The notes beneath the pieces are model-generated. The model did not search any database. It was not told where the DNA came from and worked only from the letters and a program-made list of their open reading frames with translations. DNA of 64,000 nt from Rhodospirillaceae bacterium (lineage in GTDB: Bacteria; Pseudomonadota; Alphaproteobacteria; Rhodospirillales; UBA2165). A program made the position numbers and the translations under genes. This document shows positions 1 through 64,000 of this stretch, piece by piece. Within the stretch, counting starts at the first letter, position 1; each line of letters begins with the position of its first letter. The stretch lies in NCBI GenBank assembly GCA_038127535.1, contig JAYPHU010000010.1, forward strand, positions 21,786-85,785, in the 5' to 3' direction.

Positions 1-391
1 GATTTCGGGATAAGGTAAGAAAGACCGTATCCACAGGAAATCTCATCCCGTGGTCAACCATCGGCGGGGTAAACACCATCTCCCCTTCCTTGACGGTGAG
101 CAGCTCCGGCTCCTGGTCACTGCCGGTGGGACGATGGAAATACTCGATAAGGCCGGAAACCACATAGCAATAGTGCCAATCTGTTTTGTGATAGTGATTG
201 GCCCGCAGGGTGCCCGCCTTGGACTCGATCATCACCGCGCTTTTCATAATTACATCCGCCAGCGGCTGAATTTTTCCGCGAACATCTTCAAACGGCTTTT
301 CCAGCTTTACGACACCGTGAGCGGGCCAGCGGGACATTTCCTCATCGGACAAGAGCTCCAGAACCGGAAATTTGGAAGATGAACTGGTCAT
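1..391 (-). CDS. Cupin-fold sugar-modifying protein (NDP-sugar isomerase/epimerase-like); 3' end runs off the left edge
   Basis: Not in the supplied ORF track. ATG at 391 (plus-strand cat at 389-391) and the frame stays open to nt 2. Translation: MTSSSSKFPVLELLSDEEMSRWPAHGVVKLEKPFEDVRGKIQPLADVIMKSAVMIESKAGTLRANHYHKTDWHYCYVVSGLIEYFHRPTGSDQEPELLTVKEGEMVFTPPMVDHGMRF... It has a cupin-like RANHYHK ... G..E ... H pattern. Plus-strand ORF 50..382 is its antisense shadow. Confidence 0.7.
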   Translation of the reverse strand, partial: MTSSSSKFPVLELLSDEEMSRWPAHGVVKLEKPFEDVRGKIQPLADVIMKSAVMIESKAGTLRANHYHKTDWHYCYVVSGLIEYFHRPTGSDQEPELLTVKEGEMVFTPPMVDHGMRFPVDTVFLTLSRN

Positions 392-406
392 GGGAAATAC
401 CCGTCA

Positions 407-1141
407 CTAACGGAACAGATTGTAACGAAGGATACAATAGATGGCACTAACACCGTCTTTCCATCCGATTTTTTTACCTTCGTTATAAGTCCGGCCGGAA
501 TACCCGATTCCCACTTCATAGATCCTGGGTTTAGGATCGACCTTACTGATTTTGGCAGTTATCTCGGGCTCGAAGCCGAAGCGATTCTCTCGCAACTCAA
601 TTCTATCTAGAAGCTCTCGCGTCAAAACTTTGTAGCAAGTTTCCATGTCTGTCAGCGTCAAGTTCGTGAACATATTGGACAAGAACGTCAGGAATCGGTT
701 CCCCACCGCATGCCAAAAATAAAGCACCCGGTGCACGTCTCCTCCCACAAATCTGGACCCGAATACAGCTTCAGCTCGGCCATCCAAGATAGGGGCCAGC
801 AACTTAGGATACTCATCGGGGCTATATTCCAAGTCCGCATCCTGGATTAAAACAATATCTCCGGTACTGATTTCGAATCCTTTACGCACGGCCGCGCCCT
901 TGCCCATATTCACAGGATGCTGGTCTGCGACGATACGGTGATCGTTGGCCGCCAATCTCTCTATAATTTCGACGGATTTATCGGATGACGCATCATCAAC
1001 AATCACCAGTTCGAGACTAAGGTTAGACGTATCGGCGCTCAGAACCCGCTCAATGGCCACGGCCAATGTCTGCTCTTCATTGTAACAGGGCATTACCACA
1101 GAGAGCTTGTTAAACGTGGTTTCAGAAGTGCTGGTGTTCAT
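407..1141 (-). CDS. GT2 glycosyltransferase, polyprenyl-phosphate sugar synthase type (DPM1/ArnC/GtrB-like)
   Basis: VVMPCYNEEQTL, VIVDDASSDKS and the DxD-type QDADLEYSP motif. Size (244 aa) and C-terminal region are typical of polyprenol-P glycosyltransferases. Confidence 0.85.
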   Translation of the reverse strand: MNTSTSETTFNKLSVVMPCYNEEQTLAVAIERVLSADTSNLSLELVIVDDASSDKSVEIIERLAANDHRIVADQHPVNMGKGAAVRKGFEISTGDIVLIQDADLEYSPDEYPKLLAPILDGRAEAVFGSRFVGGDVHRVLYFWHAVGNRFLTFLSNMFTNLTLTDMETCYKVLTRELLDRIELRENRFGFEPEITAKISKVDPKPRIYEVGIGYSGRTYNEGKKIGWKDGVSAIYCILRYNLFR

Positions 1142-1172
1142 GGAATTCGCTCGTTCCGCTGACGTCTATATT

Positions 1173-2918
1173 CTACGGTCTTATCTTGGAGTCCACGAGT
1201 TGCTTCAGCGCTGAATTTGTCAGCCTGGACTGCTGAATTGTTTTCTCATTGCCAAGTTTTCGATTTTCAACATTGGTAACAGGCGCTTCGTCTCCTTGGG
1301 ACAAGAGCCGATTGAAGTCAAAATCATTCGGCACGCTGTGTAGTTCGAAATCGGATTTCTTCAATGACCAGTACTTAATTCCAATATTGGTCCATACATA
1401 GACCCAATAATTGAAATTGATATCAAGATTGTATCCAAGCCGGGCCGCACGTTTGGCCAGTAGAACCGCTTTTAACACAGCCAAAATATTTGCCGGCCGC
1501 TTCAGCAAAAAGATCATTCGCAGGAACATCATCTTGCGGCTTTCAGCGTTGCCCAATTGAAGCTTTAAATATTCAAGCGGAGATCCGTACCCCACCCCGT
1601 CAATAGGTACGAACAGTTTACTTTCCACAATTCGGTCCACGTGGTTTTTAAATCTTGCCAGTTGGAATTCCGCGTCCGTGTATTTGCGGATAAAGTCGAT
1701 AAATCCGTCGGCCAACGCCTCGGAACCCTGCAGGTACCTGACATTAGTCGTTATTTTCCGCCGGACCGTCGCGCTTTCATCATCCGACACGAGACGATCC
1801 GTCCGCTTCATCCTCGCGTAAAGCGGTGTACCCGGCAGCGCCATCAAAAAGGATGGATCGCCGCCAATCGTCCCGGTATCCCGCATAAAATCTAATGTTT
1901 CATCAAAAACAGTGGCTGTATCCGAGTCAAATCCGAAAATGAAACCCGGTGCGATGATGAATCCGTAAGACTGAATTGTCATTACAGCCGTCTCTAAATC
2001 CTTCGTGTTTTGAACCTTTGCAGTTTCTAATAAGGAGTTCTGATTGACGGACTCAAGGCCAATGAAGACGATCGAAAACCCGGCGCGCCTCATTTTGTCC
2101 ATAAGGTCCGGGAACTTGTACAGGTTGATCGTCAGCCAGGTGAATATGGAAATCTTGGCGTTGACTCTTGTCCTCCATTCAAGAATGGCATCCACGCACT
2201 TGCGGGCCCATGCGGTGTCTCCAATGAAGTTGTCGCAGGCAAATTGGAACTGAGTAATCCCCAGCCGGAAATACTCGTCCAACTCCGCCACGATGATTTC
2301 CGGATTCTTATTATTGGCACGGTTATTTCCCGGTAATACCCGAATATCGCAAAACTCACACAGGAAAGGGCAGCCCCGAGACACCTCGACTACGGCACCG
2401 TAATATGTCGGAGCCTGAGACCGGTATAAACTAAAGTCTACCGACTTCACTTTATCCATCGGATACCGCTCAGCGCGGATAATCTTTTCGATCTTGTCCC
2501 GTTCGCCAAGGGCAATTTTGTTCAAAAAATCTGGGAACGTTTGTTCCCCGTCGAGAATGAACAAATAGTCGAAAAACTCCAAATTGGATAGCTTGCCCTC
2601 TTGCTCCATGGACCAAGTAATCGGACCGCCCAACACGAAAATTGCATTTGGATACTTTTGTTTCAGCAGATCAAAAACCGGTCTAATCGACTCGATATCC
2701 TGATTGATCCCCGAAAAAGCAAAGATGTCTGCCGCCCCGATCTCATCCGGGTTGCTTATACAGCAATCATAGACCGTCATATCCCATTCGTCGGGCACAT
2801 AGGAGGCAAGTGTATAGGCCCACAGGGGACTAAAAAGTGTCCCGTAGTTTTGGTCGTAGTGAATATTTGGGGCGTGGATGAATGAAAGTTTCATTGTCGA
2901 GCGCAAATCTAACAGCAA
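1173..2918 (-). CDS. B12-binding (class B) radical SAM protein with a long C-terminal extension
   Basis: N-terminal Rossmann-like B12-binding region (FVLGGPITW). Radical SAM cluster motif VEVSRGCPFLCEFCD (CxxxCxxC). The track start at 2918 is TTG. An ATG at 2894 (MKLSFIHAPN...) is an equally plausible start. Confidence 0.85.
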   Translation of the reverse strand: MLLDLRSTMKLSFIHAPNIHYDQNYGTLFSPLWAYTLASYVPDEWDMTVYDCCISNPDEIGAADIFAFSGINQDIESIRPVFDLLKQKYPNAIFVLGGPITWSMEQEGKLSNLEFFDYLFILDGEQTFPDFLNKIALGERDKIEKIIRAERYPMDKVKSVDFSLYRSQAPTYYGAVVEVSRGCPFLCEFCDIRVLPGNNRANNKNPEIIVAELDEYFRLGITQFQFACDNFIGDTAWARKCVDAILEWRTRVNAKISIFTWLTINLYKFPDLMDKMRRAGFSIVFIGLESVNQNSLLETAKVQNTKDLETAVMTIQSYGFIIAPGFIFGFDSDTATVFDETLDFMRDTGTIGGDPSFLMALPGTPLYARMKRTDRLVSDDESATVRRKITTNVRYLQGSEALADGFIDFIRKYTDAEFQLARFKNHVDRIVESKLFVPIDGVGYGSPLEYLKLQLGNAESRKMMFLRMIFLLKRPANILAVLKAVLLAKRAARLGYNLDINFNYWVYVWTNIGIKYWSLKKSDFELHSVPNDFDFNRLLSQGDEAPVTNVENRKLGNEKTIQQSRLTNSALKQLVDSKIRP

Positions 2919-3103
2919 TCGATTTAAACAGTTGTGTTCAGGCTAAGTCACAAGAATAACTATCTTCTGATCAAATACCGCTGACAAACAGACATCGGAT
3001 AAACACTAACATGCCATCATACTTTGTCTTCTCCAACCAGGAAACTTGTGATGTTCGTCTCTCACAAACATCAGAGTATGACGGTTCCTTCTGCCGATCA
3101 TCG

Positions 3104-5020
3104 TCAGAGTTTGCAACTTTTCGTCTGAAGTTCGTAGACAGCTATAATTTGCGATACTTCACTTACCGTAGACAGGGTGCGCGACAAAAAACCCCGAGCT
3201 TCTAACTCAACAACTTTCTTCGCACACCCCATCTGAACCAACGACCGCCACTGTTGGCTGCCTGTTGTTTGGTCCGTACTTACTTCCGAAACAAGTAAGT
3301 GTGTTATTCCTTCTCTGGCCAGCCGGTTATACAGTTTAGACGGATTAGAAACCCCCGGGCGCACATCTATTTTCGCTTCTTGCACGAAATGTCCGTAGTA
3401 GAACGGAATCTGCAAATAGTAGTTCAAATTCCGGAATTCGGTATACAGCTTCGAAGACGGCGACAGATTTTGATTGGCCCACTTAATTGCCCCGTAACCG
3501 GATAGGGTTCGATCTAGATAAGCATCTTTCGATTCGGACGAAAGTTGGTACGCCACCGCGTTGATCGAAAACAAACCAAGCGCGCCCGACTGTATACCCA
3601 ATACGGCGACAAAGACGCTGACCAACAGCCGTTTTGCAAATGGCCGCGACGCCCAATGAACCGCCGCAATCGAAAACAGAGCTAAAGCGACGGGATACAA
3701 CGGCAGGAAATGACGAACCCGTTGTGAGGGCCCAAGGAAAAACCAAAGAATGTAGAGCGAAAGTAGAAACCAGCCGACAGGCAACAGCGAGGAAGAGCCT
3801 ATCTTGTCTCTGAACTTCCACAAACCAGCGATCGTCAGCGGCAACAGCAAAACCAACAATGGCCCAAAACCAACGCGTCCCGATTCCAAAATCCGTAAAC
3901 CGGCAAATGTCGCCAGGAACGGATAAGAAATCAGTCCCATCAGTGTCCGGGGAATTTCTTTTTCTTCGGTGGCGAGATACTTGGACAATGCTATGTGATG
4001 ATTCATGTCCCAGATAGCGCTGTCAGGCATTCCAAGAACCGCAAACAGTGTGGGGAAGAATGGATCGCCGCTGTTAAGCCAGTTCCAAAAATACCACTGC
4101 CCGCCGGCCAATAGAGCAACAAAACAAAATAGCCCCGCCAGCAGTACTATTTCTTTTGTCTCACATCGCTTCAAAGCGACCGCGCCAAAGGAAACGAAAA
4201 TTGCCGTCATATAGACCAGCCCGGAATATTTGGATCCGGCAAAAAATCCACAAGCCATTGCCGCGACGATTAGGAAGGATCGTTGCTGGTTCTCAGTGAA
4301 TCTTGCCAGACAGATCACAGCCAGTAGAACAAACATTGCTGAGCGGGATTCAATGTGACCGCTGCCGCTGCTGTAAATAAAGGCTGGAACGGAGGCAAAT
4401 GCCAAAACTATGGCTAGGCTCCAGTTTCGTGAAAGGTGGGGCCGAATAAACTGATAAAACAGAGCCAGCGCACCCCAGGCCGACATTGATACCCAGATGG
4501 TTAGAGCCTCTTCGCCACCAAGCGCGTATGCGGCAAGGTAGGTCATGTGGGTCATCAGTGGAATGGCACCATCCATCGCTCTCGGGATGAATTCCACTAC
4601 GCCCCGTTCCGCAAAGTGTTTCGGAATATCAAAATGATACGCAAGCGAGTCTGCATCTGAGGGCGGCGCCAGCCCCTCAATACCATCGAGGACTGCGAGC
4701 GCAACGAACGCCATAACCAGAATCCAAGTTATAGCATTAGCGGGTTCTGGCGACGTTGCAGTGACATGTGCGTGACGCCAAATGAAATAGACGCCCGGGC
4801 TGCCGACAACCATTAGAATTGACAAGGACGCCGGACCGATACCGCTAAAAACTCCGAGAAAGAATAGTGCCCAGCCCAATACGCCAAACCCGATGGCAAA
4901 CGACCAGGACGCATATTCCTGCCGGGTTAGCCGGTCCGTCACCCTAACCAACTTGAGCACAGCGGCGCCAAAGCCGATACAAGCAATGGCCTGCCAGATT
5001 GTCACCGCAAAGCCTGTCAT
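3104..5020 (-). CDS. GT-C fold integral membrane glycosyltransferase (ArnT/PMT, GT39/GT83-like)
   Basis: More than 10 hydrophobic segments. Acidic first-loop motif PPSDADSLAYHF. Soluble C-terminal domain of about 150 aa. I trimmed the track ORF (..5101) to the ATG at 5020, which forms an ATGA overlap with the stop of the upstream GT2 (tcat at 5017-5020). Confidence 0.75.
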   Translation of the reverse strand: MTGFAVTIWQAIACIGFGAAVLKLVRVTDRLTRQEYASWSFAIGFGVLGWALFFLGVFSGIGPASLSILMVVGSPGVYFIWRHAHVTATSPEPANAITWILVMAFVALAVLDGIEGLAPPSDADSLAYHFDIPKHFAERGVVEFIPRAMDGAIPLMTHMTYLAAYALGGEEALTIWVSMSAWGALALFYQFIRPHLSRNWSLAIVLAFASVPAFIYSSGSGHIESRSAMFVLLAVICLARFTENQQRSFLIVAAMACGFFAGSKYSGLVYMTAIFVSFGAVALKRCETKEIVLLAGLFCFVALLAGGQWYFWNWLNSGDPFFPTLFAVLGMPDSAIWDMNHHIALSKYLATEEKEIPRTLMGLISYPFLATFAGLRILESGRVGFGPLLVLLLPLTIAGLWKFRDKIGSSSLLPVGWFLLSLYILWFFLGPSQRVRHFLPLYPVALALFSIAAVHWASRPFAKRLLVSVFVAVLGIQSGALGLFSINAVAYQLSSESKDAYLDRTLSGYGAIKWANQNLSPSSKLYTEFRNLNYYLQIPFYYGHFVQEAKIDVRPGVSNPSKLYNRLAREGITHLLVSEVSTDQTTGSQQWRSLVQMGCAKKVVELEARGFLSRTLSTVSEVSQIIAVYELQTKSCKL

Positions 5021-6042
5021 ATTAGCCCCAACCGGCGAAGAACCGGTTCGACCAACCACGAAAATTGTTGCAGATAGCCTGCCAGGACAGCGATCACCCA
5101 TATCGAAAGGCCAAGATTGACGGCCAACTGCCAGCGAGAAGTATCCGCAGGTCCATTGCGGTCCAACTCGTCAGAAATGGCTTCGATCAGGTTGAGTGGA
5201 AGCAGCAAGATGGTCGTCGCCGCAGAAACGATATGGCGCTTGGCCAGATGAACGGATAGGGCTTCCCAATGCAACGCCAATACCCGGAATCCCAAACTGC
5301 CGATCGCCGAACCTGGATGACGTCGAAGTCCGGAGAAGTGCCGAATTGCAATTCGCAATGTGTGGCGTAAGCGGGACCTTGTTTGGCTGGTGATGCTGCC
5401 CTCGGTGATGTGGTAGCGGGTCAGCGGTTGATCAAACACGAGGCACCGCGGTCCAAACCGGTCAATGAGTCTCAGCCAAAGATCAAAATCCTGACCGATC
5501 CGCAAATCCGTATCGAAGCCGCCAGCGTCAACGATTGCATACCGACGAACAACCACCGAACTGGTGGAAATAAATCCTCGTTTGTAGAAACCATGAAACA
5601 ACATAGACCTGGAAGATTGATACCGTTTCGCAATATCCAGATAGGTTTCTTCCCCGTTTCTCTCAATCCATCCATTGTGCGCTATCAGTACCAGGTCGTT
5701 GCGATTAATCTGCTCCATGGAACGTTCAAGCTTCTCTGGAAACCACTCGTCGTCGGCATCTAGAAACGCCACGTATTCGCTCTCGGCAAATTTCAACGCT
5801 TTGTTCCTGGCGGCGCCGGCGCCTAGATTCTCCTGCTGGCTGATCCGAAAATCTATTGATCCGCAAAGAGCCCGGCAGGCCTCGGCCGTTTCAAAGGTGC
5901 CATCATCGGAACCATCGTCAACGACAATGATCTGAGATGGCGGCAGCGTCTGTTTTGCCGCGCTGGCAATGGCTCGGGTGATGGTGGCCGCCGATCGGTA
6001 CGCCGGAATTACCACGCTGATGGAGCTCAACTGGCCGGACAT
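5017..6042 (-). CDS. GT2 glycosyltransferase with C-terminal membrane anchor
   Basis: VVIPAYRSAATITRAI, IIVVDDGSDDGT, FLDADDEW (DxD). C-terminal hydrophobic segment LAVNLGLSIWVIAVLAGYL. Confidence 0.85.
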   Translation of the reverse strand: MSGQLSSISVVIPAYRSAATITRAIASAAKQTLPPSQIIVVDDGSDDGTFETAEACRALCGSIDFRISQQENLGAGAARNKALKFAESEYVAFLDADDEWFPEKLERSMEQINRNDLVLIAHNGWIERNGEETYLDIAKRYQSSRSMLFHGFYKRGFISTSSVVVRRYAIVDAGGFDTDLRIGQDFDLWLRLIDRFGPRCLVFDQPLTRYHITEGSITSQTRSRLRHTLRIAIRHFSGLRRHPGSAIGSLGFRVLALHWEALSVHLAKRHIVSAATTILLLPLNLIEAISDELDRNGPADTSRWQLAVNLGLSIWVIAVLAGYLQQFSWLVEPVLRRLGLI

Positions 6043-7697
6043 ATCTCGACATCACCAGTCCAGGGCAGGTTTGTATAGTTGGAAACTATAATTCTAAAAG
6101 ATGGCTCCGATTGACCGTAGGCCAAGGAGCGTCGCGCCGGCAAAACGGAGACTTCTCCCTTGGTCCGCAATACCACGGGGCCAATTTGGATCTCTCCGCC
6201 GCTCGCCGTTACTGGAAAAGGAGTGTGGAATACCCTGTACATCCGATGCCGGCCATTTCCCGCGACCTCGTCCCTCAAGCGAAGGCCCTCGCCCTTGAAC
6301 GCCCAACTCCGCCGCCAGCTATCGACACCGGAAAGACGCGCAACCGCGCGGGTCGTTAAAGAAAACCCGTTAGATGTGTCTTGATAGTCTGGGGAAGGTC
6401 CGCACACCTTCTCTCGAAATTCCTTCCCGTAGTACGGCTTATTCTCGGGGTAGGCCCCCTGTCCGTCTATGAGAAGAGTATTGTGACTCTTCGCCGAGAT
6501 GTCGTCTTCTCCTTCGGGTCCGTAGGACAATCTGCCGGGGTCAATCAAAACCCGTTGGTTGCCGTAGTGAAGTTCAAATCCGCCGAAATCCTGATGCGCG
6601 TGTCCGGGCTGCTCGGGCCAGCCCAGCGGCGGGGCATGCCAAATCGCTGACCACGAGCCCATTTGGCGGCGGCGCCAGGCGCTGGGTTTCAGAGAGGTTC
6701 TAGCTTCGACCCGGCAAGACAGAATCGTTTCCGGGGCCGTGCCGGACAGCCGTTCCAGCCAACCGGTCTTCTCACCAAACGCCAAACAAACCAGATCGTC
6801 CGGCGGACAGTCTGGTGAAATATCACCGATTAACGGAAGTCCGCCGGGCATGGCAAACATTGACGCTGCGGATAGGGCATGGCAGGCAATGTCTCCCAGC
6901 CTGGCCGCTTCTGGCCGGCCCGCCTCCTCTGCCGCTAACCAGCACTCGGCATACCATTTGGTCGCTAGCAAGTGGTAGTGGCTGGATCCTTCGTTGAGAA
7001 ACCCGTGGTCATCAAATATCCGGTCGGCTTCATGTAGCAAAATGCGTGAACCCGCCTCTATCCAATCGCTTGCGTTTAATTGGAGCCCCCCGAGGTACAA
7101 ACCTCTGCCGTTGTTGGCAAGATGGTTTCCTGTGTAGGCGTCACCATAAAATTCAAGCTGATCCCATATGGATGGCCCGTGGCGCGCTAATACAATATGG
7201 CTTTCATCGGCCGGTGACGGAACGCCATAGTTGCGAAAAAAGTAAAGCAAGTTTATCAGCCGTTCGGCGGCTGTATACGGATGCCACGGCCAGTTACCCG
7301 GCACCGGATTGCTATACACGGATAACCACTGACGCCACAATCTCACAGCCCAGTCAGGCTCGACATCTTTGTCATAAATCCAGGCAAAGCGGTGCAGGGC
7401 GAGCAGTTGCTCCGTATCGTGGAAACTCCGAGAATACAACTCGGCCTCCTCGCCCGGCAAAATCGTATAGGTGGCGCCGGCCAGCGTAATTTTCAGAGGC
7501 TCTAGAGGGAGCTCAAAATCCTTTTCGGCAAATGGTTGAGCGCCGGCAGGCTCCGCCAAATCGTCGAAGTCCTGCAAAAAATCGGGTTTGCGATGATGCG
7601 GCGGATTGGCTGGCCATCGGCCCAACAATCGGCCGAATACCCATCGGCGTAAAACCTTATCATGCGCGAGTGATTTGACTTTGCGAGAGATCGACAA
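6027..7697 (-). CDS. Heparinase II/III-like family protein
   Basis: HAHQDFGGFELHYGNQRVLIDPG block, typical of the heparinase II/III C-terminal domain, with an alpha-helical alginate-lyase-like N-terminal half. TTG start, and no ATG nearby. Confidence 0.7.
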   Translation of the reverse strand: MSISRKVKSLAHDKVLRRWVFGRLLGRWPANPPHHRKPDFLQDFDDLAEPAGAQPFAEKDFELPLEPLKITLAGATYTILPGEEAELYSRSFHDTEQLLALHRFAWIYDKDVEPDWAVRLWRQWLSVYSNPVPGNWPWHPYTAAERLINLLYFFRNYGVPSPADESHIVLARHGPSIWDQLEFYGDAYTGNHLANNGRGLYLGGLQLNASDWIEAGSRILLHEADRIFDDHGFLNEGSSHYHLLATKWYAECWLAAEEAGRPEAARLGDIACHALSAASMFAMPGGLPLIGDISPDCPPDDLVCLAFGEKTGWLERLSGTAPETILSCRVEARTSLKPSAWRRRQMGSWSAIWHAPPLGWPEQPGHAHQDFGGFELHYGNQRVLIDPGRLSYGPEGEDDISAKSHNTLLIDGQGAYPENKPYYGKEFREKVCGPSPDYQDTSNGFSLTTRAVARLSGVDSWRRSWAFKGEGLRLRDEVAGNGRHRMYRVFHTPFPVTASGGEIQIGPVVLRTKGEVSVLPARRSLAYGQSEPSFRIIVSNYTNLPWTGDVEICPAS

Positions 7698-7703
7698 GTG
7701 AGA

Positions 7704-8492
7704 TCAGGGCCGGCTAAAAAAGTATGTCAGTTGGTGTTCAGGCCAATTCGCCAGCAAATGATCCCGCTGCAGTCCGAACACACTGCCGCCAACATAGTTC
7801 GGGCCTCGAGTGCCGGTAGACAATGACTGATAGCCGATTTCCGCGGTTAATGTTTTTTCCCGCTTTCCCACATCAATCCCCGGGGCGCCATAGGGAACAC
7901 AAAAGTGGTGGCAAATCTGTCCCGTTTCCCGCTCTATCACTGTTTTTGAAACATAGAGCTCTTCTCGGACACTTGTTTCACTCAGCTGTCCCAGATGCGG
8001 ATGCGATACCGTATGAGACCCGATGGCCATGCCGGCGGCGATCATTGATCGGCAGTCATCCCAGGTCATAAACTCCAGGCCGTGGCGGGCCATATTCTGC
8101 CCGAACACGGCGCCCGCCTCTCCGGACCCGGGTTCAAGAGTTCGCCCGACGAATGAGGTCACCACAAAAAATGTGGCCGGTATCCCCAGTTCATCTATTA
8201 TGGGGAGAGCATGGGTAAAGCAGGACCGGAATCCATCGTCAAAGGACAGACAAAAGTACCGGCCATCCAGTTTCTCGCCGCTTTGAATAAGCGAGACTGC
8301 TGCGTCCTGAGAAACGAACTCGCCAAAGTTCTTCAAATAACGCAGCTGTCGCTCAAATCCTGCTCGCTCGTCATCAAAAACATGATGATAGTAAGGAAAT
8401 CTGATCCAGCCTGCGCTGTCGTCTATATTTTTCCCAATCGACAAGCAGCGGAGGGCAACCGATCTAAATAGGGTGCGAAGAGAGACTGACAT
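7704..8492 (-). CDS. Polysaccharide deacetylase (CE4 / NodB-homology)
   Basis: FCLSFDDGFRS (DD motif) and GSHTVSHPHL (His motif). I trimmed to the ATG at 8492 (MSVSLRTLF...), because the track start at 8651 would overlap the upstream GNAT gene by 128 nt. Confidence 0.8.
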   Translation of the reverse strand: MSVSLRTLFRSVALRCLSIGKNIDDSAGWIRFPYYHHVFDDERAGFERQLRYLKNFGEFVSQDAAVSLIQSGEKLDGRYFCLSFDDGFRSCFTHALPIIDELGIPATFFVVTSFVGRTLEPGSGEAGAVFGQNMARHGLEFMTWDDCRSMIAAGMAIGSHTVSHPHLGQLSETSVREELYVSKTVIERETGQICHHFCVPYGAPGIDVGKREKTLTAEIGYQSLSTGTRGPNYVGGSVFGLQRDHLLANWPEHQLTYFFSRP

Positions 8493-8523
8493 TAAATGTG
8501 TATTTCCCGCAGAGGCCTTGGTG

Positions 8524-9570
8524 CTAGAACGTATCCACGTCCCCGCCCATAATCCCCCAACTATCGTGATCGAGGATATCCGACTTGAGGTTTGCATCGC
8601 CGAGAGACCGAACAATGAACGGGGCATTTCGATGCCGATGGAACGCCGCACGGCGGAGCACTTTTTCTATTCGCTCAACATTGCACACGGTTTCAAGGAG
8701 CACGGCGCCAAATGCAGATGCCTCTCGAACTACACCGGCAAGAACTGCGGACAGAGCCCTTGGATCTTCTCCTAAAAGTTCAACCAAATGAGCCCGATTG
8801 TCCGCCACCGCTCCCCAGACATCACTCTGCATACCCCAAACGCCAGCGGCCACAATCTCTCCGTGCAACCATGCAGTGACCCAGCGATATTTATTTTCCG
8901 CTTCCGTCGAATATCGCCACCGCATCCACGCGAGGGAACGGTCAACACCGCAGGATGAATGATGATTTTCCCACAGCGACAGCAACGGCTGCAGGTCCTC
9001 GTCCGGCGGTGTTCCGGATTGAATTTCAAACGGGCCGACCCGGCCGGTTGGTAGAACGGCCGCTACCATATCGGCAAGCGGGCCAAGAAGGTCTGGAATC
9101 TTGGGGTGACGTGACGGCTTAATAGGCCGCATCCAGTGCATAACATCGCCGGTATGGCTCCATCCCAGCTTGCGCACAAAACCGGGATAGCTTAACGGAT
9201 TCGGAAACCCGTACATAGTCATGTAGCCTCGGGCCCCCGCAATCTCATAACAGGCGTTTGCCAGCGTTGTGAACACCCCCCGCCCCTGGTAATCGGGATG
9301 CGTCATGGTATCCATGGACTGCGCCCCCAGCATTTTCTTTCCGGCGATCCGCAGTGGCGTCGGCCAAAGCGTGTAAGCGCCGGCCAACCGATCACCATCA
9401 ACGGCCAACGCAACGGGGCAAATTCCTATCGGATTAGATAGATAGCGCCAACGGTCATAGCTTTCGGGGCGGTAATATCCCCAGACATTAAAATAAAGCT
9501 CTCTCAGCGCACCAAAATCGTCAGGCGTCATCTCCCGAAATTTAAGTTCAGAATTTGATTTTGCTGTCAT
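8524..9570 (-). CDS. GNAT-family N-acetyltransferase (two-domain, 348 aa)
   Basis: Acetyl-CoA motif QGRGVFTTLANACYEIA. ATGA overlap with the upstream gene at 9567-9570. Confidence 0.75.
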   Translation of the reverse strand: MTAKSNSELKFREMTPDDFGALRELYFNVWGYYRPESYDRWRYLSNPIGICPVALAVDGDRLAGAYTLWPTPLRIAGKKMLGAQSMDTMTHPDYQGRGVFTTLANACYEIAGARGYMTMYGFPNPLSYPGFVRKLGWSHTGDVMHWMRPIKPSRHPKIPDLLGPLADMVAAVLPTGRVGPFEIQSGTPPDEDLQPLLSLWENHHSSCGVDRSLAWMRWRYSTEAENKYRWVTAWLHGEIVAAGVWGMQSDVWGAVADNRAHLVELLGEDPRALSAVLAGVVREASAFGAVLLETVCNVERIEKVLRRAAFHRHRNAPFIVRSLGDANLKSDILDHDSWGIMGGDVDTF

Positions 9571-11180
9571 CGTTTACCATCAGAAAACAGCACCGAGCGC
9601 CAGACGCTGTAATCGGGTTCTGAAAAAACCGAGTTTGGTCTAATTTTCGGACGATCTGAGGACCCGCACAAAACTCTACCTAAGTTCTGAAATGTTACGG
9701 AGGGGATTTTCAACCCATCTGGTAATATATCCAATGCAATTTTAGTGCTTGGTAGAAATTGGAACGTCGGCAATCCAGCTAAGATAGCCTCCAACCCTAC
9801 CGTCGTAGCGGAATAGACCACTGCTGAGAGCGCCCCTTGATCCTGAAGACGCTTGTTCGTTCTATGAATTCGAGGAGTCCCCATGAAGTAGTACGGGGTC
9901 ATCGGATGGTCCTTGATTAAAACATCCCGGTCTAAATTCGGTAGCGATTCAAAAGCATCAACCATCTCTGCGGAAATATCCCGATCAAACGGTAAGGCCA
10001 CAAAAATGGGCGCAGACTGATCATACGAATGTTTCACATTCGGTAATGTTCGGAGTGCTCCCCCTAACACAACACTCTCCTCTGTGTAGCCCAGTTGCTT
10101 TAACCTAACTTGCGACACGGGTCCGCTCGCTACAATTGTTTCAGGGAAGGTCTTGGCAATACCCTTGTCAGGAGTAGGAAAATAATTCAGTTCCTGTCTT
10201 CCAATAGTAGCATGCTGATAGCCTACCGTCCTGGTGCCGATTTTACGGGCATCACGCACAAAAACGCGCTCCCAGGAATGATTCTCCCAAGGCCATGAGA
10301 CTATTTTTGGCCTAGACTCTTCTAGCCATGCTGATTGACAAATTTGCTGCCAACGAATAATGGCTGGTTGAGCAGTTCCGCTTTCTATCGCTGCAGCTCT
10401 CCGGACGAGCCATCCGTTTGGTCCTGCTAAATCGGATCTTTTAGGTCGCCATTTGACCAATGGAAGCGCTAACGTAGCCATGGGCGCCCCCCATGCATGG
10501 AGACTGAAATTGCGCTTATCGCCTGTCAGTTCCTTGGCGCGGCGCAGACGGCAATCGACGTGAAACACCCTGACGATATTTTCGAACCTCTTCATCATAT
10601 CACCAAAATAACCGTCCTCGCCATCTCGGTTCGCTTGCGGGTGCCCATATACCAGCAAACTAACGGATCCGGCGGGAAACATTTTGCGCTGACCACGCAG
10701 AAAAAGAGAGGAAAAAAACAGTTCCACGGACAAGGCGATCCGTGCCACGTAACCTCGCAAAACCATTCGTAATTTTTGTTTCCATAGTAAGGGCGGTGGA
10801 CCCGCTTTTATTCCCTCAAGGGCTGCCAGGTGGCGATACATCCATGGATCGTCACAAAGAACCGTCACATCTTTATCCTGAATGATCCATTTTTTCACGA
10901 CCTCTGTCCAAGCTAGCATCTGTCCGAAATCCGATGCATTGGCGGCACAGGCAGGCATATGAGCTAAAATGGACGAGGGAACAGATGATAATTTTCGTGC
11001 GGCCGCGATCCATGCATCTTCGATGTCATCGAAGGCTCGGGCCAACTCTTCTGCAATATCTTCGACGAACGGCGCTTTAATCGCCGAAATCGTTGAGGCC
11101 GAAAGGGTTCCGATCGAGCACCATGGTCCGATTATTTTGAGAGACAGTGCCCGTTTCGATGTTACAAGGGTTACCGGCAT
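9567..11180 (-). CDS. Orphan GT-B-like surface-carbohydrate biosynthesis protein (paralog 1 of 3)
   Basis: No family motif recognised with certainty. The C-terminal half has a Rossmann-like pattern with GYQHATIG, VLIKDHPMTPY (K-x-H-P) and SATTVGLEAILAGLP. Trimmed to the ATG at 11180 (MPVTLVTSK...) to avoid overlap with the methyltransferase gene. Confidence 0.6.
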   Translation of the reverse strand: MPVTLVTSKRALSLKIIGPWCSIGTLSASTISAIKAPFVEDIAEELARAFDDIEDAWIAAARKLSSVPSSILAHMPACAANASDFGQMLAWTEVVKKWIIQDKDVTVLCDDPWMYRHLAALEGIKAGPPPLLWKQKLRMVLRGYVARIALSVELFFSSLFLRGQRKMFPAGSVSLLVYGHPQANRDGEDGYFGDMMKRFENIVRVFHVDCRLRRAKELTGDKRNFSLHAWGAPMATLALPLVKWRPKRSDLAGPNGWLVRRAAAIESGTAQPAIIRWQQICQSAWLEESRPKIVSWPWENHSWERVFVRDARKIGTRTVGYQHATIGRQELNYFPTPDKGIAKTFPETIVASGPVSQVRLKQLGYTEESVVLGGALRTLPNVKHSYDQSAPIFVALPFDRDISAEMVDAFESLPNLDRDVLIKDHPMTPYYFMGTPRIHRTNKRLQDQGALSAVVYSATTVGLEAILAGLPTFQFLPSTKIALDILPDGLKIPSVTFQNLGRVLCGSSDRPKIRPNSVFSEPDYSVWRSVLFSDGKR

Positions 11181-11235
11181 GAAATGATAGCGTCGGCGCT
11201 TAAGACGGAAACTGGTTTCGTAAACGCTGTAGCGT

Positions 11236-11931
11236 TTAGCGTGAAATTTGCCACGTACGCGTGATAATCTCGGGGTAGGGTGAAACGGCGAACTCAGAAA
11301 CTCCATGCCTGTATCCCCGCTGCTCAATTCTGTCAGCGTCGGCGAACATGGATTCGATCACCTCCAAGGCATCCGCTTCATTTATGATATTATAAGGCAA
11401 AACTGTGGCGCCAGCAGCTATCTCGCTGCGCGAAAAATCGGTTCGGAAATAGGAGATGGCTTTATCTTCAACGGTCTCCTCTTCCGTCTCACGCAAATCG
11501 AAAATTAGGTTTCTTTCGGTGAATTGCCACGCCAAAGCAAGTGTTTCCTTCCAAACCTCATGCAAGTGAAGTATTCCGAGGCAAAGTACGAGGTCGAAAC
11601 GGGCATCGTTCAAAATCGATAGGTCTGCCTCGTCGACCTTATGAAACGAGTGCTGAGGAAACTTTTCACGAGCCAGATCAATCATCCGTTGGTTAATATC
11701 AACACCTGTATAACTGAACCGTCGAATATTTTCGGATATTATCCCGGCAAATCCGCCCTGGGCGCACCCGACGTCAAGAACGCTCACGCCTTCTTTGAGG
11801 TTGTCCTTTAAGAAGAACCATTCCGATGGATAGACGTCTTCTGTCTTAAGCCGGTGGTGGTCGAAATAGTTCAACGCATCGGGAACGCCCCAAGCGCGAG
11901 CATTACCTAGCCTATTCCTTCGTACAGTCAC
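11236..11931 (-). CDS. Class I SAM-dependent methyltransferase
   Basis: Motif I VLDVGCAQGGFAG. GTG start. Confidence 0.8.
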   Translation of the reverse strand: MTVRRNRLGNARAWGVPDALNYFDHHRLKTEDVYPSEWFFLKDNLKEGVSVLDVGCAQGGFAGIISENIRRFSYTGVDINQRMIDLAREKFPQHSFHKVDEADLSILNDARFDLVLCLGILHLHEVWKETLALAWQFTERNLIFDLRETEEETVEDKAISYFRTDFSRSEIAAGATVLPYNIINEADALEVIESMFADADRIEQRGYRHGVSEFAVSPYPEIITRTWQISR

Positions 11932-12015
11932 AGTTCAAGGTTGCCATTCTTGATGGACGCTGCAGTAGTTGGAGTCATTTTCTGTATTTAAGATAGGCTA
12001 GTCCATATTCGCGGA

Positions 12016-13062
12016 CTACTTGACAGCGACGATATTCCACGAAAACCCGGCGATATTGCCCAGATATAACTCGATAGGCGTGTCGGGCACTACAGTACGA
12101 CCGTAAACCAGACGTCCACCGGAGTGTTCCTTATATCCCAGTAACCGTAATATACCGTGTCGAATTTGGGTCAGCCTGGGAATACAAAAATTGTCAAATT
12201 GAAAGCTTGCCTTGCGGAGCCTAATTTCCTTGAAATCTCCGAGTAAGCCCCGAATTTCGTTCGCTGAATATACCCTGGTATAAGGATTTTTGGTTTCGCC
12301 AAATTTTGGCTTTCCCTCTGTCAGCCTTCCGATCCATTGTGCCTCGGGCCAACATAACATCTCTCCGGTAAAGAGTGCGCGCGGCACTATATTGAACCAA
12401 TAGATCGCCGAGTGACGCGAATAAAGCATTAATACGGCTTTGCCGCCCGGCTTAAGGACGCGATTGACCTCGGCAATACACTGTTCGGTATTGGTTGAAT
12501 GATGGAGAACGCCGTTGGAATAAACGATATCAAAATAATCGTCGACAAAGGGCAAATTTTCGGCATCGGCGTTAAATACGGAACTGTCGAGGCCGGAAAC
12601 CAGTTGTAATTTGCGCGCCGTCGCTGCTGCGCGTTCAGGCGTAATATCTACAGCAGTAACATTTGCACCGTGATGCTTGAACAAAGCAGAATGGGCGCCC
12701 GACCCAGACCCGATCTCCAAAACGCGCTTCCCAGCGAGTTCGTTAACCGGCATCTCGACGACGGCCAAGTGCCGTCGCTGATGGAACAAATCCTCCAACT
12801 CTTCTAGCTGGCCCGAAAATTTCTCTCTGTCGATATTTTCTTCATGCCCAAGATACGCTTGCTTGTAGAGATCAGCCCACCAAGATTGGATGTCAGCCTT
12901 AAGGTCGCCTTCCATAAAAGGCCTAATCAGTGAAAACATACGAATTTCGGATTGAGCGGGAAAATTCGCCCGGCAGTTTCCGCAAATTACGCGGGATGGG
13001 GCTTCAAACGTCAACTTGCGAGCACAACAGTTTGGGCACCTTAAATAATCGGGCAGTTTCAT
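12016..13062 (-). CDS. Class I SAM-dependent methyltransferase with N-terminal zinc ribbon
   Basis: CPNC...x...CGNC ribbon at the N-terminus. Motif I VLEIGSGSGAHSA. FDIVYSNGVLHH. Confidence 0.8.
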   Translation of the reverse strand: MKLPDYLRCPNCCARKLTFEAPSRVICGNCRANFPAQSEIRMFSLIRPFMEGDLKADIQSWWADLYKQAYLGHEENIDREKFSGQLEELEDLFHQRRHLAVVEMPVNELAGKRVLEIGSGSGAHSALFKHHGANVTAVDITPERAAATARKLQLVSGLDSSVFNADAENLPFVDDYFDIVYSNGVLHHSTNTEQCIAEVNRVLKPGGKAVLMLYSRHSAIYWFNIVPRALFTGEMLCWPEAQWIGRLTEGKPKFGETKNPYTRVYSANEIRGLLGDFKEIRLRKASFQFDNFCIPRLTQIRHGILRLLGYKEHSGGRLVYGRTVVPDTPIELYLGNIAGFSWNIVAVK

Positions 13063-13101
13063 CGTCAGTCCTAGAATCGGAATTTCCTTATCATTAAAAT
13101 T

Positions 13102-13875
13102 TCAATACTGACCCCACAATGCGTCTTCACGGATGTGCGATTCGACGCGTTCGATATCGTCTGGACTATCCACAGAAAAACTGGGTTGGTAGGCAATGGG
13201 GGCGATATATTGATGGTATCCGTTATCATAAAGGCGATTCGAATCACACGCTTCTTTTAGCTCAAGGGGGCTTTCCGGAAGTTTGGTAAACAGTTTCAGA
13301 AAATGCCAACGGAAGCCGAAAATTCCATAGATTCGCTTGGCGCCAAGTTCCGGCGAGAACATACCGGGCTTGCAATGAGGGATCGGCTGGCGGGATGTGT
13401 ATAAGATGCGGCCGTCGAGATCGTGAATAATTTTAAGAATATCCGGGTTTTGATACTGCGCGTCGTCGACGATATTCATGGCGAGCACGGTGCCGTTGAT
13501 ATCCGCGCGCGCCTCCATCGGCTTGATGGTCGCTGCGATCATATCCGGATACATCATGGGTTCATCCCCTTGGACGTTAAGAACGATATCGCCGTCGCCA
13601 ATACCGACCCCGCAATTCTCGGTCGCTTCCGCAACCCGGTCGAGGGCCCGCGTATGCGTGTCCGCCGTCATAATAACGGGGTATCCTTTCGATTCGGCAA
13701 ATTCTCGGATTTCATCGTCGCAAGTCGCCAGGAACAATCCATCCCAACGATCAAATAGTTTTGCACGTTCGAAAACGTGTTCGATCATCGGCCGGCCGCA
13801 AATCGGGTGAAGGGGTTTGCCGGGAAACCGGCTGGCCGCCATACGGGCCGGAATTATGCCAATGATTTTCGTCAT
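13102..13875 (-). CDS. KdsB/KpsU-like 3-deoxy-2-ulosonate cytidylyltransferase (paralog A, 257 aa)
   Basis: IIGIIPARMAASRFPGKPL and NVQGDEPM motifs of CMP-Kdo synthetase-type enzymes. Confidence 0.8.
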   Translation of the reverse strand: MTKIIGIIPARMAASRFPGKPLHPICGRPMIEHVFERAKLFDRWDGLFLATCDDEIREFAESKGYPVIMTADTHTRALDRVAEATENCGVGIGDGDIVLNVQGDEPMMYPDMIAATIKPMEARADINGTVLAMNIVDDAQYQNPDILKIIHDLDGRILYTSRQPIPHCKPGMFSPELGAKRIYGIFGFRWHFLKLFTKLPESPLELKEACDSNRLYDNGYHQYIAPIAYQPSFSVDSPDDIERVESHIREDALWGQY

Positions 13876-13943
13876 TTTGCCAGATACGCCTTTTCCAATT
13901 CATAATTTCCCACGAGAGATTCGGACCTGTTAGTAACAGCCGT

Positions 13944-15464
13944 TCAAAAGACCATATAAATAAAGTCGTTGGAGTGAGACCCCTTTGCGACAACCACCAA
14001 CAGTCCGATTAAACCGAACACGCTGACCAGAGGAACTATCGCACTACGTGGAAACAAGCGGTGGCCAGCGTCCCGTTCAATGCACGCTGCCATTATCTCT
14101 CTAGTATTCGGCAATACCAAAACGAATATTCCCAAACAAAACAGAACACCCAATGTCCCATATTGATATGGAAGTGTTTCAGAAAACTGAACCCCGACAG
14201 ACGTAAGCACAGTCGAGCCGTCATCGAACAACGCGCGCCAGGAAGCCGGCAGAATCAAGCCGTTCAAACCTATCATACCCCGTAACGTCGCAATCGCATC
14301 GGACCAGCTTTCCGCTCGGAAGAACACCCAAGTCACAACAACCGCAAGCAAGGTGATGGTTCTGGAGACGGCGCGCCCAAACCAAGAAGAACGATTCAAC
14401 TCTAAGCCCAGTGCTTTGCGGCCTTCACGCCACAAATGATTGATGACGATAAATACGCCATGAAGGAAACCCCAGAATACGAACGTCCATGCGGCGCCAT
14501 GCCACAAACCGCCGAGAAGCATTGTAATTAAAATATTCAGATAGCGCCGTTGCGTGCCGTTTCTATTGCCGCCAAGCGGGATATAAAGATAATCCTTTAG
14601 AAATCTTGAAAGCGTCATGTGCCAACGCTGCCAAAACTCAATAATACTTTTCGCCTTGTAGGGCGAATTGAAGTTCTCCGGCAACCGGATGCCAAACATT
14701 CTGGCCAGACCGATTGCCATATCTGAGTAACCGGAGAAATCAAAATAGATTTGGAATGTATAAGCGAGAGTTCCGACCCAGGCCTGGATCATGGTCGGAT
14801 CCTGGCCGGAAATATTTTGAAAAAAGTTCTCCGCGTGTGCACCGATACCATCGGCGATAACAACCTTCTTCTGGAGCCCGATAATGAATATCGCCACACC
14901 TGAAAAAAATTCCGAAACGTTGAATTGTTTGGTGTCGCGCGCCTTGAATTGGGGAATAATTTCCTGGTGGTGAACAATAGGGCCGGCAATCAACTGAGGA
15001 AAGAAACTGACAAACAGGACATAGTCCAGAAGACTGGTATCCGTTACGTAGCCTTTGTGAACGTCCACCAGATAGGCAATTTGCTGGAAAGTAAAAAACG
15101 AGATTGCCAAAGGTAGGATGATTTCCGGCGACGGCAGGGAGGCGGCGAATACCGTGTTAACTGAACCGACGAAGAACCCGAAATACTTGAACACCCCGAT
15201 TATTGCCAGATTGAAAACGACCCCGGTGATTAAGAGGGGTCTCGATCTACGCGACATCAATGCCCGGCCAATCAGATAGTTGACGAGAATCGATCCGAGC
15301 AACAAAGTCAGATATGGGGGATTCCAATAAGCATAAAAAAATAGGGAACAGACCGCGAGCCATCCGAAAACAGTCGTCCGCCCAGTATACCGCGCCACAA
15401 AAAGATAAACGCCAAATACGATCGGTAGAAATATGAAAACGAATGACTCTGAACTAAATAACAC
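13944..15464 (-). CDS. MBOAT-family membrane O-acyltransferase (AlgI/DltB-like)
   Basis: WQRWHMTLSRFLKDYLYIPLGGNR and LLGGLWHGAAW (conserved His) in a polytopic protein. GTG start overlaps the upstream stop by 1 nt. Confidence 0.9.
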   Translation of the reverse strand: MLFSSESFVFIFLPIVFGVYLFVARYTGRTTVFGWLAVCSLFFYAYWNPPYLTLLLGSILVNYLIGRALMSRRSRPLLITGVVFNLAIIGVFKYFGFFVGSVNTVFAASLPSPEIILPLAISFFTFQQIAYLVDVHKGYVTDTSLLDYVLFVSFFPQLIAGPIVHHQEIIPQFKARDTKQFNVSEFFSGVAIFIIGLQKKVVIADGIGAHAENFFQNISGQDPTMIQAWVGTLAYTFQIYFDFSGYSDMAIGLARMFGIRLPENFNSPYKAKSIIEFWQRWHMTLSRFLKDYLYIPLGGNRNGTQRRYLNILITMLLGGLWHGAAWTFVFWGFLHGVFIVINHLWREGRKALGLELNRSSWFGRAVSRTITLLAVVVTWVFFRAESWSDAIATLRGMIGLNGLILPASWRALFDDGSTVLTSVGVQFSETLPYQYGTLGVLFCLGIFVLVLPNTREIMAACIERDAGHRLFPRSAIVPLVSVFGLIGLLVVVAKGSHSNDFIYMVF

Positions 15465-16483
15465 TATGGCAGGTTCTTTGTCGTGTGTAACAGTTGCCAG
15501 GCCAACGCTTTCGCCGCAAGTTCATGCCCAACTGGCCGCCAATGGCCGTCATTTACAAAATGATATCGCATCGGGTTTCCATCGCGCTCCTGTACACGAC
15601 GCATATCGATATAATTTAATCCGGAACGCTCAAGGGCTAGAATCAAAGCGTCGTGAATTTGACGTTCAGACGCTTGGTTGTTGCCAATCCACAATCCACG
15701 GCTCGGTATCACCATGATCACAACCCGATAAGTCTCAGCGATTTTTTTAAGGCTGTTCAGCGTGGATTTTACCGCCCGCCTATCAAGATCTCGCCGATGT
15801 ACCTCCGACAAAGGAACAATAAGCCCGACCTTAACAGCAATGGCGCGAAACCATTGAATTCGGCCCAAAACCGACGTCGCCAAAAAATAAAGGCTGGAAT
15901 GCTCCAATAAAAACCCCTTAACGGTGTTCAAGTTGAATAATGTCCCCGGCGGCGGACGCGCCGCTTCGGATCGGACAACGGGCTTTACAGCGGCAATGTC
16001 GTAATCGTTGATGTCGTCGTACATGTTCAAAAGGATAATTACGTCTTTGGCGGCCGAGCCACGAGCACGCGCGTACCGTAACAATTTATCGTATCCAGGA
16101 ACATCGGTCGGTACAGCAACATTGAAGACTCGCCGACCGATCAACTTTTCCAACCGTTCCGATACCCGATCCTGTTGTTCCACACCCCAACCGAATGCGA
16201 AAGAATCCCCAACCAGGATGACATCTTTGTCGGTTGCCGTGCTTAAATCTTTTAAATCTCGCAGTCCATGCTCGTTAAAAACAACTGACACGTTGTAATC
16301 GCCCGAATTTTTTACCTGACGGAAATGGCCGTTAGCGGGCCCGAGAACAGGTAAATCCGGCTTCTCCGGATTAAATCGTAAATGGTTGTTGGGATTATAA
16401 TCGGGCAGCGTAAGACGGACGCCTAACTCCTGTATAATTAGCGCAAGCGCAACTCCACAGAACCCCAGCGCCAACCTACCCAA
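15464..16483 (-). CDS. SGNH/GDSL-like acyl-transfer partner of the MBOAT (AlgJ/AlgX/PatB-like role), N-terminal membrane anchor
   Basis: Block I LVGDSFAFGWG. Block V-like FVNDGHW. N-terminal hydrophobic anchor. TTG start. Confidence 0.7.
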   Translation of the reverse strand: MGRLALGFCGVALALIIQELGVRLTLPDYNPNNHLRFNPEKPDLPVLGPANGHFRQVKNSGDYNVSVVFNEHGLRDLKDLSTATDKDVILVGDSFAFGWGVEQQDRVSERLEKLIGRRVFNVAVPTDVPGYDKLLRYARARGSAAKDVIILLNMYDDINDYDIAAVKPVVRSEAARPPPGTLFNLNTVKGFLLEHSSLYFLATSVLGRIQWFRAIAVKVGLIVPLSEVHRRDLDRRAVKSTLNSLKKIAETYRVVIMVIPSRGLWIGNNQASERQIHDALILALERSGLNYIDMRRVQERDGNPMRYHFVNDGHWRPVGHELAAKALAWQLLHTTKNLP

Positions 16484-16497
16484 AAGTACCGAGTTTC

Positions 16498-17541
16498 TCA
16501 GTTTACCGAATCCCCGAAATCACATTGACGAGCCCAATCAGGATCGGCCCGGTAGATTCGATCAACCAATTGCATCGTCCGTAATGCATCGTCGGATGAG
16601 CCGTTGATGATTTCGCCGCCTTCGATAATCGCCGTCGCAAACTCATCGATTTCACTGGACCAGGAAGGATCGCTCTCATAACAGGTTGTCACTTCCTTTG
16701 GATCACCTTGGTCGTCTTCGGCGGCGTAGGCGACGGTCATTGTTTCATCACCATAACTCTTGGATCCCGATAATATCCCGGACAAGGTAACAGCTCCTTT
16801 TTCAAGAGTGATATCCAGTTGGAACATGTGCTTCCATTGCGTGGCCGACGAGTGAAGCATGGCGACGACACCATCTGAAGTACGCATCAACGCATAAGCG
16901 TTATCTTCGACATCATGCTTCCAATAATCATTGCTGACGAAACTATGAATTGTTTCGAATTCGCCGGCGAACAACCGCATTAAATCGACCATGTGGATTC
17001 CTTGGTCCAACAGGATTCCGCCACCGGCAACGGCTTTTTTAGTACGCCAATCGGAATGTTGCCCGAAGCTGATAAATTTTGATTTTCCGTATACACCACG
17101 CAGGTTCATGACACGCCCTAGTTCGCCGGAGGCAACGATATTGAGCGCATCCTGGACGGAGTCGTGATAGCGGTGGTTAAAACCGTATTTCAGCTTAAGC
17201 GTGGGCTGTTTTGCTTCGACTGCGCGAACACGGATAACGTCTTCCACCGTCCGGCCGGGCGGCTTTTCGCAAAACACGTGAATACCGCTCTCGAGACCGG
17301 CGATGGTCACTTCAGGCGCGATGTCATTCGTCATACACACGAATAACGCATCGAGATCTTCGCCAATAAGGTCCTGATAGTTTTTGAATTTTTTCAAACT
17401 CCTGCCGGATAATTCGGAATCTGAAGAATTACGATCACAAACGGCAACAGTAACGAGATCCGGGTGCTGGTCGATAAAATGATGGCGCCGTTTGCCGACA
17501 ATGCCATAACCGGCAATTCCTACGCGCAAAGGCTTTGTCAT
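16498..17541 (-). CDS. Gfo/Idh/MocA-family NAD(P)-dependent oxidoreductase
   Basis: VGIAGYGIVGKRR Rossmann start and VFCEKPPGRT (EKP motif). Confidence 0.85.
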   Translation of the reverse strand: MTKPLRVGIAGYGIVGKRRHHFIDQHPDLVTVAVCDRNSSDSELSGRSLKKFKNYQDLIGEDLDALFVCMTNDIAPEVTIAGLESGIHVFCEKPPGRTVEDVIRVRAVEAKQPTLKLKYGFNHRYHDSVQDALNIVASGELGRVMNLRGVYGKSKFISFGQHSDWRTKKAVAGGGILLDQGIHMVDLMRLFAGEFETIHSFVSNDYWKHDVEDNAYALMRTSDGVVAMLHSSATQWKHMFQLDITLEKGAVTLSGILSGSKSYGDETMTVAYAAEDDQGDPKEVTTCYESDPSWSSEIDEFATAIIEGGEIINGSSDDALRTMQLVDRIYRADPDWARQCDFGDSVN

Positions 17542-18632
17542 AGTATTTTCTGGATTCGGTAGAGATCCGAAATCGCCTCGTTGGCGCGTCCGAGCCGCGT
17601 CGACTCACCATCGGAATCGGGATGAATCCAATTACTTTCCTCATCGGACCGATAAAAAGCGTGTAGGAGTTTTAAGCTCCCCAGGCAATCCTCTCGGCTG
17701 ACCGGGTATTCGGCTCCCTCCCGAAAATGTCGGACGATATCGCGGTACATCTTTTCGTGCCCGTTTCCATAAACACTGAAACCGAAATCCTCGGAGTTGG
17801 CCTCGCAAGCCGACGGATCAGGCGTAAAGACCTGAAGCTCGTTGACTGCAATTCCTCCCAGTTGAGCCAACCCCTCGGATCCGACGATACTGAGCGATGC
17901 CTCGAAATCGTCTGGGCGAGCGGCAGTGGTGACTTCAAGGTTCCCGACGGCGCCGGACGCATAGGTAAACGTCGCCACCACCGTATCCTCGGCTTCGATA
18001 TCGGCGCCAAGGGTTCGCATGGTCGCGCTTACTTCCTCAATTTCACCGCCGAGATAACGAAGTAGGTCGATATGATGGATTCCCTGGTTGGTAAGCGCGC
18101 CACCGTCGTGGGACATGGTTCCACGCCAGGGCGCTAAATCATAATATCGTTGTGGGCGGCACCAGCGGGTGCGCACACCGACGACTCTGATCTCGCCCAA
18201 CTCGCCCTGCTCGAGGGCTCGCCTAACGCGTTGAACAGCCAGGTTATAGCGGTTTTGAAAAACGGGAAAAATTTTAACCCCGGCTTTATCGGCGGCGGTA
18301 CTCGCCCGCAACAAGTCACTCGGTTTTAGAAATGTCGGCTTCTCGACGATAATATTCTTTCCATAAAGCTCGATGATTTCCAGGCCGTGCTCGAAATGCA
18401 TACCCGAGGGCGTTATGACGGCAACCGTATCGATCTCCGGATGATCGCGGAGCATCTGGTGATAGTTGGTGTAATGACCAGCGCTAAATTCATTGGCGTA
18501 ATTTTCAGCCTTCTCGGAAACCAGATCGCAAACTGCAATTAGATTCGCGTCATCGACCATATCGATGGCGCGTGCGTGCTGTCCGGCAATCCGCCCGCAT
18601 CCGATTAAAGCGATGTTTATTGACTTTAACAA
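17538..18632 (-). CDS. Gfo/Idh/MocA-family NAD(P)-dependent oxidoreductase
   Basis: IALIGCGRIAGQHARA and IIVEKPTFL. ATGA overlap at 17538-17541 with the downstream paralog. Confidence 0.85.
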   Translation of the reverse strand: MLKSINIALIGCGRIAGQHARAIDMVDDANLIAVCDLVSEKAENYANEFSAGHYTNYHQMLRDHPEIDTVAVITPSGMHFEHGLEIIELYGKNIIVEKPTFLKPSDLLRASTAADKAGVKIFPVFQNRYNLAVQRVRRALEQGELGEIRVVGVRTRWCRPQRYYDLAPWRGTMSHDGGALTNQGIHHIDLLRYLGGEIEEVSATMRTLGADIEAEDTVVATFTYASGAVGNLEVTTAARPDDFEASLSIVGSEGLAQLGGIAVNELQVFTPDPSACEANSEDFGFSVYGNGHEKMYRDIVRHFREGAEYPVSREDCLGSLKLLHAFYRSDEESNWIHPDSDGESTRLGRANEAISDLYRIQKIL

Positions 18633-18640
18633 AGGGGCTC

Positions 18641-19852
18641 CTACTCTTTTTCTACTGCTGTATTCCCCATGAGGCGCGAGCGCACACGTTGGACGGTATT
18701 GCGGATAGGGTTTTGAAGGTTTTCCGGTAGTTTGACGAGTGTCTTACGTGCATGATCTTTCGCCATGAAAAACGCTAAATTATTGTTACTGCGCCGATGC
18801 AAAATCAGGCTCTGTCGAAGAATTTTCAAAGACACTTCAGAATCAACCAGACCACGTTCCGTTACCTTAACGATGCTGCGGTCGATTTGTGCAAACATTT
18901 CGTCAAATTGGTCATGATCAAATTTTAGGTAATTTTTCTGGAAACCTAACGAATTGTCCGGATTTGCGACCAGATTGATATCCGGTTCGGCATCATACTT
19001 CAGTCCTAAGGCAACGAATCGTTCGATTTCTTCACAGTTGACTCGGTTCAGCGTCATGCTGATAGAAAATTCAAAATCCGTTTTGTTTTTTCTTTGCTTC
19101 AACCATTCGAGATTTTCGAGCACCTCGTTCCACGAAGCTTTTCGCCCACGAAGACGCAAGGCATCAAAACTTTCTTCGGTCGCGGCATCCAGCGAAACCG
19201 CCACGCCGAGCAACTCCTTGGTTGCCAGAATAGCCTTAACCCGCTCGGTAAACAAAGTCGCATTCGTAATAAAGTAATATTTACACCCGTCGGTCAGTTG
19301 ATCATTTTCCATAAAGTCCAGAACCGGGCGGTACAAGAACGGTTCTCCACCAAACGGGAGTACGACTTGAAAATGCGGAGACATTTCGGTGATCTGCTGC
19401 ATAAATGACGCTGGCAGCTTGAGCCGCATCAACGCGTCGTCGCGCTGATAACAGTGATAACAATCGAGATTGCAGGCATAGCTATAGGCAAAGCGCATCC
19501 AACGGGGTTTCGATTCTAGGGTTGTGAGCCGCTGATCGAACTCGATCTCGTTCTGGGCCGCATTCTGACGTGCTAGGCTTTGTGTGGGTAAGTCTTCGTA
19601 CCAACTCAGATTCCGATATCGTTTTCCGCCCTGTAGAATGGGGCAGGTGTGTGGGCACAACAAATGGGCGCCCTCATTAGCCATCTTTTTGCGTATACTC
19701 TGGAACCTTTCACCGTTCCAGATGTCTTCCACGGAACCCTCGTTGACATTTCCCAACACGGTCGCGTTGTCGCAACACATGGTTACGTTGCCATTGGGAT
19801 TATTTACTTCAAAGTGAGTCCAAGGATGGTCGCAAACGAATTTATTTTTCAT
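18641..19852 (-). CDS. Radical SAM enzyme with an N-terminal twitch/SPASM-like Cys domain
   Basis: C7-x13-G21-x4-C26C27 ... LGNV ... EDIWNG ... C66-x3-C70 precedes the core cluster motif C127-x3-C131-x2-C134 (YACNLDCYHC). Confidence 0.8.
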   Translation of the reverse strand: MKNKFVCDHPWTHFEVNNPNGNVTMCCDNATVLGNVNEGSVEDIWNGERFQSIRKKMANEGAHLLCPHTCPILQGGKRYRNLSWYEDLPTQSLARQNAAQNEIEFDQRLTTLESKPRWMRFAYSYACNLDCYHCYQRDDALMRLKLPASFMQQITEMSPHFQVVLPFGGEPFLYRPVLDFMENDQLTDGCKYYFITNATLFTERVKAILATKELLGVAVSLDAATEESFDALRLRGRKASWNEVLENLEWLKQRKNKTDFEFSISMTLNRVNCEEIERFVALGLKYDAEPDINLVANPDNSLGFQKNYLKFDHDQFDEMFAQIDRSIVKVTERGLVDSEVSLKILRQSLILHRRSNNNLAFFMAKDHARKTLVKLPENLQNPIRNTVQRVRSRLMGNTAVEKE

Positions 19853-19877
19853 TCGTTAAATTTCCGAATTTTTATGA

Positions 19878-20975
19878 TCATACTTCGATGCACTCCGATA
19901 TGGTTGCGACGACAGGCCGGAACTGCTCAACGGTCGTTACTGAAAATCGGCTATATCTTGAAAGGCAGGGCTCAAAAAACGATTGTCGATAATATACTAT
20001 CGAGTCCAAACGATTATGAATTTCGGGGGCATAATGGCCAAAACCGACCAACTGAAAATTACCCTCCGTTTTCGGCACCTCAAATCCCAATTGGCGCATT
20101 GATTCGGCGAAATAGTCTTTGCCGTTCAAGAGCCTTCGAATTGAGGCGTCCATTTCCTGCATGTTGTCCAGCAAGTGATCCAAAATTGCGGCGGCAAATC
20201 CGCCCAGCTCATACATAGGCTTAACTTTGTGAAGTATGTCGGTTAATTCGGGCGATGCGACACAGTAGCCAATACGAATTCCGGCTAGTCCCCATGACTT
20301 ACTGGCGCTACGAATAACAACCAAATGTGGATACTTCTCCGTTAGCCCTAGGACGGTTTTAGGATAGAAAGGCACATAGACTTCGTCGACGAGCATAATC
20401 GCCCCAACATTACCCGCAGCCTGAGTAAGCGCCTCAAGTTGCTCAGGTTCGAACACCGATCCTGTCGGACTATCTGGGTTGGGGAGACAGACAAGTTTTG
20501 GCCGGAGATCGTGAATCGCCGAAACAAACCGATCGAACCCTATTACAGGACCGTTCTCAGAATACTCATACGGAATCGTTTTTTGGTGGGCACCGAAAAT
20601 TTTGCAATAGACGTCATACATTGCAAAGGTCGGATGAGTCCGCAGCACAAAGTCTCCTGGATTAATAAACGCCTGAAATACGGAGCTTATGGCTGCGTCA
20701 GAGCCGTTTGTTAATAGCAACTTGTCCGCACTCACGCCCAAAAAAGAGGCTAGTTTTCTGTAGACCGGCGCAACATTCGGATAAGTGGCAACGGCCTGAT
20801 TTGGCAAGTCCGACACTACACCGACAATATGGGCAAGTAATTCTGGATCCAAATTCTCATTTTTGTCGAGCCAAAGCTTTTCAGTTTTCCTCCCGCCATC
20901 TTTCAGCCAGTCAGGGCGAACCAGAGAAATATCGGATACGGAATCTCGAGGTTTAGGGGTAGTATACTTCGTCAT
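19878..20975 (-). CDS. Class I/II PLP aminotransferase (HisC-like)
   Basis: PLP-lysine motif SASKSWGLAGIRIGY. LPNPDSPTG. Confidence 0.8.
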   Translation of the reverse strand: MTKYTTPKPRDSVSDISLVRPDWLKDGGRKTEKLWLDKNENLDPELLAHIVGVVSDLPNQAVATYPNVAPVYRKLASFLGVSADKLLLTNGSDAAISSVFQAFINPGDFVLRTHPTFAMYDVYCKIFGAHQKTIPYEYSENGPVIGFDRFVSAIHDLRPKLVCLPNPDSPTGSVFEPEQLEALTQAAGNVGAIMLVDEVYVPFYPKTVLGLTEKYPHLVVIRSASKSWGLAGIRIGYCVASPELTDILHKVKPMYELGGFAAAILDHLLDNMQEMDASIRRLLNGKDYFAESMRQLGFEVPKTEGNFQLVGFGHYAPEIHNRLDSIVYYRQSFFEPCLSRYSRFSVTTVEQFRPVVATISECIEV

Positions 20976-21041
20976 CGTGAAAAATTCATTGGGTGGTTTC
21001 TATACGGTCATTGAAGAGATTTACAAGGTGGCACCGTCAGA

Positions 21042-22832
21042 TCACTGAGCTATCTCGCCAGCAGTAGTAAATTGCCTAAAATCCGGACAAGTTTCGATAA
21101 GCGAATCAAAATCACCCACCGCTGTCACTCGCCCCTCCTTCATGAAGACCAGGCGGTCGCATTGGCGGACCGTATTTAATCGATGCGCTATAATCAAAAC
21201 CGTCATGTCACTGGACAACGAATTTATCGATTTCGTTATTTCCCGTTCTGTCTCGTTATCAAGAGCAGACGTTGCTTCATCGAGAACTAATAACTGTGGA
21301 TCAATGTAAAGGGCGCGCGCAATGGCTAATCGTTGGATTTGCCCGGCTGAAAGACCATGACCGCCCTCGCCTATCTGTTCGTCAATTCCGTTTGGCAGGG
21401 TTTCAACAACGTCTTCTAGACGGGAGAGATTGAGAGTTTCGTGGATACGATCATCGTCAATATCCGAGTCGTCAATTCCGAAAGCAATATTTTTCCGGAC
21501 TGTATCGTTCAACACACGAATGTTTTGAGGGACGTAACCAATTCGTTTCTGCCAATTCGACATGTTTTCGGACGGATCAACTCCATCGACCTTTATCGTT
21601 CCCGACGTTGGCGTAAGGAGACCCATAATGATATCGACGACCGTAGTTTTGCCCGACCCTGACCGGCCGACGAACCCGATCCGCTCTCCAGGGCGGATGA
21701 TAAGATCGAATTCATTTATCGCAGCAAGTGACGTATTGGGATAGACATAGGACACATTGGCCAAATGTATCTGACTGTCGAACCTAATAACGCGCGCGGT
21801 TGTTCGTTGGGGCTGGTCGACCACCACGTTGTATTGTTGCAAATCGGCGTACAGCTCGTTGATATAGGCTGTACGATCTCGAAGTGCCGCAATATTCGAG
21901 AGAATTCTGTTCAGCGTCGGCATCAACCGGAAACAGGCCATGCCGAAGAGACCGAGCACGGACACGGCTTCGCTAGGTGAACGGTTAGATGTTAATGCCA
22001 GCGCCGCTACTATCAACGCGACAACCAGAAACGATTCCAATCCTAACCGCGGCAAATGTATGGCCGTTGACGTGTTCGTGTAATACCACGCGCGCCAATG
22101 GGCGATCTGGCTAAACGAGCGAGAAAACGCCTCATGGCTATGCGATAACTTAATATGACGTATATTGGCCAACGTCTCCGTAATCAGGCCGATGAGGCTC
22201 CCTTCATAGCGCATACCGTCATGTCCCCAGCGAACAAAAGCCCGGGCGGTCGATTTCTGGAGGAAATAAGAGAAACCAAGCAGTACAGCAGCGGAAACGC
22301 TGATTGCAACCGGCTCAACGAGCATCAGAAGCACAACGATGCCTGCTAGCATCAGGATGTCCAAAACAATCAATATAACGAAGCGCAGGCCCTCAAAAGC
22401 CTGGCCGCAACCGGTCACCAAGTTTCTCAGCAACTCCGAATAGGGTCGCCGCAAATGAAATACCAGGGGCTGATGCAGGTAGGTCTTATAAAGTTGCGTC
22501 GAGAAATTCGCGCCTTTCAAATACATCACGATATTGACGAGATACACAATCCCCAACTGCAGCAAACTTTTGAAAATAAAAACAGCGATAAAGATTGCGG
22601 CAATAACTTTAAGGCCCGCATCCTTGAAAACATCGGGTAAATATTGAAAAACCGAAATCGTCGCCCCCACCTCGCCCTCACCCAAGAGCGCAAGGTGGAT
22701 AACGGGCAATATCAAAGCAATGCTGAACATCTCGAACAGGGCAAGCGCTAGCATCGGTATCAAAAGCAGACCCAGGTGAACACGATCCGGCAGGCTGACA
22801 AACATTGTTAGCTTTTTTAAAAGCTCAATCAT
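21042..22832 (-). CDS. ABC exporter, fused permease-ATPase half transporter (MsbA/PglK-like)
   Basis: Six N-terminal hydrophobic helices. Walker A GRSGSGKTT, signature LSAGQIQR, Walker B LLVLDEATSALD. Confidence 0.9.
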   Translation of the reverse strand: MIELLKKLTMFVSLPDRVHLGLLLIPMLALALFEMFSIALILPVIHLALLGEGEVGATISVFQYLPDVFKDAGLKVIAAIFIAVFIFKSLLQLGIVYLVNIVMYLKGANFSTQLYKTYLHQPLVFHLRRPYSELLRNLVTGCGQAFEGLRFVILIVLDILMLAGIVVLLMLVEPVAISVSAAVLLGFSYFLQKSTARAFVRWGHDGMRYEGSLIGLITETLANIRHIKLSHSHEAFSRSFSQIAHWRAWYYTNTSTAIHLPRLGLESFLVVALIVAALALTSNRSPSEAVSVLGLFGMACFRLMPTLNRILSNIAALRDRTAYINELYADLQQYNVVVDQPQRTTARVIRFDSQIHLANVSYVYPNTSLAAINEFDLIIRPGERIGFVGRSGSGKTTVVDIIMGLLTPTSGTIKVDGVDPSENMSNWQKRIGYVPQNIRVLNDTVRKNIAFGIDDSDIDDDRIHETLNLSRLEDVVETLPNGIDEQIGEGGHGLSAGQIQRLAIARALYIDPQLLVLDEATSALDNETEREITKSINSLSSDMTVLIIAHRLNTVRQCDRLVFMKEGRVTAVGDFDSLIETCPDFRQFTTAGEIAQ

Positions 22833-22905
22833 GGAAATCTGTTTCTGATCAAACAGCGGCTCAGGTTTGGATTAAACAAACTGGCCCGGAACAATCGGCT
22901 TCCGG

Positions 22906-24102
22906 TCAATCGATTTCCCGAAAGTACGGTAAAGTAAGTGGGTCACCTGCCAAAACACGGAAGAAAAGTCCGTAATAATATCGAACGCGCCGGATATACG
23001 CGTAACCGGCGGCGATAACCGCATGAAATTTCCCCCTACTCAGACAATTGAATAAATAAACGGGGCTGACGAACCGTAATTCGTAGGTCGTAGGCAAGGG
23101 GATCGCAAAAAAGGAAAGAGCTCCGTGAATGAATAACGGCCTGTGTTTTCGATCAAAGCCGCAATGATCGAGTCTATTTTTTAATATGAAGTCGAGAACG
23201 AATTTTTCCGTCCCGAGAAGTTTCTGCTGCCAGTTATTGCTTCTAATCCGGCTCGTAAACTCCCGCTCATCCATACCAGGCTCTCCCTGCACGGGAGATA
23301 AATTATCGCCCCACCATCTTAGGCCGGCCCATGTTGATTTCATTACGCACGGATGAAATTCAACGCCAAGCCAGCAGCAAAGCGATCGCAAGACGGACTC
23401 GTTTGACAAATCCTCCATCCGCATAACTCGGAACCGGTCGGCAAGCGCAAACAGCGGTGCAGGATCGTCGATCAATCGTTTTAAGGCGAGGCGTGGAAGC
23501 GACGGTTCATCGATCAATTTTGCTTCTCGGAGAACCTGTTCCATTTTGGAAACGTATGCCGCACGTGGATCTCTCGTCGTGGCTATCATTTTGCTTTGCG
23601 GAAAATCTTCGAAATACGGGTCCAGCCGGCTGATGTCATGGATATGGTGAAAGAATACTTTCTTGATCATCGGATCTTGCCCAAGCGCCAACGCATAGGA
23701 AACGTAAACGGCCGATAAAACGTTTTTTCTCGTTACCGCCCGATTTTTAAAAAGGGCTGCCATATGGCCTTTAAACGCTGGAATATCGATACTAATCGAT
23801 TGATCCATGCTCTCGCCCAACCGATCCTTCCGTTCGACGACATCGTATTTCGACCGGAATTTGTCGATATGGCTGCCGATAAATTCTTGGGTGATATCTT
23901 CGATATCTAAATATTCGGAGCAGACGGTGCTTTTAGCGTTCTGCCAAAACTCGTGAAAAAATAAAATCCCATTGAAATTGAATATTTCCGGATGAGAGTC
24001 GAGCTGGCTTTGCAATGCGTCGCTCCCGGCCCGCCCCGTAGCCACCAGCCCGCACCAACCGCAACGATCAACATGAGCCCAGATTTGATCATAGTTTATC
24101 AC
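22906..24102 (-). CDS. Putative PAPS-dependent sulfotransferase
   Basis: 5'-PSB-like ATGRAGSDAL and 3'-PB-like TTRDPRAAYVS. GTGA overlap with the APS kinase stop at 24099-24102. Confidence 0.6.
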   Translation of the reverse strand: MINYDQIWAHVDRCGWCGLVATGRAGSDALQSQLDSHPEIFNFNGILFFHEFWQNAKSTVCSEYLDIEDITQEFIGSHIDKFRSKYDVVERKDRLGESMDQSISIDIPAFKGHMAALFKNRAVTRKNVLSAVYVSYALALGQDPMIKKVFFHHIHDISRLDPYFEDFPQSKMIATTRDPRAAYVSKMEQVLREAKLIDEPSLPRLALKRLIDDPAPLFALADRFRVMRMEDLSNESVLRSLCCWLGVEFHPCVMKSTWAGLRWWGDNLSPVQGEPGMDEREFTSRIRSNNWQQKLLGTEKFVLDFILKNRLDHCGFDRKHRPLFIHGALSFFAIPLPTTYELRFVSPVYLFNCLSRGKFHAVIAAGYAYIRRVRYYYGLFFRVLAGDPLTLPYFREID

Positions 24103-24647
24103 TCGCCACCGGCCTCCACGGTGAAATCTGGAAGCGCCACCCTTAACCGCGGCACGGCCATTGCCACCTCCCGAGCCATTTCCACCGGCGAACGCCGATT
24201 ATCCGCGTCCAAAACCATGTCTGGGTTGACCGGCTCATGCCACTCGATATCCATGCCCACGACATTGCCCATTTTCCCATCCCGAGCCTGCGCGTAGAGA
24301 GCCTTGGTATCCCGCGCTATCACGGTATCCAGAGAAGCGTGAAGATAGACTTCGAAGTAGTCGTCTAGATTGGTCCTGTTCCAGTCCAATAAATCGGCAT
24401 TGCCGTATAGGACGGCAACAATAACGACCAACCCCTGCTCCGCCAGAACCTTCGACATGGCCTGTAAGCGCCCAACCTGCAAAATCCGATCCGTTTCGGA
24501 ATAGCCGAGGTTATGCCCAAAGGCAGCCCGAACGATATCGCCGTCCAGAATGACGAGTTCAGGAAGCCGAGGCTTTAAGAGATCTCGCAACGCCGAACAC
24601 AGCGTCGTTTTACCGGCCCCGGAAAGGCCCGTGATCCATACAATCAT
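24099..24647 (-). CDS. cysC: Adenylylsulfate (APS) kinase
   Basis: MIVWITGLSGAGKTT P-loop, LDGDIVR, YSETDR. Confidence 0.9.
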   Translation of the reverse strand: MIVWITGLSGAGKTTLCSALRDLLKPRLPELVILDGDIVRAAFGHNLGYSETDRILQVGRLQAMSKVLAEQGLVVIVAVLYGNADLLDWNRTNLDDYFEVYLHASLDTVIARDTKALYAQARDGKMGNVVGMDIEWHEPVNPDMVLDADNRRSPVEMAREVAMAVPRLRVALPDFTVEAGGE

Positions 24648-24678
24648 TTTGTGTCGAAATGTCCTGTGATTTAATTTT

Positions 24679-25860
24679 TTAAACGAGTGTTTTACGGGTT
24701 ACCGCATCAGGCGACGACGAAGACGTCTGGGTTTCAAAGGATTCAAAGCTTTTGCGGGCAAGGTCACGAGCAGCCGGCCCATCGATACTCCGGATATTGT
24801 TGGCTGCACGCGCCCGGGTTATCAGCCCGTCACCCATTTCGGCAATATCTTCCGAACGCAGATACGGGGATATATACTTGCCAAGGTCCAATCCCCTCAA
24901 CCATCTATCTAATAGATCGGGAAATTCCTGTGTTTGGGCGCCAAAGGCATCCGCAGCGATCGCCACGCGGTCCGCATCTTCGTCCATATTAAAACGCGCG
25001 ACTTCCGGTAACGTGAAGCTGCAGGCGAACCCATGCGGCATATCGTATCGCGCCGTAAACGGATAGGACAATGAATGGGCAAGCGCTGTCTGGGTTGTGC
25101 CCATGGCCAAGCCACTCAAAACCGCAGCCGTTTGCATTTGCCGGCGCGATTCCACATTTTCGGCATCTTTCATGACTATCGGCAAGTGGACCTTAATAAT
25201 CTGGATGGCGTTAGCAGCAATCTGATCCGACAAATCCGTTTGATTGCGGTTCCAGATGGATTCAAGAGCATGTGATAATGCGTCCAGCCCGCTCGCCAAC
25301 GTAACGTCCGGGGGCATGGATAGGCATAGCGCTGCATCGAGAACTGCGGCCATAGGAAATAGTTTCGGATGCGTAAAAGAAAACTTAACCTGATCGTCGC
25401 CCCAAACGGTCGCCCACTGAGTAACTTCCGATCCGGTGCCGGAGGTTGTAGGGACGGCAATAACCGGTAACGGCTCAAAGTCGGGGGGCAGGTTCTCACC
25501 GTCTCTCAAATGACTCGTCATTACCTCGTCATTTTTCCCCAGACCACAATATCCCGCGATCGATTTTGCACAATCGATAACCGACCCGCCTCCCAGGGCA
25601 ACAATAATTTCGGCGTCACCGGTCAGCTTATCGGCCAAACCGACGACATCGGAAACCTTCGGGTTTTCGGGTATCGTTTCAATACACGCAACCGGTTCTC
25701 CGGCAAATCGGTATACCGATTCCAGCGCCCCGCGTGCGCGCCATCCTCTGCTGGTCGCAATCGCCCAGGACCGGCCTGAAATGAGCTGGCCAATCGCCTC
25801 CCCGTAGGCCTGCGTATAATATACGCGCGTCGGGCTGTAATAAGGACGGTTCAGAACCAT
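24679..25860 (-). CDS. Iron-containing (group III) alcohol dehydrogenase; by context a phosphonoacetaldehyde reductase candidate
   Basis: LGGGSVIDCAK and LSHALES His region of Fe-ADHs. Its ATG lies 10 nt inside the end of the HEPD/MPnS-like gene. Confidence 0.75.
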   Translation of the reverse strand: MVLNRPYYSPTRVYYTQAYGEAIGQLISGRSWAIATSRGWRARGALESVYRFAGEPVACIETIPENPKVSDVVGLADKLTGDAEIIVALGGGSVIDCAKSIAGYCGLGKNDEVMTSHLRDGENLPPDFEPLPVIAVPTTSGTGSEVTQWATVWGDDQVKFSFTHPKLFPMAAVLDAALCLSMPPDVTLASGLDALSHALESIWNRNQTDLSDQIAANAIQIIKVHLPIVMKDAENVESRRQMQTAAVLSGLAMGTTQTALAHSLSYPFTARYDMPHGFACSFTLPEVARFNMDEDADRVAIAADAFGAQTQEFPDLLDRWLRGLDLGKYISPYLRSEDIAEMGDGLITRARAANNIRSIDGPAARDLARKSFESFETQTSSSSPDAVTRKTLV

Positions 25861-27212
25861 TGGGACGTTTCTTCGATTGCGCGTTTTTTCCCGCTCGGCG
25901 CGAACGAGGCAAATTCGTCGAGGACGGAATCAGTGAAAGCTCCCGGTACGCGAATCATCGCCAGTTTGCCGTCTTCCGCACCCGTAACTCTCTCGAAGCG
26001 ATGGGTAACCAATGGGAGCACATAGGCCGAATCTCCTGGCTGCAAGGTCCGGCGCTGGTCGTCCGCCCAAACCAGATCAACCGGCGCATCGCCATAATTA
26101 TAGATATATTCGTGCAGCGCATGATACATATCACCCCCCGGTCCACCGAGAACGGCAACGTCAAAGCCTTTGAGCAATGGTTGATGCGAACAGCGGGCAA
26201 GCTCAACCAATTGATAGGCCGGTTGATTTCCATCAGGATATCCGCGCCCTGGGGTGGTGCTTAGTTTGCGCACCACAACGCGTCTCTCGGATGGAACGGA
26301 ATCGGCCATGAGATCGGCCGGTCGAACGTTCAGCAGCTGCGCCACAGACTGTACCTCGTCCCATGTCGGCACTTCACCATCGAGAAGGGCCTGGGCGCGA
26401 GGTGCCTCGCACCCGTTTTCGATCATGCGTGAAACGAAACTCGGGACGGTCATGCTCTCGGCGGCCAACTGACGCTTCATCCTAAGGGCGAACGGCGCAT
26501 CGACGTCTAAATTTCCGGCATGATCCATGAGTGACTGACCATCGACCGAGGCGAATTCACGATAGGCACGGCGAACCTCCCCGCCATAGGTGATGGCGAT
26601 GATCAAGCCCCTTGTCTCCGAATCCCGGCTGGTGAAACTATGAGGAACAAACGGCGTGATATAGTTCGAATCGCCGGTATTCATTTCTTCGCAATAACGG
26701 CGTCCATCGATTTCCCAGTAAAAATTCACGGGGCCGATGAAAAAGGTCGTTTGGTGCATAAAATGTCCCTTGTTATAGGCGACATCAGGGTTTTCGGGAT
26801 CGGCGTTGTCGACATAGCGTATTTCGGCGATCCACTCCGGCTTAAAGGGCGCAAGCTGGCTCATGGCCGTATCGCGGTATTCATAGTAGGGAGATGTCGA
26901 TCCGGTACGATCGACCCTGTCGAAAATACGCGAAGACCGGCGGGATTGTTCGGCGGTCATGACCAGAACACCGTTGTCGGTGTCGTCGCTGTCCAGCCAA
27001 ATATCGGCAAGCGAAATCGGATAAACTTCGGCCATAGTTTTCATAACGTTCTCGGCGGTCGTCAAATCCGTCTGTCCGGCAATCGTGGATTCGATAATTT
27101 CCAATGGGATGCCGATATCCTGCGCGAGCGCTGACGGAGTGCGTTTAAGATCGTTTGCCTCACTTAGTATACGTGCGCCCAGTTTTTGCAGAAACTGACC
27201 CTGTTTGGTCAT
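25851..27212 (-). CDS. HEPD/MPnS-family (HTH-cupin)x2 non-heme iron oxygenase; methylphosphonate synthase-like
   Basis: Two repeats of an XRE-like HTH plus a cupin. First cupin: GH150FMHQ154TTFFIGPVNF164 ... YI185TPFVPH191. ATGA overlap with the upstream nucleotidyltransferase at 27209-27212. Confidence 0.7.
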   Translation of the reverse strand: MTKQGQFLQKLGARILSEANDLKRTPSALAQDIGIPLEIIESTIAGQTDLTTAENVMKTMAEVYPISLADIWLDSDDTDNGVLVMTAEQSRRSSRIFDRVDRTGSTSPYYEYRDTAMSQLAPFKPEWIAEIRYVDNADPENPDVAYNKGHFMHQTTFFIGPVNFYWEIDGRRYCEEMNTGDSNYITPFVPHSFTSRDSETRGLIIAITYGGEVRRAYREFASVDGQSLMDHAGNLDVDAPFALRMKRQLAAESMTVPSFVSRMIENGCEAPRAQALLDGEVPTWDEVQSVAQLLNVRPADLMADSVPSERRVVVRKLSTTPGRGYPDGNQPAYQLVELARCSHQPLLKGFDVAVLGGPGGDMYHALHEYIYNYGDAPVDLVWADDQRRTLQPGDSAYVLPLVTHRFERVTGAEDGKLAMIRVPGAFTDSVLDEFASFAPSGKKRAIEETSQWF

Positions 27213-28015
27213 ATGGATTCCTCGTTCAGAGATTGAAGGGTGCTCAACCGTTGGCGGTCGGCAATAGTGTTCAATCGATTATAATCTTGGAGCGTGTCGA
27301 GTTCGGCCCACCCACGTTCGACCAACGCCGCGTCGATGCGGTGCCCCCTGTCGACAAGCTCCTGGAACATATCCGTTATGTAGGCGATACGCCAAGCACG
27401 AGCCCGTTGAAACGGTTCTTCGGGGTCAAGCCGTTTGTCTAGTTCGTCAAACGTCTCCCGCATGAGCGTAGTTCCGTCCGCGCTCATACGCCATAAACCA
27501 AGGAATTCACCTTGTTCTTCTATCTTTTCCTGCGGCTCCTTCAGCCCTTTTCCAAATCTATGCAATCTGCCGTCGGCGTCGAAGTGGGCGTTCTCGGCTT
27601 CTTCGGGGGGATGTTCCGAACGGCCGATATAATAATCTTTCCAATCCGTATCGACCGCCGCGACGATGTCGCCGCCGGTGTTTACAAGCGCTGTGTAGAT
27701 GCCGGGTTCGACCCAAATATCCGAATAGGTACAAATCAACGGCCCGTCGAGTGCATCCCGGGCACACATCAATGAATGCAGGATATTATTGTTTTCGTAG
27801 TTGTTATTCCGGACGAAGCGGACGCTATCTGTTTGGACGGCCTCGCTCATATGGCCGACGATAACGATAATTTCATCGCAACCGGCGGCACGAAGATTAT
27901 CTTTCGCGCTTTCAATCAGGGGGCGCCCGCCGACCGGTAACATGCATTTAGGGCGCACTATTGTCAGTGGACGCATACGCATCCCCATCCCCGCCGCGAT
28001 AATTACCCCTTTCAT
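27209..28015 (-). CDS. LicC/PntC-like nucleotidyltransferase (cytidylyltransferase candidate for a phosphonate or phospho-alcohol)
   Basis: MKGVIIAAGMGMRMRPLT (GxGxR) with a small-molecule NTP-transferase fold length (268 aa). ATGA overlap at 28012-28015. Confidence 0.75.
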   Translation of the reverse strand: MKGVIIAAGMGMRMRPLTIVRPKCMLPVGGRPLIESAKDNLRAAGCDEIIVIVGHMSEAVQTDSVRFVRNNNYENNNILHSLMCARDALDGPLICTYSDIWVEPGIYTALVNTGGDIVAAVDTDWKDYYIGRSEHPPEEAENAHFDADGRLHRFGKGLKEPQEKIEEQGEFLGLWRMSADGTTLMRETFDELDKRLDPEEPFQRARAWRIAYITDMFQELVDRGHRIDAALVERGWAELDTLQDYNRLNTIADRQRLSTLQSLNEESI

Positions 28016-28911
28016 TGTTTCGGTCTTCTTTCAAAAAAATTGTTGGTATCGATTGTTTCGGTGTCAGGCTCCCCGCCGGACGTCGAAACCCGGAGCTTCA
28101 AGTCAAAACCGGCATCAACCATCTCTTGCGTGATGAATTCGAAGTTTTGCCGGTTTGCCGTCGTATTAGTCGGCGGCAATTCAATCATCACTGTCTTCAA
28201 ACGTGTGTCCCGAAGCGTCGTCTGGGCTCCTCTGATTACCCTCTCCTGAATACCGTCGATATCCACTTTCATGTGGGTTGGAAATGGCACATCAAACGTT
28301 TCCAGGAAAGAATCGATCGAAAACCCGATGGCCGGAAATTGCTTCACCGCATCGACGGGACTCCCGTGATTGTCGAGCGTTTGACCGAACACCCCACCGG
28401 CACCGCCGGCCATATCACCCTCCACCGGAACGGAAAGGGGAGAAACCTCTGTCTTGTCTGACAACGCTAAACAGAATGGCCAAACGCGGTCGGCTAGACC
28501 ATTCAAGTGGATCGTCTCGACTATATTGGCATGATTCTGAGGCAACGGATCGAATGCCAGAACGCTCGCGTCCGACTTGACGGCCGCATAAAGGCTAAAA
28601 ATTCCGATATTAGATCCGATGTCCCAGAAGTTGTCGGCCTTCGCGAAACCGGCGATCCACCGCAGTGTATCGGGCTCCCTCTCGAGCATCCTCTCAACGC
28701 GGATTCGAACCAAATCGCTGTCGATACGAAATTTGATTTCATCGCCACCTATGTCGACGGAATAACTGCGATCGAAACGGTCGAGAGAGACAGCTAGTAA
28801 CTTGAAGTAAAAAGCCGGAGAAACTGACCGGGCCAAGGTTTCAAACGAATTTATTAAAAGATTGAATGACCGGTGGGCAATCGAGGAGTTCAAATCGTTA
28901 GGTCGTGGCAT
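28012..28911 (-). CDS. FkbM-family methyltransferase
   Basis: FWDIGSNIGIFSLYAA motif. Trimmed to the ATG at 28911 (MPRPNDL...), preceded by GAGAAGG. The track start at 29010 would overlap the SDR gene. Confidence 0.75.
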   Translation of the reverse strand: MPRPNDLNSSIAHRSFNLLINSFETLARSVSPAFYFKLLAVSLDRFDRSYSVDIGGDEIKFRIDSDLVRIRVERMLEREPDTLRWIAGFAKADNFWDIGSNIGIFSLYAAVKSDASVLAFDPLPQNHANIVETIHLNGLADRVWPFCLALSDKTEVSPLSVPVEGDMAGGAGGVFGQTLDNHGSPVDAVKQFPAIGFSIDSFLETFDVPFPTHMKVDIDGIQERVIRGAQTTLRDTRLKTVMIELPPTNTTANRQNFEFITQEMVDAGFDLKLRVSTSGGEPDTETIDTNNFFERRPKQ

Positions 28912-28921
28912 GGGGCCTTCT

Positions 28922-29635
28922 CTATTCTCCACCCGCGATCGTAACCGTTTGGCCGGTGACATAGGTATTGTCTTCCGAACCGTACCAATAGACAAAATTC
29001 GCAATTTCACCGGGCAGTGCCATTCGCCCCATCGGTATCATCGAAACGCGTGCCGACATATCTTTCCCTGAATCTCGATCATGGATTCGTGTTTCGGTAA
29101 CGCCAACCCTAACGGTATTGATCAGGACGTTGCTGGCTGCCCATTTCCTATAGTCGGACGGCAAAAATTCTAGTGCATGCTTGGTCAGGGAGTATCCAAA
29201 TGTCGATGATCCTCCGCCAAATTTCGCCCCGATACTGCTGAGGTTAATTATCCTGCCCCACCCGCGCTCAACCATCGGCGGCACGGCCATCCGAGTTATG
29301 AGAACCGCCGGCACAACGTTGACTGCAAATAAGTGCATTAGATCCTGTGGCTGAATATCGGCGAACGGCTTCGCCTGCAACTCAGCGGCCGCATTGATTA
29401 CGCAGTCGCTTTCCTCAATCGCGGATCTAATGTCACTGAGTTTCGATTCCAGCGCGGCATGATTCGAAAAATCAATTTGGACCGGCGTTACTCTGTCCGA
29501 CGATTCCGTCAAACGCCAAAACGAATTTTGCCCTCTATTGTAATGGGCGAGAACCTGCCAACCCTTTTCGAGATAAAGCCGGCAAAGTTCGATCCCGATA
29601 TCCGAACTGGCCCCGGTTATAAAAACTTGGCGCAT
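28922..29635 (-). CDS. Short-chain dehydrogenase/reductase (SDR)
   Basis: ITGASSDIGIELC (TGxxxxIG) and YSLTKHALE (YxxxK). Confidence 0.85.
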   Translation of the reverse strand: MRQVFITGASSDIGIELCRLYLEKGWQVLAHYNRGQNSFWRLTESSDRVTPVQIDFSNHAALESKLSDIRSAIEESDCVINAAAELQAKPFADIQPQDLMHLFAVNVVPAVLITRMAVPPMVERGWGRIINLSSIGAKFGGGSSTFGYSLTKHALEFLPSDYRKWAASNVLINTVRVGVTETRIHDRDSGKDMSARVSMIPMGRMALPGEIANFVYWYGSEDNTYVTGQTVTIAGGE

Positions 29636-29637
29636 CG

Positions 29638-30597
29638 TTAACCTTTTGACGAAATCGTACCCTTCGGCACGATCCTTTCAAATTTCTCCCAGGCCTCGAC
29701 ATGGTCCGAACCCATTAGGGTTCCTTTTACGTCACACAATCTGCATGGCCCGAAATCTCGGTCTGCGGCGGCTAACCGTTTCCGCGCGATTCTCATTCGG
29801 CGTCCGGCCCAGATCTCCAGGAAATTCGATTCGTTCATGTTCCCTACCACGAGCATTTTTCCCCAATCATGAGGGCACATTAAAACGTCGCCCGTATAAT
29901 CCATAAAAAAGGTGTAGTGAGGGTAATTACACGCGGCCTTGATTGGCTCGGGTGGTGTATCAATCGAGTACTCCGCCGAATCCATCATTCCTGCCCGGTT
30001 ACTTAATGTAATGCCAAAGTCCTGTTCCGGTGGCAAATACCGTTTTCGAATGACGAACTGATGGGAATCCAGCCCTTCATCGCGACACAAATTTTCGAAA
30101 CGTTCCACATCCTCGGGGCCGTCATAGACGCTTATCAGAAGCGTCGAAAGACCGTTTTCAAATAACAGTTTTAGGCGTTTAGCGTCGAGAACGTCCCCAT
30201 TGGTGACAAGCTCCAGACGAACTTCGGGAAGGTTTGAACGGACAATTTTAAGTAGGTTAAAAATATTCTTATCAAGTAGTGGCTCTACAAAACCGGAAAA
30301 TAGAAATATGCCTTTGTAATTTAGTTCCGCGAGTTGCCGAACTAGCTTTTCGATAAGCTCGTCGGAAATGAACTCCTTCACGTCGGGGAAGGCTGGGGCG
30401 CTTCGCGGGCAAAACGAGCAGGTTCGATTACATGTTCCGGACTCGCTGATTTCAACCACCGAAGGCAACGGCACCTTATCGCCATGAAATGTAAGGTTTT
30501 CGTCAACGATCGACGACTTCCTTTTTATGGAAGGATCGAGGAAAGTTTTGCCCCTGTTGGTTCTCACGTTCATGGCGTCTAATTCGTTAGTTTTCAA
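29638..30597 (-). CDS. Radical SAM enzyme with canonical C-terminal twitch/SPASM-like domain
   Basis: SGTCNRTCSFCPR (CxxxCxxC). C-terminal C-x12-G-x4-C (CNYPHYTFFMDYTGDVLMC) ... LEIW ... CRLC. The track start is TTG (TTGA overlap). An ATG at 30573 is the alternative. Confidence 0.8.
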   Translation of the reverse strand: MKTNELDAMNVRTNRGKTFLDPSIKRKSSIVDENLTFHGDKVPLPSVVEISESGTCNRTCSFCPRSAPAFPDVKEFISDELIEKLVRQLAELNYKGIFLFSGFVEPLLDKNIFNLLKIVRSNLPEVRLELVTNGDVLDAKRLKLLFENGLSTLLISVYDGPEDVERFENLCRDEGLDSHQFVIRKRYLPPEQDFGITLSNRAGMMDSAEYSIDTPPEPIKAACNYPHYTFFMDYTGDVLMCPHDWGKMLVVGNMNESNFLEIWAGRRMRIARKRLAAADRDFGPCRLCDVKGTLMGSDHVEAWEKFERIVPKGTISSKG

Positions 30598-32342
30598 TGA
30601 AGCCGATCAAGGATCTCACATTTCATATCCCGTGCAATATCGCCGTCAACAACTTCGCCCATAGACTTACCCGACAGATCGATAAGCCCTGCCAATTGTT
30701 GAGTGGGGTAATACCATGTACCGGCCTCAGCCTCGCGAATGCGTTTGGCCGCCGTGGCGGAGTCTTTGACACATATGTCAGGAATCTCACGAAACATCGC
30801 TGTCGGCTGAAACGATGCTGTATCAAGCGCGAATGCCTGCATACCGAGCTGGGCCGCCTCGAACAATACGGACGAAGGGTCCGAAAACGCATATTTGCCT
30901 TTAAACATCAGGTCGTAGACGGGTTCGGTCGTGTATCTCACGTTTGGACGGCCGGCACTGCATTTTTCGACTAGCCGATCGCCGATTTCGCTTTCGTTCA
31001 TAACGCGCTTCACCTGCAGATAAACGGTTCTCTCGGGAAACGCCGCCGACAGGCCCCGCACAATATCGACAACGTCATCATGGTCCGAAAAGACGCCAAT
31101 AAAAAACACGATGTCGTTAGGCTTCGGCCTAAGCCGGTTTTGAAGTTGTGCATCTGTTAAACTATGGCTGGCGGCACCGATAACCCCCATATCCGCAGGC
31201 CAATGATCCCGGTAATGCCTCTCATAATGACTTGGGCCATATACGTAAAAGCGGTCAAAACTAACATAGCGCAAATGCGGAAATAGGTCGCAGTAGACGG
31301 GTATGCCGTCGGACATTCCGAACGACTTCGCACCTATTTTTTTTAGTTCTTGGTGCCGAAGAATATGATCGACATTGTAAGGGTCGCGCCCCCAAAAATA
31401 CCGCGGCCGGAACCTCAATACCAACCCTCTGATCTGAACACGCTTTTGCGCCAAATTCACTATCCAGAAAAAAAGACTCGGAGGAAAGTAACGGCCGGCC
31501 CTAGCCAAATCCCATGTATGCCGAATAAATTCGTCGAGATAACTCAGGGTGTCCGCAAGGCTAAACCTGCCGTCACGCCGCTCACAAACCGCCACCGGAT
31601 CCAGGCCATCAAGCTTGCTGCGGTCAACCGGCCCCATTCGCCCGACCAAAACGATATCGCCCCACCGGCGCAGGGCTTTTAGCATCGATATGTCTCTGGA
31701 ATCTTCCATATGGTCGGTCGCCATAAAGACGTCATTCAATCTTTCAACTTTCAAGCGCGTCCGCGATAAAATAAATAACACTCCCCGTACAACAACCATC
31801 ACGGCAATCAAGGCATTCACCATCATCCTTGGCAGGGATTGACGCATCTTGTCGGACGCAGACCCCGGTGAGGCGTATTCCCGGCTCATCGCCAGAAGAT
31901 CTTCGGGAACACCCACATTCTTCGCGGAATTCAACTCCTTGTCGGCAAACAGCTTCGAAAGGAGCAACGCCTCGACTTGGCGGTCCCAACTCAGTTGGCA
32001 GACCGCCTTTCGGGCCGCCATGGCATAATCCGGTATTTGGCGGTCTAGCCGCTCAAACTCGTAATACCGTTCGAGCCAGGGTTCGACGATGCGAAAAATG
32101 TCATAAAGTAAGACACTGGGCGGATAGAGCATCACCATCTTAAGTTCCGGATAACGTTTGCCCAGATCCCTTGCCCAACCTCGGCTCTTAGCCCATTGCG
32201 CCAAGGATTCGAGCAACCGTTGGCTTGGCCCAAAAGCCCCGTGGACCGATAAAATCAAGGGCGACCGCCTGAAAGCGACTTCCAACAGAAATCTCGGACA
32301 ACTTGATTCCGTTAGCCGGATGACAACTGGATTACGCGACAT
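30594..32342 (-). CDS. Orphan GT-B-like surface-carbohydrate biosynthesis protein (paralog 2 of 3)
   Basis: 582 aa with no motif I can assign. The C-terminal half is patterned like the 9567 and 35986 proteins (FGMSDG..., GPSHYERHY, FFIGVFSD..., SSVLFEAAQLGMQAF). Confidence 0.6.
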   Translation of the reverse strand: MSRNPVVIRLTESSCPRFLLEVAFRRSPLILSVHGAFGPSQRLLESLAQWAKSRGWARDLGKRYPELKMVMLYPPSVLLYDIFRIVEPWLERYYEFERLDRQIPDYAMAARKAVCQLSWDRQVEALLLSKLFADKELNSAKNVGVPEDLLAMSREYASPGSASDKMRQSLPRMMVNALIAVMVVVRGVLFILSRTRLKVERLNDVFMATDHMEDSRDISMLKALRRWGDIVLVGRMGPVDRSKLDGLDPVAVCERRDGRFSLADTLSYLDEFIRHTWDLARAGRYFPPSLFFWIVNLAQKRVQIRGLVLRFRPRYFWGRDPYNVDHILRHQELKKIGAKSFGMSDGIPVYCDLFPHLRYVSFDRFYVYGPSHYERHYRDHWPADMGVIGAASHSLTDAQLQNRLRPKPNDIVFFIGVFSDHDDVVDIVRGLSAAFPERTVYLQVKRVMNESEIGDRLVEKCSAGRPNVRYTTEPVYDLMFKGKYAFSDPSSVLFEAAQLGMQAFALDTASFQPTAMFREIPDICVKDSATAAKRIREAEAGTWYYPTQQLAGLIDLSGKSMGEVVDGDIARDMKCEILDRLH

Positions 32343-34269
32343 TCAAAATGACCTTCAGAACGTCGCCCGATTGACTTTTTTCCCATCCCTCCTTGAACTC
32401 TGAAAGCGGCATTGAACATTCGAAATAGGGGGCAAGATCCAATTCAGCGAGAAGACCAATTGCTTCTAAGAAATCTTCCCTTGCGCTTCCAACGGACCCG
32501 ACCACTGCCTTGTCGTATGCCGCAATCGTTTCAAAAGAGAACTCGGTTGGCCCGTAGGGAAGGCCGAGAAGCAAATGTGTCGATCCCGCCCGCGTCGCGC
32601 GCAAGCAATTTTCCAATGCGTCCCGGCTTCCCGTCACCTCGACTATGACGTCGAATTCGGAAAGGTCACCGATATCGTCATGGGTTGTGATGTTTGCACC
32701 GGCGATTTTCGCTAAGCGTGCCGGGTTCCGGTCGACGGCCGCAACCGAATGTCCGCGATGAGCGAGAACCTTGGCAACCAAATGGCCGAGCGGACCGGCC
32801 CCGACAACGGCACATTTTTTTGGACAGGTTTCCAGCACCCATCCGATCCGGCGCAATCCTTTCAGGACAACCGCCAACGGTTCCGTCAACGCCGCGAGCC
32901 GAAGATCTAAATCGGACGGCAAGCGGTGCACGAAACGGGCCGGCGTCATGACATAGTCAGCGTAGGCTCCATTTCGGCGCATGACGCCGATCTCCGCGCG
33001 GTCCGGACAAGCAATATTGTTGCCACTGCGGCAATAACGGCAATTTCCGCAACTTTGTATGGGCTCGACGACAACTCGGTCACCCTCGTTCAAATCCTTT
33101 ACGTTCATACCCACTGCTACAATTCGTCCAGAGAATTCGTGACCTGGGACGATCGGGAATCCGGCTAAACCGTCATCAAAATAGCCCAAAGATCCGTCGG
33201 CAACCTCAAGGTCCGTGGCGCACACGGCAACATGTGCGACCTGTATCAACACGGATGATGGGGTTAATTCCTCAACGGTATAGGGCTCTAACCTTGCTTC
33301 GCCAGGACCGCGAATAACGACGGCATGGGCCGGCCGGTCGAAGAGAAGTTCATGACGTTCGTTTTTGGTCATTACGGTATGCTTTTCAAGCGCGCCTTTG
33401 ACCGAACCGGCGTTCTTATGAAATCGAAAATAAAGAACTTCGCGAAACCGCTGCATGCGCGTCAATCGTCCGGTCACGGGATTGCCGGTGGATTTAAAAG
33501 CCGCAACCAAATCAGCCAGAGTCATTCCGAATTCTCGGATCAGGAGCTTTGGAATATGACGGCGCCCAGTGGCCCCGAATAAACGGGCACTGACAGCCTC
33601 GCGAAAATAGCGGCGCCGGATTTGGGCCCAGCTCTCTTCATGTATATGTTCGATCGCCGCGCGCGGTTCATATAAAACCCTATATCCCCTGTCGATCCAG
33701 TGCGTCGCCCATTCAATATCCTCGAGCCCCAATAATGCTTCGTCAAACCCGCGCTCAAGCCATAGATCACGCCGGATCGCGGAATTCGCATTATTGACGA
33801 ACAAATGCCCTCGTTTTTCTTCCCTGGGGACCGGTCCGAAAACCCGTTCGAAGTCTTCCGCTTCCGAGAAGCGAGAACTTGGCACCCCCTTCTGCCGCCC
33901 ATACGTCATCGCAACAGTCACATCATTTTTCATCGGCGCGATCAGTGTTTCCAGCCAATCGTCACCGTCGGGAATAGTGTGAGCTGAAACGATCACCGCG
34001 TACTGCCCTCGCGCTTCCCGGAGCCCCACGTTCAGCGAATAACCGAAGGTAAAATCTTCACTGCTGATCCGCAACAACCGATCCGCCCGCTCGGAGGCGA
34101 TGCGGCGCGTATCGTCGTAGGATCCAGAGTCCACGGCAATTACCTCGAAATCACGGTAAGTCTGCCGGTCGAACGCATCGAACAAGGCCGGTAAATGCCG
34201 GGCCTCATTGAACGCACGCACGATAATCGAGGTCTCGATCTGATCGCCCGAACTTGTTTTAACGTCCAT
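32332..34269 (-). CDS. Fusion protein: N-terminal GT2 glycosyltransferase plus C-terminal zinc-dependent MDR alcohol/polyol dehydrogenase
   Basis: GT2 part: SIIVRAFNEARHL, VIAVDSGSYDDT. MDR part: PGHEFSGRIVAVG, structural-Zn CGNCRYCRSGNNIAC, and VVGAGPLGHL Rossmann. One uninterrupted 645-codon frame. Confidence 0.8.
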   Translation of the reverse strand: MDVKTSSGDQIETSIIVRAFNEARHLPALFDAFDRQTYRDFEVIAVDSGSYDDTRRIASERADRLLRISSEDFTFGYSLNVGLREARGQYAVIVSAHTIPDGDDWLETLIAPMKNDVTVAMTYGRQKGVPSSRFSEAEDFERVFGPVPREEKRGHLFVNNANSAIRRDLWLERGFDEALLGLEDIEWATHWIDRGYRVLYEPRAAIEHIHEESWAQIRRRYFREAVSARLFGATGRRHIPKLLIREFGMTLADLVAAFKSTGNPVTGRLTRMQRFREVLYFRFHKNAGSVKGALEKHTVMTKNERHELLFDRPAHAVVIRGPGEARLEPYTVEELTPSSVLIQVAHVAVCATDLEVADGSLGYFDDGLAGFPIVPGHEFSGRIVAVGMNVKDLNEGDRVVVEPIQSCGNCRYCRSGNNIACPDRAEIGVMRRNGAYADYVMTPARFVHRLPSDLDLRLAALTEPLAVVLKGLRRIGWVLETCPKKCAVVGAGPLGHLVAKVLAHRGHSVAAVDRNPARLAKIAGANITTHDDIGDLSEFDVIVEVTGSRDALENCLRATRAGSTHLLLGLPYGPTEFSFETIAAYDKAVVGSVGSAREDFLEAIGLLAELDLAPYFECSMPLSEFKEGWEKSQSGDVLKVILNVA

Positions 34270-35210
34270 TATGGTGAATCTTTTAGGACGGCTACCAATT
34301 GATCGATGGTGCTACGATGGACGTTATTCCAGGCACGCGGACTGGAATTGCTGTTATGGGGCGCTAGCATCACGTTATCCATCGACCTAAGCGGACTGTC
34401 GGCGGGCAATGGTTCGTCTTCAAACACATCGAGCCCAACGCCACCAATTTCGCCAGACTTAAGCGCAGCCACCAATGCCGACTCATCCACAACCGGGCCG
34501 CGCGCAGTATTGATCATCACGGCGGTCGATTTCATACGGCGAAATTGGTCGTGACTTAATAGATGATGCGAGGTTTCGTTAAGATCGCAGTTAACACTGA
34601 TGAAGTCGGATTCCGCAAGCAAATGATCCAAACTGGTCATTTGAACGCCCAGTTCCGTTTGCTGATGCCGATCGATCTCCCGAATATCGGTTCCCCGCAA
34701 TTCAAAACCAAAGCCTCTTGCGCGCCTCAAAACCGCCGAACCAACGTCTCCGACACCAATAACACCCAAAACCGATTCATTCAGCGCTCGGCCCGGCAAT
34801 TTGTCCCAAACGCCGTTTTTCATCATGCGGTCCATCCAGGGCAAGCGCCGAGCGAAGCATAGGATATACCCCATAACCGAGTCGGCGACTGGCTGAGAAA
34901 AGGCGTTCGGTGTCCGGCAAACTCGAATACCGCGGCGTTCAGCCTCTTCTGACGCGATCGAATCAATTCCGGTACCCCATTTGGCAATAACTTTTAGCTT
35001 GGGCGCCGCATCGAGAACGCGCTCGGTTATTCGGTCGTCACCACATATGATGCCGTCCATGTCGCCGACAACGGCAAGCAAATCGTGTTCTTCGAGACGC
35101 TCTTCGACGTCGGCTGTGGTTACTTTGATATCGTGAGCCGCAAATTCTTCGGCGAATTGACCGACAACGGGCAGTAGATAGGGCGCGCTAATTAAAACAT
35201 TCCAGGTCAA
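34269..35210 (-). CDS. D-isomer-specific 2-hydroxyacid dehydrogenase (PGDH-like)
   Basis: VLGVIGVGDVGSAV (GxGxxG), NTARGPVVDE, APHNSNSS. TTG start in a TTGA overlap with the upstream stop. Confidence 0.85.
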   Translation of the reverse strand: MTWNVLISAPYLLPVVGQFAEEFAAHDIKVTTADVEERLEEHDLLAVVGDMDGIICGDDRITERVLDAAPKLKVIAKWGTGIDSIASEEAERRGIRVCRTPNAFSQPVADSVMGYILCFARRLPWMDRMMKNGVWDKLPGRALNESVLGVIGVGDVGSAVLRRARGFGFELRGTDIREIDRHQQTELGVQMTSLDHLLAESDFISVNCDLNETSHHLLSHDQFRRMKSTAVMINTARGPVVDESALVAALKSGEIGGVGLDVFEDEPLPADSPLRSMDNVMLAPHNSNSSPRAWNNVHRSTIDQLVAVLKDSP

Positions 35211-35980
35211 GAGTTCTTTTCTCCGGCTTCAAGATATTCCGCACACAATGGATCTGACCTCATCAGAGTTTCAACGCGGGTCAGGTCGGACGGAGTGTCG
35301 ACGGCGAAGGTAGAAAACGACGTTTCAACCATATGGACCCGCACACCGTTTTCAATGAATCTCAGCATGTCTATGGATTCGGATATTTCCAGCGGGGTCG
35401 GTGCCAGGGAGGCAAAGTTTTCGAGGGCGTTTCGCCGGAACGGCATGATGCAGACCTGTTTGTAAGCGGGAATCTCCTTAAAGGCCGCCTTGCCCGGATG
35501 AGGTATGGCCGAGCGCGACATGTACAAGGCGCGCCCGTCTAATCCGGTGACGACCTTAATCGTATTAGGATCGCGCCATTCTTCCTCCGATTCGATCTTC
35601 TTCATTAGGTTGACACAGGGTATCGAAGAGTCGCCGGTCATCGCCGCAACAGCCGCGTCTATCATATCGGGGTGAACCATTGGTTCATCACCCTGCACCA
35701 TGACGGCGATTTCGGCGTCTAAACTCTCCATCGCTTCGGCGATGCGGTCGCTAGCCCGTTCGTGTCGATCCGAGGTCATACTGTACTGTCCGCCAAACCG
35801 CTCAACAGCTTGGCAGATTTCGGTATCACAGGTGGCAACATAAACGCCGGACAACGACTTGCACATGGCGGTTCGATGATAAACGTGCTCGATCATGCTG
35901 AGCCCTAGGATCGGTGCCAGCGGCTTGCCCGGAAACCGCGAAGATCCCATGCGCGCAGGTAGGATGGCGACTGTGGACAT
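35207..35980 (-). CDS. KdsB/KpsU-like 3-deoxy-2-ulosonate cytidylyltransferase (paralog B, 257 aa)
   Basis: VAILPARMGSSRFPGKPL and MVQGDEPM. Trimmed to the ATG at 35980 (MSTVAIL...). Same length as paralog A at 13102..13875. Confidence 0.8.
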   Translation of the reverse strand: MSTVAILPARMGSSRFPGKPLAPILGLSMIEHVYHRTAMCKSLSGVYVATCDTEICQAVERFGGQYSMTSDRHERASDRIAEAMESLDAEIAVMVQGDEPMVHPDMIDAAVAAMTGDSSIPCVNLMKKIESEEEWRDPNTIKVVTGLDGRALYMSRSAIPHPGKAAFKEIPAYKQVCIMPFRRNALENFASLAPTPLEISESIDMLRFIENGVRVHMVETSFSTFAVDTPSDLTRVETLMRSDPLCAEYLEAGEKNS

Positions 35981-35985
35981 AATAT

Positions 35986-37926
35986 TTATTCCTCTGCGGT
36001 CGACATGAGGTTGGAGACGACCTCCCACGTACGGCGCGCCGGATTCGGAATTTCTCCAAGCGCTGCGTGGTTTTCTATCAAGGCGCCAAAATCTGGAAAA
36101 TGCTCCGATTTGACCGCTTCGGCGATTTCATCCACGTCTTCATAAAACGAGCTATCCGCAAGATAATCACGATTGACTGCACTGTGTTTAAAAACGACCG
36201 GAAAATACGGTTTTCCCGCACCGAGAACCTCGATCATTGCGGCTGATACCGCGGGGCCGATTGCGATATCGGCCCAGGCAAGAGATTCCGAAAACGGTTC
36301 ATCTTTCCGGATGTTGATGTCTAAATCATAGTAATCGGCGATCGTAGCGTAATAGGCTTGGTTATAAGGGCCTGGATGGATTTTCAACTGAATCTCATAT
36401 TCGCCGCTTTCAAAAAGTTTGCGGACCAAGTTAACCGTAAAGTCGTACTGCATGGCCTGTGGACACAAGTGATCTTCACCAGTTGGAACAAATTGCAGAA
36501 GGAGAATGCGTTTTACCTGGTCAGGTTCCATCGCTTGATAGCCGGCGCTAACCGCCAAGGGATTTCCTGTTCTAATTTGGCCAACCGGCGAGCCCATATT
36601 GTCGAGCCATTTTTCGTTTGCAATGCCCCAGGTAAAAAACCAATCGATCGGAGAGGTGACGCGGGAATCAGCGCCGAGAATACTCATTTTGACGTCTTGG
36701 ATATATTGCCCGTGCCAAGTTGCAATGGTCTTTATGCCTAATTTCCTCCCTACGGTATAAAGAATGTGCCCCAAATAATAATCGAGTCCGTCTGACAAAA
36801 GCATCCGCGGTTGAAGCATATTTAATAGGGATTCGATATGCTTAACTTCACGTGCCATTTCCCCCAAGCGGCCCGTGGATATGATATTTTTGATCGCGTA
36901 TTCAAGGATCAGCTTGAAACGATCGTCTTTTGGCCTATCTGCTAACCGGGTCAATTCTTGCTCGATCACGAGGACCCGCGCTTGATCGCCTTTGGTAAGG
37001 TTGGGTATTGATGAATTAATTGGAACCACACCGCGAATTAGGTTCCGAAAGGTCCACCGCCACTTCAATTTGTTCGGCAGCCAAGGAGCATAAATGCATG
37101 CAAAAAAGTCGCTTTGATCAAAGGCCGAGATAAGTGGCATTGAAGTAAGCTGGGTGGAGGCAACCAAAATACGTGGCTTAGTCGGATTTATGGATAACCG
37201 AAGGCGTCCCACAATACCCCAAATTGTGACCAAAGAAGACTGCAGGCCATTAATAAACGTGTTTTTCAGTTTTGGTTTTGCGGGCGGTCTCCATTTGTAG
37301 TCTGCCGAAAACGGGAGGTTGGGATCGTCATCATCCGGCGGATCGCTCGCATCTATTGTTTCGATTGAATGGCGATCCGACACCGTTTCTACCAATTCCA
37401 ACCTGGCTTTTGTATCGAGGAGGTTATGCTCAGCACGAAAATCGACAAATATAATTTGGCGGGGTGAATAACGAGCGATCATGGTTTCGAGCGCTCTCAC
37501 CAATCGATCGTATTCCTGGTTGATGAGGGAAATTTCCCTTGAAAACCTCGCTCCTAAAGATACACCCCGGAACTCGGTCGGATCAGGTCCATCCGAATAG
37601 AGCCAATCATTGACCTTCACAAACATATCGGAACGCTGGTCCAAATCGGCACGATTTATACTTTCTGCCTCGTAGTGAACGCAGTGGCGGCCTTCGGCAA
37701 TCGCCTGCTGCCAAAGAAGCCACCCATGCGCGACCAGCAAGATACTGTCATCGAATGGATCAAACTTGGAGAAATGCCGAGGGTGCGACACCAACGCCAA
37801 GCATGAGTAACGTTCTCGCATATAATCCGGGTTCTGGCCGAATTGGTACAGAACAGGTTTACTTCGACTACTCGTATCGATGAGTGATCGCTGTGCATTC
37901 CCGACCGAATCGTTTTTCATGAACAA
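35986..37926 (-). CDS. Orphan GT-B-like surface-carbohydrate biosynthesis protein (paralog 3 of 3)
   Basis: 646 aa. C-terminal half has ATWHGQYI, IQLKIHPGPY (K-x-H-P) and AAMIEVLGAGKP, patterned like the 9567 protein. Confidence 0.6.
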   Translation of the reverse strand: MFMKNDSVGNAQRSLIDTSSRSKPVLYQFGQNPDYMRERYSCLALVSHPRHFSKFDPFDDSILLVAHGWLLWQQAIAEGRHCVHYEAESINRADLDQRSDMFVKVNDWLYSDGPDPTEFRGVSLGARFSREISLINQEYDRLVRALETMIARYSPRQIIFVDFRAEHNLLDTKARLELVETVSDRHSIETIDASDPPDDDDPNLPFSADYKWRPPAKPKLKNTFINGLQSSLVTIWGIVGRLRLSINPTKPRILVASTQLTSMPLISAFDQSDFFACIYAPWLPNKLKWRWTFRNLIRGVVPINSSIPNLTKGDQARVLVIEQELTRLADRPKDDRFKLILEYAIKNIISTGRLGEMAREVKHIESLLNMLQPRMLLSDGLDYYLGHILYTVGRKLGIKTIATWHGQYIQDVKMSILGADSRVTSPIDWFFTWGIANEKWLDNMGSPVGQIRTGNPLAVSAGYQAMEPDQVKRILLLQFVPTGEDHLCPQAMQYDFTVNLVRKLFESGEYEIQLKIHPGPYNQAYYATIADYYDLDINIRKDEPFSESLAWADIAIGPAVSAAMIEVLGAGKPYFPVVFKHSAVNRDYLADSSFYEDVDEIAEAVKSEHFPDFGALIENHAALGEIPNPARRTWEVVSNLMSTAEE

Positions 37927-37974
37927 ATAGGGAGTCGGCTCAATTTAATCCGGAATCGGCGACTCCGCGAGAAT

Positions 37975-39474
37975 TTAGGTATTGCCTTTATTATTGGCAT
38001 TCCAAATACGTTCATACTCATTGATCCTGCGGATATCCCGCTTGACCATCATTTCCCGCAAACCGACGAGTTCAACGGCATTGAAATTGCGTGATATCGT
38101 TGCGGATATAGATGTAGCATCGCCGAGATCGAGGATAAATGCCTCAAGATTACCTTCATACTGCCGCTCGATATCCTTACGAAATACGGTAAACCATTCT
38201 GAACCAGGGTAAGGCGTTGCGAAATGCGGCTTTACCATTATTCCGAGAACGTCCCAAGCCTCCATATTTAGGCGAATTGACTCGAAATCTTCGTCCGGAA
38301 ACCCAATAATTTGATTTGGGATCGGACGGATTCCAGATTCCAGCGTCCAAAAGAAACTACGGAAATTCGAATCCCTGGACGCCCCTTTTCCAATGGTTTT
38401 TAAAACATGAGGCGCAAACGACTCGTAACCATAAACCAGATGCGAGCAGCCAGCTTCTCGCATAATTTTTAATATTTCTTGCGTGCAAAGCGTAGCATGG
38501 CTGGTTCCTCCCCAATGAACACCGTCCCAGGTTCCGTCTTTATTCTTTTTTGGCGCCAATTCGTATTCGTGCCATAAACGGCATATCTCCTTGAGCCACG
38601 TTCTCCCTGAAAATTTGTCCATTGTCATTAAATTTTCGTCGAGAAAACCAATAAAATCGACCTTGTACTTGTCGCGCATGTGTCGCGCCATACGAACGAC
38701 ATATTCCGGACTGTGATAGCGAATGGTCCGGGTATAATTTCCTGGCCGATCGAAGACGACGGAAACTTTCCCGTTTTTGTTTTCTTCGTAATGCATGTCG
38801 CCGGCGATTCCCAAATGATAACAGAAGCGGCAAATCAACGAACAGCCATACGAAGCGTTTATGTCCAACCGCCGCTTCGATAACATTCCTTCTTCGGAGT
38901 AAAGTGCTTCACTATTCTTAAAATAAACTTCCTCAAGGGGGAACAGATCCCATGCCGGATACGGCAACTGGTCGAGATCATCAATCAATTGACGTTGCGG
39001 CGATATCGCAGTCTCACCTTTTGGAAGACGCGAAATCGTGCCATTGATTTTACGCCAATCCGGTTTTCCGGAGTCTACGGCCTCGAGAATTTCAGGAAAG
39101 GTTTCGAAGGCTTCACCTATCACTCCAACGTCTACCTCGGGAAGCCAAGACATCATTTCATATGGCAATGATGTCAAAATTCCTCCGCCCAGCACAATCA
39201 GTGCCTTGGGGCAAACGGTGCGGGCGATACGGACGATCTTTTTCACAGATCCATAGGCTGTAGTAATCCCGCCGAGCGCAATAACCTCCCATTCGTCCGC
39301 GGCCAGAACTTCCTCGATAACGCTGTCCTTTTCGCGCCAGGCGTTGTGGTCATAAACTTGGACAAGGTGCCCCCGATCCACTGAAATGGCCGCCAACAGG
39401 GCGATTCCATAGGGAACATGTCTCGGAACATCTTCTTCCCGGACCAGTGGATTAATAAAAAGAACTTTTACCAT
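37975..39474 (-). CDS. B12-binding (class B) radical SAM protein
   Basis: N-terminal B12-binding-like region (VIALGGITTAYGS ... IVLGGG). SYGCSLICRFCYH (CxxxCxxC). Confidence 0.85.
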   Translation of the reverse strand: MVKVLFINPLVREEDVPRHVPYGIALLAAISVDRGHLVQVYDHNAWREKDSVIEEVLAADEWEVIALGGITTAYGSVKKIVRIARTVCPKALIVLGGGILTSLPYEMMSWLPEVDVGVIGEAFETFPEILEAVDSGKPDWRKINGTISRLPKGETAISPQRQLIDDLDQLPYPAWDLFPLEEVYFKNSEALYSEEGMLSKRRLDINASYGCSLICRFCYHLGIAGDMHYEENKNGKVSVVFDRPGNYTRTIRYHSPEYVVRMARHMRDKYKVDFIGFLDENLMTMDKFSGRTWLKEICRLWHEYELAPKKNKDGTWDGVHWGGTSHATLCTQEILKIMREAGCSHLVYGYESFAPHVLKTIGKGASRDSNFRSFFWTLESGIRPIPNQIIGFPDEDFESIRLNMEAWDVLGIMVKPHFATPYPGSEWFTVFRKDIERQYEGNLEAFILDLGDATSISATISRNFNAVELVGLREMMVKRDIRRINEYERIWNANNKGNT

Positions 39475-39504
39475 TTTAAACTCTGCCTCTTTTTATGCTT
39501 TTTC

Positions 39505-40548
39505 CTATCCGTGGCTACTCAGAAAGTCTTCCAGCGGCTGAAAATTGATGTGTTCACCAAAAAGAATGCCTCCACCGGTACAATTGTAAGTAAGGCTTTC
39601 CGACTCCGCTGCCATCTCTAAAAAACACTCCCGATACCACATATAGGCGGGATCGGTATAAAACCATGTATCGATATGAGGATTGTGAACCCACATGAAA
39701 ATTGAATCCAATTCCGCTTCACCGACCAGATCGACGGCCTCATGATAGTATTGGGTCGCCGTATAAGGCGTATCAGAGTAGTACGAGAAATCCATCCCCG
39801 TTAGAGCAACGTGCTTTATTCCGAGCACTTCACACGCGATCATCCAACTTGCGGCACCAACATTGCCGCCCGCGTTTATGCATGGAAGCTTATTGAGACG
39901 ATATAGCTCTCGCGTAACGCTGGTCTGCTCATCCGGGTCATCAAGCATCGGGTTCCACCAAAATATTTGCATTCCAGCCCGCACCACCCGCCGAATTACT
40001 TGGTCAGACGTGCAGCTGGCGAGAGCTATCCGCATATCCCCAGCGTTTCGATCGATCAATTCAATCATTTCGCGGTTTGTTTCCAATTCACGAGCGAATC
40101 CCGTATCCATATCTTGCCGACGGTAATAGTCGTCCTGTTCGATCATGTCCTGAGTTAATTCCGGATCACCAAACCATCGGATAATACGCCCGGGAAGCGG
40201 ATCAACCGAAACGACCAAATCAGGCATAACGTCGTTTTGGAGACAATAACGCATCGCACTTTCCGTCGCGATTATCGCCCCGCCATAGTCAACCTTCTTA
40301 ATCGCCTTTATTGGATCCTGGTGACGGATACTTGGACCGGCAGCAATAATAACGGCGCTGTCTTTCGGCTTAAATTTTTGTCCCTTCAGCGCCGCGATCG
40401 ATCTACCGTTTTCCAGATAGCGTACGTTAGCGCGCGCATTTGTTAGGGAACGGTCGCGAATCCGGTCAGCCGTCATGTTCTCCATGTTTTCGACCAACCG
40501 ACGGCCAACGTCGCCGTGTTTAACCGGCGGCGTAACTGAGCTATTCAT
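39505..40548 (-). CDS. DUF115 / Maf (motility-associated-factor)-type putative nonulosonic-acid transferase
   Basis: SAVIIAAGPSIRH ... GAIIATESAMRYCLQNDVMPDLVVSVDP, the pattern I associate with the DUF115/MAF_flag10 core. Confidence 0.65.
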   Translation of the reverse strand: MNSSVTPPVKHGDVGRRLVENMENMTADRIRDRSLTNARANVRYLENGRSIAALKGQKFKPKDSAVIIAAGPSIRHQDPIKAIKKVDYGGAIIATESAMRYCLQNDVMPDLVVSVDPLPGRIIRWFGDPELTQDMIEQDDYYRRQDMDTGFARELETNREMIELIDRNAGDMRIALASCTSDQVIRRVVRAGMQIFWWNPMLDDPDEQTSVTRELYRLNKLPCINAGGNVGAASWMIACEVLGIKHVALTGMDFSYYSDTPYTATQYYHEAVDLVGEAELDSIFMWVHNPHIDTWFYTDPAYMWYRECFLEMAAESESLTYNCTGGGILFGEHINFQPLEDFLSSHG

Positions 40549-40571
40549 CGCTCGAAGCTGTTCGATAGAAG

Positions 40572-40742
40572 TTAATTATCGTCAAGATTCCATTTCACTT
40601 TTTTCTTCGAAACGAACGCGATACTACCACCAAGCCTTTTCATAGCTCTTCTTTCAAACTCCTCTTCGAGATCGGACGCGTCTCCTTTGCTAGTCGAAAC
40701 CTTTTTTTTCGGTTCGAAATTTCCCTTTAAAACATCTGACAT
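40572..40742 (-). CDS. Small hypothetical protein (56 aa, Lys/Glu-rich); below the ORF-track size cut-off
   Basis: ATG at 40742 preceded by AAAGGAA 8-9 nt upstream. Translation: MSDVLKGNFEPKKKVSTSKGDASDLEEEFERRAMKRLGGSIAFVSKKKVKWNLDDN, then TAA at 40572-40574. It fills the otherwise empty 223-nt gap between two genes. No homology evidence. Confidence 0.35.
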   Translation of the reverse strand: MSDVLKGNFEPKKKVSTSKGDASDLEEEFERRAMKRLGGSIAFVSKKKVKWNLDDN

Positions 40743-40771
40743 TTCTCGGTTCCTTTTATCTATTGAGCGGA

Positions 40772-41452
40772 TTAGGTTTTGAACATCGATTGTAACAACA
40801 TAGCGCGGGCCAGGACGATATCCATCTCGGAATCAACGTCGACCGAACGTTCCCGAGGCATTACGTGGCCAACGGTATCGTTTCCAAAGAAACTTTTTTG
40901 GGTTCTCAGCCAATCAGATTTAGCGACATACACCGCACCGTTTACAGTAAAATGTTGTGGAAGGTCTTGGCGATTTACAAGCGGTCCGTCGGCACTAGCA
41001 AAAGGATGAATCCGACCTGTCCCATCACGATTGAAGTAATGGTATGGAGATTTATCCGCTGGTGTGATCGACACACAAGATGATGCGTTCAATTTCACGC
41101 AGGTCTCTATGCAGTCGTCAATATCGCCAGCGGTTCTAAGGGGCGAGGTCGCCTGTAAAAGCACGACCATATCATAGCTGCGATCAATTGAATCAAGAGC
41201 GTGCGTTAAAACGTCATAAATTAGGCTGTCATCTCGCCCGAGTTCGGCAGGCCGCGTAAAAGGAATATCGGCGTTCCACTCCGTTGCGACCGCAATGATT
41301 TCCCGATCATCCGAGGAAACGATCGTCCGGTCGAGATATATTGACGCGTTTGCAGCCTCGATCGACCAAGCAATCATGGGTTTACCGCCAACATCTAGAA
41401 CATTCTTGCGCGCAAGGCCCTTCGACCCTCCTCGTGCGGTAATAACAGCCAA
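40772..41452 (-). CDS. neuA: Acylneuraminate (nonulosonate) cytidylyltransferase, NeuA/LegF-like
   Basis: MAVITARGGSKGLARKNV and LLQATSPLR motifs of CMP-NeuAc synthetase-type enzymes. Confidence 0.85.
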   Translation of the reverse strand: MAVITARGGSKGLARKNVLDVGGKPMIAWSIEAANASIYLDRTIVSSDDREIIAVATEWNADIPFTRPAELGRDDSLIYDVLTHALDSIDRSYDMVVLLQATSPLRTAGDIDDCIETCVKLNASSCVSITPADKSPYHYFNRDGTGRIHPFASADGPLVNRQDLPQHFTVNGAVYVAKSDWLRTQKSFFGNDTVGHVMPRERSVDVDSEMDIVLARAMLLQSMFKT

Positions 41453-41475
41453 TATGGAAAGGTTTTTATACAGCG

Positions 41476-42117
41476 TTAGTTTACTGCAAAAAAGTTGCGT
41501 AATATCTGCAACCCTGTTTCACCGCTTTTTTCAGGGTGAAATTGGCACCCACAGATATTCTCCCTCTGAACGGCGGCGGAAATCCGATAACCGTCGAAAT
41601 CGCTGTCAGCAAGACGAACATCGTCTTCGACAGGCACCGCCGAAAAGGAATGAACAAAATAGCATGTTGCGTCTTGCCGTATACCCTCCAAGAGGGTGCC
41701 GTTCCACGCGCGTCCTGTCACGGGCACCTGCAATGGCGACCAGCCAATGTGCGGCACCTTTCTGCGAATATTATTGTCGCCCTTTTTCGGTATCTCTCGA
41801 ATGCTGCCCTGAATGAGACCTAAACCGCGATGTACCCCGAACTCCTTGCTCTCTTCAAACAACAGCTGCATGCCTAGGCAAATACCGAGGATAGGCCTTC
41901 CCGATACGGCATGGTCTAAAATAGGTTCGATTAGCTTTCGACGGGACAGTTCTGCCATAGCATCGCCGAATGCGCCGACACCCGGAAGAATCAACCGGCC
42001 GACGCTGGCGACCTGTTCTGGGCTACTCGCGAACCCTACGTCGACACCGCAATATTCCAACGCTTTGCGTATGCTGAACAGATTGCCGCGATCATAATCT
42101 ATTATGGCAGTATGCAT
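41476..42117 (-). CDS. hisH: Glutamine amidotransferase subunit, HisH paralog (glycan-associated)
   Basis: GICLGMQLLFE (nucleophile Cys) and CGCQFHPEKSG (His/Glu). Trimmed to the ATG at 42117 (MHTAIIDYDRGN...). Confidence 0.85.
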   Translation of the reverse strand: MHTAIIDYDRGNLFSIRKALEYCGVDVGFASSPEQVASVGRLILPGVGAFGDAMAELSRRKLIEPILDHAVSGRPILGICLGMQLLFEESKEFGVHRGLGLIQGSIREIPKKGDNNIRRKVPHIGWSPLQVPVTGRAWNGTLLEGIRQDATCYFVHSFSAVPVEDDVRLADSDFDGYRISAAVQRENICGCQFHPEKSGETGLQILRNFFAVN

Positions 42118-42878
42118 TGGAAGTCTTGACGCACAAAGCGGCCGCACGACGCAGCAGTCGATCGAATATCATGTAAGCTTAATTTGTTGTAATGCAAAAC
42201 GTTCGCGATTGCTACGGCGTCCGCGCAACCAGTCACGACGACGTCGTGGACATGATCGACACTCCCCAAACCGCCGCTTGCGATAACCGGGACGTCTACA
42301 ACGGAGGCTATCGCACGGACCAGGGCAATATCAAATCCTTTTAACGTTCCTTCGCGGTCGATGGATGTAACGAGAATCTCACCGGCACCCAAATTTTCGG
42401 CTTCGCGCGCCCACTCAATAGCATCCCACTCCGAAGGTTCACGACCATTATCACCATAAGCCTTCCATCCGCCGGCAGTTGATTTCGCTTGAATCGACAA
42501 GACCACACACTGAGATCCCAATTGCCTTGACATATCCCTTATCAAATCGGGATTTTTGATCGCGGCCGTGTTAATGGCTATTTTATCAGCTCCGGCCCGC
42601 AATAAAATCCGGGCATCGTCTACGCTCCGAATGCCACCACCAACCGTGATTGGCACAAATACTTTTTCCGCCGTGCGGCTGACCAAATCGACAATCGTGT
42701 TGCGTTCGTAAAGGCTTGCCACTGAATCAATGTATATAATTTCATCGATACCTTCGCGGTAATATCGTTCCGCAAATGACCGTGGGTCACCGACCTTGCG
42801 CAACCCTTCCAAATGGGTGCCTTTGATGAGGTATGGTGCCTTGACATCCAGCCTTGCTATCAAACGAAGATTAGCCAT
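42102..42878 (-). CDS. hisF: Imidazole-glycerol-phosphate-synthase cyclase-like subunit, HisF paralog (glycan-associated)
   Basis: LIARLDVK, DEIIYIDSVAS, VGGGIRS, IASGGLGS. Confidence 0.85.
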   Translation of the reverse strand: MANLRLIARLDVKAPYLIKGTHLEGLRKVGDPRSFAERYYREGIDEIIYIDSVASLYERNTIVDLVSRTAEKVFVPITVGGGIRSVDDARILLRAGADKIAINTAAIKNPDLIRDMSRQLGSQCVVLSIQAKSTAGGWKAYGDNGREPSEWDAIEWAREAENLGAGEILVTSIDREGTLKGFDIALVRAIASVVDVPVIASGGLGSVDHVHDVVVTGCADAVAIANVLHYNKLSLHDIRSTAASCGRFVRQDFQCILP

Positions 42879-42884
42879 TTAATA

Positions 42885-44207
42885 TTATGCGTCCTCGGAC
42901 CAAGCAGCCGAGCGCAATGCCCATTCTCCATTTTCTATTTTCCAAATATGCGGCGAACGAAAATTGTCGCACAAGAGGTTGAAATATTCACGATCCAAAA
43001 TCGGTGACTCGAACGCCTTATGGGCTGTTTTGAATTCTTCTTTGGGAATGGAAAGATAGCGGAACAATTCTTCGGCAAATCTTTTCGGAAACTCACCATC
43101 ATAACGCCGGACCAGAGCGACACCTTCCTCTCTTGTGATATCGTCGGACCGAATTTCCTGGGCGGCGTCCGCCGTGGCCCTACCAATGCCGAATTTGATG
43201 AACGTCGTGAAATAGTGGAAATCATCCATCCGGTCATCAATGGAATTATACTTGCTGTAGGTCCCAGGCGTTCGCTCGGGCGAGGGTTCAAATCCACAAT
43301 GTTCCTGTGAGTAGTAATAACAACTCTGCGGATGCCACTTGAGATAATATCCAAGATAGTGAACCTCGGTTCCTACCCGCTCAAGTTCGCCCAGCTTCGC
43401 GGGAAGGTACGGATTGAGATCCACGCTTTCTACGCCGAACGTATTTTTTAAGTCGTCGACACTGACACCGCCGATAAAAATATTCCTGTCGTCGGTTTCG
43501 GTAAAAAAGGAATTATCACGCAACGCCGTCGAGACATCGGATCGCGGATTTCCATATTCGGCTTCGTTTTCGCCATAGAAAACCAGAGGAATGTCATAAA
43601 GCGCTGAATATCGCGGGGCCAGTGCTTTCTGTCCGATAATGAAGGGCTGAAACGGGTGAAAAAGAACGTCAACCGCCAATCTTGTGAGAAGCCGATGCAC
43701 TCGGCCGTTCGGCGTAACCAACACGTTGTCAAATCCAGCATGGATCCAGCGCTGAAAATTGCGCCACCCCCAGTCCGTATATATGTGGGGCGCCCAAGTC
43801 ACGGTCAAAGGATGCATGTTGAACTCGGTTTTTAATACGTGGGCGGCATAAAAACTATCCTTTCCACCAGAACCGGGAACCAAGCAGTCGTAATGCCCGT
43901 CATTTCTCCTAAACCGGTCACATAACTCTTCTAACATCTGGCGGCGTTCCGACCAGTCGATCGATTTTTTTTCTTGGGCTACGTGGCACGCGTCGCAAAT
44001 TCCGTCTTCATCCAAATTGATCGTTTTTTTACTGGAAGTCGCGACGTGTCTGAACTCAACAGCGGAATTGGGGCGTTGATTGGATATCACACAGGTACGG
44101 CAAAAGCACACCTCTTGCGGAAGGCCATATCGCGCAGGCTTTTCCGAAAGCGCCGGCAAGAAGTGATTGGGATCGATGGGCGAGGGGCGAGAAATACGTA
44201 TCGTCAT
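42885..44207 (-). CDS. N-acetyl sugar amidotransferase (WbpG/LfnA/PseA-like PP-loop enzyme)
   Basis: Cys pairs CRTC ... CDAC. PP-loop VPGSGGKDS. Trimmed to the ATG at 44207 (MTIRISRP...), 1 nt after the upstream stop. Confidence 0.8.
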   Translation of the reverse strand: MTIRISRPSPIDPNHFLPALSEKPARYGLPQEVCFCRTCVISNQRPNSAVEFRHVATSSKKTINLDEDGICDACHVAQEKKSIDWSERRQMLEELCDRFRRNDGHYDCLVPGSGGKDSFYAAHVLKTEFNMHPLTVTWAPHIYTDWGWRNFQRWIHAGFDNVLVTPNGRVHRLLTRLAVDVLFHPFQPFIIGQKALAPRYSALYDIPLVFYGENEAEYGNPRSDVSTALRDNSFFTETDDRNIFIGGVSVDDLKNTFGVESVDLNPYLPAKLGELERVGTEVHYLGYYLKWHPQSCYYYSQEHCGFEPSPERTPGTYSKYNSIDDRMDDFHYFTTFIKFGIGRATADAAQEIRSDDITREEGVALVRRYDGEFPKRFAEELFRYLSIPKEEFKTAHKAFESPILDREYFNLLCDNFRSPHIWKIENGEWALRSAAWSEDA

Positions 44208-44208
44208 T

Positions 44209-45267
44209 TTATTTTTCACTAAATACGGAACTGAATTCACCGTTCGCGCGGCGGTAATCTTCATATTGGCCAATGTCGAGCCAGTACTCTCTCACCGGGA
44301 ATGCTGCCGGAAAATCTCCTTGGTCGATCAGCATTTGGAATAAATCTGTCATGTTCAGCGGCGATCCTTTCTCTATTATCGACAAAACGGTTGGTTCCAG
44401 AACATAGATTCCGGCGTTCACATAATACGTTTTCGATGGCTTTTCGATTAAACGCGTTATTTTTCCATGGCCGATATCCACGACGCCGTAAGGAACTTGG
44501 AATTCAAATTCTCGAACGCACATTGTTGCTTGAGCGCCGTGTTCCGAATGAAATGCGAGTAATTGACTAAAATTCGTCTTGGTCAGAACGTCGGCGTTCA
44601 TGACAATCAACGGGTGCTCTATTTCTTCCTGGATAAGGCTGAGCGAACCAGCCGTTCCCAAGCTGTTATCTTCCTCGAGGTAGACAATATCCACACCCCA
44701 ACGGTCGCCGTCGCCAATATATTCCTTTACGCGATCGGCCATATAATTGACCGAAATAAAAAATCGGTTGAAATTGTATCCGACAAACGACTCCAGGATT
44801 GTTTCCAACAGCGGCTTCCGGCCAACCTCCAGAAGCGGTTTAGGCAGATGATCCGTCATAGGGCGCAGTCGTTGGCCTAATCCCCCAGCCATTAATACAA
44901 CCCAATTGTCCAGTGGCGCCGCAGTTTCGATATCGTCACGGATAACCAAGCCGACTACCGTTCCGGTGGTGTCGAGCAAAGGTAGTTGCCGCACACTGGC
45001 ACGTAACATGATCTCGTTATGGACAGCCTTCTCGACGTCCGGAGAACTCACAAGCGGATTGGGGTTCATAACGTCTTCAACCGTGCTTGATAGCGAGTGC
45101 GTCCGGATTAGGCCACGCCGGATATCACCGTCGGTAACCGTTCCCAAAAGGCGGTGGCCGGTATCAACGACAAGACAGATTTGCAAAGAACTCGCGTCGA
45201 TGATTTCGATCGCACGCTCCAGCGTTTCTTGAGGAAAAACCAGAGTATTTCTCCAATCTTTCACCAT
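44209..45267 (-). CDS. CBS-domain nucleotidyltransferase (PtmE-like sugar-1-phosphate nucleotidyltransferase of legionaminic-acid-type pathways)
   Basis: Tandem CBS region (GTVTDGDIRRG ... LPLLD). NTP-transferase core VLMAGGLGQRLRPMT. Confidence 0.8.
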   Translation of the reverse strand: MVKDWRNTLVFPQETLERAIEIIDASSLQICLVVDTGHRLLGTVTDGDIRRGLIRTHSLSSTVEDVMNPNPLVSSPDVEKAVHNEIMLRASVRQLPLLDTTGTVVGLVIRDDIETAAPLDNWVVLMAGGLGQRLRPMTDHLPKPLLEVGRKPLLETILESFVGYNFNRFFISVNYMADRVKEYIGDGDRWGVDIVYLEEDNSLGTAGSLSLIQEEIEHPLIVMNADVLTKTNFSQLLAFHSEHGAQATMCVREFEFQVPYGVVDIGHGKITRLIEKPSKTYYVNAGIYVLEPTVLSIIEKGSPLNMTDLFQMLIDQGDFPAAFPVREYWLDIGQYEDYRRANGEFSSVFSEK

Positions 45268-45283
45268 TTCCGATCCTTCCGCT

Positions 45284-46414
45284 TCACTTCGAACGTCTGC
45301 GCCGGGCTACGATCAGATCGTCTGTATCATAATGCCGTGTCGCTTTCTCGCCCAAATAAGACCAGAACATTTTCGGCGATACACCATTTCCGGGCCGTTT
45401 GATTCCGAGGTTTTGTTCGGTAAAAACATCGCCTTTTCTGATTGGCTGGCGGGCGACAAGACTTTTTCGGGCAATGGGCATATTCTTTAACTCGGATTCT
45501 GTTGGAGCTTTTTTTGTTGACCCCAGCGCAGCCTCTACCTCGCGAATTTGACGTACGAATTCTATTAATTCATTTGGTATCAGAGATGCTTTATGATCGG
45601 GACCGGGCAACGTTCGGTCCAAAGTGAAATGTTTTTCGATTATTCTTGCCCCTAATGCCACAGCAGCAGGTGCGGCTGAAATTCCAAACGAATGATCGGA
45701 GAACCCGACGGTCGTTCCAAAATTTGCTCGAATTTCTCCGATTGCCCCTAAATTTAGTTCGTCGATGGGAGCCGGGTATTCAGTCGTGCAGTGCAACAAT
45801 GAAACTTGATCGGTAATCCAATCCCGAACCGAGCTTTTCATTCGGGATTTTTTGAACCCGACCTCATATCGCGTCGGCTTCACTCCTTCATGCCCAGCGG
45901 CCAAGTATCCCAACGCGGAATCGATCTCGGAAATATTCGCCATTCCGGTTGAAAGAAAAACTCGATTGGCCAAACTGCCGACGCGAACGAGCAACGGAGC
46001 GTTCGTTATTTCGCCGGACGGTACTTTGATCGTATCGAGGCCTAGGCCATACACCAGAAATTCCAGACTCAATATGTCGAACGGGGTTGAAAGAAAATCG
46101 ATTTTATTGTGGCGGGCGTGTCGGACCAATTCACGATGAGCTTCTTTATCGAGCTCCAGTTTCCGGACCATTTCGAGTTGCGATGCTTCGTTTTTGACAT
46201 TTTTCACTTGATACGAAGCCATGGGCGCGTGGCTAGATATAACTTCGTCGGGAACGAATGTCTGAAACTTAACGGCATCGGCCCCGGCCGCCGCGGCGGC
46301 TTTTATCATCGTCTTTGCCCGCCGCAGACTTCCGTTATGATTAACCCCGGCTTCTGCTATAATATATACTTTTTGATTTTTTGATTTGTTAGACAACATG
46401 ATGAACCTGGACAT
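45284..46414 (-). CDS. neuB: Nonulosonic acid synthase (NeuB/LegI-like) with C-terminal SAF domain
   Basis: VYIIAEAGVNHNG, FSDHS, and a C-terminal SAF-like RKSLVARQPIRKGDVFTEQNLGIKRPG. Alternative ATG at 46399. Confidence 0.9.
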   Translation of the reverse strand: MSRFIMLSNKSKNQKVYIIAEAGVNHNGSLRRAKTMIKAAAAAGADAVKFQTFVPDEVISSHAPMASYQVKNVKNEASQLEMVRKLELDKEAHRELVRHARHNKIDFLSTPFDILSLEFLVYGLGLDTIKVPSGEITNAPLLVRVGSLANRVFLSTGMANISEIDSALGYLAAGHEGVKPTRYEVGFKKSRMKSSVRDWITDQVSLLHCTTEYPAPIDELNLGAIGEIRANFGTTVGFSDHSFGISAAPAAVALGARIIEKHFTLDRTLPGPDHKASLIPNELIEFVRQIREVEAALGSTKKAPTESELKNMPIARKSLVARQPIRKGDVFTEQNLGIKRPGNGVSPKMFWSYLGEKATRHYDTDDLIVARRRRSK

Positions 46415-47567
46415 CGATTAGGTCGTAGAATTGTTTTCTTTTCAGATCTTCTGCATTTGTTTGCCTGAGCGTGTCCGCGATGATATTCGACGCGTTCCCA
46501 ATAAGATAAGGAGAGCTCCCGTCACAATATTTTTCTCGGAATCCCAGATCGAGGCATTTCAATAAGCCATCGCGAATAGCTTCTCGCGAGGGATCGCAGT
46601 CAACCACCGAATTGGCCCGGAGCCTTCCTTTCTGCCGATCACCTATGTTGAGCGTGGGGGTTCCAAGGATCGGCGCTTCGAGCATTCCGCTCGATGAATT
46701 TCCAACTACCGCTGCTGATAGGGCAATAGCGCCGAGATAGAAGGTCTGACCAAGCGATTCAATAACCGCAACTCGTTCTGAATTCCTAGCAGAATAATCA
46801 CGAAAATAGTCGGAGATAAAATCGGACTTCGGATCGGCATTTACACCCGTAATGAGAACCATACGGTCGGGAAATTCGTCGATGGCCTTTGTGAGTTCGG
46901 TGACCGCCACCAAGTCGTCGATCCCGAGAGTGACAGGGTGATAGGTGACCAGGAAGAATTCTTCCCGGAGTTTTTGTCCTGCGCGTTTTGAAAGATCGCC
47001 CAGATTCGGAAGCTCGATACGGCCCAAAAAATCGATTCCTGGCGCACCCGATAAAATGACTCGCGCCGGGGCCTCTCCCAACTGGACAATCCTTTTTCGA
47101 TAAGCTTCCGCAGCCGCAAAATGTAGATGGGCCATTTTCGAAATTGCGTGACGAAACGATTCGTCCATTGCGCCTTCGGTAATTTCTCCGCCGTGGATGT
47201 GGGCGATTGGCACCCGCATTATCGTCGCCGCCATTGCCGCCGCCATCATCTCATAGCGGTCACCGAGAATGACCACGATCTCCGGCTTTAATCTGTCCAA
47301 CGACTCTGCCAGTTTGCCGACAGCCATGCCGACAGCATTCGCCACGGACAAATTTGTATCATCAAAAAGATCTATCTCCACTTTTTCGTGTATATCAAAC
47401 CCGTCAGCCTCGATCTCACGATAAGTAAGGCCAAACTTCTCCCTCAAATGTGCGCCGGTGACGATCCATTGCAGATCGGATTCGGGATCATCTTCGATAA
47501 TGCGCGCTAGCCAGCGTAAGTGGCCATATTCGGCCCGAGAGCCCGTTACGATACAAATAATTCGCAT
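46389..47567 (-). CDS. neuC: Hydrolysing NDP-N-acetylhexosamine 2-epimerase (NeuC/LegG-like)
   Basis: MRIICIVTGSRAEYG, VPIAHIHGGE, GNSSSG. Confidence 0.9.
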   Translation of the reverse strand: MRIICIVTGSRAEYGHLRWLARIIEDDPESDLQWIVTGAHLREKFGLTYREIEADGFDIHEKVEIDLFDDTNLSVANAVGMAVGKLAESLDRLKPEIVVILGDRYEMMAAAMAATIMRVPIAHIHGGEITEGAMDESFRHAISKMAHLHFAAAEAYRKRIVQLGEAPARVILSGAPGIDFLGRIELPNLGDLSKRAGQKLREEFFLVTYHPVTLGIDDLVAVTELTKAIDEFPDRMVLITGVNADPKSDFISDYFRDYSARNSERVAVIESLGQTFYLGAIALSAAVVGNSSSGMLEAPILGTPTLNIGDRQKGRLRANSVVDCDPSREAIRDGLLKCLDLGFREKYCDGSSPYLIGNASNIIADTLRQTNAEDLKRKQFYDLIDVQVHHVV

Positions 47568-47622
47568 CGCTTGACTCGCGGCCTTTGACGGTCATAAAAG
47601 GCCTTGTCCGAAAACATGGACG

Positions 47623-48531
47623 TTAAAAGCACTCGGATTTGTAGGTGCGCGCGATACCGTCTAGGAGCGCAACATGAGGCCGGTACCCCAAAACGGTTTG
47701 CGCCTTCGAGATATCAACATTGAAACGAGAAATCGGTTCGCGAAGATCTGGTTTTTCCGACACGACCACCTTCCCGCGACCAACCGTTTGGACGCAAGCC
47801 CCAGCAATCTCATTAATACTGACCATATTCCCGTGGCCGATGTTGAAAATGCCTTCGGCGCCACGATCGGTGACTAGGATTATTGCCTGCGCCACGTCAT
47901 CTGCGTGAACGAGATTGATGCGATCGTCAGTCGGTGGATCCAGCTCCAACTCTTCTCCTCGGCTCGCTTTGGCGAGGAAAGATGAGATCAACTTATCCGA
48001 ACTTTGTCCCGTTCCATAAATTGCCGTTGCCCTTAAAATGGAAACATGAAGCCCTTTCCCGCGCAGGTTAATAAGTACCTGCTCACCAAGCGACTTCGAA
48101 AAACCATATTCACCCAATTGTTCGCCGGAGGCCAATGGAGCATTTTCATCTTTGAGAGAGGCACCATCCGAATCAGAGTATACAATCGCGCCCGAGAGAT
48201 ATATGAGCATAATCCCCCTCTCGGCTGCCCACTCTCCCAGGCAAAGGCACGCCCGAACATTAGCGTCGAACCAATCAGGCGAACGATATCGCTGCCCGCC
48301 CTCGGGGGTCTCCGCACCGATATGCAGGAATGCCTGGACGTCCGGAAACATTTCGTCGAGTTCTTCCGCCGACTTCCAATCCGACAAATCCCAGACAACC
48401 CAACCCGGCCGATGGGAGTTTACAGATCGCGAACTGCATATGCTTTCAACCCCCCTTTGATCGAGACGGCTCAGCAAATGGCGACCAACGATACCGGAAG
48501 CGCCGCTAACAGCAACCTTGCTTAAAGGCAT
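47623..48531 (-). CDS. NAD-dependent epimerase/dehydratase (extended SDR)
   Basis: VSGASGIVGRHL and YGFSKSLGE (YxxxK). Confidence 0.8.
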   Translation of the reverse strand: MPLSKVAVSGASGIVGRHLLSRLDQRGVESICSSRSVNSHRPGWVVWDLSDWKSAEELDEMFPDVQAFLHIGAETPEGGQRYRSPDWFDANVRACLCLGEWAAERGIMLIYLSGAIVYSDSDGASLKDENAPLASGEQLGEYGFSKSLGEQVLINLRGKGLHVSILRATAIYGTGQSSDKLISSFLAKASRGEELELDPPTDDRINLVHADDVAQAIILVTDRGAEGIFNIGHGNMVSINEIAGACVQTVGRGKVVVSEKPDLREPISRFNVDISKAQTVLGYRPHVALLDGIARTYKSECF

Positions 48532-49559
48532 GCATCGTGTCGCAGAAGAGATAACGATTCGATATCCTTTTCATTAGCCGTTTCAAAATAAATTTCCTCC
48601 AAATAACGCATGGCGACTCCGTTCTTTATTTCCGGCTGAACGATGTTTTCGCGAAGAAGAAAACTGCGGATTGCGAACTCAGGATCATTGAATCCGAAAT
48701 GTGCACGAATCGCCGTCGTACCCGAGAATCGAGCATTGAACTCAAACGGAACGGGGCCGTCCGAACCGACCATTAACTGGATATTGAACGGCCCAACGAT
48801 GCCGAGGTTTTCGACGCAGTTGCGAACGACCTCGGATATATTTGGAAAATCACCCACCTCGGCAATCCATGTGTCGCCGCCTCTAAGCGCGCGCCTTGCC
48901 GTAAATGGGCCAAATAGCGTGTTATCGGACGCGACGAAGACACTGCTGGTAAATTCATAGGATAACGCCGGACTTGGCTCGGCGATCATCCTTTGGAGCA
49001 TTGGGTTCGGCACATGATCAAACAACTGGGATAATTCATCCGAAGTCTTTATCAAATGAACATTCCGCGCCGAAGAGCCTGTTCTGGATTTTAGAACAAG
49101 CGGGTACCCGAATTCCTTGGCGTCGCCTAGTGCCTCTTCATGCGAGCGCGGAACAGAAGATTGCGCATGAGGCAGTCCCAAACGCTTCAGATGGCCGACG
49201 GTTTTCCACTTGTCATCGGCCAAATCGATTATTTCAGGCCCTGATACAACGATTACCGCGCCCGTATCGCGCTCGAGATCCATCCGATGCCGGGAAAAGA
49301 ATAAAAGATCGTGTTCAGAGCCAATGAGCACGAGGTCGATGTTTTCACTGCGTAACAATTCGGCAATCTCATTGTACTTCCCATCGATTTCAAGGCGGGG
49401 TAATAAAACCGCTGCATCGGTCCAATGAAAGCCAACGGCGTTGGGCGTGATATCCGCGCCAACGATTTCGAGGTCCAATTTACTCGCTTTCAGGGCCTTG
49501 ATAATCGCCTGCCCCACGCCACCGCCAACACCGGTTACGAGTACTCTTAAAGCTGCCAC
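48522..49559 (-). CDS. ATP-grasp family ligase
   Basis: Pre-ATP-grasp Rossmann start RVLVTGVGGGVGQAIIKAL. Central GYPLVLKSRTGSSARNV. C-terminal FEFNARFSGTT, typical of CPSase-like ATP-grasp proteins. Confidence 0.7.
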   Translation of the reverse strand: MAALRVLVTGVGGGVGQAIIKALKASKLDLEIVGADITPNAVGFHWTDAAVLLPRLEIDGKYNEIAELLRSENIDLVLIGSEHDLLFFSRHRMDLERDTGAVIVVSGPEIIDLADDKWKTVGHLKRLGLPHAQSSVPRSHEEALGDAKEFGYPLVLKSRTGSSARNVHLIKTSDELSQLFDHVPNPMLQRMIAEPSPALSYEFTSSVFVASDNTLFGPFTARRALRGGDTWIAEVGDFPNISEVVRNCVENLGIVGPFNIQLMVGSDGPVPFEFNARFSGTTAIRAHFGFNDPEFAIRSFLLRENIVQPEIKNGVAMRYLEEIYFETANEKDIESLSLLRHDACL

Positions 49560-50266
49560 GGATTTTCCGCTCCGGTCATGATCCGATGTATTTTACCGAC
49601 CTCTGCCGTGCTGTGCGCATTCGAGCCAAAGGACACTCTCGCTCCCGCACTAAGACACCATTCGAGAAACTTAGATGGTTTCGGGTGGTAGCGAGCATTG
49701 ATTTCGAATGCGATGTCCGTCTCCGCAGCAAGTTCAATCACTTCTTTTATCAGGTCGTCGGGCGGAGCAACCCCGAAACGTCGGTAGCTCATGCCAAACG
49801 GATGACCGAGCACATCAATCGGGCTATTGCGCAGAGCGGCGCACATCAATTCGAACTCCATATCGATCGCCAAAGCTGCTGATCTGTTTTTTGTTCCCGC
49901 ATCGGAATCCGTTTCGCCGGGGAACCGATGGACGCTGGCCATGACTTGATCACAACAAGCAAGAATATTATCGGTGGCATCCAACGCTCCGCTTTTATCC
50001 AGGATCTTGACTTCCACCCCGACATACGCGCGACAAGGGCTCGCAGGAAGGCTGCGAATTTCGTCCGCGAATTTTGGAAACCAACCACCACTGGAACCGC
50101 GCGCGTGCTCGCTGAACGCGATTGCTATCATCCCTGTGAGAACTGCTTGATCGTACATCTCGATCGACGAGTTTTCGCCGTCGGTCCAATTTGTATGCAT
50201 GTGAAGATCGACCGGCGGAATTTCGGCGTCATTCCACAACTCTTCAACGAATCGCGGCGGTTTCAT
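49547..50266 (-). CDS. PHP-family phosphoesterase (HisJ-like)
   Basis: VDLHMHTNWTDG (HxH), FSEHA, and later His residues of the PHP trinuclear site. Confidence 0.75.
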   Translation of the reverse strand: MKPPRFVEELWNDAEIPPVDLHMHTNWTDGENSSIEMYDQAVLTGMIAIAFSEHARGSSGGWFPKFADEIRSLPASPCRAYVGVEVKILDKSGALDATDNILACCDQVMASVHRFPGETDSDAGTKNRSAALAIDMEFELMCAALRNSPIDVLGHPFGMSYRRFGVAPPDDLIKEVIELAAETDIAFEINARYHPKPSKFLEWCLSAGARVSFGSNAHSTAEVGKIHRIMTGAENPWQL

Positions 50267-51423
50267 TGGATCAAACGTTCGAACAAGGGTACGAATACGT
50301 CGCCGGACAACCCGTATTTCGTTCTTCCGTCTGCGACGATCTCGCCGAAATAGGTCATCGCCGAAACAAAAATGACGGATACCTGTTTGTAGGACTCATC
50401 GCTGCAATGGCGGATCGGTTGAAGCGCCGCAGGCAGATATTTTCCTTTTTTGGAAATATCGCCATCAAAACATATGATGCGGTCCGAGTGGATATTAGTG
50501 GAATGCAAAAAGGAATTCAGGCCATTTGTAGCGCCGTGGAAACCAACCAGCTTGCCGCGTTCAAGGTGGCTAATTACCAGTTCTTGGCCGCGGGCCACAG
50601 AGTCTCTAAAAGCATTGCCAGCTTTCACCAGACTACCTGTTTCACGTATTTTATGTAGCTTTTGTGCGGGTAAATCGGTTTTCTCGGCAGCAATCCAAAG
50701 GCTGTCTTCGTGAGAGTCAAATGCGACCGGCTCCAAACCCGCAGACCGCAAAAGGTTCAGTGCAGATTCCCTATCGAAATAAGAAAGATGTTCATGCGAT
50801 ACCACGTTCAGATCACCGGACTCGAATTGTCGCTCCGTGTCCGGAAATGACAATATTGCTCGCCCCCCTTGCCGGAGCGACCTGTGGATCTCCGTCAGAA
50901 ACGAATAGGGATCGTCCACATGTTCAAGGCAATTGAACGATAGAACCCGGTCGAATGTCCTTTGCGAAAGCTGGCGCGAAGGAAAGTAATCGGTGATGAT
51001 TTCAATCTCCTGATCCGAGCACTTTCTCAATGCAGGATCGATGACGACCGGTTTTGCGGTTTCAAATTCGTGCGCTATCTCCGCTGACACAAGTCCGGAG
51101 CCTCCACCAATTTCCAGAACGCCGGCCCCCGCACAGAAATCACCATTCTCCAAGATAAATTTGATCTGCGTGCGGCCGAGGCGATTGGCCCAGTCAGACA
51201 ATCCCGGAGGTAGCGTAAAATGGACATAACTCTCGTTTCCGTATGCCTCAACGATTTCTCGGCGCGTTTCTATCGGCGTGGTTTGCCGAAAATAACCCAT
51301 AGAATCTTGGCCAAGACTGAGCGGCAACAGCGGCCCCATCCCTGGTGACTCCTGCGGGCCGTGCCAAACAGGCAGCGACGGAAAACGGATTTCAGCTCCA
51401 CAAATTTCCAAAAAGTCCTTCAT
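50263..51423 (-). CDS. SAM-dependent methyltransferase with C-methyltransferase-type C-terminal domain (TylCIII-like architecture)
   Basis: Motif I VLEIGGGSGLVS. C-terminal LVGFHGATNGLNSFL ... FDGDISKKGKYLP, resembling the sugar C-methyltransferase accessory domain. Confidence 0.7.
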   Translation of the reverse strand: MKDFLEICGAEIRFPSLPVWHGPQESPGMGPLLPLSLGQDSMGYFRQTTPIETRREIVEAYGNESYVHFTLPPGLSDWANRLGRTQIKFILENGDFCAGAGVLEIGGGSGLVSAEIAHEFETAKPVVIDPALRKCSDQEIEIITDYFPSRQLSQRTFDRVLSFNCLEHVDDPYSFLTEIHRSLRQGGRAILSFPDTERQFESGDLNVVSHEHLSYFDRESALNLLRSAGLEPVAFDSHEDSLWIAAEKTDLPAQKLHKIRETGSLVKAGNAFRDSVARGQELVISHLERGKLVGFHGATNGLNSFLHSTNIHSDRIICFDGDISKKGKYLPAALQPIRHCSDESYKQVSVIFVSAMTYFGEIVADGRTKYGLSGDVFVPLFERLIQ

Positions 51424-53480
51424 TCAGCGAATTCTTTTGAATTTGTGGGGCGTACTTTATAGAAGAAGAAATCCGCGCTAATTTCTTCGGACATTTTTCG
51501 AAGGGTGAACCCTTTTTTTTCCGAAGAGAACTGTTCCCGTTGGCGTTCAATTGCAGTGCGCTGCTGTTCCGGCAGAAAGAACTCGTAATCGTACCGGTCG
51601 CTCGAGCTAAGCTGCGCAGGCCGGCCTTTGTACCCGCTTTGTCTCCATGCCAGCAGATCGTAGTGAAAACTTTTACGCTTCACTTCAACGAGATCGTCCT
51701 GACCGGTTAATTCAATCCGCGTCTCGGCACCGAAGGATAGCACTTCATCGCAAAGAGCCAAAAATTCTTCGGCTTCATCCAAGCCATGATCCGCTGCCAA
51801 CTCCTTGGCAACATTTAGCAAAAGCGCATTGAAGGCCTCGTAATGCTGCAAAAGTATTTCGTAGGTGTATTGATAATTGAGCTTTCCGTATTGCCCGCTA
51901 CGCAACCGCTCGAGATTGTCGGGTATCTCCCAATAATCCGCCAGCGCTCCCATGGTCGGAAAGTTTTCCAGGTCGTGATCTGCCCGAAACCGTTCGTAAA
52001 GTCTCCCGATTTCTCCGTCGCTTGATTTAGCCGCCTCGGAAATTTTTAAAATAACATCGACGGGATGAATGCCCGCTTGATAGAAAAGATGCAAATAGTC
52101 GTAATACCATTTTCGACCCCACATCATTTGAATCAGAAAGTGAACAAAGCGGAAACCGCGCAACTCATCGACAGGCATCGAAGATGTTTCTAAAACAACC
52201 TCCTGTCCCTCGAAAATAGCCCTATTCTCGTAAACGCCGAACGCATTGTCGTGCAATCGCCAACCTGTCCGCAGGAAATACTTCTCCCGCGACTCTTCGG
52301 AATCCATTTCGGTTCCCGGAAGGAGGTGGAGGTTGTAGTTAAATACTTCGGCTCCGACATCGATCATGCGCCGGATGCTGTCCAAATGGGTTTCACTGGT
52401 TTCGTTAGGCAACCCAAGAATTAGCTCGGTAAATAAGGATGCTCCCGCACCTTCGGACTGCAACGCTTTAGTCATCTCGACCACATCTTCGAGTTTAAGA
52501 TTTCGCCTCTTGATGGCTTCGAGCACTTGGGGATTGAGCGATTGCATGGAAGCCCCCACTTCGCCGATATCGCCCAAGGCGCGGGCGACGCGCAATACCC
52601 GGTCGGGTCGGCTCTTATTCCATTGAGCGGAAACATGACTAGGATAGCCGTACCTTTTCTGACAATCGCGCAGATTTTCAGCAATCGATCGGTCGCGGTC
52701 CAAGATCGAAAAATTTGCGTCTGCGATAAATAGGTTCATCGATTTCTTGCAATTACGTCCCAGGTACTCAATTTCATCGAAAACCCGCTGATCGGAGAAC
52801 CGCGCAAGCTTTCCCGTACCAATACCCCATGCGCAAAACGTACACCGGTAGGGGCACGAGCGGTTTGTTTCCAGGATTGGCACGAACGGCTCATCAAAGA
52901 ATTCATCCATTGAGCCGTTGAGGTAAGGCGACGGAATTTCGTCGAGATCCCGGATCACGTCCAATTCAGAGCCAATATGAATTCGATTATGACCCTGGAG
53001 ATCATTAATCAATGCGCCGTCCAACACATCCGATACGAAACGCTTGCGGTCGCCATTTAGCGAAAGGAAGCGTTCCACCAAGGAAGCAAATCCGCGTTCG
53101 CCTTGATTGACGACGTAAGCGTCACAAGCCGACGAAGCGGAAAAAAATTTTCGCGCCGCCTCATCATTAGCGTTGGCGCTGGTAAAATTCGGCCCACCAC
53201 CGACGCACAAAGCGTTCGGAACTTCCTGACGAGTGATGTCAAAAACCAACGCATTGAGATTTGCGTTCCAAACGTAATGGGACAGCCCAACGACATCGGG
53301 TTTTTCGCGCTTGATGGCGTCGATCATCTGTTGGGGACGCTTAAACAGACGAAATTCAAGGTCTTCGGCGACCATTTTGTCCGTGTAGGCAGCGATGTAG
53401 CCAACATTGAGCGGAAAGGTCCAAAGACTGACCTTCTCCCAATCATGCACCAGATCAGCGAGAAAAATCTTAAGGCTCAT
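51420..53480 (-). CDS. B12-binding (class B) radical SAM protein, 686 aa
   Basis: N-terminal B12-binding-like region (VVGLSHYVWN ... VGGGPNF). ETNRSCPYRCTFCAWG (CxxxCxxC). First gene after the 334-nt leader. Confidence 0.85.
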   Translation of the reverse strand: MSLKIFLADLVHDWEKVSLWTFPLNVGYIAAYTDKMVAEDLEFRLFKRPQQMIDAIKREKPDVVGLSHYVWNANLNALVFDITRQEVPNALCVGGGPNFTSANANDEAARKFFSASSACDAYVVNQGERGFASLVERFLSLNGDRKRFVSDVLDGALINDLQGHNRIHIGSELDVIRDLDEIPSPYLNGSMDEFFDEPFVPILETNRSCPYRCTFCAWGIGTGKLARFSDQRVFDEIEYLGRNCKKSMNLFIADANFSILDRDRSIAENLRDCQKRYGYPSHVSAQWNKSRPDRVLRVARALGDIGEVGASMQSLNPQVLEAIKRRNLKLEDVVEMTKALQSEGAGASLFTELILGLPNETSETHLDSIRRMIDVGAEVFNYNLHLLPGTEMDSEESREKYFLRTGWRLHDNAFGVYENRAIFEGQEVVLETSSMPVDELRGFRFVHFLIQMMWGRKWYYDYLHLFYQAGIHPVDVILKISEAAKSSDGEIGRLYERFRADHDLENFPTMGALADYWEIPDNLERLRSGQYGKLNYQYTYEILLQHYEAFNALLLNVAKELAADHGLDEAEEFLALCDEVLSFGAETRIELTGQDDLVEVKRKSFHYDLLAWRQSGYKGRPAQLSSSDRYDYEFFLPEQQRTAIERQREQFSSEKKGFTLRKMSEEISADFFFYKVRPTNSKEFAE

Positions 53481-53628
53481 TCGAAATCGCGGCTAAGACG
53501 GCTGGAACAATCAATGACAACAAGTTTGGAAAAATCGTCGCACTCGGCAGGGGCAAAAATCGCTTTATTCAAGCCCCGCGAAATGGTGCAGCTCAATATT
53601 ATCGTTCGGAAACCCAATCGGATTTACC

Positions 53629-53640
53629 CAAGCTACCGCA
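53629..53640 (-). promoter_or_regulatory. ops-like element (candidate RfaH recruitment/pause site)
   Basis: The minus (sense, non-template) strand reads TGCGGTAGCTTG. The ops consensus as I recall it is GGCGGTAGnnTG. Only position 1 differs among the fixed positions. It lies in a non-coding leader about 150 nt upstream of the 53480 start codon. An RfaH-like gene is encoded at 57130..57633. Confidence 0.4.
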
Positions 53641-53660
53641 GGCCGGGTGAAAAGACACGA

Positions 53661-53693
53661 CCAAGCGTTCATCACCTGAACAGTAACGCTTGG
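53661..53693 (-). terminator. Perfect 9-bp inverted repeat hairpin (candidate terminator/attenuator)
   Basis: CCAAGCGTT, then 15 nt, then AACGCTTGG. On the minus strand it is followed by TCGTGTCTTTTC and preceded by a T7 run. The loop is long and the U-tract is interrupted. Confidence 0.3.
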
Positions 53694-53743
53694 CGCAAAA
53701 AAAGCAAGGAAAATTAAGCCCAAAACGCCATATATTTAAAACC

Positions 53744-53764
53744 GCCACTATATTTCTTAGTGGC
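53744..53764 (-). terminator. Short hairpin just downstream of the aminotransferase gene (weak terminator candidate)
   Basis: GCCACTA, then 7 nt, then TAGTGGC. On the minus strand it is followed by GGTTTTAAATATA. Confidence 0.2.
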
Positions 53765-53814
53765 CGATGTTGTTGCTATGTTCACGGCGCCTTACCGCAA
53801 AAATTTAGCCAAAC

Positions 53815-54972
53815 TTATTGGTCAGCTAAACGGGGGCTGGAAGGCAAACAAATCAACTGGTTATACAACAATTCAGTCATTCTCAGATCAGCCCGAGGTG
53901 CATCCTTGTAAGCGTCCAACAAGTGAATTGGACGCCACAAGGGGCGGCTCATGAAACCGGCATCATTAAGTTCCTGCAATAATATGTCTCGAAAAGACGC
54001 CGATTCTGAACTGAGACGGACCGTGTTCAGCCAATAATTACTGAGGCATTCCGGTGGCTCGGATATAAATACTGCTGAACTAAGGCCATCAAACGCTTGA
54101 CGATAGTACTGAGCAAGCAGGCGTTTTCGCGCCACGAAATCGCTCAGATTCTCCAGCTGACCGCAACCGAGCGCCGCGTTCAAGTTCGGCATTCGGTAGT
54201 TATATCCTATTCCGTCGTGGATGAATTCCCAGCGATGGGCAATTTTCGCATTTGTCGTGAGGTGCCGGGCCCGTTCCGCTATACGATCATTCGACGTTAC
54301 TATTGCGCCACCGCCACCTGTAGTGACAATTTTGTTTCCGTTGAAACTGAATACCGAGACGAGCCCATCATTCCCAGTGTGGCGCCCATGATAATAAGAC
54401 CCAAGAGATTCTGTTGCATCTTCGATCAAGATGATTCCGTAACGCCTGCAGACCTCGGCAAGCGCATCCAGTTGCGCCGGATGGCCGAATACATGAACGC
54501 AAATAAGCGCCTTGATCGATCGGCCCGTCTTTGAGTTAACCAGTTTACCGTTTGAATCCCTGTCATAATTACTTAAATGCTGATCAAGCTTAACCGGATC
54601 GATTCCGAACGTGTATTGCTCGGCATCAACAAAATGAGGCACGGCGCCGGCGTGGGCAACCGCGTTTGCGGTAGCAACGAATGTCAAAGATGGAATGACG
54701 ACCTCGTCACCCCGCCCGACACCGGACGTCGTTAACGCGGCATGAAGTCCAGCTGTTCCCGAGGAAACAGCAATCGCATGTTTTGTTCCGATGATCTCGC
54801 ACAGCATGCCTTCAAAGCGATTTACATATGAACCGGCAGTAGACACCCATTCCGTATCCAAACACTCCTTCACATAGGCCCATTCGTTTCCGGTAATCTC
54901 GGGCGCATGCAATGGCGCCCCGTCCTTTACGACAGAACGTACGGCTGCGACAATCCGTTCGACTTCTTTCAT
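53815..54972 (-). CDS. DegT/DnrJ/EryC1/StrS-family sugar aminotransferase (LegC/PglE-like)
   Basis: PLP-Lys region VSVFSFNGNKIVTTGGGGAI. HAPEITGNEWAYVKECLD at the N-terminus. Confidence 0.9.
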   Translation of the reverse strand: MKEVERIVAAVRSVVKDGAPLHAPEITGNEWAYVKECLDTEWVSTAGSYVNRFEGMLCEIIGTKHAIAVSSGTAGLHAALTTSGVGRGDEVVIPSLTFVATANAVAHAGAVPHFVDAEQYTFGIDPVKLDQHLSNYDRDSNGKLVNSKTGRSIKALICVHVFGHPAQLDALAEVCRRYGIILIEDATESLGSYYHGRHTGNDGLVSVFSFNGNKIVTTGGGGAIVTSNDRIAERARHLTTNAKIAHRWEFIHDGIGYNYRMPNLNAALGCGQLENLSDFVARKRLLAQYYRQAFDGLSSAVFISEPPECLSNYWLNTVRLSSESASFRDILLQELNDAGFMSRPLWRPIHLLDAYKDAPRADLRMTELLYNQLICLPSSPRLADQ

Positions 54973-55811
54973 TTCACTGCTTCAACGTACAGCGATTTGT
55001 CAGGATAAGTGGTATCCAATCCCAACATTCTTTTTATTTCGAAAAAATCGCCCGTCGTCAGCCAGCCGCCCTCACCCTTAAGTTCGTTAAACCGGCTGGC
55101 CTGCGGAGACGAACGATAGACATTCGTGAATCCGGCATCCTGCAACATTTGTTCGAGTTTTTGATAATTAAACCAGTTGATGTGGTAACCGCCTTTCTCT
55201 TGTTGCACGGCACGAGATGCGTCGAGCGTGTAGCGATCGGCAAAATCTTCGGGCGAGAGTTGAGAGAATTCCCGCCGTATTTCCTCCGCCGACACCGAAT
55301 CAAGCATGGCTGTCGCGATCTGTTCGACGACCGCCTGTTCTATTGTCAAATCTCGCGCGGACGCAGCTAAAAAATAGGATAAATCGTTGCGGTCCGCAGC
55401 ATCCCGAATCAAGTCGTAGTCCGGCATATTTAGGCGCACTGCGCCACCTGGCCGAAGACAGCGATAGATTTCCATCAAAATGCTTGGGCAGTTTTCCTGA
55501 GGTATATGTTCCAAGGTATGAGACGAGTAAAAAAAATCGACACTATTGTCGTCAAATGGAAAGTGGCTTAGCGCCATCATATCGACATCGATATCGATGT
55601 AACGGCGCTGGAATGGGTAATAAGAGGAAACGTGATCCAATACTTTCCAATGTGGCCGAAAAAATAATCCTCCACCGATATTTACCATAAGACGTGCGCG
55701 TTCTCGTGATGGAAACAGCATCGCGTGTATTCGTTTGCGGACGAGAAGAAGTCGAGTGAGAATCTGGAATTTGGCGATCAGGAATAATCGTTGCGCTAAT
55801 GTGTTCATCAC
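54969..55811 (-). CDS. Class I SAM-dependent methyltransferase
   Basis: MVNIGGG ... FFYSSHTLEHIP ... IYRCLRPGGAVRL (Methyltransf_11-like blocks). GTG at 55811 or ATG at 55808. Confidence 0.75.
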   Translation of the reverse strand: MMNTLAQRLFLIAKFQILTRLLLVRKRIHAMLFPSRERARLMVNIGGGLFFRPHWKVLDHVSSYYPFQRRYIDIDVDMMALSHFPFDDNSVDFFYSSHTLEHIPQENCPSILMEIYRCLRPGGAVRLNMPDYDLIRDAADRNDLSYFLAASARDLTIEQAVVEQIATAMLDSVSAEEIRREFSQLSPEDFADRYTLDASRAVQQEKGGYHINWFNYQKLEQMLQDAGFTNVYRSSPQASRFNELKGEGGWLTTGDFFEIKRMLGLDTTYPDKSLYVEAVK

Positions 55812-56848
55812 TGATTCGAGTCGAGTGGATAATCGATATCATAATTGCCGAAGAACCGGGGTGGAGATTGAATGTCGCGAAACAGGCCTTGATCCATTGC
55901 CTTGATCAACTCCCCAACTCCATCTTCAACGCTAACGGCCGGAACGAAACCTATCTTTTCCCGGATTTTTGAAAAGTCGACTCGATAGTTCCGCGGATCA
56001 GAACCTTTCTCCTGGAAACAAACTTTCCCACGTTGCAGCCGGTCGGTGATCGTATCCACGATCATCCGTTTCGTAAAATTATTAATGTCGCCACCGGCAT
56101 TGAAAACGTCAAAGGCAACATCATCAACGTCAGCTTCAAGAACCATTTGCACAGCACGGGCAAAATCTCGGACGTGACAATAAGGCCTCCAAGTATCCGG
56201 ATCATAAACCAGAAGCTCCCTCCCCAGGTAAAGTTCGCGGGTAAACTCACTCACCGTTAGATCAAATCGCATGCGGGGGCTCAAACCGAAGGCTGTTGCG
56301 AAACGCAAAATCGTCGGAATGAAACCTGAATCTCGCGGAAGCTGCAAAATCTTTCGTTCGATATTTACTTTTGCGACGGCATACGCGGACAACGGATTTA
56401 ACTCGAAATCTTCGCTAGCAAGTTCATCCGTTTCGATCAGACCATAATTGGAACAGGTAGAAACATATATTACCCGGCCCAGCCTACGGTCGGACAGTAG
56501 ATCGAACGTTTGATCATAGGCTCGGTCATTAATCCACTCGGACTGTTCCGGAAATTTTCGCGTTATTGGATCACCTACCAAACCGGCCAAAAATACGATA
56601 TCGGTTATGCCATCCAGAGCGGCGATCATTTGATCCGAATTTGCAATATCTCCATAGCAAAATTCAAACCCTGGCTGGTTATAAAAAATTGGAACGACGG
56701 TCTGATTGTCGTAAATAAGCCGGTCAAACATGCGTACTTGGTAACCGGCTCGAATCAGGTGGTCGGCCATTATTGTTCCAATGTAACCGGCGCCTCCGAC
56801 AAGAAGCAATTTTCGTTCGCAACAAGTTATGCTTGAATTATTGGACAA
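55808..56848 (-). CDS. NAD-dependent NDP-sugar epimerase/dehydratase (extended SDR)
   Basis: LLLVGGAGYIGT and YAVAKVNIE (YxxxK). TTG start preceded by GAGAAAGG. Confidence 0.85.
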   Translation of the reverse strand: MSNNSSITCCERKLLLVGGAGYIGTIMADHLIRAGYQVRMFDRLIYDNQTVVPIFYNQPGFEFCYGDIANSDQMIAALDGITDIVFLAGLVGDPITRKFPEQSEWINDRAYDQTFDLLSDRRLGRVIYVSTCSNYGLIETDELASEDFELNPLSAYAVAKVNIERKILQLPRDSGFIPTILRFATAFGLSPRMRFDLTVSEFTRELYLGRELLVYDPDTWRPYCHVRDFARAVQMVLEADVDDVAFDVFNAGGDINNFTKRMIVDTITDRLQRGKVCFQEKGSDPRNYRVDFSKIREKIGFVPAVSVEDGVGELIKAMDQGLFRDIQSPPRFFGNYDIDYPLDSNQ

Positions 56849-57129
56849 AAAATTTGGCCTTTCTCAAATTTTAGGACTTAATCTAGCGTACGCGCTTCTT
56901 GCGCAAGCCCGCCATGCTGGTTATTGGTTCAAAGTTACTCGCTCCCGACGATCCGAATGCCACGGCACTCTGCCCTTCCTGATTAGCGGCAAGCACCCAA
57001 CCGACTCCAGTCGAAAGAAATGCGTAATTCGGCCCCTCTAGAATATCGCAGCGATGATTTTACAGGAAAGATCCCCCGCGCTCTGAGTTACCAAGAAATC
57101 GGGCCACCACGCAGGTCATCGATTAGTTG

Positions 57130-57633
57130 TCATAGACAAGCGACGACGTTTTCGCTGTGTGTCGTAACTCGAGTTTGGCGGCCTAAAATATTCAACAATA
57201 TAACAACGCGGTCTTCGTCACATTCGCTTTCAAAAACTCCAAATTGGTCAGCCAATGAGCCATTGAGAATTCGCACTTGGTCACCTGGGCTCCGTGGCAA
57301 AAAGCGATCGAGGCGGATGACACCGGAACTGTCCTCATGTAGTTTAATATCATCGATAAGGTCTTCCGGAATTGGAGCGGGCCCATGGTTATGACAAACG
57401 ATGTGACTTACTCCGAATGTAGAATTGATGGCTCTCCAATTGGAACCAAAAATATCGATTTTTACAAATAGGTATCGGGGAAACAAAGGCGCTTTAACTT
57501 TCTCAACACGCCGGGCATGGCGGCGCATTTTGAAATAACGAGGCAGGTAGACCTCAATATTTTGGCTCATCAAATTGTAGTTCGCCTTCGTCTCACTGCG
57601 AGGTTTTGTATGAACGGCATACCAATTCTTCAT
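57130..57633 (-). CDS. rfaH: RfaH-like NusG paralog (operon-specific transcription antiterminator)
   Basis: MKNWYAVHTKPRSE, APLFPRYLFVKID, FGVSHIVCHNHGPAPIPEDLI. KOW-like PGDQVRILNGSLADQFGVFE ... RVVILLNILGRQTRV. It is collinear by eye with E. coli RfaH. Confidence 0.8.
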   Translation of the reverse strand: MKNWYAVHTKPRSETKANYNLMSQNIEVYLPRYFKMRRHARRVEKVKAPLFPRYLFVKIDIFGSNWRAINSTFGVSHIVCHNHGPAPIPEDLIDDIKLHEDSSGVIRLDRFLPRSPGDQVRILNGSLADQFGVFESECDEDRVVILLNILGRQTRVTTHSENVVACL

Positions 57634-57635
57634 TA

Positions 57636-58385
57636 TTATACCTCGTTATCCGGATCGGATTGCCAGACTGTACGAAGAAGCTTCGGGGCAAATATACGAT
57701 CTCCCGGAAACTTATCCGCGATCTCATCGCATATGGAATCGAGGTCGCCAAAATCCGTGACGATAACGGCATCAATGGATGATGGCTCTGGAAATGTCCG
57801 AACAATCGGGGTTCCACAAAAATCTGAAGAACGAGTGGCGTCATCGTAAATTGCCACTATAGTTACGTCGCTCTCGCGCGCGACCATCAGCGCAATTTCC
57901 GTCAAGTCGGAAAGACCGTGAAGCGACACTCGATGATGTCCCTTTTGCTCGCAACTACCAAATATTTCACTAAGTTCCTTCCGTGCAATACGAAAAAATT
58001 GGAAGCCTTGGCTAAGATATTCCGCAGTCAAGCGGCTTTTTTCGGAGAATCCCCGTGGAGTGAGGTAGTAGGCATAGCGGTTTGCAGGAACCTGCTGAAC
58101 TTTAATCCAGCCCTTCTTAATACAACGTTTTACATAGGCATTAGCGAGACCGAGAGCGATTCCGAGTTCCTTTGCAACTGAACGCTGGCTCACACTAGCG
58201 TCATTAGCAACGGCATTAAGAATGCCCAATGTAATCGCGAGACTGCCATCGGATTTGCCCCTATCGGCATAATCCCGATTAACGTTTTCACTTCCTTCCT
58301 TAAGAGTGTTCATAAAATGAACGTAGCAGGGCCAGCCTGGATCGTCAACTAGATAAAGTTCACCGATCGCGCTGAAATATCTCAC
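57636..58385 (-). CDS. EPS-associated MarR-like winged-helix regulator with a C-terminal Rossmann-like extension
   Basis: wHTH region SQRSVAKELGIALGLANAYVKRCIKKGWIKVQQVPANRYAYYLTPRGFSEK. About 110 extra C-terminal residues (RVSLHGLSDLTEIALMVARESDVTIVAIYDD ... IDAVIVTD). The track start is GTG at 58385, and an ATG at 58313 (MNTLKEG...) is an alternative. Confidence 0.7.
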   Translation of the reverse strand: MRYFSAIGELYLVDDPGWPCYVHFMNTLKEGSENVNRDYADRGKSDGSLAITLGILNAVANDASVSQRSVAKELGIALGLANAYVKRCIKKGWIKVQQVPANRYAYYLTPRGFSEKSRLTAEYLSQGFQFFRIARKELSEIFGSCEQKGHHRVSLHGLSDLTEIALMVARESDVTIVAIYDDATRSSDFCGTPIVRTFPEPSSIDAVIVTDFGDLDSICDEIADKFPGDRIFAPKLLRTVWQSDPDNEV

Positions 58386-58425
58386 TTCCCGCTACAACAG
58401 CTCGAATACGCCTCGTTGAAATTTA

Positions 58426-58455
58426 GTTATAGGCTAATATTGGAAAAATTTTCAA
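58426..58455 (-). promoter_or_regulatory. Candidate sigma70-type promoter for the regulator/rfaH-like unit
   Basis: Minus strand: TTGAAA (58455-58450), an 18-nt spacer, then TATAAC (58431-58426), roughly 40 nt upstream of the GTG at 58385. This is a visual match only. Confidence 0.3.
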
Positions 58456-58462
58456 TTTTCCA
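58441..58462. promoter_or_regulatory. Inverted repeat overlapping the candidate -35 (possible operator)
   Basis: TGGAAAA, then 8 nt, then TTTTCCA. It sits in the AT-rich part of the 438-nt intergenic region, directly upstream of the MarR-like gene. Confidence 0.3.
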
Positions 58463-58823
58463 CTCTTCCTTTTACAAGCGCTTCAATTAAAATCGCCACA
58501 GTTCTAGTTGCTTGGACGGTTGACGAGATCGTTGAGCTCATCGTTTGTAACGGCACCAAAGCGTTGAATCATGAGGCTGGCAAATTCGCCGTGCGCTAAT
58601 CCATCTCAAAATCTCAGCTATAGTCCATGTATCACGCTTTATCGGGTGGACGGCTCCCGCCGCACGAGATCTTGGGTCTCAGGTCAGTGCCAAAACGGCC
58701 TTTTGAGTGATTCTCGGGGAAATTCGACTCACCCCGCAACAATGTTAACGAAGAAAACAAGAGCGGTGTAGAACGACTAAAGAAAATTTGAAGTTCTTAA
58801 TTTTTTGAACGAAACGCGGACTT

Positions 58824-59573
58824 TCAAATCGAACGCCGGAACAGCCTTAGCTTCATCAGATAAAATAAGTTTCGTACCATGAATTTAATAAAGGAATAGA
58901 CAGAGTAGGCCCATTTGGATTCTCCGGCGATACGCTCCTGGAATATGACATCAATGGCGACAATCTCCTTTCCCGACGCGACAGCCTTATCATATGCGTA
59001 AACATCCAACTCATATGTATCGGGCGGACGTCTGAATTCTTCTAAAAAACTGCGATGAAACAATTTCGGTTGTGCGTTGATCTCCTCTAAATGATACCCA
59101 AGTACTAGGTCGGAAAAGAAAGTATGCATCATGGGAAAAATTTTCATTTTTCCACGGTCATTAGTCCTACGCCCCTTACCAAAACACGATTTGGGAGACG
59201 GATGGGCCATGACAGCATCGAACAACCGAAACGGATCCTCCGGCGGGCATTGAAAGTCTGCGTGCGACCATGCCAGATATTCCCCGTCCGCCGCCTTTAG
59301 TCCAGCCATAATTCCGTTACCGTAACCTATGTTGTCGTCGATCCGGATTATACGGAATTGAAAACTCGGATCTTTTTTTTGCTCCGCCTCAAGCATTTCC
59401 AGCGTTCCGTCCGTAGAGCCGTTATCAACGATAATCAACTCACAATTCTCACGATCCGCCATCACCCTGCGATATTCGCCGATCACGCGGGGCAACGATT
59501 CCACTTCGTTGAATGCTGGCAGTACGATAGAAAGCGTCCTCGGTCCGGTCTGTGGCGTTGGCCTTTCTGTCAT
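58824..59573 (-). CDS. GT2 glycosyltransferase, polyprenyl-phosphate sugar synthase type (DPM1/ArnC-like)
   Basis: LSIVLPAFNEVESL, IIVDNGSTDGT, and a C-terminal amphipathic/hydrophobic tail. The ATG at 59573 forms an ATGA overlap with the upstream stop. The track start at 59597 is also ATG. Confidence 0.85.
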   Translation of the reverse strand: MTERPTPQTGPRTLSIVLPAFNEVESLPRVIGEYRRVMADRENCELIIVDNGSTDGTLEMLEAEQKKDPSFQFRIIRIDDNIGYGNGIMAGLKAADGEYLAWSHADFQCPPEDPFRLFDAVMAHPSPKSCFGKGRRTNDRGKMKIFPMMHTFFSDLVLGYHLEEINAQPKLFHRSFLEEFRRPPDTYELDVYAYDKAVASGKEIVAIDVIFQERIAGESKWAYSVYSFIKFMVRNLFYLMKLRLFRRSI

Positions 59574-61120
59574 AAGGGCACGCCATCCCGTTCCCATTTA
59601 AAAACTCCCTTATGCCCCAGCCAGAAGAAAAACTCGTTTAATTCCTCTTCCGTACCTAAATGCACGTAATCGTCAACCGGATAGGCCGCTATATGCCCGT
59701 CCGTCTCGACCCAATGCTTGAAAATATCGTCGACAAGTACCTCTTGTCCGTCTGGTTGAGGAACGTCGCTTAGACTGGAAAACATCTTACCGTCACCGAT
59801 CCAGAAAAACCCCGTTAGTCCCGGACACGTATCGTCTGGGCGAGATTTGACATGAACCGCCGTAATCCGGTCGCCATCGATCGAGACATGGGTGTGATTG
59901 GGTGCTCGTTTCGACTGAGTTAATGACGGTGAAAAAGTAAAAACAACGGCCTCCGGAAGCGTTCTTTCAATAAAATCGGAAAATGCATCGGCATCAAACA
60001 ATCCATAGGCGTCACACGCCGTTAAAAAGAAATCTTGCCGATTGATCAGGGCTTGCCGTGATTCCCATAACGTTTCGAATTGCGACGACGTTTGATGAGA
60101 GATTAGAAAACACTGCGACTCGGCCAGAGGCTTCGACTGACTATCAATTTCCTTCGCAATTTTTTCTGTCGTCAAAATAACGCGTTCGCGCGCCGGAAAA
60201 AAATCGGAAACGAACTCGTACATTGGCCTACCGGCCACGTGAATGAGCGCCTTGGGTTTTTCCGATATTCCGCTCACTCGCGTCCCCAGCCCCGCCATGC
60301 AAACAACGTTTCCTTGGCGCTCTGTTACAGGTAGCCGGCCACCGCGGGACGCTTCGAGTTGTCTCATAACCCGCGACCAGTGCTCGAAATCGGCAAGCTG
60401 TTCGGGAACACCCCAATGAATAAAAAAATCTACCGGCTGCAGAGCCACCGTCAGCCGGTCTGCGACCAATCGATTGAAAGCCAGAGATGGGAAGAACTCT
60501 CCTGCAACCCGCTCATTTTCTTCGATCATATCGGAGATGGCCTTCATCATGATGTGCCCGCGTTTGAAATAAAATGCGCCGACGGATAACGGCTCATCCA
60601 TCCAATCGTCCGTAAACGGCTGCTTTTCCCTGATTTCAGCCATAAGTCCCGGAGCAGAGGTTTCCGGCCTGCAAAATGCGGAAAAGGAATTATCGATCAA
60701 ATGCGGATGAAACCCTTCATGGGTAAACACCATTCCATCCGCATCCAAATTCGACCGGACGTCTTCAAAATTCCATGTCCAAAATATGTCGCAATAAGCG
60801 ACGAAGAACGCTTCTTCGAGCGGCAGGTCGTTGCTCGCCTGATAGATTGAATAAGCCGGGCCGTCTTTGTGCGGTGAAACATAGTGGATTTGGCAATTTA
60901 AGGTGTCGCGCAAAAAGCGTTCCTGTTCCGGCCTTAAAAGATCTGGAGCGGTAATGACAATTCGATGCACATCCTCTGGAAAAGCATCGACCACATATTC
61001 GACCATCGGCCGACCTTGGATCGGAATGAACGGCTTATATTCTTTGAAGCCCCCCTCGCGAAAACGGGATCCCCGGCCAACCATCGGTATAATGAGATTA
61101 AGGGCGGTGGGCGACGGCAT
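59570..61120 (-). CDS. Tandem nucleotidyltransferase-fold protein (two NTP-transferase-like halves)
   Basis: First half: LIIPMVGRGSRFREGGFKEYKPFIPIQGRPMVEY. Second half: VVCMAGLGTRVSGISEKPKALIHVAGRPMYEF. Each half has the GxGxR ... KP ... G+PM pattern. Confidence 0.7.
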   Translation of the reverse strand: MPSPTALNLIIPMVGRGSRFREGGFKEYKPFIPIQGRPMVEYVVDAFPEDVHRIVITAPDLLRPEQERFLRDTLNCQIHYVSPHKDGPAYSIYQASNDLPLEEAFFVAYCDIFWTWNFEDVRSNLDADGMVFTHEGFHPHLIDNSFSAFCRPETSAPGLMAEIREKQPFTDDWMDEPLSVGAFYFKRGHIMMKAISDMIEENERVAGEFFPSLAFNRLVADRLTVALQPVDFFIHWGVPEQLADFEHWSRVMRQLEASRGGRLPVTERQGNVVCMAGLGTRVSGISEKPKALIHVAGRPMYEFVSDFFPARERVILTTEKIAKEIDSQSKPLAESQCFLISHQTSSQFETLWESRQALINRQDFFLTACDAYGLFDADAFSDFIERTLPEAVVFTFSPSLTQSKRAPNHTHVSIDGDRITAVHVKSRPDDTCPGLTGFFWIGDGKMFSSLSDVPQPDGQEVLVDDIFKHWVETDGHIAAYPVDDYVHLGTEEELNEFFFWLGHKGVFKWERDGVPL

Positions 61121-64000
61121 TAGTATGATCGTTTTTGAAGTATGTCCCTGACAGCGCGGTACTTGATCCGGATTTCCTCATTGTCGCTGCCCCTTATAAT
61201 CGACCAGCCGGCGAAAATCTGGCCGCCGGCGTTACAACACAAGCGCAAGGATTCAAGCGTCAGCCCGCCGTCAACCTCTATCAAGAAGGGGCGCCCATCC
61301 CGCCGCGCGTACCAATTGAGTGAGGAAATACGGTTAATGGTAGATTGGTCGAAGATCTGGCCGCCGTACCCGATCGGCACCCCCATCACAACGCACCAAT
61401 CAATACCCGCATCACACAACGTCTGCCAAAACTGGTCGTCAATATGTTGCGACGTCTCGACAATGACCCCGGCGCGCACATCGCGGGACTGGATCAATTG
61501 AATTGCGTTATGAAATTGCCGCTTATTTGCGAAGGCGCGCTCGTGAATGGCTATTCCCGAACAACCAGCATCGATATATTCCTCGAGCGGCGATTTGCCC
61601 GGACTTTGGGAAACATGCGGCTCCTCCATCATGAGATGAGCATGCAACGTCACGCCCGCGAAGGTTTTACGCAGGTATTTCGCCTTCTCCAATCCATTGA
61701 TTTCCCGGCTGATAAACCGGCCATCGCCAGCATCGATATGAAAATTCCGAACACCTTCCTCCCATAGGATTTTAGCGATTTCCTCGAAAGATGGACCGAA
61801 CGGCACCTCTATCAACGAAGCCGAGAATGCATAAGCTGCCTCGGGGTCGCTACGATCCTGAAACGATACTTTCGGTTTGTTCGCTTTCCAACTCAACAAA
61901 GCATCGACGATAGTATCGACATGATTGGGCTCATATCGATAAAACATGTACCGAAAATAGTTGACGTCAATTGGCGTCAAGCGGGGCGAGCGGATTGTAT
62001 CGATAATCGACCTTGCGTGCGCCTTTAACGATTGCAGCAATTGTTTCGATTCGGATACCGGCATCAAGTCCATCCGATCTCGAATTTCGGGCAACATGTA
62101 TTTGGCCCCGGCCGGACCACTCTCGACTTCATCGCGAAGTGTATTCGGCAATCCTTGAACAAGTGTCCTTAAAAAATCGCCGGCAACGTTGACTTTGTGA
62201 CAACCCTTTGTCGCACGCGCTAGAATATCCGGATGAGAATTTGTCGTGCCGTGTAAAACAGCCGAGACGAAATTAAAGCTCTTGATCCTCGAGCCCCAAT
62301 CGACCGCCGCTTCGACAGTAATGTCGCCCGTATCAAAGCTGTGGTGTGTCGTTCCCAAATTCCCGATAATGAGTGTCGGACGTGCATTCACCGCGCCTAC
62401 GCCGCGCGAACGGGCCGCTTCACGGTAAATTTTGGCAAAAGCGAACATTTCGTCGCCGCTCGGAATAAACGTCGAACTATCCGAACCGACGTAATTCAGT
62501 TCGCCAGCACAAACTTCATGGTCAAAAATATAAAGGGATTCTTGCTCGTCGAGCAGATCGGTCGCGTAATTGGCAATTTTACCGAACGCCGCTTCCATCT
62601 CGTCCGAAGACCTGTCTTTAGCGTCGAATAGCGCCGAACCATCGAGCACGAAGTGGGTCACAGCCCCATTGTTGACCGCATCGTGAAGAAACCGCTTTGC
62701 CCGGCCTTTAGGCCGATCCTGGCGAATATCCACGTGATCCAACCCGATACCGAATAGCGGCGGAATCGCCCCTTCCAACAAAATTTTGTCTCGAGCCGCC
62801 GTGAGGACCGCTTTGGACAAATCCAACGCGCCGCCCGAAGGTTTAAGATATCCGTGAACCTCGGTTCCATCCTCATCTGTCTCGCGCTGTCCGAGCGCAT
62901 TCAAGGATCCTTGCAGAACGATCGGCGTCCCCTTCTCTGAAGCCGCGCTGAGATAAGCGTTGCAATCCAGGGACTGGGACCGAATATCATATACATTGGC
63001 GCCAAGAATTGCCGATGCCTCATTTCTCAATGCCAGCCAAAGATAAACCTCGCCGAGAATGGTCGGCGATATCTCAACAAAATTTTCCAACGGAATCTGT
63101 TCCCGTGCCCCATGCGGCACATCGTCCCAGAGTTTATTCACCGGAAGACTTAGGTTCGGAAAATTCTTAAGTATGAATTGGGTCGCCCGCTTTCTAACGA
63201 GGCGCGAGGAATGCATTAGCATCGAAGAAAGTTGGCTGACCATCCGCACCCATTGAGCGCCTCCGCTGTCGATGCTCAAACAAAACAGATGCCCGTCCAA
63301 TATCCTGAATTCGGAGCACGATTTAGATACGAATTGCTCCAACTCAGCCCGCTCAGAATCCAGTATCCGGTCATACCTATTCTGATCCGCAGCAGTTTCT
63401 TCTGCGTCCCCGATACGCTCTGACCAATCCTGGCGGACGCTATCGAACGCGGCACGTAGATCAGCGTTACTGGACCACAGAACAACCAAATAATTTCCGG
63501 CGGAGAACGCGTTGGCACCGCAACATTTAACAATCTCCTTGAAAAACTTTAATTCGGAAAATTTTGAAAATCGATGTATCCAAACACTAGGACCACCGAA
63601 TAGACGCTCCAGAGCCCGAGAGGCGGTAATGTTTTCGTCCTCACGCCCGGTGTAAACCGGATCGAATTCGAACCCCTTGAGAAATCCGGGCTGCATAAAT
63701 GGCGTCGGTGTCAACAGAACAAGCTGATCGCTCTGTGCAAGAGCTCTGTTCGAATGAGGAGTCTGGTCGGTAATACTGAATTGCGCAGACGATGCCAGCG
63801 TGCCGAGTTCGCGATCGAAGCGGAACCGCAAATACCCTGTTCGCGAGGCTGTCTGAAGCAGCAAGCAATCATGGAGAACGTCGATCAGAAGATAGACGCA
63901 CTGGCCATCACAACTGACTTTTACGCCAATTGAAGCCGGGAGATTACGGTGAAAAATGTTGTGAAAGGCATTGGTATGGCCAAGCTCAACAGAACATTTA
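61120..64000 (-). CDS. Multidomain protein: unknown N-terminal region, then a class II (Zn) ketose-bisphosphate aldolase-like domain, then a ribulose-phosphate 3-epimerase-like domain; 5' end probably beyond the right edge
   Basis: Aldolase-like blocks: PIVLQGSLNA, GIGLDHV, THFVLDGS, HEVCAGELNYVG, IIGNLGTTHH, AVLHGTTNS, HKVNVAGD. RPE-like blocks: NFHIDAGDGRF, LHAHLMMEEP, VMGVPIGYGGQ, IEVDGG. The track start at 63864 is TTG, and the same frame has no stop up to nt 64000 (...KCSVELGHTNAFHNIFHRNLPASIGVKVSCDGQCVYLLIDVLHDC-LLLQTAS...). Confidence 0.75.
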   Translation of the reverse strand, partial: KCSVELGHTNAFHNIFHRNLPASIGVKVSCDGQCVYLLIDVLHDCLLLQTASRTGYLRFRFDRELGTLASSAQFSITDQTPHSNRALAQSDQLVLLTPTPFMQPGFLKGFEFDPVYTGREDENITASRALERLFGGPSVWIHRFSKFSELKFFKEIVKCCGANAFSAGNYLVVLWSSNADLRAAFDSVRQDWSERIGDAEETAADQNRYDRILDSERAELEQFVSKSCSEFRILDGHLFCLSIDSGGAQWVRMVSQLSSMLMHSSRLVRKRATQFILKNFPNLSLPVNKLWDDVPHGAREQIPLENFVEISPTILGEVYLWLALRNEASAILGANVYDIRSQSLDCNAYLSAASEKGTPIVLQGSLNALGQRETDEDGTEVHGYLKPSGGALDLSKAVLTAARDKILLEGAIPPLFGIGLDHVDIRQDRPKGRAKRFLHDAVNNGAVTHFVLDGSALFDAKDRSSDEMEAAFGKIANYATDLLDEQESLYIFDHEVCAGELNYVGSDSSTFIPSGDEMFAFAKIYREAARSRGVGAVNARPTLIIGNLGTTHHSFDTGDITVEAAVDWGSRIKSFNFVSAVLHGTTNSHPDILARATKGCHKVNVAGDFLRTLVQGLPNTLRDEVESGPAGAKYMLPEIRDRMDLMPVSESKQLLQSLKAHARSIIDTIRSPRLTPIDVNYFRYMFYRYEPNHVDTIVDALLSWKANKPKVSFQDRSDPEAAYAFSASLIEVPFGPSFEEIAKILWEEGVRNFHIDAGDGRFISREINGLEKAKYLRKTFAGVTLHAHLMMEEPHVSQSPGKSPLEEYIDAGCSGIAIHERAFANKRQFHNAIQLIQSRDVRAGVIVETSQHIDDQFWQTLCDAGIDWCVVMGVPIGYGGQIFDQSTINRISSLNWYARRDGRPFLIEVDGGLTLESLRLCCNAGGQIFAGWSIIRGSDNEEIRIKYRAVRDILQKRSY

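Follow-up and report, generated by a model that had tools for sequence, protein, structure and literature searches.

Methane produced in oxygenated ocean water has its accepted source in the methylphosphonate esters of marine dissolved organic matter, and methylphosphonate synthase (MPnS) is, to our knowledge, the only enzyme that makes methylphosphonate. 2-Hydroxyethylphosphonate dioxygenase (HEPD), a member of the same family, forms hydroxymethylphosphonate and formate. The primary evidence on the sufficiency of the two residues that discriminate between these enzymes is reportedly that of Born et al. 2017. A Y163F/G184I variant of HEPD is reported to make methylphosphonate. A 2-His-1-Gln triad, together with a Phe and an Ile beside the Gln, has been described as “required for methylphosphonate synthesis” (PMC11978286). 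Published criteria specify H148, Q152, F162, I/V184, and H190 for mpnS, and H148, A/Q152, I/Y162, E/G184, and H190 for hepD (Lockwood et al. 2022, PMC9381506 Suppl. Table S2), with Tyr162/163 and Gly184 defining class II HEPD and Ala152, Ile162, and Glu184 defining class I (PMC9381506 Table S2). Marine mpnS neighborhoods contain glycosyltransferases, nucleotidyltransferases, and ‘arylsulfatase’-family genes, which suggest that methylphosphonate esters are borne on glycans (PMC9381506). Two further systems bear on the present locus: PntC-type nucleotidyltransferases, which carry a GXG(T/S)RX4-8PK signature and make CMP-phosphonates (PMC6697681), and the Campylobacter jejuni enzymes Cj1415-1418, which make CDP-phosphoramidate 3′-phosphate (PMC11800397).

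The 64-kb stretch of DNA analyzed here (the window) contains an open reading frame, 25851..27212 on the minus strand, whose product is very probably an additional member of the known MPnS family. We consider it probable that this predicted MPnS is functional, and that it belongs to a coupled sub-operon feeding a methylphosphonyl group onto the glycan specified by the surrounding operon.

The MPnS-family oxygenase and its active-site residues

The mpnS frame has an ATG start and encodes 453 aa in a single ORF, as an earlier note on this DNA had stated and the ORF listing and translation confirmed. The residues singled out in that note (H150, Q154, F164, I185, and H191) and the spacing quoted for them are exact in the translation, in which GHFMHQTTFFIGPVNF starts at position 149 and YITPFVPH at position 184. 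The active-site segment of the first cupin, read in translation and aligned to MPnS, occupies 26640..26765 (minus strand), with the codons of H150 at 26765-26763, Q154 at 26753-26751, F164 at 26723-26721, I185 at 26660-26658, and H191 at 26642-26640, all on the same strand.

Full-length homology to the HEPD/MPnS family and its bicupin fold are both present. A phmmer search of PDB sequences matched residues 5-453 to the Nitrosopumilus maritimus MPnS 6b9s (E 1.4e-84, 288 bits) and aligned the protein end to end with the Streptomyces albus HEPD 6b9r (E 6.2e-67, 230 bits). The two repeats of a helix-turn-helix and a cupin domain that had been proposed were borne out by an internal hhalign comparison of the N-half and C-half profiles (probability 99.2%, E 1e-19, 193 columns) and by the layout of the AF2 model (pLDDT 94, pTM 0.90), in which helical regions at 3-71 and 212-311 alternate with barrels at 82-209 and 312-422. 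Foldseek gave this model TM-scores of 0.88-0.91 against MPnS 6b9s/6b9t and an equal 0.88-0.90 against HEPD 6b9r, so that fold comparison cannot tell the two activities apart. Overall identity is likewise equal, at 37% to N. maritimus MPnS and 35% to S. albus HEPD, and the product call therefore rests on the two marker residues. Two other relatives were set aside: membership of the HppE group, because matches were confined to one repeat (E 2.3e-06 to 0.003, TMq 0.30-0.32) of a two-repeat, 453-aa protein, and class-I PhpD, a distant match compared by fold only (TM 0.73-0.79, 17-18% identity). The nearest relative on record is 59% identical and uncharacterized. Many homologs at 50-59% identity are named ‘methylphosphonate synthase’ by JGI, and the closest ones come from Kiloniellaceae, Rhodospirillaceae, and Thalassospiraceae. 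Together with neighboring genes at 60-67% identity, these relatives tentatively suggest a Rhodospirillales-like alphaproteobacterial origin.

The residue numbering given in the earlier note proved correct when counted along the PDB chains: MPnS has H148/Q152/F162/I184/H190, and S. albus HEPD has H149/Q153/Y163/G184/H190, with the Tyr and Gly that the note had given for HEPDs at the discriminating sites. A MAFFT alignment of 242 family members, in which N. maritimus MPnS and S. albus HEPD served as references, upheld the proposed column identities. H150/Q154/F164/I185/H191 share columns with the five MPnS residues, giving H-Q-F-I-H in both proteins and H-Q-Y-G-H in the S. albus enzyme. H150, Q154, and H191 fall in the columns of the MPnS 2-His-1-Gln iron-binding triad, which are invariant in 240-242 of the 242 sequences. 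The Phe column holds F in 211 of them, and the Ile column holds I in 198 and V in 8. K23/R99/Y112/N147 align with MPnS K28/R102/Y110/N145, in columns that are invariant in 237-242 of the 242. With Phe and Ile present, the protein has the residue set of neither HEPD class. These marker columns, together with the neighboring alcohol dehydrogenase and nucleotidyltransferase genes described below, support the earlier prediction of methylphosphonate over hydroxymethylphosphonate as the product.

By homology, the enzyme would be a non-heme Fe(II) oxygenase, with H150, Q154, and H191 of the first cupin as its iron ligands and with F164 and I185 packed against the Gln. It would cleave the C-C bond of 2-hydroxyethylphosphonate (2-HEP), converting 2-HEP and O2 to methylphosphonate and CO2 and not to hydroxymethylphosphonate and formate.

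A neighbor-joining tree of the family (200 bootstraps) placed the protein within a 74-member clade in which 64 sequences have the F/I pair. Of the 18 sequences with Y/G, 15 fall outside a 126-member group that includes both this protein and N. maritimus MPnS, and 3 nest inside the F/I group, in a tree whose support is 0.65-0.78 at the relevant nodes, near 0 at inner nodes, and 0.0-0.66 at deep nodes.

The operon and the source of phosphonoacetaldehyde

Nearly all real ORFs of the window lie on the minus strand, which agrees with the very large glycan operon described in the earlier note, and their products include glycosyltransferases, nonulosonic-acid enzymes, methyltransferases, and radical-SAM enzymes. 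Two large ORFs, at 30594-32342 and 35986-37926, matched nothing in Pfam or NCBIfam. A PglK/MsbA-like ABC exporter (21042..22832, minus strand; Pfam ABC_membrane and ABC_tran), for which the best NCBIfam match is PglK NF050066 (E 7e-91, far under the cutoff), is a probable flippase for a lipid-linked glycan.

Translational coupling ties mpnS to two neighbors: upstream, a LicC/PntC-type nucleotidyltransferase gene that overlaps its start by 4 bp, and downstream, a phosphonate-type Fe-alcohol dehydrogenase gene that overlaps its stop by 10 bp. The dehydrogenase (24679..25860, minus strand; Pfam Fe-ADH and ADH_Fe_C) is a predicted phosphonoacetaldehyde reductase of the PhpC/Pdh type. Its best NCBIfam match is TIGR03405 Phn_Fe-ADH (E 5.8e-88, 295 bits, under the 423.7 cutoff), and a member of its 90% cluster carries the JGI name ‘phosphonate metabolism-associated iron-containing alcohol dehydrogenase’. 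Of 88 loci, 53 have this gene next to mpnS, as do all nine loci of the query's clade that have long flanks. The nucleotidyltransferase (27209..28015, minus strand), with a predicted role in phosphonate activation, matches Pfam NTP_transf_3 (PF12804, E 1.4e-15) and, among PDB sequences, best matches LicC 1jyk (E 1.9e-12) and Tde-PntC 6pd1 (E 5.9e-08); its N-terminal GMGMRMRPLTIVRPK fits GXG(T/S)RX4-8PK except for M in place of T/S. The PF12804 domain, the near-signature, and the linkage to phosphonate genes are those of PntC/LicC enzymes, and its substrate is a prediction. Its gene co-occurs with mpnS in 48 of the 88 loci. Farther upstream, and sharing 4 bp with the start of the nucleotidyltransferase gene, is an FkbM-family methyltransferase gene (28012..29010, minus strand; Pfam Methyltransf_21, NCBIfam TIGR01444), a candidate that may O-methylate a sugar or a phosphonate ester; a Methyltransf_21 gene is similarly placed in the related loci L015, L008, and L097. 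In L008, whose MPnS is 56% identical, genes for an NTP-transferase, a Ppm-NTP fusion, Ppd, MPnS, Fe-ADH, a sulfatase, and a kinase lie together, and the NTP domain of the fusion is 30% identical to the nucleotidyltransferase of the window.

This arrangement suggests a short pathway. The dehydrogenase just downstream of mpnS would reduce phosphonoacetaldehyde to 2-HEP, the substrate of MPnS, and the nucleotidyltransferase just upstream would convert the resulting phosphonate to an NMP conjugate, most likely CMP-methylphosphonate, from which the methylphosphonyl group would pass to the complex nonulosonic-acid-containing glycan of the 64-kb operon.

Genes for PEP mutase (ppm) and phosphonopyruvate decarboxylase (ppd) were absent from the window and from 10 kb beyond either end (~84 kb), as judged by a six-frame search for the EDKx5NS motif, Pfam searches of all 53 ORFs, and tblastn with the L008 Ppm and Ppd. 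Phosphonoacetaldehyde must come from outside the locus, most likely through ppm and ppd genes elsewhere in the genome. Unlinking of mpnS from ppm/ppd is typical of the query's clade. Among loci flanked by at least 5 kb on each side, ppm/ppd lie near mpnS in one of nine from this clade and in all 13 from distant clades (Fisher p 2.8e-5). The EDKx5NS motif was also sought in all loci, and the two 10-kb flanks of the window (L010 and L012) were reached through its terminal genes. A Ppm profile search returned 7,667 matches, and neither the source MAG nor strain LMO-JJ14 was recognizable in the best 120 of these.

The missing ppm/ppd genes admit another reading, which we regard as improbable, namely that MPnS works on salvaged phosphonate, obtained by transamination of 2-aminoethylphosphonate or as imported 2-HEP, in an organism that forms no C-P bond of its own. 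Their absence from the extended region, and from eight of nine clade loci vs. none of the 13 distant ones, is in keeping with salvage, as is the retention in all nine of the Fe-ADH, which needs phosphonoacetaldehyde. However, unlinked ppm and ppd genes offer a simpler explanation, ppm/ppd do adjoin mpnS in the clade members L008, L025, L026, and L049, and the window encodes neither a PhnW-type class-V aminotransferase nor a phosphonate transporter. The aminotransferase encoded at 19878-20975 is HisC/CobD-like.

Another proposal is that the enzyme is a class-II HEPD, releasing hydroxymethylphosphonate and formate in place of methylphosphonate. The matching identities and TM-scores and the common His/Gln/His ligands would accommodate this proposal, and HEPD-type neighborhoods with surface-modification genes have been reported from marine bacteria (PMC9381506). 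Nevertheless, it is made very improbable by F164 and I185, not Y/G, in the discriminating columns, by a phmmer score that favors MPnS by 58 bits, and by the position of the protein in a clade that is almost purely F/I, with most Y/G sequences elsewhere. Still harder to credit is action on another phosphonate, or a different oxidation such as that of HppE, in which the missing ppm/ppd would signify a substrate other than 2-HEP that is tied to the nonulosonic-acid pathway. The superfamily does catalyze varied reactions, HppE is a weak match, and the locus is unusual in its many radical-SAM and methyltransferase genes. Yet the MPnS ligand and putative substrate-binding columns are all conserved, the partner Fe-ADH is of the phosphonate type, the L008 orthologue resides in a canonical ppm-ppd-mpnS-adh cluster, and HppE matches only marginally, in a single repeat (E 2e-06).

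Candidate genes for activation and transfer

If methylphosphonate is the product, two further genes of the window may concern its attachment. A divergent APS-kinase homolog of 182 aa (24099..24647, minus strand; Pfam APS_kinase) scores 144 bits against NCBIfam NF004041, above the 127 cutoff. Five solved APS kinases have ISP and FTGID motifs that it lacks; VLYGNADLL stands in place of (I/V)SPYxxxR and VVGMD in place of FTGID, and the same replacements are seen consistently in copies linked to mpnS and in each of the 120 nearest homologs. Close homologs carry the JGI name ‘cytidine diphosphoramidate kinase’, and the gene is found in seven of nine query-clade loci. The kinase may form PAPS, or it may be a Cj1415-like 3′-kinase for a nucleotide-activated phosphonate (CMP-methylphosphonate). 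Three homologs were examined: one is linked to mpnS, one has only a sulfatase-family neighbor, and one (P0505, in L097) adjoins ATP sulfurylase, which fits ordinary PAPS synthesis. This mixed result demoted the Cj1415-like reading to a minority hypothesis.

A gene that overlaps the stop of the kinase gene by 4 bp encodes a sulfotransferase-like protein of 398 aa (22906..24102, minus strand), with a weak match to Pfam Sulfotransfer_3 (E 3e-05, 24.8 bits, under the 27 cutoff) and no significant PDB sequence match. Its GRAGSD and TTRDPRAAYVS segments resemble the 5′-PSB and 3′-PB motifs. The gene is not conserved in relatives, being found only in L039 and L049 at 24-28%. In relatives, a sulfatase-family gene accompanies the module; tblastn with the L008 sulfatase found none in the window, which leaves the module there with only a candidate transferase, the sulfotransferase-like protein, as a putative user of a 3′-phosphonucleotide donor.

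A bolder proposal, which we offer as speculative and rather unlikely, is that the nucleotidyltransferase, MPnS, Fe-ADH, and divergent APS-kinase homolog of this alphaproteobacterial-type clade make up a self-contained cassette for methylphosphonate tailoring, separate from the formation of the C-P bond. CMP-methylphosphonate would be 3′-phosphorylated by the kinase into a PAPS-like donor, a CH3 analogue of the CDP-phosphoramidate 3′-phosphate of the Campylobacter MeOPN pathway, and a sulfotransferase-fold enzyme in the window, or a sulfatase-fold enzyme in relatives, would transfer the group to the glycan. If true, no earlier proposal would have explained how methylphosphonate is attached to a polysaccharide.

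The locus adds to the family a divergent bacterial member, at most 59% identical to anything on record, and the placement of its gene inside an exceptionally large nonulosonic-acid glycan operon suggests the kind of surface polymer that bears methylphosphonate. Two side results are of more use than the identification itself. Since mpnS is usually unlinked from ppm/ppd in this clade, surveys anchored on PEP mutase miss producers or misjudge the pathway, and the distinct APS-kinase-like subfamily that travels with the module provides a testable idea for the activation and transfer steps.

Comparison with described systems

The S. albus class-II HEPD (6b9r) has the fold, the ligands, and the substrate 2-HEP in common with the predicted MPnS, at 35% identity, and differs in having Tyr163 and Gly184 where the latter has Phe164 and Ile185. 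HppE, a single helical and cupin unit of ~198 aa with a His/Glu/His site, is unlike it. Among nucleotidyltransferases, Tde-PntC (6pd1/6pd2) and Spn-LicC (1jyk) are the best structural relatives of the protein encoded at 27209-28015, with PF12804 and the near-signature in common, although identity is low and the PDB matches cover mainly its N-terminal 60-110 residues. We know of no PntC for which methylphosphonate has been shown to be a substrate.

The C. jejuni MeOPN pathway (Cj1415-Cj1418) resembles the window in that a nucleotidyltransferase and a kinase of the APS-kinase family belong to one capsule or glycan locus, with methyltransferase genes adjacent in both. On chemical grounds, CMP-methylphosphonate would differ from a CDP-amidate only by CH3 for NH2. 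Unlike the MeOPN locus, the window showed neither a glutamine kinase (Cj1418) nor a Cj1417-type hydrolase, and the likeness of the kinase is drawn through JGI names.

The mpnS clusters of marine bacteria (SAR11/Pelagibacterales, Rhodospirillales, and SAR86; Lockwood et al. 2022, Acker et al.) encode enzymes of the same family with the same marker residues. In distant clades their ppm/ppd genes are always adjacent (13/13), unlike those of the query's clade (1/9), and the window has a sulfotransferase-like gene instead of a sulfatase-family gene. Relative to N. maritimus MPnS (6b9s/6b9t; EC 1.13.11.73), the protein is 37% identical, bacterial, and encoded without linked ppm/ppd, and its second cupin has H364/H367/E368/H404 where the archaeal enzyme has V/H/Q/H. 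The two proteins nevertheless have the same length and two-repeat helical and cupin build (TM 0.88-0.91), common His-Gln-His ligands, and Phe and Ile beside the Gln, and the N. maritimus gene, too, has Fe-ADH and nucleotidyltransferase genes as neighbors and lies in a surface-glycan setting (PMC9381506).

Sequence and marker residues of the methylphosphonate synthase homolog

The ORF at 25851..27212 (-) begins with ATG and encodes a 453-aa protein. Its translation contains GHFMHQTTFFIGPVNF at residue 149 and YITPFVPH at residue 184, placing H150, Q154, F164, I185 and H191 at the spacing read in the earlier note. The top match among all PDB sequences was methylphosphonate synthase (MPnS) of N. 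maritimus (6b9s; E 1.4e-84, 288 bits, query residues 5-453), followed by the 2-hydroxyethylphosphonate dioxygenase (HEPD) of S. albus, SaHEPD (6b9r; E 6.2e-67, 230 bits), while HppE epoxidases matched weakly and covered one repeat. The nearest relative is 59% identical; the exact protein already has unnamed records in MAG GCA_038124865.1 and Logan assemblies SRR26337523-28. The previously proposed two-repeat architecture (HTH + cupin) was confirmed: profile alignment matched the N-terminal to the C-terminal half over 193 columns (hhalign probability 99.2%, E 1e-19), and the AlphaFold2 model (pLDDT 94, pTM 0.90) alternates helical domain, β-barrel, helical domain and β-barrel. In the repeat alignment, H364, E368 and H404 of the second cupin lie opposite the iron ligands H150, Q154 and H191. 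The resulting HHEH pattern (H364, H367, E368, H404) is shared by 74 of the 196 F/I-type sequences; the corresponding residues are VHQH in N. maritimus MPnS and THQI in SaHEPD. The pattern may mark a second metal site or be a relic.

Counting residues along the PDB chains gave H148/Q152/F162/I184/H190 for MPnS, matching the numbering in the earlier note, and H149/Q153/Y163/G184/H190 for SaHEPD. A MAFFT alignment of 242 sequences combined the two PDB references with the 120 closest homologs and with 50%-identity cluster representatives no shorter than 380 aa. Its five marker columns read H-Q-F-I-H in the query, exactly as in MPnS, against H-Q-Y-G-H in SaHEPD; HQFIH was found in 196 sequences and HQYGH in 18. 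Query residues K23, R99, Y112 and N147 align with MPnS K28, R102, Y110 and N145, presumably the phosphonate-binding residues, and are invariant in 237-242 of the 242 sequences. A Y163F/G184I variant of HEPD is reported to make methylphosphonate, with Born et al. 2017 as the primary source. The residue rule applied here to the query is the published one, by which mpnS is verified by H148, Q152, F162, I/V184 and H190, and hepD by H148, A/Q152, I/Y162, E/G184 and H190 (Lockwood et al. 2022, PMC9381506, Suppl. Table S2).

The E-values nevertheless overstate how firmly the query can be assigned to MPnS over HEPD. The query is 37% identical overall to MPnS and 35% to SaHEPD, the two references are 38% identical to each other, and Foldseek TM-scores of the query model are 0.88-0.91 for MPnS and 0.88-0.90 for SaHEPD; the class-I HEPD PhpD is clearly more distant (0.73-0.79). 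A neighbor-joining tree (200 bootstraps) placed the query in a 74-member clade in which 64 sequences carry F/I, and 15 of the 18 Y/G sequences fell outside a 126-member group holding the query and N. maritimus MPnS, with support of 0.65-0.78 at the relevant nodes and inner nodes unresolved. Because identity and TM-scores are nearly equal for the two references and tree support is modest, the product prediction rests mainly on two marker residues and context. F164 and I185 in the MPnS columns, together with a phosphonate-type gene neighborhood, support the original prediction that the enzyme probably forms methylphosphonate.

The surrounding glycan operon

The earlier description of a very large glycan operon around mpnS held, since minus-strand glycan genes fill the whole 64-kb window as a single operon. 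It encodes NeuB, a hydrolysing UDP-GlcNAc 2-epimerase, three CMP-sugar synthetase-like proteins, a WbuX/HisH/HisF-like amidotransferase set, a Maf/PseD-like domain, glycosyltransferases, an MBOAT protein, many methyltransferases, five radical-SAM enzymes and a PglK-like ABC exporter. A nonulosonic-acid block at 39505-48531 (-) comprises NeuB, the UDP-GlcNAc 2-epimerase, a CBS-nucleotidyltransferase, the WbuX/HisH/HisF-like amidotransferase genes and a CMP-transferase. The same interval encodes the Maf/PseD-like (MptE) protein, of a flagellin-glycosylating kind, and the acceptor could therefore be protein rather than polysaccharide.

The radical-SAM enzymes, all on the minus strand (1173-2918, 18641-19852, 29638-30597, 37975-39474 and 51420-53480), include three B12-binding and two SPASM types; their density and the many SAM methyltransferases suggest C-methylated or otherwise heavily tailored sugars. 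A sixth radical-SAM gene lies just upstream of the window (2602-4434 of L012, a flank on the source contig). In one 645-aa protein (32332-34269, -), a family-2 glycosyltransferase is joined to a zinc alcohol dehydrogenase (ADH_N/ADH_zinc_N). A second sub-block (9567-11327, 13102-13875 and 16498-18632, all -) recurs in a subset of mpnS loci (L015, from strain LMO-JJ14, and L031, L033 and L039). It encodes a pair of GFO/IDH/MocA oxidoreductases and a CMP-transferase, for which identity reaches 60-67%, and a TIGR04326-like protein of 586 aa with 36-37% identity; its sharing hints that these loci have a decorated sugar in common.

Upstream of most of the operon, a 167-aa NusG paralog and an HTH_24 regulator (57130-58385, -) form an arrangement resembling RfaH/UpxY-type operon-specific antitermination for very long polysaccharide transcripts. 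The right-end ORF, cut by the window edge (61120-63864, -; L012 6108-10001), encodes on the source contig a protein of 1297 aa that includes a ribulose-phosphate 3-epimerase domain. It is followed by a tandem IspD/NTP_transf_3 protein (59570-61120), and farther upstream there is a fragment of an IS1595 transposase.

The mpnS sub-operon and the absence of nearby ppm and ppd

Within this operon, mpnS belongs to a tight six-gene sub-operon, all on the minus strand: an FkbM methyltransferase (28012..29010), a nucleotidyltransferase (27209..28015), MPnS, an iron-dependent alcohol dehydrogenase (Fe-ADH; 24679..25860), an APS-kinase homolog (24099..24647) and a sulfotransferase-like protein (22906..24102), with successive junctions of -4, -4, -10, +31 and -4 bp. 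The Fe-ADH is of the phosphonate type. TIGR03405 is its best match (E 5.8e-88, short of the trusted cutoff), and JGI gives a cluster mate a phosphonate-type name. The nucleotidyltransferase resembles LicC and PntC, with 1jyk and 6pd1 as best PDB matches, the latter being Tde-PntC (PMC6697681), and it is a homolog of the NTP domain that the relative at locus L008 carries as a fusion to Ppm.

Neither ppm (PEP mutase) nor ppd (phosphonopyruvate decarboxylase) was found in the window or 10 kb past each end, ~84 kb in all, by motif, Pfam or tblastn searches with real Ppm and Ppd. Among 88 collected loci with mpnS homologs, counting those with 5 kb or more on each side, ppm/ppd adjoin mpnS in all 13 loci of relatives below 43% identity vs one of nine in the query's clade (at least 43% identity; Fisher p 2.8e-5), which retains the Fe-ADH (9/9), NTP-transferase (8/9) and kinase (7/9). 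The complete genome of Thalassospiraceae bacterium LMO-JJ14 (CP134604.1; L015), the nearest cultured strain with the module, has the same ppm-less layout at mpnS, and one clade member (L008, 56% identity) carries the full ppm-ppd-mpnS-adh set. Most simply, both genes lie at other sites in these genomes; a less favored alternative is that phosphonoacetaldehyde is salvaged from environmental 2-AEP.

The kinase is better conserved than MPnS in the six closest loci (58-68% vs 50-58% identity). It retains the P-loop, LDGD and K-LY-AR-G, but has VLY(A/G/N)xxxLL and VVGxDIPW where five solved APS kinases have (I/V)SPYxxxR and (F/L)TGxDxPY, respectively. Both replacements are consistent in the mpnS-linked copies and in 120/120 nearest database homologs, and the kinase at 24099-24647 (-) belongs to a coherent divergent subfamily (loci L004, L008, L009, L014, L024, L027, L030 and L039; proteins P0403-P0521). 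The 398-aa sulfotransferase-like protein, translationally coupled to the kinase and with a sub-threshold Sulfotransfer_3 match, is not conserved among relatives. Two motifs in it, GRAGSD and TTRDPRAAYVS, resemble the 5'-PSB and 3'-PB nucleotide-binding (PAPS-binding) loops. Relatives' mpnS loci contain a sulfatase-family (PF00884) gene, whereas the window is without one.

Several kinase homologs at 60-72% identity are named cytidine diphosphoramidate kinase by JGI, the function of Cj1415; in the Campylobacter MeOPN pathway, CDP-phosphoramidate 3'-phosphate is the product of Cj1415-1418 (PMC11800397). CMP-methylphosphonate differs from CDP-amidate solely in having CH3 for NH2. The kinase would, on this analogy, 3'-phosphorylate CMP-methylphosphonate to a PAPS-like donor, 3'-phospho-CMP-methylphosphonate, which is attractive because of the kinase naming, the CH3/NH2 likeness and the sulfotransferase-like loop motifs. 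Such a Cj1415-like role is nonetheless unlikely, and ordinary PAPS synthesis for glycan sulfation is at least as likely. When three kinase homologs were traced back to their loci, the outcome was mixed: one lay directly upstream of an ATP sulfurylase (L097), as fits PAPS synthesis, one lay within an mpnS-type module, and the third had only a sulfatase-family gene adjoining (L096).

Relation to described systems

Published work already covers MPnS and its marker residues, its glycan-type neighborhoods and its presence in marine Rhodospirillales, SAR11 and other groups, and homologs of the query are annotated as methylphosphonate synthase by JGI. Slightly beyond the literature are the unlinking of ppm/ppd across the query's clade, such that Ppm-centered surveys would miss these mpnS modules, the setting of mpnS in a very large nonulosonic-acid operon, and a divergent kinase subfamily that travels with the mpnS module.

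Follow-up and report, generated by a model that had tools for sequence, protein, structure and literature searches.

The methylphosphonate (MPn) cluster of Nitrosopumilus maritimus SCM1, like that of Pelagibacter HTCC7211, reportedly comprises ppm, ppd, pdh and mpnS together with a nucleotidyltransferase and 'sulfatase-like' genes. In fosfomycin biosynthesis, the Fom1 CyTase makes CMP-HEP. Neighborhoods of the N. maritimus-type cluster have been summarized (PMC9381506), and nucleotidyl activation is common in phosphonate tailoring, as in PntC-type/AEP phosphonoglycan tailoring, where a PF12804-type nucleotidyltransferase accompanies phosphonate genes and presumably supplies a CMP-phosphonate donor (Rice 2019, PMC6697681). 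The block of genes that we analyzed in a 64,000-nt stretch of Rhodospirillaceae DNA (the window) resembles both systems. It shares with the N. maritimus/Pelagibacter cluster a methylphosphonate synthase (MPnS) whose iron ligands and F/I pair are identical, a PhpC-type Fe-ADH, a LicC-like nucleotidyltransferase (NTase), and a polysaccharide context implying MPn esters on glycans. In contrast to that cluster, ppm and ppd are unlinked in the window (~81 kb), sulfatase-like and TagF-like transferase candidates are missing, and the module is embedded in an operon for a nonulosonic-acid glycan, beside an apparent sulfation pair. Relative to PntC and Fom1, the window NTase is not fused to Ppm but stands alone, and its partner is MPnS rather than an AEP transaminase or Fom3. 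We favor, with a probability of roughly 0.6, a model in which the block functions as a module for making and activating MPn, and phosphonoacetaldehyde is supplied in trans by ppm and ppd encoded elsewhere in the genome. The genes concerned are as follows, in order of transcription:

29638-30597, minus strand: radical SAM/SPASM protein (Pfam), upstream, beyond the SDR
28922-29635, minus strand: SDR (Pfam), directly upstream of the block
28012-28911, minus strand: FkbM-family methyltransferase, accessory (ORF 28012-29010; PF05050 40.5 bits, TIGR01444 61.7 bits)
27209-28015, minus strand: PntC/LicC-like nucleotidyltransferase, 268 aa (PF12804, LicC/PntC PDB matches)
25851-27212, minus strand: MPnS, 453 aa (PDB 6b9s match and catalytic signature)
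24679-25860, minus strand: phosphonoacetaldehyde reductase, PhpC/Pdh-type Fe-ADH, 393 aa (Pfam Fe-ADH and ADH_Fe_C; TIGR03405)
24099-24647, minus strand: APS kinase, glycan-locus subfamily (PF01583 116 bits; NF004041 144 bits, above its cut-off of 127)
22906-24102, minus strand: PAPS-type sulfotransferase, 398 aa (homologue domains, invariant motifs, AF2/Foldseek)
21042-22832, minus strand: PglK/MsbA-like ABC exporter (ABC_tran and ABC_membrane), context for glycan export

The four minus-strand ORFs from FkbM to Fe-ADH are chained as the initial annotation described. Reading of the window sequence and its ORF list places ATGA overlaps at 28015-28012 and 27212-27209 and a 10-nt overlap, ATGGTTCTGA, at the MPnS/Fe-ADH junction (25860-25851). 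The likely FkbM start is the ATG at 28911, which is preceded by GAGAAGG and lies 10 nt past the stop of the upstream SDR. A 31-nt gap separates Fe-ADH from the APS kinase, which overlaps the sulfotransferase by 4 nt. However, the view of the block as a distinct translationally coupled unit does not hold, as overlaps run through the whole operon: 27 of the 52 junctions in the window overlap, 11 of them by exactly 4 nt. Nor does FkbM belong to the module proper, since its adjacency is not conserved among related loci, although FkbM-type genes recur near the module in four of them (L016, L142, L145 and L146).

The identities of the three core enzymes agree with the initial annotation. The oxygenase is of the true MPnS type: it matches N. 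maritimus MPnS (PDB 6b9s) over its full length at E=1.4e-84, better than HEPD (6b9r; 6.2e-67), and carries the full signature H150-Q154-F164-I185-H191, equivalent to the MPnS criteria H148/Q152/F162/I-V184/H190 (Lockwood 2022, Table S2). It has more than 784 homologues, some of them labelled 'methylphosphonate synthase' by JGI. The Fe-ADH, which directly follows MPnS in most related loci, has TIGR03405 (Phn_Fe-ADH) as its best NCBIfam family, at 295 bits against 161 for the next, although this score is below the equivalog cut-off of 423.7. Its D193/H262/H276 ligands are kept in 36 syntenic homologues and have the spacing of PhpC D199/H268/H282, placing it in the phosphonate-associated PhpC type. 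The NTase falls in the LicC/PntC group (PF12804, 58 bits; best PDB matches LicC 1jyk, 1.9e-12, and PntC-AEPT 6pd1, 5.9e-8) and, in 30 of 46 related loci (38-59% identity), immediately precedes MPnS. Its identity with the NTase domain of Ppm-NTase fusions is 26-32%, and it is probably a cytidylyltransferase.

Neither PEP mutase nor phosphonopyruvate decarboxylase is encoded in the window, as had been noted. A Pfam search of the 53 window ORFs of at least 150 aa found no PF13714 PEP_mutase and no TPP_enzyme domain, the EDKxxxxxNS and GDG...NN motifs are absent from all six frames of the window, and tblastn of the window with Ppm and Ppd queries from related loci found no ppm or ppd; the sole match was between the nucleotidyltransferase domain and fused-Ppm queries. 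Further assemblies of this organism extend the window by ~7 kb upstream (L004) and ~10 kb downstream (L006), and ppm and ppd are absent from these ~17 kb as well, for a total of ~81 kb covered. The suggestion that the early genes lie past nt 64000 is unlikely to be correct, because a NusG paralog precedes the start of the operon at ~57 kb, and neither ppm nor ppd occurs in the next 7 kb upstream.

The missing ppm and ppd are a frequent clade-level layout and not a peculiarity of the window. Of the 14 other loci in its MPnS clade that are fully flanked, 10, one of them in a complete 3.9-Mb genome, have no ppm or ppd within 10 kb, whereas Ppm and Ppd lie beside NTase, MPnS and Fe-ADH in 8 of the 9 outer-clade loci with full flanks. 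The catalytic signature is retained in all 19 loci without Ppm, and the genes are therefore maintained as working. Moreover, Ppm-less and Ppm-adjacent homologues are interleaved in the MPnS tree and have every signature residue in common.

Two relatives illustrate the two layouts. One of the two nearest tree neighbors of the window MPnS (56% identical; L142, ENA ERZ28763718 ctg125407) belongs to a complete ppm-ppd-mpnS cluster. This locus shares with the window the order NTase, MPnS, Fe-ADH, APS kinase, as well as FkbM-like, MBOAT and GDSL genes close by. It differs in that a Ppm-NTase fusion and Ppd lie between NTase and MPnS (NTase / Ppm-NTase fusion / Ppd / MPnS / Fe-ADH) and a sulfatase-family gene takes the place of the window's sulfotransferase. 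The complete genome of Thalassospiraceae bacterium LMO-JJ14 (L145, CP134604.1; MPnS ~50% identical) resembles the window in the order of its SDR, FkbM, unknown ~530-aa, GFO/IDH/MocA, NTase, MPnS and Fe-ADH genes, in the absence of ppm and ppd within 10 kb, and in a nearby ABC exporter. Unlike the window, it has a sulfatase-family gene, and the APS kinase/sulfotransferase pair is not beside its module.

The surroundings of the module point to a glycan. It sits in a ~56-kb operon that starts near 57 kb and includes NeuB, a NeuC-like gene, three CMP-ulosonate synthetases, glycosyltransferases, a PglK-like exporter and a Maf-like gene. The best NCBIfam family of the ABC exporter is PglK (305 bits, under the cut-off), and its homologues adjoin the module in L016, L026, L145 and L146. 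In L016, an SDR and a 59%-identical rSAM/SPASM protein lie a few genes from the MPnS module; any link of the window's upstream SDR and rSAM/SPASM genes to the phosphonate is putative. The proposal, by analogy with Fom3, that a CMP-phosphonate feeds one of the three B12-radical SAM enzymes finds no backing: these genes are 9-23 kb away from it, they show no synteny with the module in relatives, and the one clear orthologue elsewhere is beside NeuB. In relatives, MPnS is accompanied by three transferase families (TagF-like, Thr-type 'sulfatase-like' and membrane AP-superfamily proteins), none of which occurs in the window; thus, the window offers no candidate for the transfer step.

In our model, a stand-alone ppm-ppd(-AEP transaminase) cassette elsewhere would form the C-P bond and provide phosphonoacetaldehyde, the shared intermediate, in trans. 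The Fe-ADH (PhpC/Pdh) would reduce this to 2-hydroxyethylphosphonate (2-HEP), MPnS would cleave 2-HEP to MPn, the PntC-like nucleotidyltransferase would join CMP to MPn or possibly 2-HEP, and the CMP-phosphonate would then be transferred to a surface glycan. The operon would build a nonulosonic acid-containing glycan, with its own putative PAPS sulfation pair directly downstream of the module. This model is consistent with the orthology of the same three genes to those in complete ppm-ppd clusters, L142 included; against it stand the ~81 kb without ppm or ppd for this organism, the Fe-ADH score below the equivalog cut-off and the lack of a transferase candidate. Stand-alone Ppm-NTase / Ppd / class-V aminotransferase cassettes do occur amid housekeeping genes in alphaproteobacterial MAGs.

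The live rival to supply in trans, although we consider it unlikely, is scavenging, in which the cell has no PEP mutase and imports 2-AEP or 2-HEP, a PhnW-type transaminase converting 2-AEP to phosphonoacetaldehyde, from which the module would make MPn for glycan decoration. The ~81 kb and the many Ppm-less clade loci with intact catalytic residues, the complete genome among them, would fit here, and pepM is absent from 53% of phpC-bearing genomes, for which 2-AEP reuse through phnW plus phpC has been proposed (Lockwood 2022). However, neither a PhnW-like class-V aminotransferase nor a phosphonate transporter is present in the window or beside the Ppm-less modules examined, the window MPnS branches beside the complete cluster of L142, and absence within 10 kb is uninformative about the remaining genome.

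The other alternatives are far less probable. The Fe-ADH and oxygenase of the Ppm-less clade could act on a non-phosphonate, for example converting sulfoacetaldehyde through isethionate to a C1 sulfonate. The Fe-ADH does match the sulfoacetaldehyde reductase SarD, weakly (118 bits), and the adjoining APS kinase and sulfotransferase would suit a sulfonate, but the Fe-ADH favors the phosphonate family by 134 bits, the MPnS tree does not separate the Ppm-less proteins by branch or signature, and the APS kinase subfamily is tied to ATP sulfurylase rather than to sulfonate metabolism.

An equally improbable reading gives the same pair a phosphonyl-donor role like that in the MeOPN pathway of Campylobacter jejuni, whose locus likewise combines a nucleotidyltransferase, an APS-kinase-family gene, methyltransferase(s) and a surface glycan. 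There, Cj1415 phosphorylates CDP-phosphoramidate, and Cj1415-Cj1418 yield CDP-phosphoramidate 3'-phosphate (PMC11800397); by this precedent, the APS-kinase-like protein would phosphorylate the 3'-OH of CMP-MPn, the sulfotransferase-fold protein would transfer methylphosphonyl, and FkbM would methylate. At least 10 MPnS loci have the kinase gene immediately after Fe-ADH, the kinase has neither of the canonical substrate motifs (ISP and F-T-G), a second APS kinase, of canonical appearance, lies beside a PK-Sat fusion in L016, and the window holds no other transferase candidate. Nonetheless, of 80 metagenome loci without phosphonate genes, 45 have, directly beside ATP sulfurylase, a kinase of this subfamily that shares the variant motifs (41-61% identical to the window's). 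Its partner belongs to an ordinary sulfotransferase family (homologues PF13469/PF00685, one fused to APS kinase) with PAPS-binding motifs and invariant G23-R24-G26, H155 and R177-D178...S185, and the top Foldseek matches of its AF2 model (pLDDT 91.8) are all sulfotransferases, such as 4gbm and TPST1/2. On these grounds (the ATP sulfurylase linkage, the PAPS-binding motifs and the APS kinase fusion) we rejected the donor role; the two are apparently an ordinary pair for PAPS-dependent sulfation, and, with its kinase subfamily linked elsewhere to ATP sulfurylase and followed here by a standard sulfotransferase, the window's likeness to the C. jejuni locus is probably superficial.

That the module is a functionless relic of a ppm-ppd deletion, as the missing Ppm-NTase fusion and Ppd relative to L142 might suggest, is hard to credit, given four intact, tightly coupled ORFs with every catalytic residue present and a Ppm-less layout kept across many diverged lineages (48-59% identity).

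In summary, this kind of system is already known, but the layout with ppm and ppd split from the MPnS module has been little noticed.

The oxygenase of the four-gene block is, as judged from its sequence, an MPnS-type methylphosphonate (MPn) synthase, and it lies within the following set of genes.

Genes of the four-gene block (window coordinates)
28012-28911, minus strand: FkbM-family methyltransferase, first gene of the block
27209-28015, minus strand: nucleotidyltransferase (NTase) of the PF12804 type
25851-27212, minus strand: MPnS oxygenase, 453 aa
24679-25860, minus strand: Fe-ADH, best family TIGR03405

Residues 5-453 of the oxygenase show full-length homology to the HEPD/MPnS two-cupin fold, with a match to N. 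maritimus MPnS (6b9s; E=1.4e-84), a weaker one to S. albus HEPD (6b9r; E=6.2e-67) and a marginal one to HppE. Published criteria assign mpnS by H148, Q152, F162, I/V184 and H190, and hepD by A/Q152, I/Y162 and E/G184 (Lockwood et al. 2022, PMC9381506 Table S2). The iron ligands of the window enzyme, H150, Q154 and H191 (N. maritimus equivalents H148, Q152 and H190), are invariant across 32 homologues, and at the positions that discriminate MPnS from HEPD the window has F164 and I185, where the S. albus HEPD aligned with it shows Y and G. The full MPnS signature is found in 39/39 homologues aligned over their full length.

The neighboring Fe-ADH is predicted to be a phosphonoacetaldehyde reductase of the PhpC/Pdh type. 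Among NCBIfam profiles the phosphonate family TIGR03405 (Phn_Fe-ADH) scores best, at 295.1 bits and 134 bits ahead of the next family, though this is below the equivalog cut-off of 423.7. Residues D193, H262 and H276 correspond to the PhpC metal ligands D199, H268 and H282 with the same spacing, and each is conserved at >=95% among 36 syntenic homologues. The NTase, which begins MKGVIIAAGMGMRMRPLT, matches PF12804 at 58.3 bits and carries the N-terminal G-x-G-x-R motif; its relatives of solved structure include LicC (1jyk; 1.9e-12) and a PntC-AEPT fusion (6pd1; 5.9e-8). Synteny, with the NTase upstream of MPnS in 30/46 loci, suggests a putative use of CTP with a phosphonate (MPn, 2-hydroxyethylphosphonate or 2-aminoethylphosphonate) as opposed to a sugar-1-phosphate or phosphocholine.

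The four genes are chained as originally described, with ATGA at 28015-28012 and 27212-27209 and a 10-nt overlap, ATGGTTCTGA, at 25860-25851. The FkbM reading frame is open back to 29010, and its likely start is the ATG at 28911, since this is preceded by GAGAAGG and lies 10 nt past the stop codon of the SDR gene. The coupling of the block is real but not distinctive: among 52 gene junctions in the window, 11 show an overlap of exactly 4 nt. All large ORFs in the window are on the minus strand, only five junctions have gaps >100 nt, and promoter-like and terminator-like sites between 22 and 30 kb do not exceed the shuffled expectation. Because its junctions are ordinary and such sites occur at chance levels, the block belongs to the interior of a very long operon, which starts after a gene for a NusG paralog (57130-57633) and a winged-helix gene. 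These two genes (57130-58385), the first encoding 167 aa, follow a 281-nt gap and open the ~56-kb minus-strand operon. The NusG paralog probably serves as a dedicated factor for anti-termination. A search for an ops-like motif, GGCGGTAG, gave no exact match, and one-mismatch variants are not clearly above chance; an Rfam scan of the window returned no family.

The initial annotation had also claimed that neither a PEP mutase (Ppm) nor a phosphonopyruvate decarboxylase (Ppd) is encoded in the window, and three kinds of search bear this out. No ORF of >=150 aa contains a PF13714 PEP_mutase or TPP domain, the EDKxxxxxNS and GDG...NN motifs are absent from all six frames, and tblastn queries from related loci (seven Ppm, four Ppd) found no ppm or ppd in the window, the sole match being that of Ppm-NTase fusion queries to the window NTase. 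We extended the search into flanking sequence from contigs that hold exact window proteins (MAG GCA_038124865.1 and Logan assemblies of SRR26337523-28). Neither gene occurs in the upstream flank (L004, ~7 kb) or the downstream flank (L006, ~10 kb), so that, with the window, the coverage comes to about 81 kb. Over this distance ppm and ppd are absent, and pdh adjoins mpnS. The upstream flank encodes a methyltransferase, a radical SAM enzyme and the remainder of a 1297-aa protein; it also has IS1595-family transposase fragments (L004 1-372, ~7 kb beyond window position 64000 and near the contig end), which may be the boundary of the glycan island. The downstream flank encodes a methyltransferase, epimerases, a WecA-like GT4, a DHQ synthase-like protein, a GT1 and a Polysacc_synt_2 protein.

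The lack of linked early genes recurs among relatives. Querying the GTDB species representatives with an MPnS alignment yielded 46 loci (the source genome is not among them), whose conserved core is an NTase-MPnS-FeADH triplet, in that order and usually overlapping. Among the 23 loci with >=8 kb on both sides, Ppm and Ppd lie within 10 kb in 14 and are absent in 9. In a distance tree of these 23 loci and three more from an exact look-up (L142, L145 and L146), Ppm and Ppd are missing from 10/14 other members of the clade that contains the window and from 1/9 members of the outer clades, a concentration with Fisher p ~0.01 for a grouping that was post hoc and not phylogenetically corrected. Ppm-adjacent members are interleaved inside the window clade, and the tree neighbors of the window are the Ppm-less L009 and L142, a close relative with a complete cluster. 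On its 4.07-Mb contig, L142 has, in one row, an NTase, a Ppm-NTase fusion, Ppd, MPnS, FeADH, a sulfatase-family protein and APS kinase. L145 (complete genome CP134604.1, Thalassospiraceae bacterium LMO-JJ14, with MPnS at 527-528 kb) resembles the window in being Ppm-less and shares with it the SDR, FkbM, GFO/IDH/MocA, NTase, MPnS and FeADH genes, as well as an unknown protein of ~530 aa. L146 (1.29-Mb contig) is likewise Ppm-less, with APS kinase, sulfotransferases, FkbM and a B12-radical SAM enzyme nearby. Since Ppm-less loci occur across the clade, the missing early genes are a recurrent layout and not an oddity of the window. Two further loci, from Rhodospirillaceae and Proteobacteria MAGs (L015 and L040), carry an MPnS-FeADH pair that has the full catalytic signature and lacks an accompanying nucleotidyltransferase. 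Its neighbors are of housekeeping type (DNA pol III delta', MetRS, TatD, MazG and an MBL-fold protein), and glycan or phosphonate genes are far away.

We consider it the best account, at a probability of roughly 60%, that phosphonoacetaldehyde is supplied to the module in trans. Ppm-NTase fusion proteins are very common in Rhodospirillales-type MAGs, as seen in a fusion-protein query, and two of the matches that were looked up lie in stand-alone cassettes (Ppm-NTase, Ppd and a class-V aminotransferase) among housekeeping genes. Such a cassette elsewhere in the genome would make phosphonoacetaldehyde a branch point for 2-aminoethylphosphonate (2-AEP) and, through the module, for MPn. The source could instead be scavenged 2-AEP, reused as phosphonoacetaldehyde. 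There is precedent for this idea, in that 53% of phpC-bearing genomes lack pepM and a reuse of 2-AEP through phnW and phpC has been proposed (Lockwood et al., PMC9381506), but neither PhnW nor a phosphonate transporter was found in the window or beside the Ppm-less modules, whose neighbors are housekeeping or glycan genes, and we regard scavenging as unlikely. Its broader form, in which a mostly alphaproteobacterial clade including the organism of the window makes MPn with no PEP mutase of its own, from scavenged 2-AEP or 2-hydroxyethylphosphonate via phosphonoacetaldehyde, and fixes it on a surface glycan, is improbable. A changed substrate for the module is also unlikely, because its enzymes have their orthologues in complete clusters and have lost none of the signature residues.

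MPnS has previously been reported in Rhodospirillales and Flavobacteriales, in neighborhoods with glycan genes (PMC9381506). The window block is of the same MPnS-type kind as the methylphosphonate modules of N. maritimus and Pelagibacter. In contrast to those, it has no linked ppm or ppd and no sulfatase-like or TagF-like partner, and it sits inside a nonulosonic-acid glycan operon beside a sulfation pair.

This pair consists of an APS kinase and a sulfotransferase, and is best read as serving glycan sulfation. The kinase matches PF01583 (116 bits), has the P-loop and DGD motif, exceeds the cut-off of NF004041 (144 vs 127) and falls below that of the equivalog TIGR00455 (126.9 vs 138.7). The window kinase lacks the canonical ISP and F-T-G motifs, and a gene of its family directly follows Fe-ADH in >=10 MPnS loci. 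For Campylobacter there is a passing mention of 'adenylsulfate kinase' genes linked to phosphonates (PMC8942020), and C. jejuni Cj1415 makes CDP-phosphoramidate 3'-phosphate (PMC11800397). A MeOPN-like role in making a 3'-phospho-CMP donor (Cj1415/Cj1416 type) was therefore attractive, given the position of the kinase after Fe-ADH in many MPnS loci and its lack of the ISP and FTG motifs. In a metagenome scan with an alignment of the kinase subfamily (80 loci), however, ATP sulfurylase (Sat) adjoins the kinase in 45/80 loci, and in 29/50 of those with >=1.2 kb of downstream sequence, whereas phosphonate genes occur in only 6. The Sat-adjacent kinases carry the same variant motifs as the window kinase. 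The latter is thus an APS kinase, and its subfamily is one characteristic of glycan loci; the window itself contains no Sat, so that the association holds for the subfamily. With the subfamily linked to Sat in phosphonate-free loci and a standard sulfotransferase as the next gene, the MeOPN-like role is left with very little probability.

The sulfotransferase gene shares a 4-nt overlap with the kinase gene. Both annotation and profiles mark its family as sulfotransferases, and one member of the family is fused to APS kinase. PF13469 scores 24.8 bits on the window protein, under the cut-off of 27, and homologues pass. The 5'-PSB and 3'-PB motifs (G23-R24-G26 and R177-D178-P179...S185) and H155 are invariant, and the structural model (pLDDT 91.8) matches PAPS-dependent sulfotransferases only, with 4gbm, 5wrj and 3ap3 as top Foldseek hits. 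The glycan of the window is probably both methylphosphonylated and sulfated.

One MPnS locus, L016, has two APS-kinase genes (4330-5022 and 12637-13155), one canonical and ISP-type beside a PK-Sat fusion and the other variant-type after the Fe-ADH of the module; the sulfation reading does not account for the retention of both. A triad of APS kinase, ATP sulfurylase and a pyruvate-kinase homologue recurs in nonulosonic-acid and other glycan loci, in 28/50 with enough downstream sequence.

Loci with the triad or with PK-Sat fusion proteins (coordinates of each locus)
L062, 8001-11048: triad, metagenome locus
L065, L066, L076 and others: triad, metagenome loci
L009, 17195-19390: PK-Sat fusion protein
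L016, 2504-4468: PK-Sat fusion protein

The operon as a whole is a glycan factory. It encodes a NeuB/NnaB-type synthase, a NeuC-like epimerase and a CBS-nucleotidyltransferase, HisH/HisF-like proteins, DegT aminotransferases, several GT2 glycosyltransferases, an MBOAT and an SGNH-type acyltransferase, a Maf/PseD-like protein and a PglK-like ABC exporter, together with three B12-radical SAM and two SPASM/twitch radical SAM enzymes. It also carries three CMP-ulosonate synthetase genes, listed below with the Maf/PseD-like gene; it may make more than one activated keto-sugar acid, and its target could be flagellin as well as polysaccharide.

CMP-ulosonate synthetases and the Maf/PseD-like gene (minus strand)
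13102-13875: KdsB-like synthetase
35207-36028: KdsB-like synthetase
40772-41452: PseF-like synthetase
39505-40548: Maf/PseD-like gene

In relatives, the candidate phosphonyl transferases beside MPnS are a TagF-like family (F7), a sulfatase family (F9) and a membrane AP-type family (F13), and HMMs of all three have no match in the window. The aligned N-terminal region of the sulfatase-family candidate has a conserved threonine where sulfatases have the Cys/Ser that becomes formylglycine. Four window proteins of 462-646 aa may be candidates for the transfer step.

Proteins with no Pfam or NCBIfam match (minus strand)
30594-32342
35986-37926
42885-44273
9567-11327

For one of them (586 aa) there is a homologue of 41% identity close to the L016 MPnS module, and a similar-sized unknown occupies the equivalent position in L145. 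The 582-aa protein has no PDB or Pfam match, and its single-sequence AF2 model is unusable (pLDDT 35.6).

A suggested analogy with Fom3, in which a CMP-phosphonate would feed a B12-radical SAM enzyme, finds no support: the three B12-radical SAM genes lie 9-23 kb from the block and are not syntenic with the phosphonate module in relatives, and the nearest has no PDB relative. The 686-aa enzyme (51420-53480) has its only clear orthologue in L032 (17001-19130; 33% identity, full length), where it directly follows NeuB in an archaeal MPnS cluster, which suggests a conserved step in the tailoring of the nonulosonic acid.

Further radical SAM genes (minus strand)
1173-2918: B12-binding
37975-39474: B12-binding
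18641-19852: N-terminal twitch/SPASM
29638-30597: rSAM/SPASM, with a 59%-identical homologue in L016

A HisC/CobD-like PLP enzyme (19878-20975) scores 197 bits for hisC and 145 for threonine-phosphate decarboxylase, both below cut-off; we take it to resemble Cj1437/Cj1436, the serinol-phosphate and ethanolamine-phosphate enzymes of the C. jejuni capsule locus. The 1297-aa protein (window region 59570-63864, continuing beyond 64000; L004 6108-11551), of which the C-terminal 914 aa are inside the window, has a ribulose-phosphate-3-epimerase domain and a weak class-II aldolase-like region, and is followed by a 516-aa protein with an NTP_transf_3 domain and ~370 aa without known match. These two genes are a separate upstream unit.

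Of interest beyond the window is only the uncoupling from ppm at the level of the clade. Methylphosphonate is a proposed source of methane in oxygenated sea water, with MPnS as its marker gene, and in the window clade most MPnS modules are unlinked to C-P bond-forming genes yet appear catalytically intact. Neighborhood rules that demand ppm beside mpnS would miss or misjudge such producers. The uncoupling also turns the choice between a distant ppm-ppd cassette and scavenged 2-AEP, as sources of phosphonoacetaldehyde, into a concrete, testable question; if MPn were made with no PEP mutase of the organism's own, surveys that use pepM as their marker would miss a route to this oceanic methane precursor.

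Follow-up and report, generated by a model that had tools for sequence, protein, structure and literature searches.

The locus raises the question of whether an ops-like 12-mer in an internal 334-nt leader serves an RfaH-like protein that is encoded in the same gene cluster, or merely resembles such a site. We refer to the whole 64,000-nt stretch of DNA that was analyzed as the window; the features within it are collected in Table 1. In our judgment the site is probably a genuine ops/JUMPstart-type element that is used by the cluster-encoded RfaH-like protein and stands at the head of an operon of about 53 kb.

Reading upstream from the element, the window encodes a LegC-type aminotransferase, a methyltransferase and an epimerase/dehydratase, followed by a leader (281 nt with the longest ORF, 359 nt with the start chosen by the gene caller), the NusG paralogue and a MarR/winged-helix gene. 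The latter ends 2 nt upstream of the rfaH-like gene and is called by gene callers as a protein of 225 aa (57636-58313). As the original prediction had it, the paralogue encoded 3.5 kb upstream of the element is RfaH-like, RfaH being its best-scoring family. Downstream, from 53480 to about 407, all sizeable ORFs lie close-packed on the minus strand, and it is presumably on this 53-kb array that the loaded factor acts. In its upstream part, the portion covered by gene calling and Pfam families, the array includes NeuB, UDP-GlcNAc 2-epimerase-type, ATP-grasp, PHP-domain, B12 radical SAM and methyltransferase genes, a set that suggests a heavily modified nonulosonic-acid glycan. Sugar-nucleotide and polysaccharide genes such as these are the usual cargo of RfaH-type regulators (PMC7593976). 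Elsewhere in the window, a ribulose-phosphate 3-epimerase-domain gene (61120-63864, minus strand) extends past the window end; on contig L001 the same gene encodes 1297 aa, which is unusually large for this domain.

Table 1. Features of the window that bear on the ops-like element.
Feature	Position	Strand	Basis or remark
B12-binding radical SAM protein, 686 aa; first gene past the element	51420..53480	(-)	Pfam / family profiles
Closely spaced, co-directional genes for polysaccharide and nonulosonic-acid biosynthesis, about 53 kb	407..53480	(-)	ORF map
Whole hairpin-plus-ops match to model R1	53626..53662	(-)	27.2 bits, E 3.6e-6
Ops-like 12-mer TGCGGTAGCTTG	53629..53640	(-)	Sequence and 67 aligned family sites
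Family-type stem-loop GGTCGTGT-cttttc-ACCCGGCC	53641..53662	(-)	R1 alignment, one stem mismatch
9-bp hairpin CCAAGCGTT...AACGCTTGG	53661..53693	(-)	Window-specific; 2-nt overlap with the family stem
Terminator-like hairpin, 7-bp stem GCCACTA..TAGTGGC, then GGTTTTAAAT	53744..53764	(-)	Consensus scan
Epimerase/dehydratase, methyltransferase, and LegC-type aminotransferase genes, all three located between rfaH and the element	53815..56848	(-)	
RfaH-like NusG paralogue, 167 aa	57130..57633	(-)	Pfam NusG 81 bits; TIGR01955 132.4 bits
MarR/winged-helix regulator	57636..58385	(-)	HTH_24; TIGR04176 MarR_EPS 65 bits, below the cutoff of 88

The 12-mer itself was read directly from the sequence. On the minus strand, which is the sense strand here, positions 53640-53629 stand in the context ...CCAAGCGTTactgttcaggtgatgAACGCTTGGTCGTGTcttttcACCCGGCC TGCGGTAGCTTG ggtaaatc..., and 11 of the 12 bases (positions 2-9, 11, and 12 among them) are identical to the E. 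coli ops element GGCGGTAGnnTG. The sole difference is at position 1, as originally predicted, and it counts as a mismatch with respect to E. coli ops; it does not within the family described below, where T is the consensus at this position (62 of 67 aligned sites). Also borne out was the caution that a match of this quality is not statistically rare: one-mismatch matches to GGCGGTAGNNTG occur 4 times in the window versus 2.95 +/- 1.6 times in shuffles, and 36 of 100 shuffles contained at least 4. The 12-mer by itself is thus not significant in the window and, no rarer than chance as it is, leaves the decision to comparative data. For these, we built a covariance model (R1) comprising a 10-bp stem plus ops from 16 seed sites of equal length; MAFFT alignments had misplaced the 5' arm of the hairpin, upon which RNAalifold gave a trivial 2-bp stem, hence the equal-length seed. 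With filters off, R1 found a single significant match in the full window, the site under study, and the runner-up scored 6.7 bits, consistent with the earlier statement that the other leaders hold no comparable match. The extended site TTCACCCGGCCTGCGGTAGCTTG fits a 42-nt family element consisting of a stem-loop that abuts TGCGGTAGCnTG, and both the flanking box and the core agree.

The comparative set consisted of 80 genome loci (1.37 Mb) encoding relatives of the window protein (44 to 53% identical), with every locus turned so that this gene reads on the plus strand. In these loci, we counted 59 copies of GCGGTAGNNTG, one in each of 59 loci, on the strand of the rfaH-like gene versus two on the opposite strand, and 57 of the 59 sites are located 542 to 594 nt from the gene start, just beyond the stop codon. 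The sites have a longer consensus, tTCACCCGGAnTGCGGTAGCnTG, in common. No such enrichment is seen for the plain GGCGGTAG form, with 19 occurrences on the plus and 25 on the minus strand. Using R1, we detected the element in about 67 of the 80 loci (about 85%), always on the plus strand; 65 plus-strand sites had E values of 0.0012 or below, three were weaker, and all but two were located just past the gene. Among the 67 aligned sites, ops positions 2-9 are conserved in 66 to 67, T11 in 65, and G12 in 63. Two independent metagenome contigs likewise carry the element directly after the gene (35.9 and 42.1 bits). Contigs with a protein identical to that of the window came from one sequencing project and added no diversity, and a metagenome search with the window protein yielded only two distant relatives (26 to 30% identity), both without the element. 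The named relatives are Alphaproteobacteria, including Bradyrhizobium, Afipia, Nitrobacter, and Rhodospirillales. A BLAST search of plasmids with the 42-nt consensus gave no match at an E value of 0.01 or below and only chance-level Lactobacillus matches at up to 10.

The conservation of the site, its linkage to rfaH-like genes and its strand relative to them are direct observations, and the strand count and the occurrence in about 67 of 80 loci support the original proposal of an ops-like element that serves the cluster-encoded RfaH paralogue at the operon head. Together with the R1 score, conservation across the loci effectively refutes the reading of the site as a functionless chance match. 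The unremarkable frequency of the 12-mer alone would permit such a reading, but the flanking TCACCCGG box and the stem agree too, the R1 match has an E value of 3.6e-6, and the element recurs in the large majority of related loci, so that we regard its probability as negligible.

The second part of the element is a near-universal hairpin, nnCCGGGTGA, a loop, and TCACCCGGnn, the 3' arm of which ends immediately before ops position 1. Its pairing is backed by covariation in the 67-site alignment. Standard pairs make up 85.9% of the cells versus 79.7% in shuffles and 33 to 50% when the partner is slid, and cells altered on both sides number 39 versus 16.8 in shuffles and 3 to 23 with the partner slid. 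Compensatory change is seen at 6 of the 10 stem pairs, and none of 500 shuffles scored as high for covariation. Fitting to R1 biases the alignment toward the structure, although a trivial effect is made less likely by the slide control. G-U combinations (36) far outnumber A-C combinations (3) at three of the stem positions, as would be expected if the sense strand, and hence the RNA, folds. The upper stem GGGTGA/TCACCC is invariant and thereby uninformative on pairing, and its invariance hints at sequence-specific recognition. The family stem is followed by UGCGGUAGC and lacks the combination of a GC-rich stem and a U tract that marks an intrinsic terminator.

The same symmetry could be taken for a duplex DNA operator, the inverted repeat CCGGGTGA-N-TCACCCGG being bound by the rfaH-linked MarR-type regulator, with the ops-like part either included or incidental. 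In 74 of the 80 loci, an HTH/MarR-type homologue indeed immediately precedes the rfaH-like gene, the upper stem is invariant on both arms, and the distance between the arms is similar in most sites, with 31 of 57 in the 27- to 28-nt classes. Yet loop length varies widely, the span from the first base of the stem to ops position 1 ranging from 23 to 44 nt. Moreover, the basal pairs covary with a G-U over A-C asymmetry that would be meaningless for duplex DNA, and the best-conserved part of the element is the asymmetric GCGGTAGCnTG, equal to E. coli ops. The site is also located downstream of the regulators' genes rather than at their promoter, and in the window ops and the 3' arm are preserved but the 5' arm has degenerated. 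We consider an operator very unlikely.

Compared with the family, the window copy is atypical in several respects. In most related loci, no gene separates the rfaH-like gene and the element, the stem begins a median of 37 nt past the rfaH stop codon, and a median of 47 nt separates ops from the next ORF. In the window, three genes (3.5 kb) intervene, the preceding stop codon is that of the aminotransferase, at 152 nt, and 148 nt separates ops from the next ORF. The stem-loop through ops position 1 measures 23 nt, versus mostly 27 to 28 nt in the family. The window stem, whose 3' arm likewise ends immediately before ops position 1, has a folding energy of only -6.0 kcal/mol, versus -11 to -19 kcal/mol for three related loci under the same folding, and with 27.2 bits versus 60 for the best member the copy is among the weakest of the family. 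Nevertheless, no base that is invariant in the family is altered in its ops core or its 3' arm; the degenerate arm is the 5' one.

Displacement of the element from its gene has parallels elsewhere. In locus L069, the element is found 5.9 kb from the rfaH-like gene, past divergent genes, where it leads a separate operon. There (L069:16150-16520) it is located within a leader of about 200 nt with a CTTGACA box about 100 nt upstream, a trans-type layout like that of E. coli ops. Conversely, L087, whose protein is the closest relative with DNA compared (56% identity), has no element after rfaH, ahead of its epimerase gene. As these two loci show, displacement of the element is tolerated. In the Rhodospirillales locus L048 (10533-12711), the element directly precedes a gene for a 699-aa B12 radical SAM protein that is 32% identical to the product of window 51420-53480, so that the junction between ops and a B12 radical SAM gene is common to both. 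A repeat search around the three intervening genes of the window, aimed at duplication scars, gave only short chance pairs. A few of the remaining loci have degenerate elements: GCGGCAGCAATCG, TCACCTAGGCTGCGGTAGCAATGG, and GCGGTAGCTATAG are found at most 120 nt past the rfaH-like stop codon in L084, L068, and L078, respectively, where loss of the T-G pause step or of T6 may reflect decay in some lineages. Bradyrhizobium retamae (L007) shows tandem copies at 4297-4338 and 4536-4578, about 240 nt apart (44.2 and 25.3 bits), the second of which is a weaker TGCTGTAGC variant.

These features invite the view that the window site is a real family member but now a decaying relic, separated from its gene when a rearrangement placed three genes in between, and working poorly in this organism. 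The weak stem, the competition from a stronger overlapping hairpin (see below), an R1 score among the lowest of the family, and the serine at residue 23 of the window protein, where 23 of 31 relatives have R, would all fit, as would the lack of an element after rfaH in L087 and the clearly degenerate copies in the three loci just named. On the other hand, the intact core and 3' arm, the position of the site exactly at the head of a long gene array, the recurrence of the B12 radical SAM junction in L048, and the example of L069, by which a displaced element is a normal arrangement, speak against decay, and we hold a relic to be unlikely. The weakened and displaced copy may nevertheless be less than fully functional.

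The surroundings of the element within the leader differ from what had been expected. The perfect 9-bp hairpin that the original prediction placed about 20 nt upstream of the 12-mer is present; its 3' end is located 20 nt ahead, and with flanking pairs it folds at -17.1 kcal/mol. It competes for 2 nt with the weak family stem (-17 versus -6 kcal/mol). When the proposed conservation of the 12-mer and this flanking hairpin was checked, however, only the ops-type core proved to be kept. The 57-locus alignment shows no conservation upstream of the family stem and hence no counterpart of the 9-bp hairpin; what is conserved instead is the weaker stem at 53662-53641 that abuts the core. Farther upstream, the terminator-like hairpin is located 50 nt past the aminotransferase stop codon, although terminator-like sites as such are not enriched there (10 seen versus 8.6 expected from shuffles). 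Given this hairpin, the element may be part of the 5' leader of a separate transcription unit. Polymerase may thus arrive at the element either from upstream, with terminator-like hairpins intervening, or from a promoter in the leader. A promoter scan of the minus strand of the 334-nt leader returned no promoter-like site. By eye, a weak TTGCTT-N16-TACTGT (8 of 12 matches) can be discerned about 25 nt before the family stem; we do not rely on it. The idea that RfaH would act by antitermination past the terminator-like hairpins upstream of the site does not hold. RfaH loads at ops, and hairpins upstream of it are therefore beyond its reach; the factor would load only after these had been passed and affect only the approximately 53 kb downstream.

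The next start codon, predicted at about 150 nt, is located 148 nt downstream of the element, at 53480. In the 20 nt ahead of this radical SAM ATG (window 53481-53500, minus strand), cgtcttagccgcgatttcga, there is no run of purines resembling a Shine-Dalgarno sequence. A frequent lack of ribosome-binding sites is described for the targets of E. coli RfaH (PMC13015549).

Of the family models scored, that of RfaH fits the window protein best. The protein scores 132.4 bits with TIGR01955, short of the cutoff of 144.5, versus 80.7 for UpxY, 56.2 for NusG, and 43.7 for LoaP (cutoff, 125). Among solved structures, E. coli RfaH is its closest relative (E value, 1e-13), with an ungapped alignment over residues 1-103, and even the nearest relatives in the database share only about 56% identity with it. 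In E. coli, ops is read by the RfaH side chains K10, H20, R23, and R73 (PMC5995543). Of these, only K10 is kept in the window protein, which has N20, S23, and F73, so that three of the four side chains are gone. Across 31 family sequences, residue 10 is Q, H, K, or R, residue 20 is N in 23, residue 23 is R in 23, and residue 73 is F or I in 25; Q24 is Q in the family and in the window protein. At the position of E48, the window protein has A, as do 19 of the 31 sequences, and E never occurs; R138 and F130 are retained in the window protein. In E. coli, R73 lines the pocket for the flipped-out T6; the family has F or I, aromatic or hydrophobic residues, there, yet T6 is invariant in the DNA.

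The AlphaFold2 model (pLDDT, 89.6) has a β-barrel KOW C-terminal domain, with five β-strands in residues 119-165. Full-length structural matches to the model were limited to active RfaH and NusG, and autoinhibited RfaH matched over the N-terminal domain alone. Metamorphic RfaH is marked by a C-terminal domain that is α-helical and autoinhibitory and by a salt bridge between E48 and R138, and both hallmarks are absent from the prediction and the alignment. The window protein is therefore predicted to be a monomorphic RfaH by published criteria (PMC13015549), a single prediction that leaves fold switching possible.

Conceivably, a protein of this kind might read the signal mainly as RNA, with the hairpin bound by the NusG paralogue or a partner in a LoaP-like manner and the ops-like DNA supplying only a pause. 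The invariant upper stem, which suggests sequence-specific recognition past simple pairing, would fit, as would a protein without the E. coli pocket residues for T6, and a solved NusG-RNA complex (8f5g) is among its structural neighbors. But bases G4-G8 are invariant here, and in E. coli they are dispensable for pausing and needed for RfaH binding (PMC5995543). The score with the LoaP family model, moreover, is far below its cutoff. We find it most unlikely that recognition is mainly through RNA.

We return, then, to a genuine ops-type element and to how it might work. At E. coli ops, RNA polymerase pauses at C9 and U11, and G4-A7 are looped out of a small non-template DNA hairpin in which G5 and T6 are read by the four side chains named above; G4, G5, A7, and G8 are required for RfaH and dispensable for pausing (PMC5995543). 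That the bases read or required by RfaH are invariant in the family implies that they are read here as well, and this invariance would be hard to explain otherwise. If the E. coli case is a guide, polymerase that transcribes the minus strand would pause at the T-G step of the 12-nt ops on the non-template strand, with the nascent-RNA stem-loop directly upstream. The last pair of the stem would then be located 12 nt behind the paused 3' end (U11), which is the register of hairpin-dependent pauses. At the his pause, a nascent hairpin in the -12 register prolongs pausing, and 2- to 3-nt backtracking occurs at ops, which the stem would also block. The paused complex would display GCGGTAG on the non-template strand, and the RfaH-like protein encoded 3.5 kb upstream would bind, stay on the polymerase, and suppress pausing and Rho-dependent termination over the next approximately 53 kb. 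In other words, a hairpin-reinforced ops pause may buy loading time for a locally made factor. The pause, protein binding, a part played in it by the hairpin, and an influence on the expression of downstream genes are what we infer from these parallels, and the hairpin-pause mechanism in particular is put forward tentatively, at somewhat less than even confidence. The weak copy, its 3.5-kb displacement, the three missing side chains, the reported ops independence of β-type homologues (PMC13015549), and the invariant, noncovarying upper stem all count against our preferred explanation; a pure pause hairpin would not need an invariant GGGTGA/TCACCC.

The element can be compared with several known systems. 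With E. coli ops it has in common 11 of 12 positions, including those for RfaH binding (G4, G5, T6, A7, and G8) and for the pause (T11/G12) (PMC5995543), a sense-strand location within the leader of a long polysaccharide operon, and a linked RfaH homologue, here linked by position. It differs in that T is the family norm at position 1 and in that the gene for its partner is located in cis, most often some 40 nt ahead of it, whereas the partner of E. coli ops is encoded in trans. In contrast to E. coli RfaH, the family protein is without H20, R73, and E48 (the window copy also without R23), and its KOW domain is predicted to remain a β-barrel permanently. The Gammaproteobacterial JUMPstart element (RF01707) has the same architecture, with no more than about one base between the 3' arm of its stem-loop and ops position 1. 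A galF-rfbB leader of E. coli, our positive control, scored 61.1 bits with the Rfam model, the structure of which is a 5-bp stem-loop ending one base before GGCGGUAGCGUG. The stem of the present family differs, however, with 8 to 10 bp (GGGTGA/TCACCC) versus 5 bp (CUGG/CCAG), and the family is without the conserved box 5' of the stem. The Rfam JUMPstart model found nothing at E values up to 10 in window 53300-59000 or in the strong family member L008, with its gathering score of 35 bits unreached. An Rfam scan of the whole window at gathering thresholds found nothing relevant, and R1 gave the E. coli JUMPstart site only 11.2 bits. The element is a variant of the JUMPstart/ops kind that falls outside RF01707 membership. 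It further resembles his-type hairpin-dependent pauses, in sequence geometry only, since the stem ends at ops position 0, equal to -12 relative to U11; the pause core here is an ops/consensus-pause sequence and not that of the his leader.

The first genes past ops in the family encode PseB-like dehydratases, Gfo/Idh/MocA oxidoreductases, DegT aminotransferases, or an ABC transporter. In Bradyrhizobium, Nitrobacter, Rhodospirillales, and relatives, R1 would allow annotators to mark where polysaccharide operons that depend on RfaH begin, sites that Rfam misses. More generally, the recruitment mode of operon-encoded NusG paralogues is reported to be known only for E. coli (PMC7593976). Our literature searches, of incomplete coverage, found no description of an alphaproteobacterial ops/hairpin element. 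The family now offers a concrete candidate site of about 40 nt, nearly invariant and directly past the gene in most of the alphaproteobacterial loci, which makes the recruitment question testable: does a protein without R73, H20, and E48 read G5/T6, and does the RNA hairpin hold polymerase for loading?

The closest published counterparts on the protein side are the monomorphic, cis-encoded RfaH homologues, which likewise have a predicted β-type C-terminal domain and a natural A at the E48 position (PMC13015549), and the RfaH cluster CL4, similar by description only, which is encoded in or near its presumed target operon beside an HTH regulator (PMC7593976). Unlike in either report, a near-invariant ops is found here immediately downstream of the gene. 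A 2026 preprint describes RfaH homologues with a β-type C-terminal domain as acting independently of ops and proposes recruitment in cis by proximity (PMC13015549), and Wang et al. place ops contacts and autoinhibition, R73 included, late in RfaH evolution (PMC7593976). A near-invariant ops beside β-type RfaH-like proteins does not easily fit these views and is, to us, the main source of interest. Possibly, although we consider this rather doubtful, the ops signal is older than the specialized E. coli-type RfaH, so that a nonautoinhibited, cis-encoded F73 protein without the H20/R73 pocket is still ops dependent, and ops and the invariant RNA hairpin form a two-part DNA-plus-RNA loading signal. 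If true, this would overturn both the late origin of ops recognition and the ops independence of monomorphic RfaH homologues.
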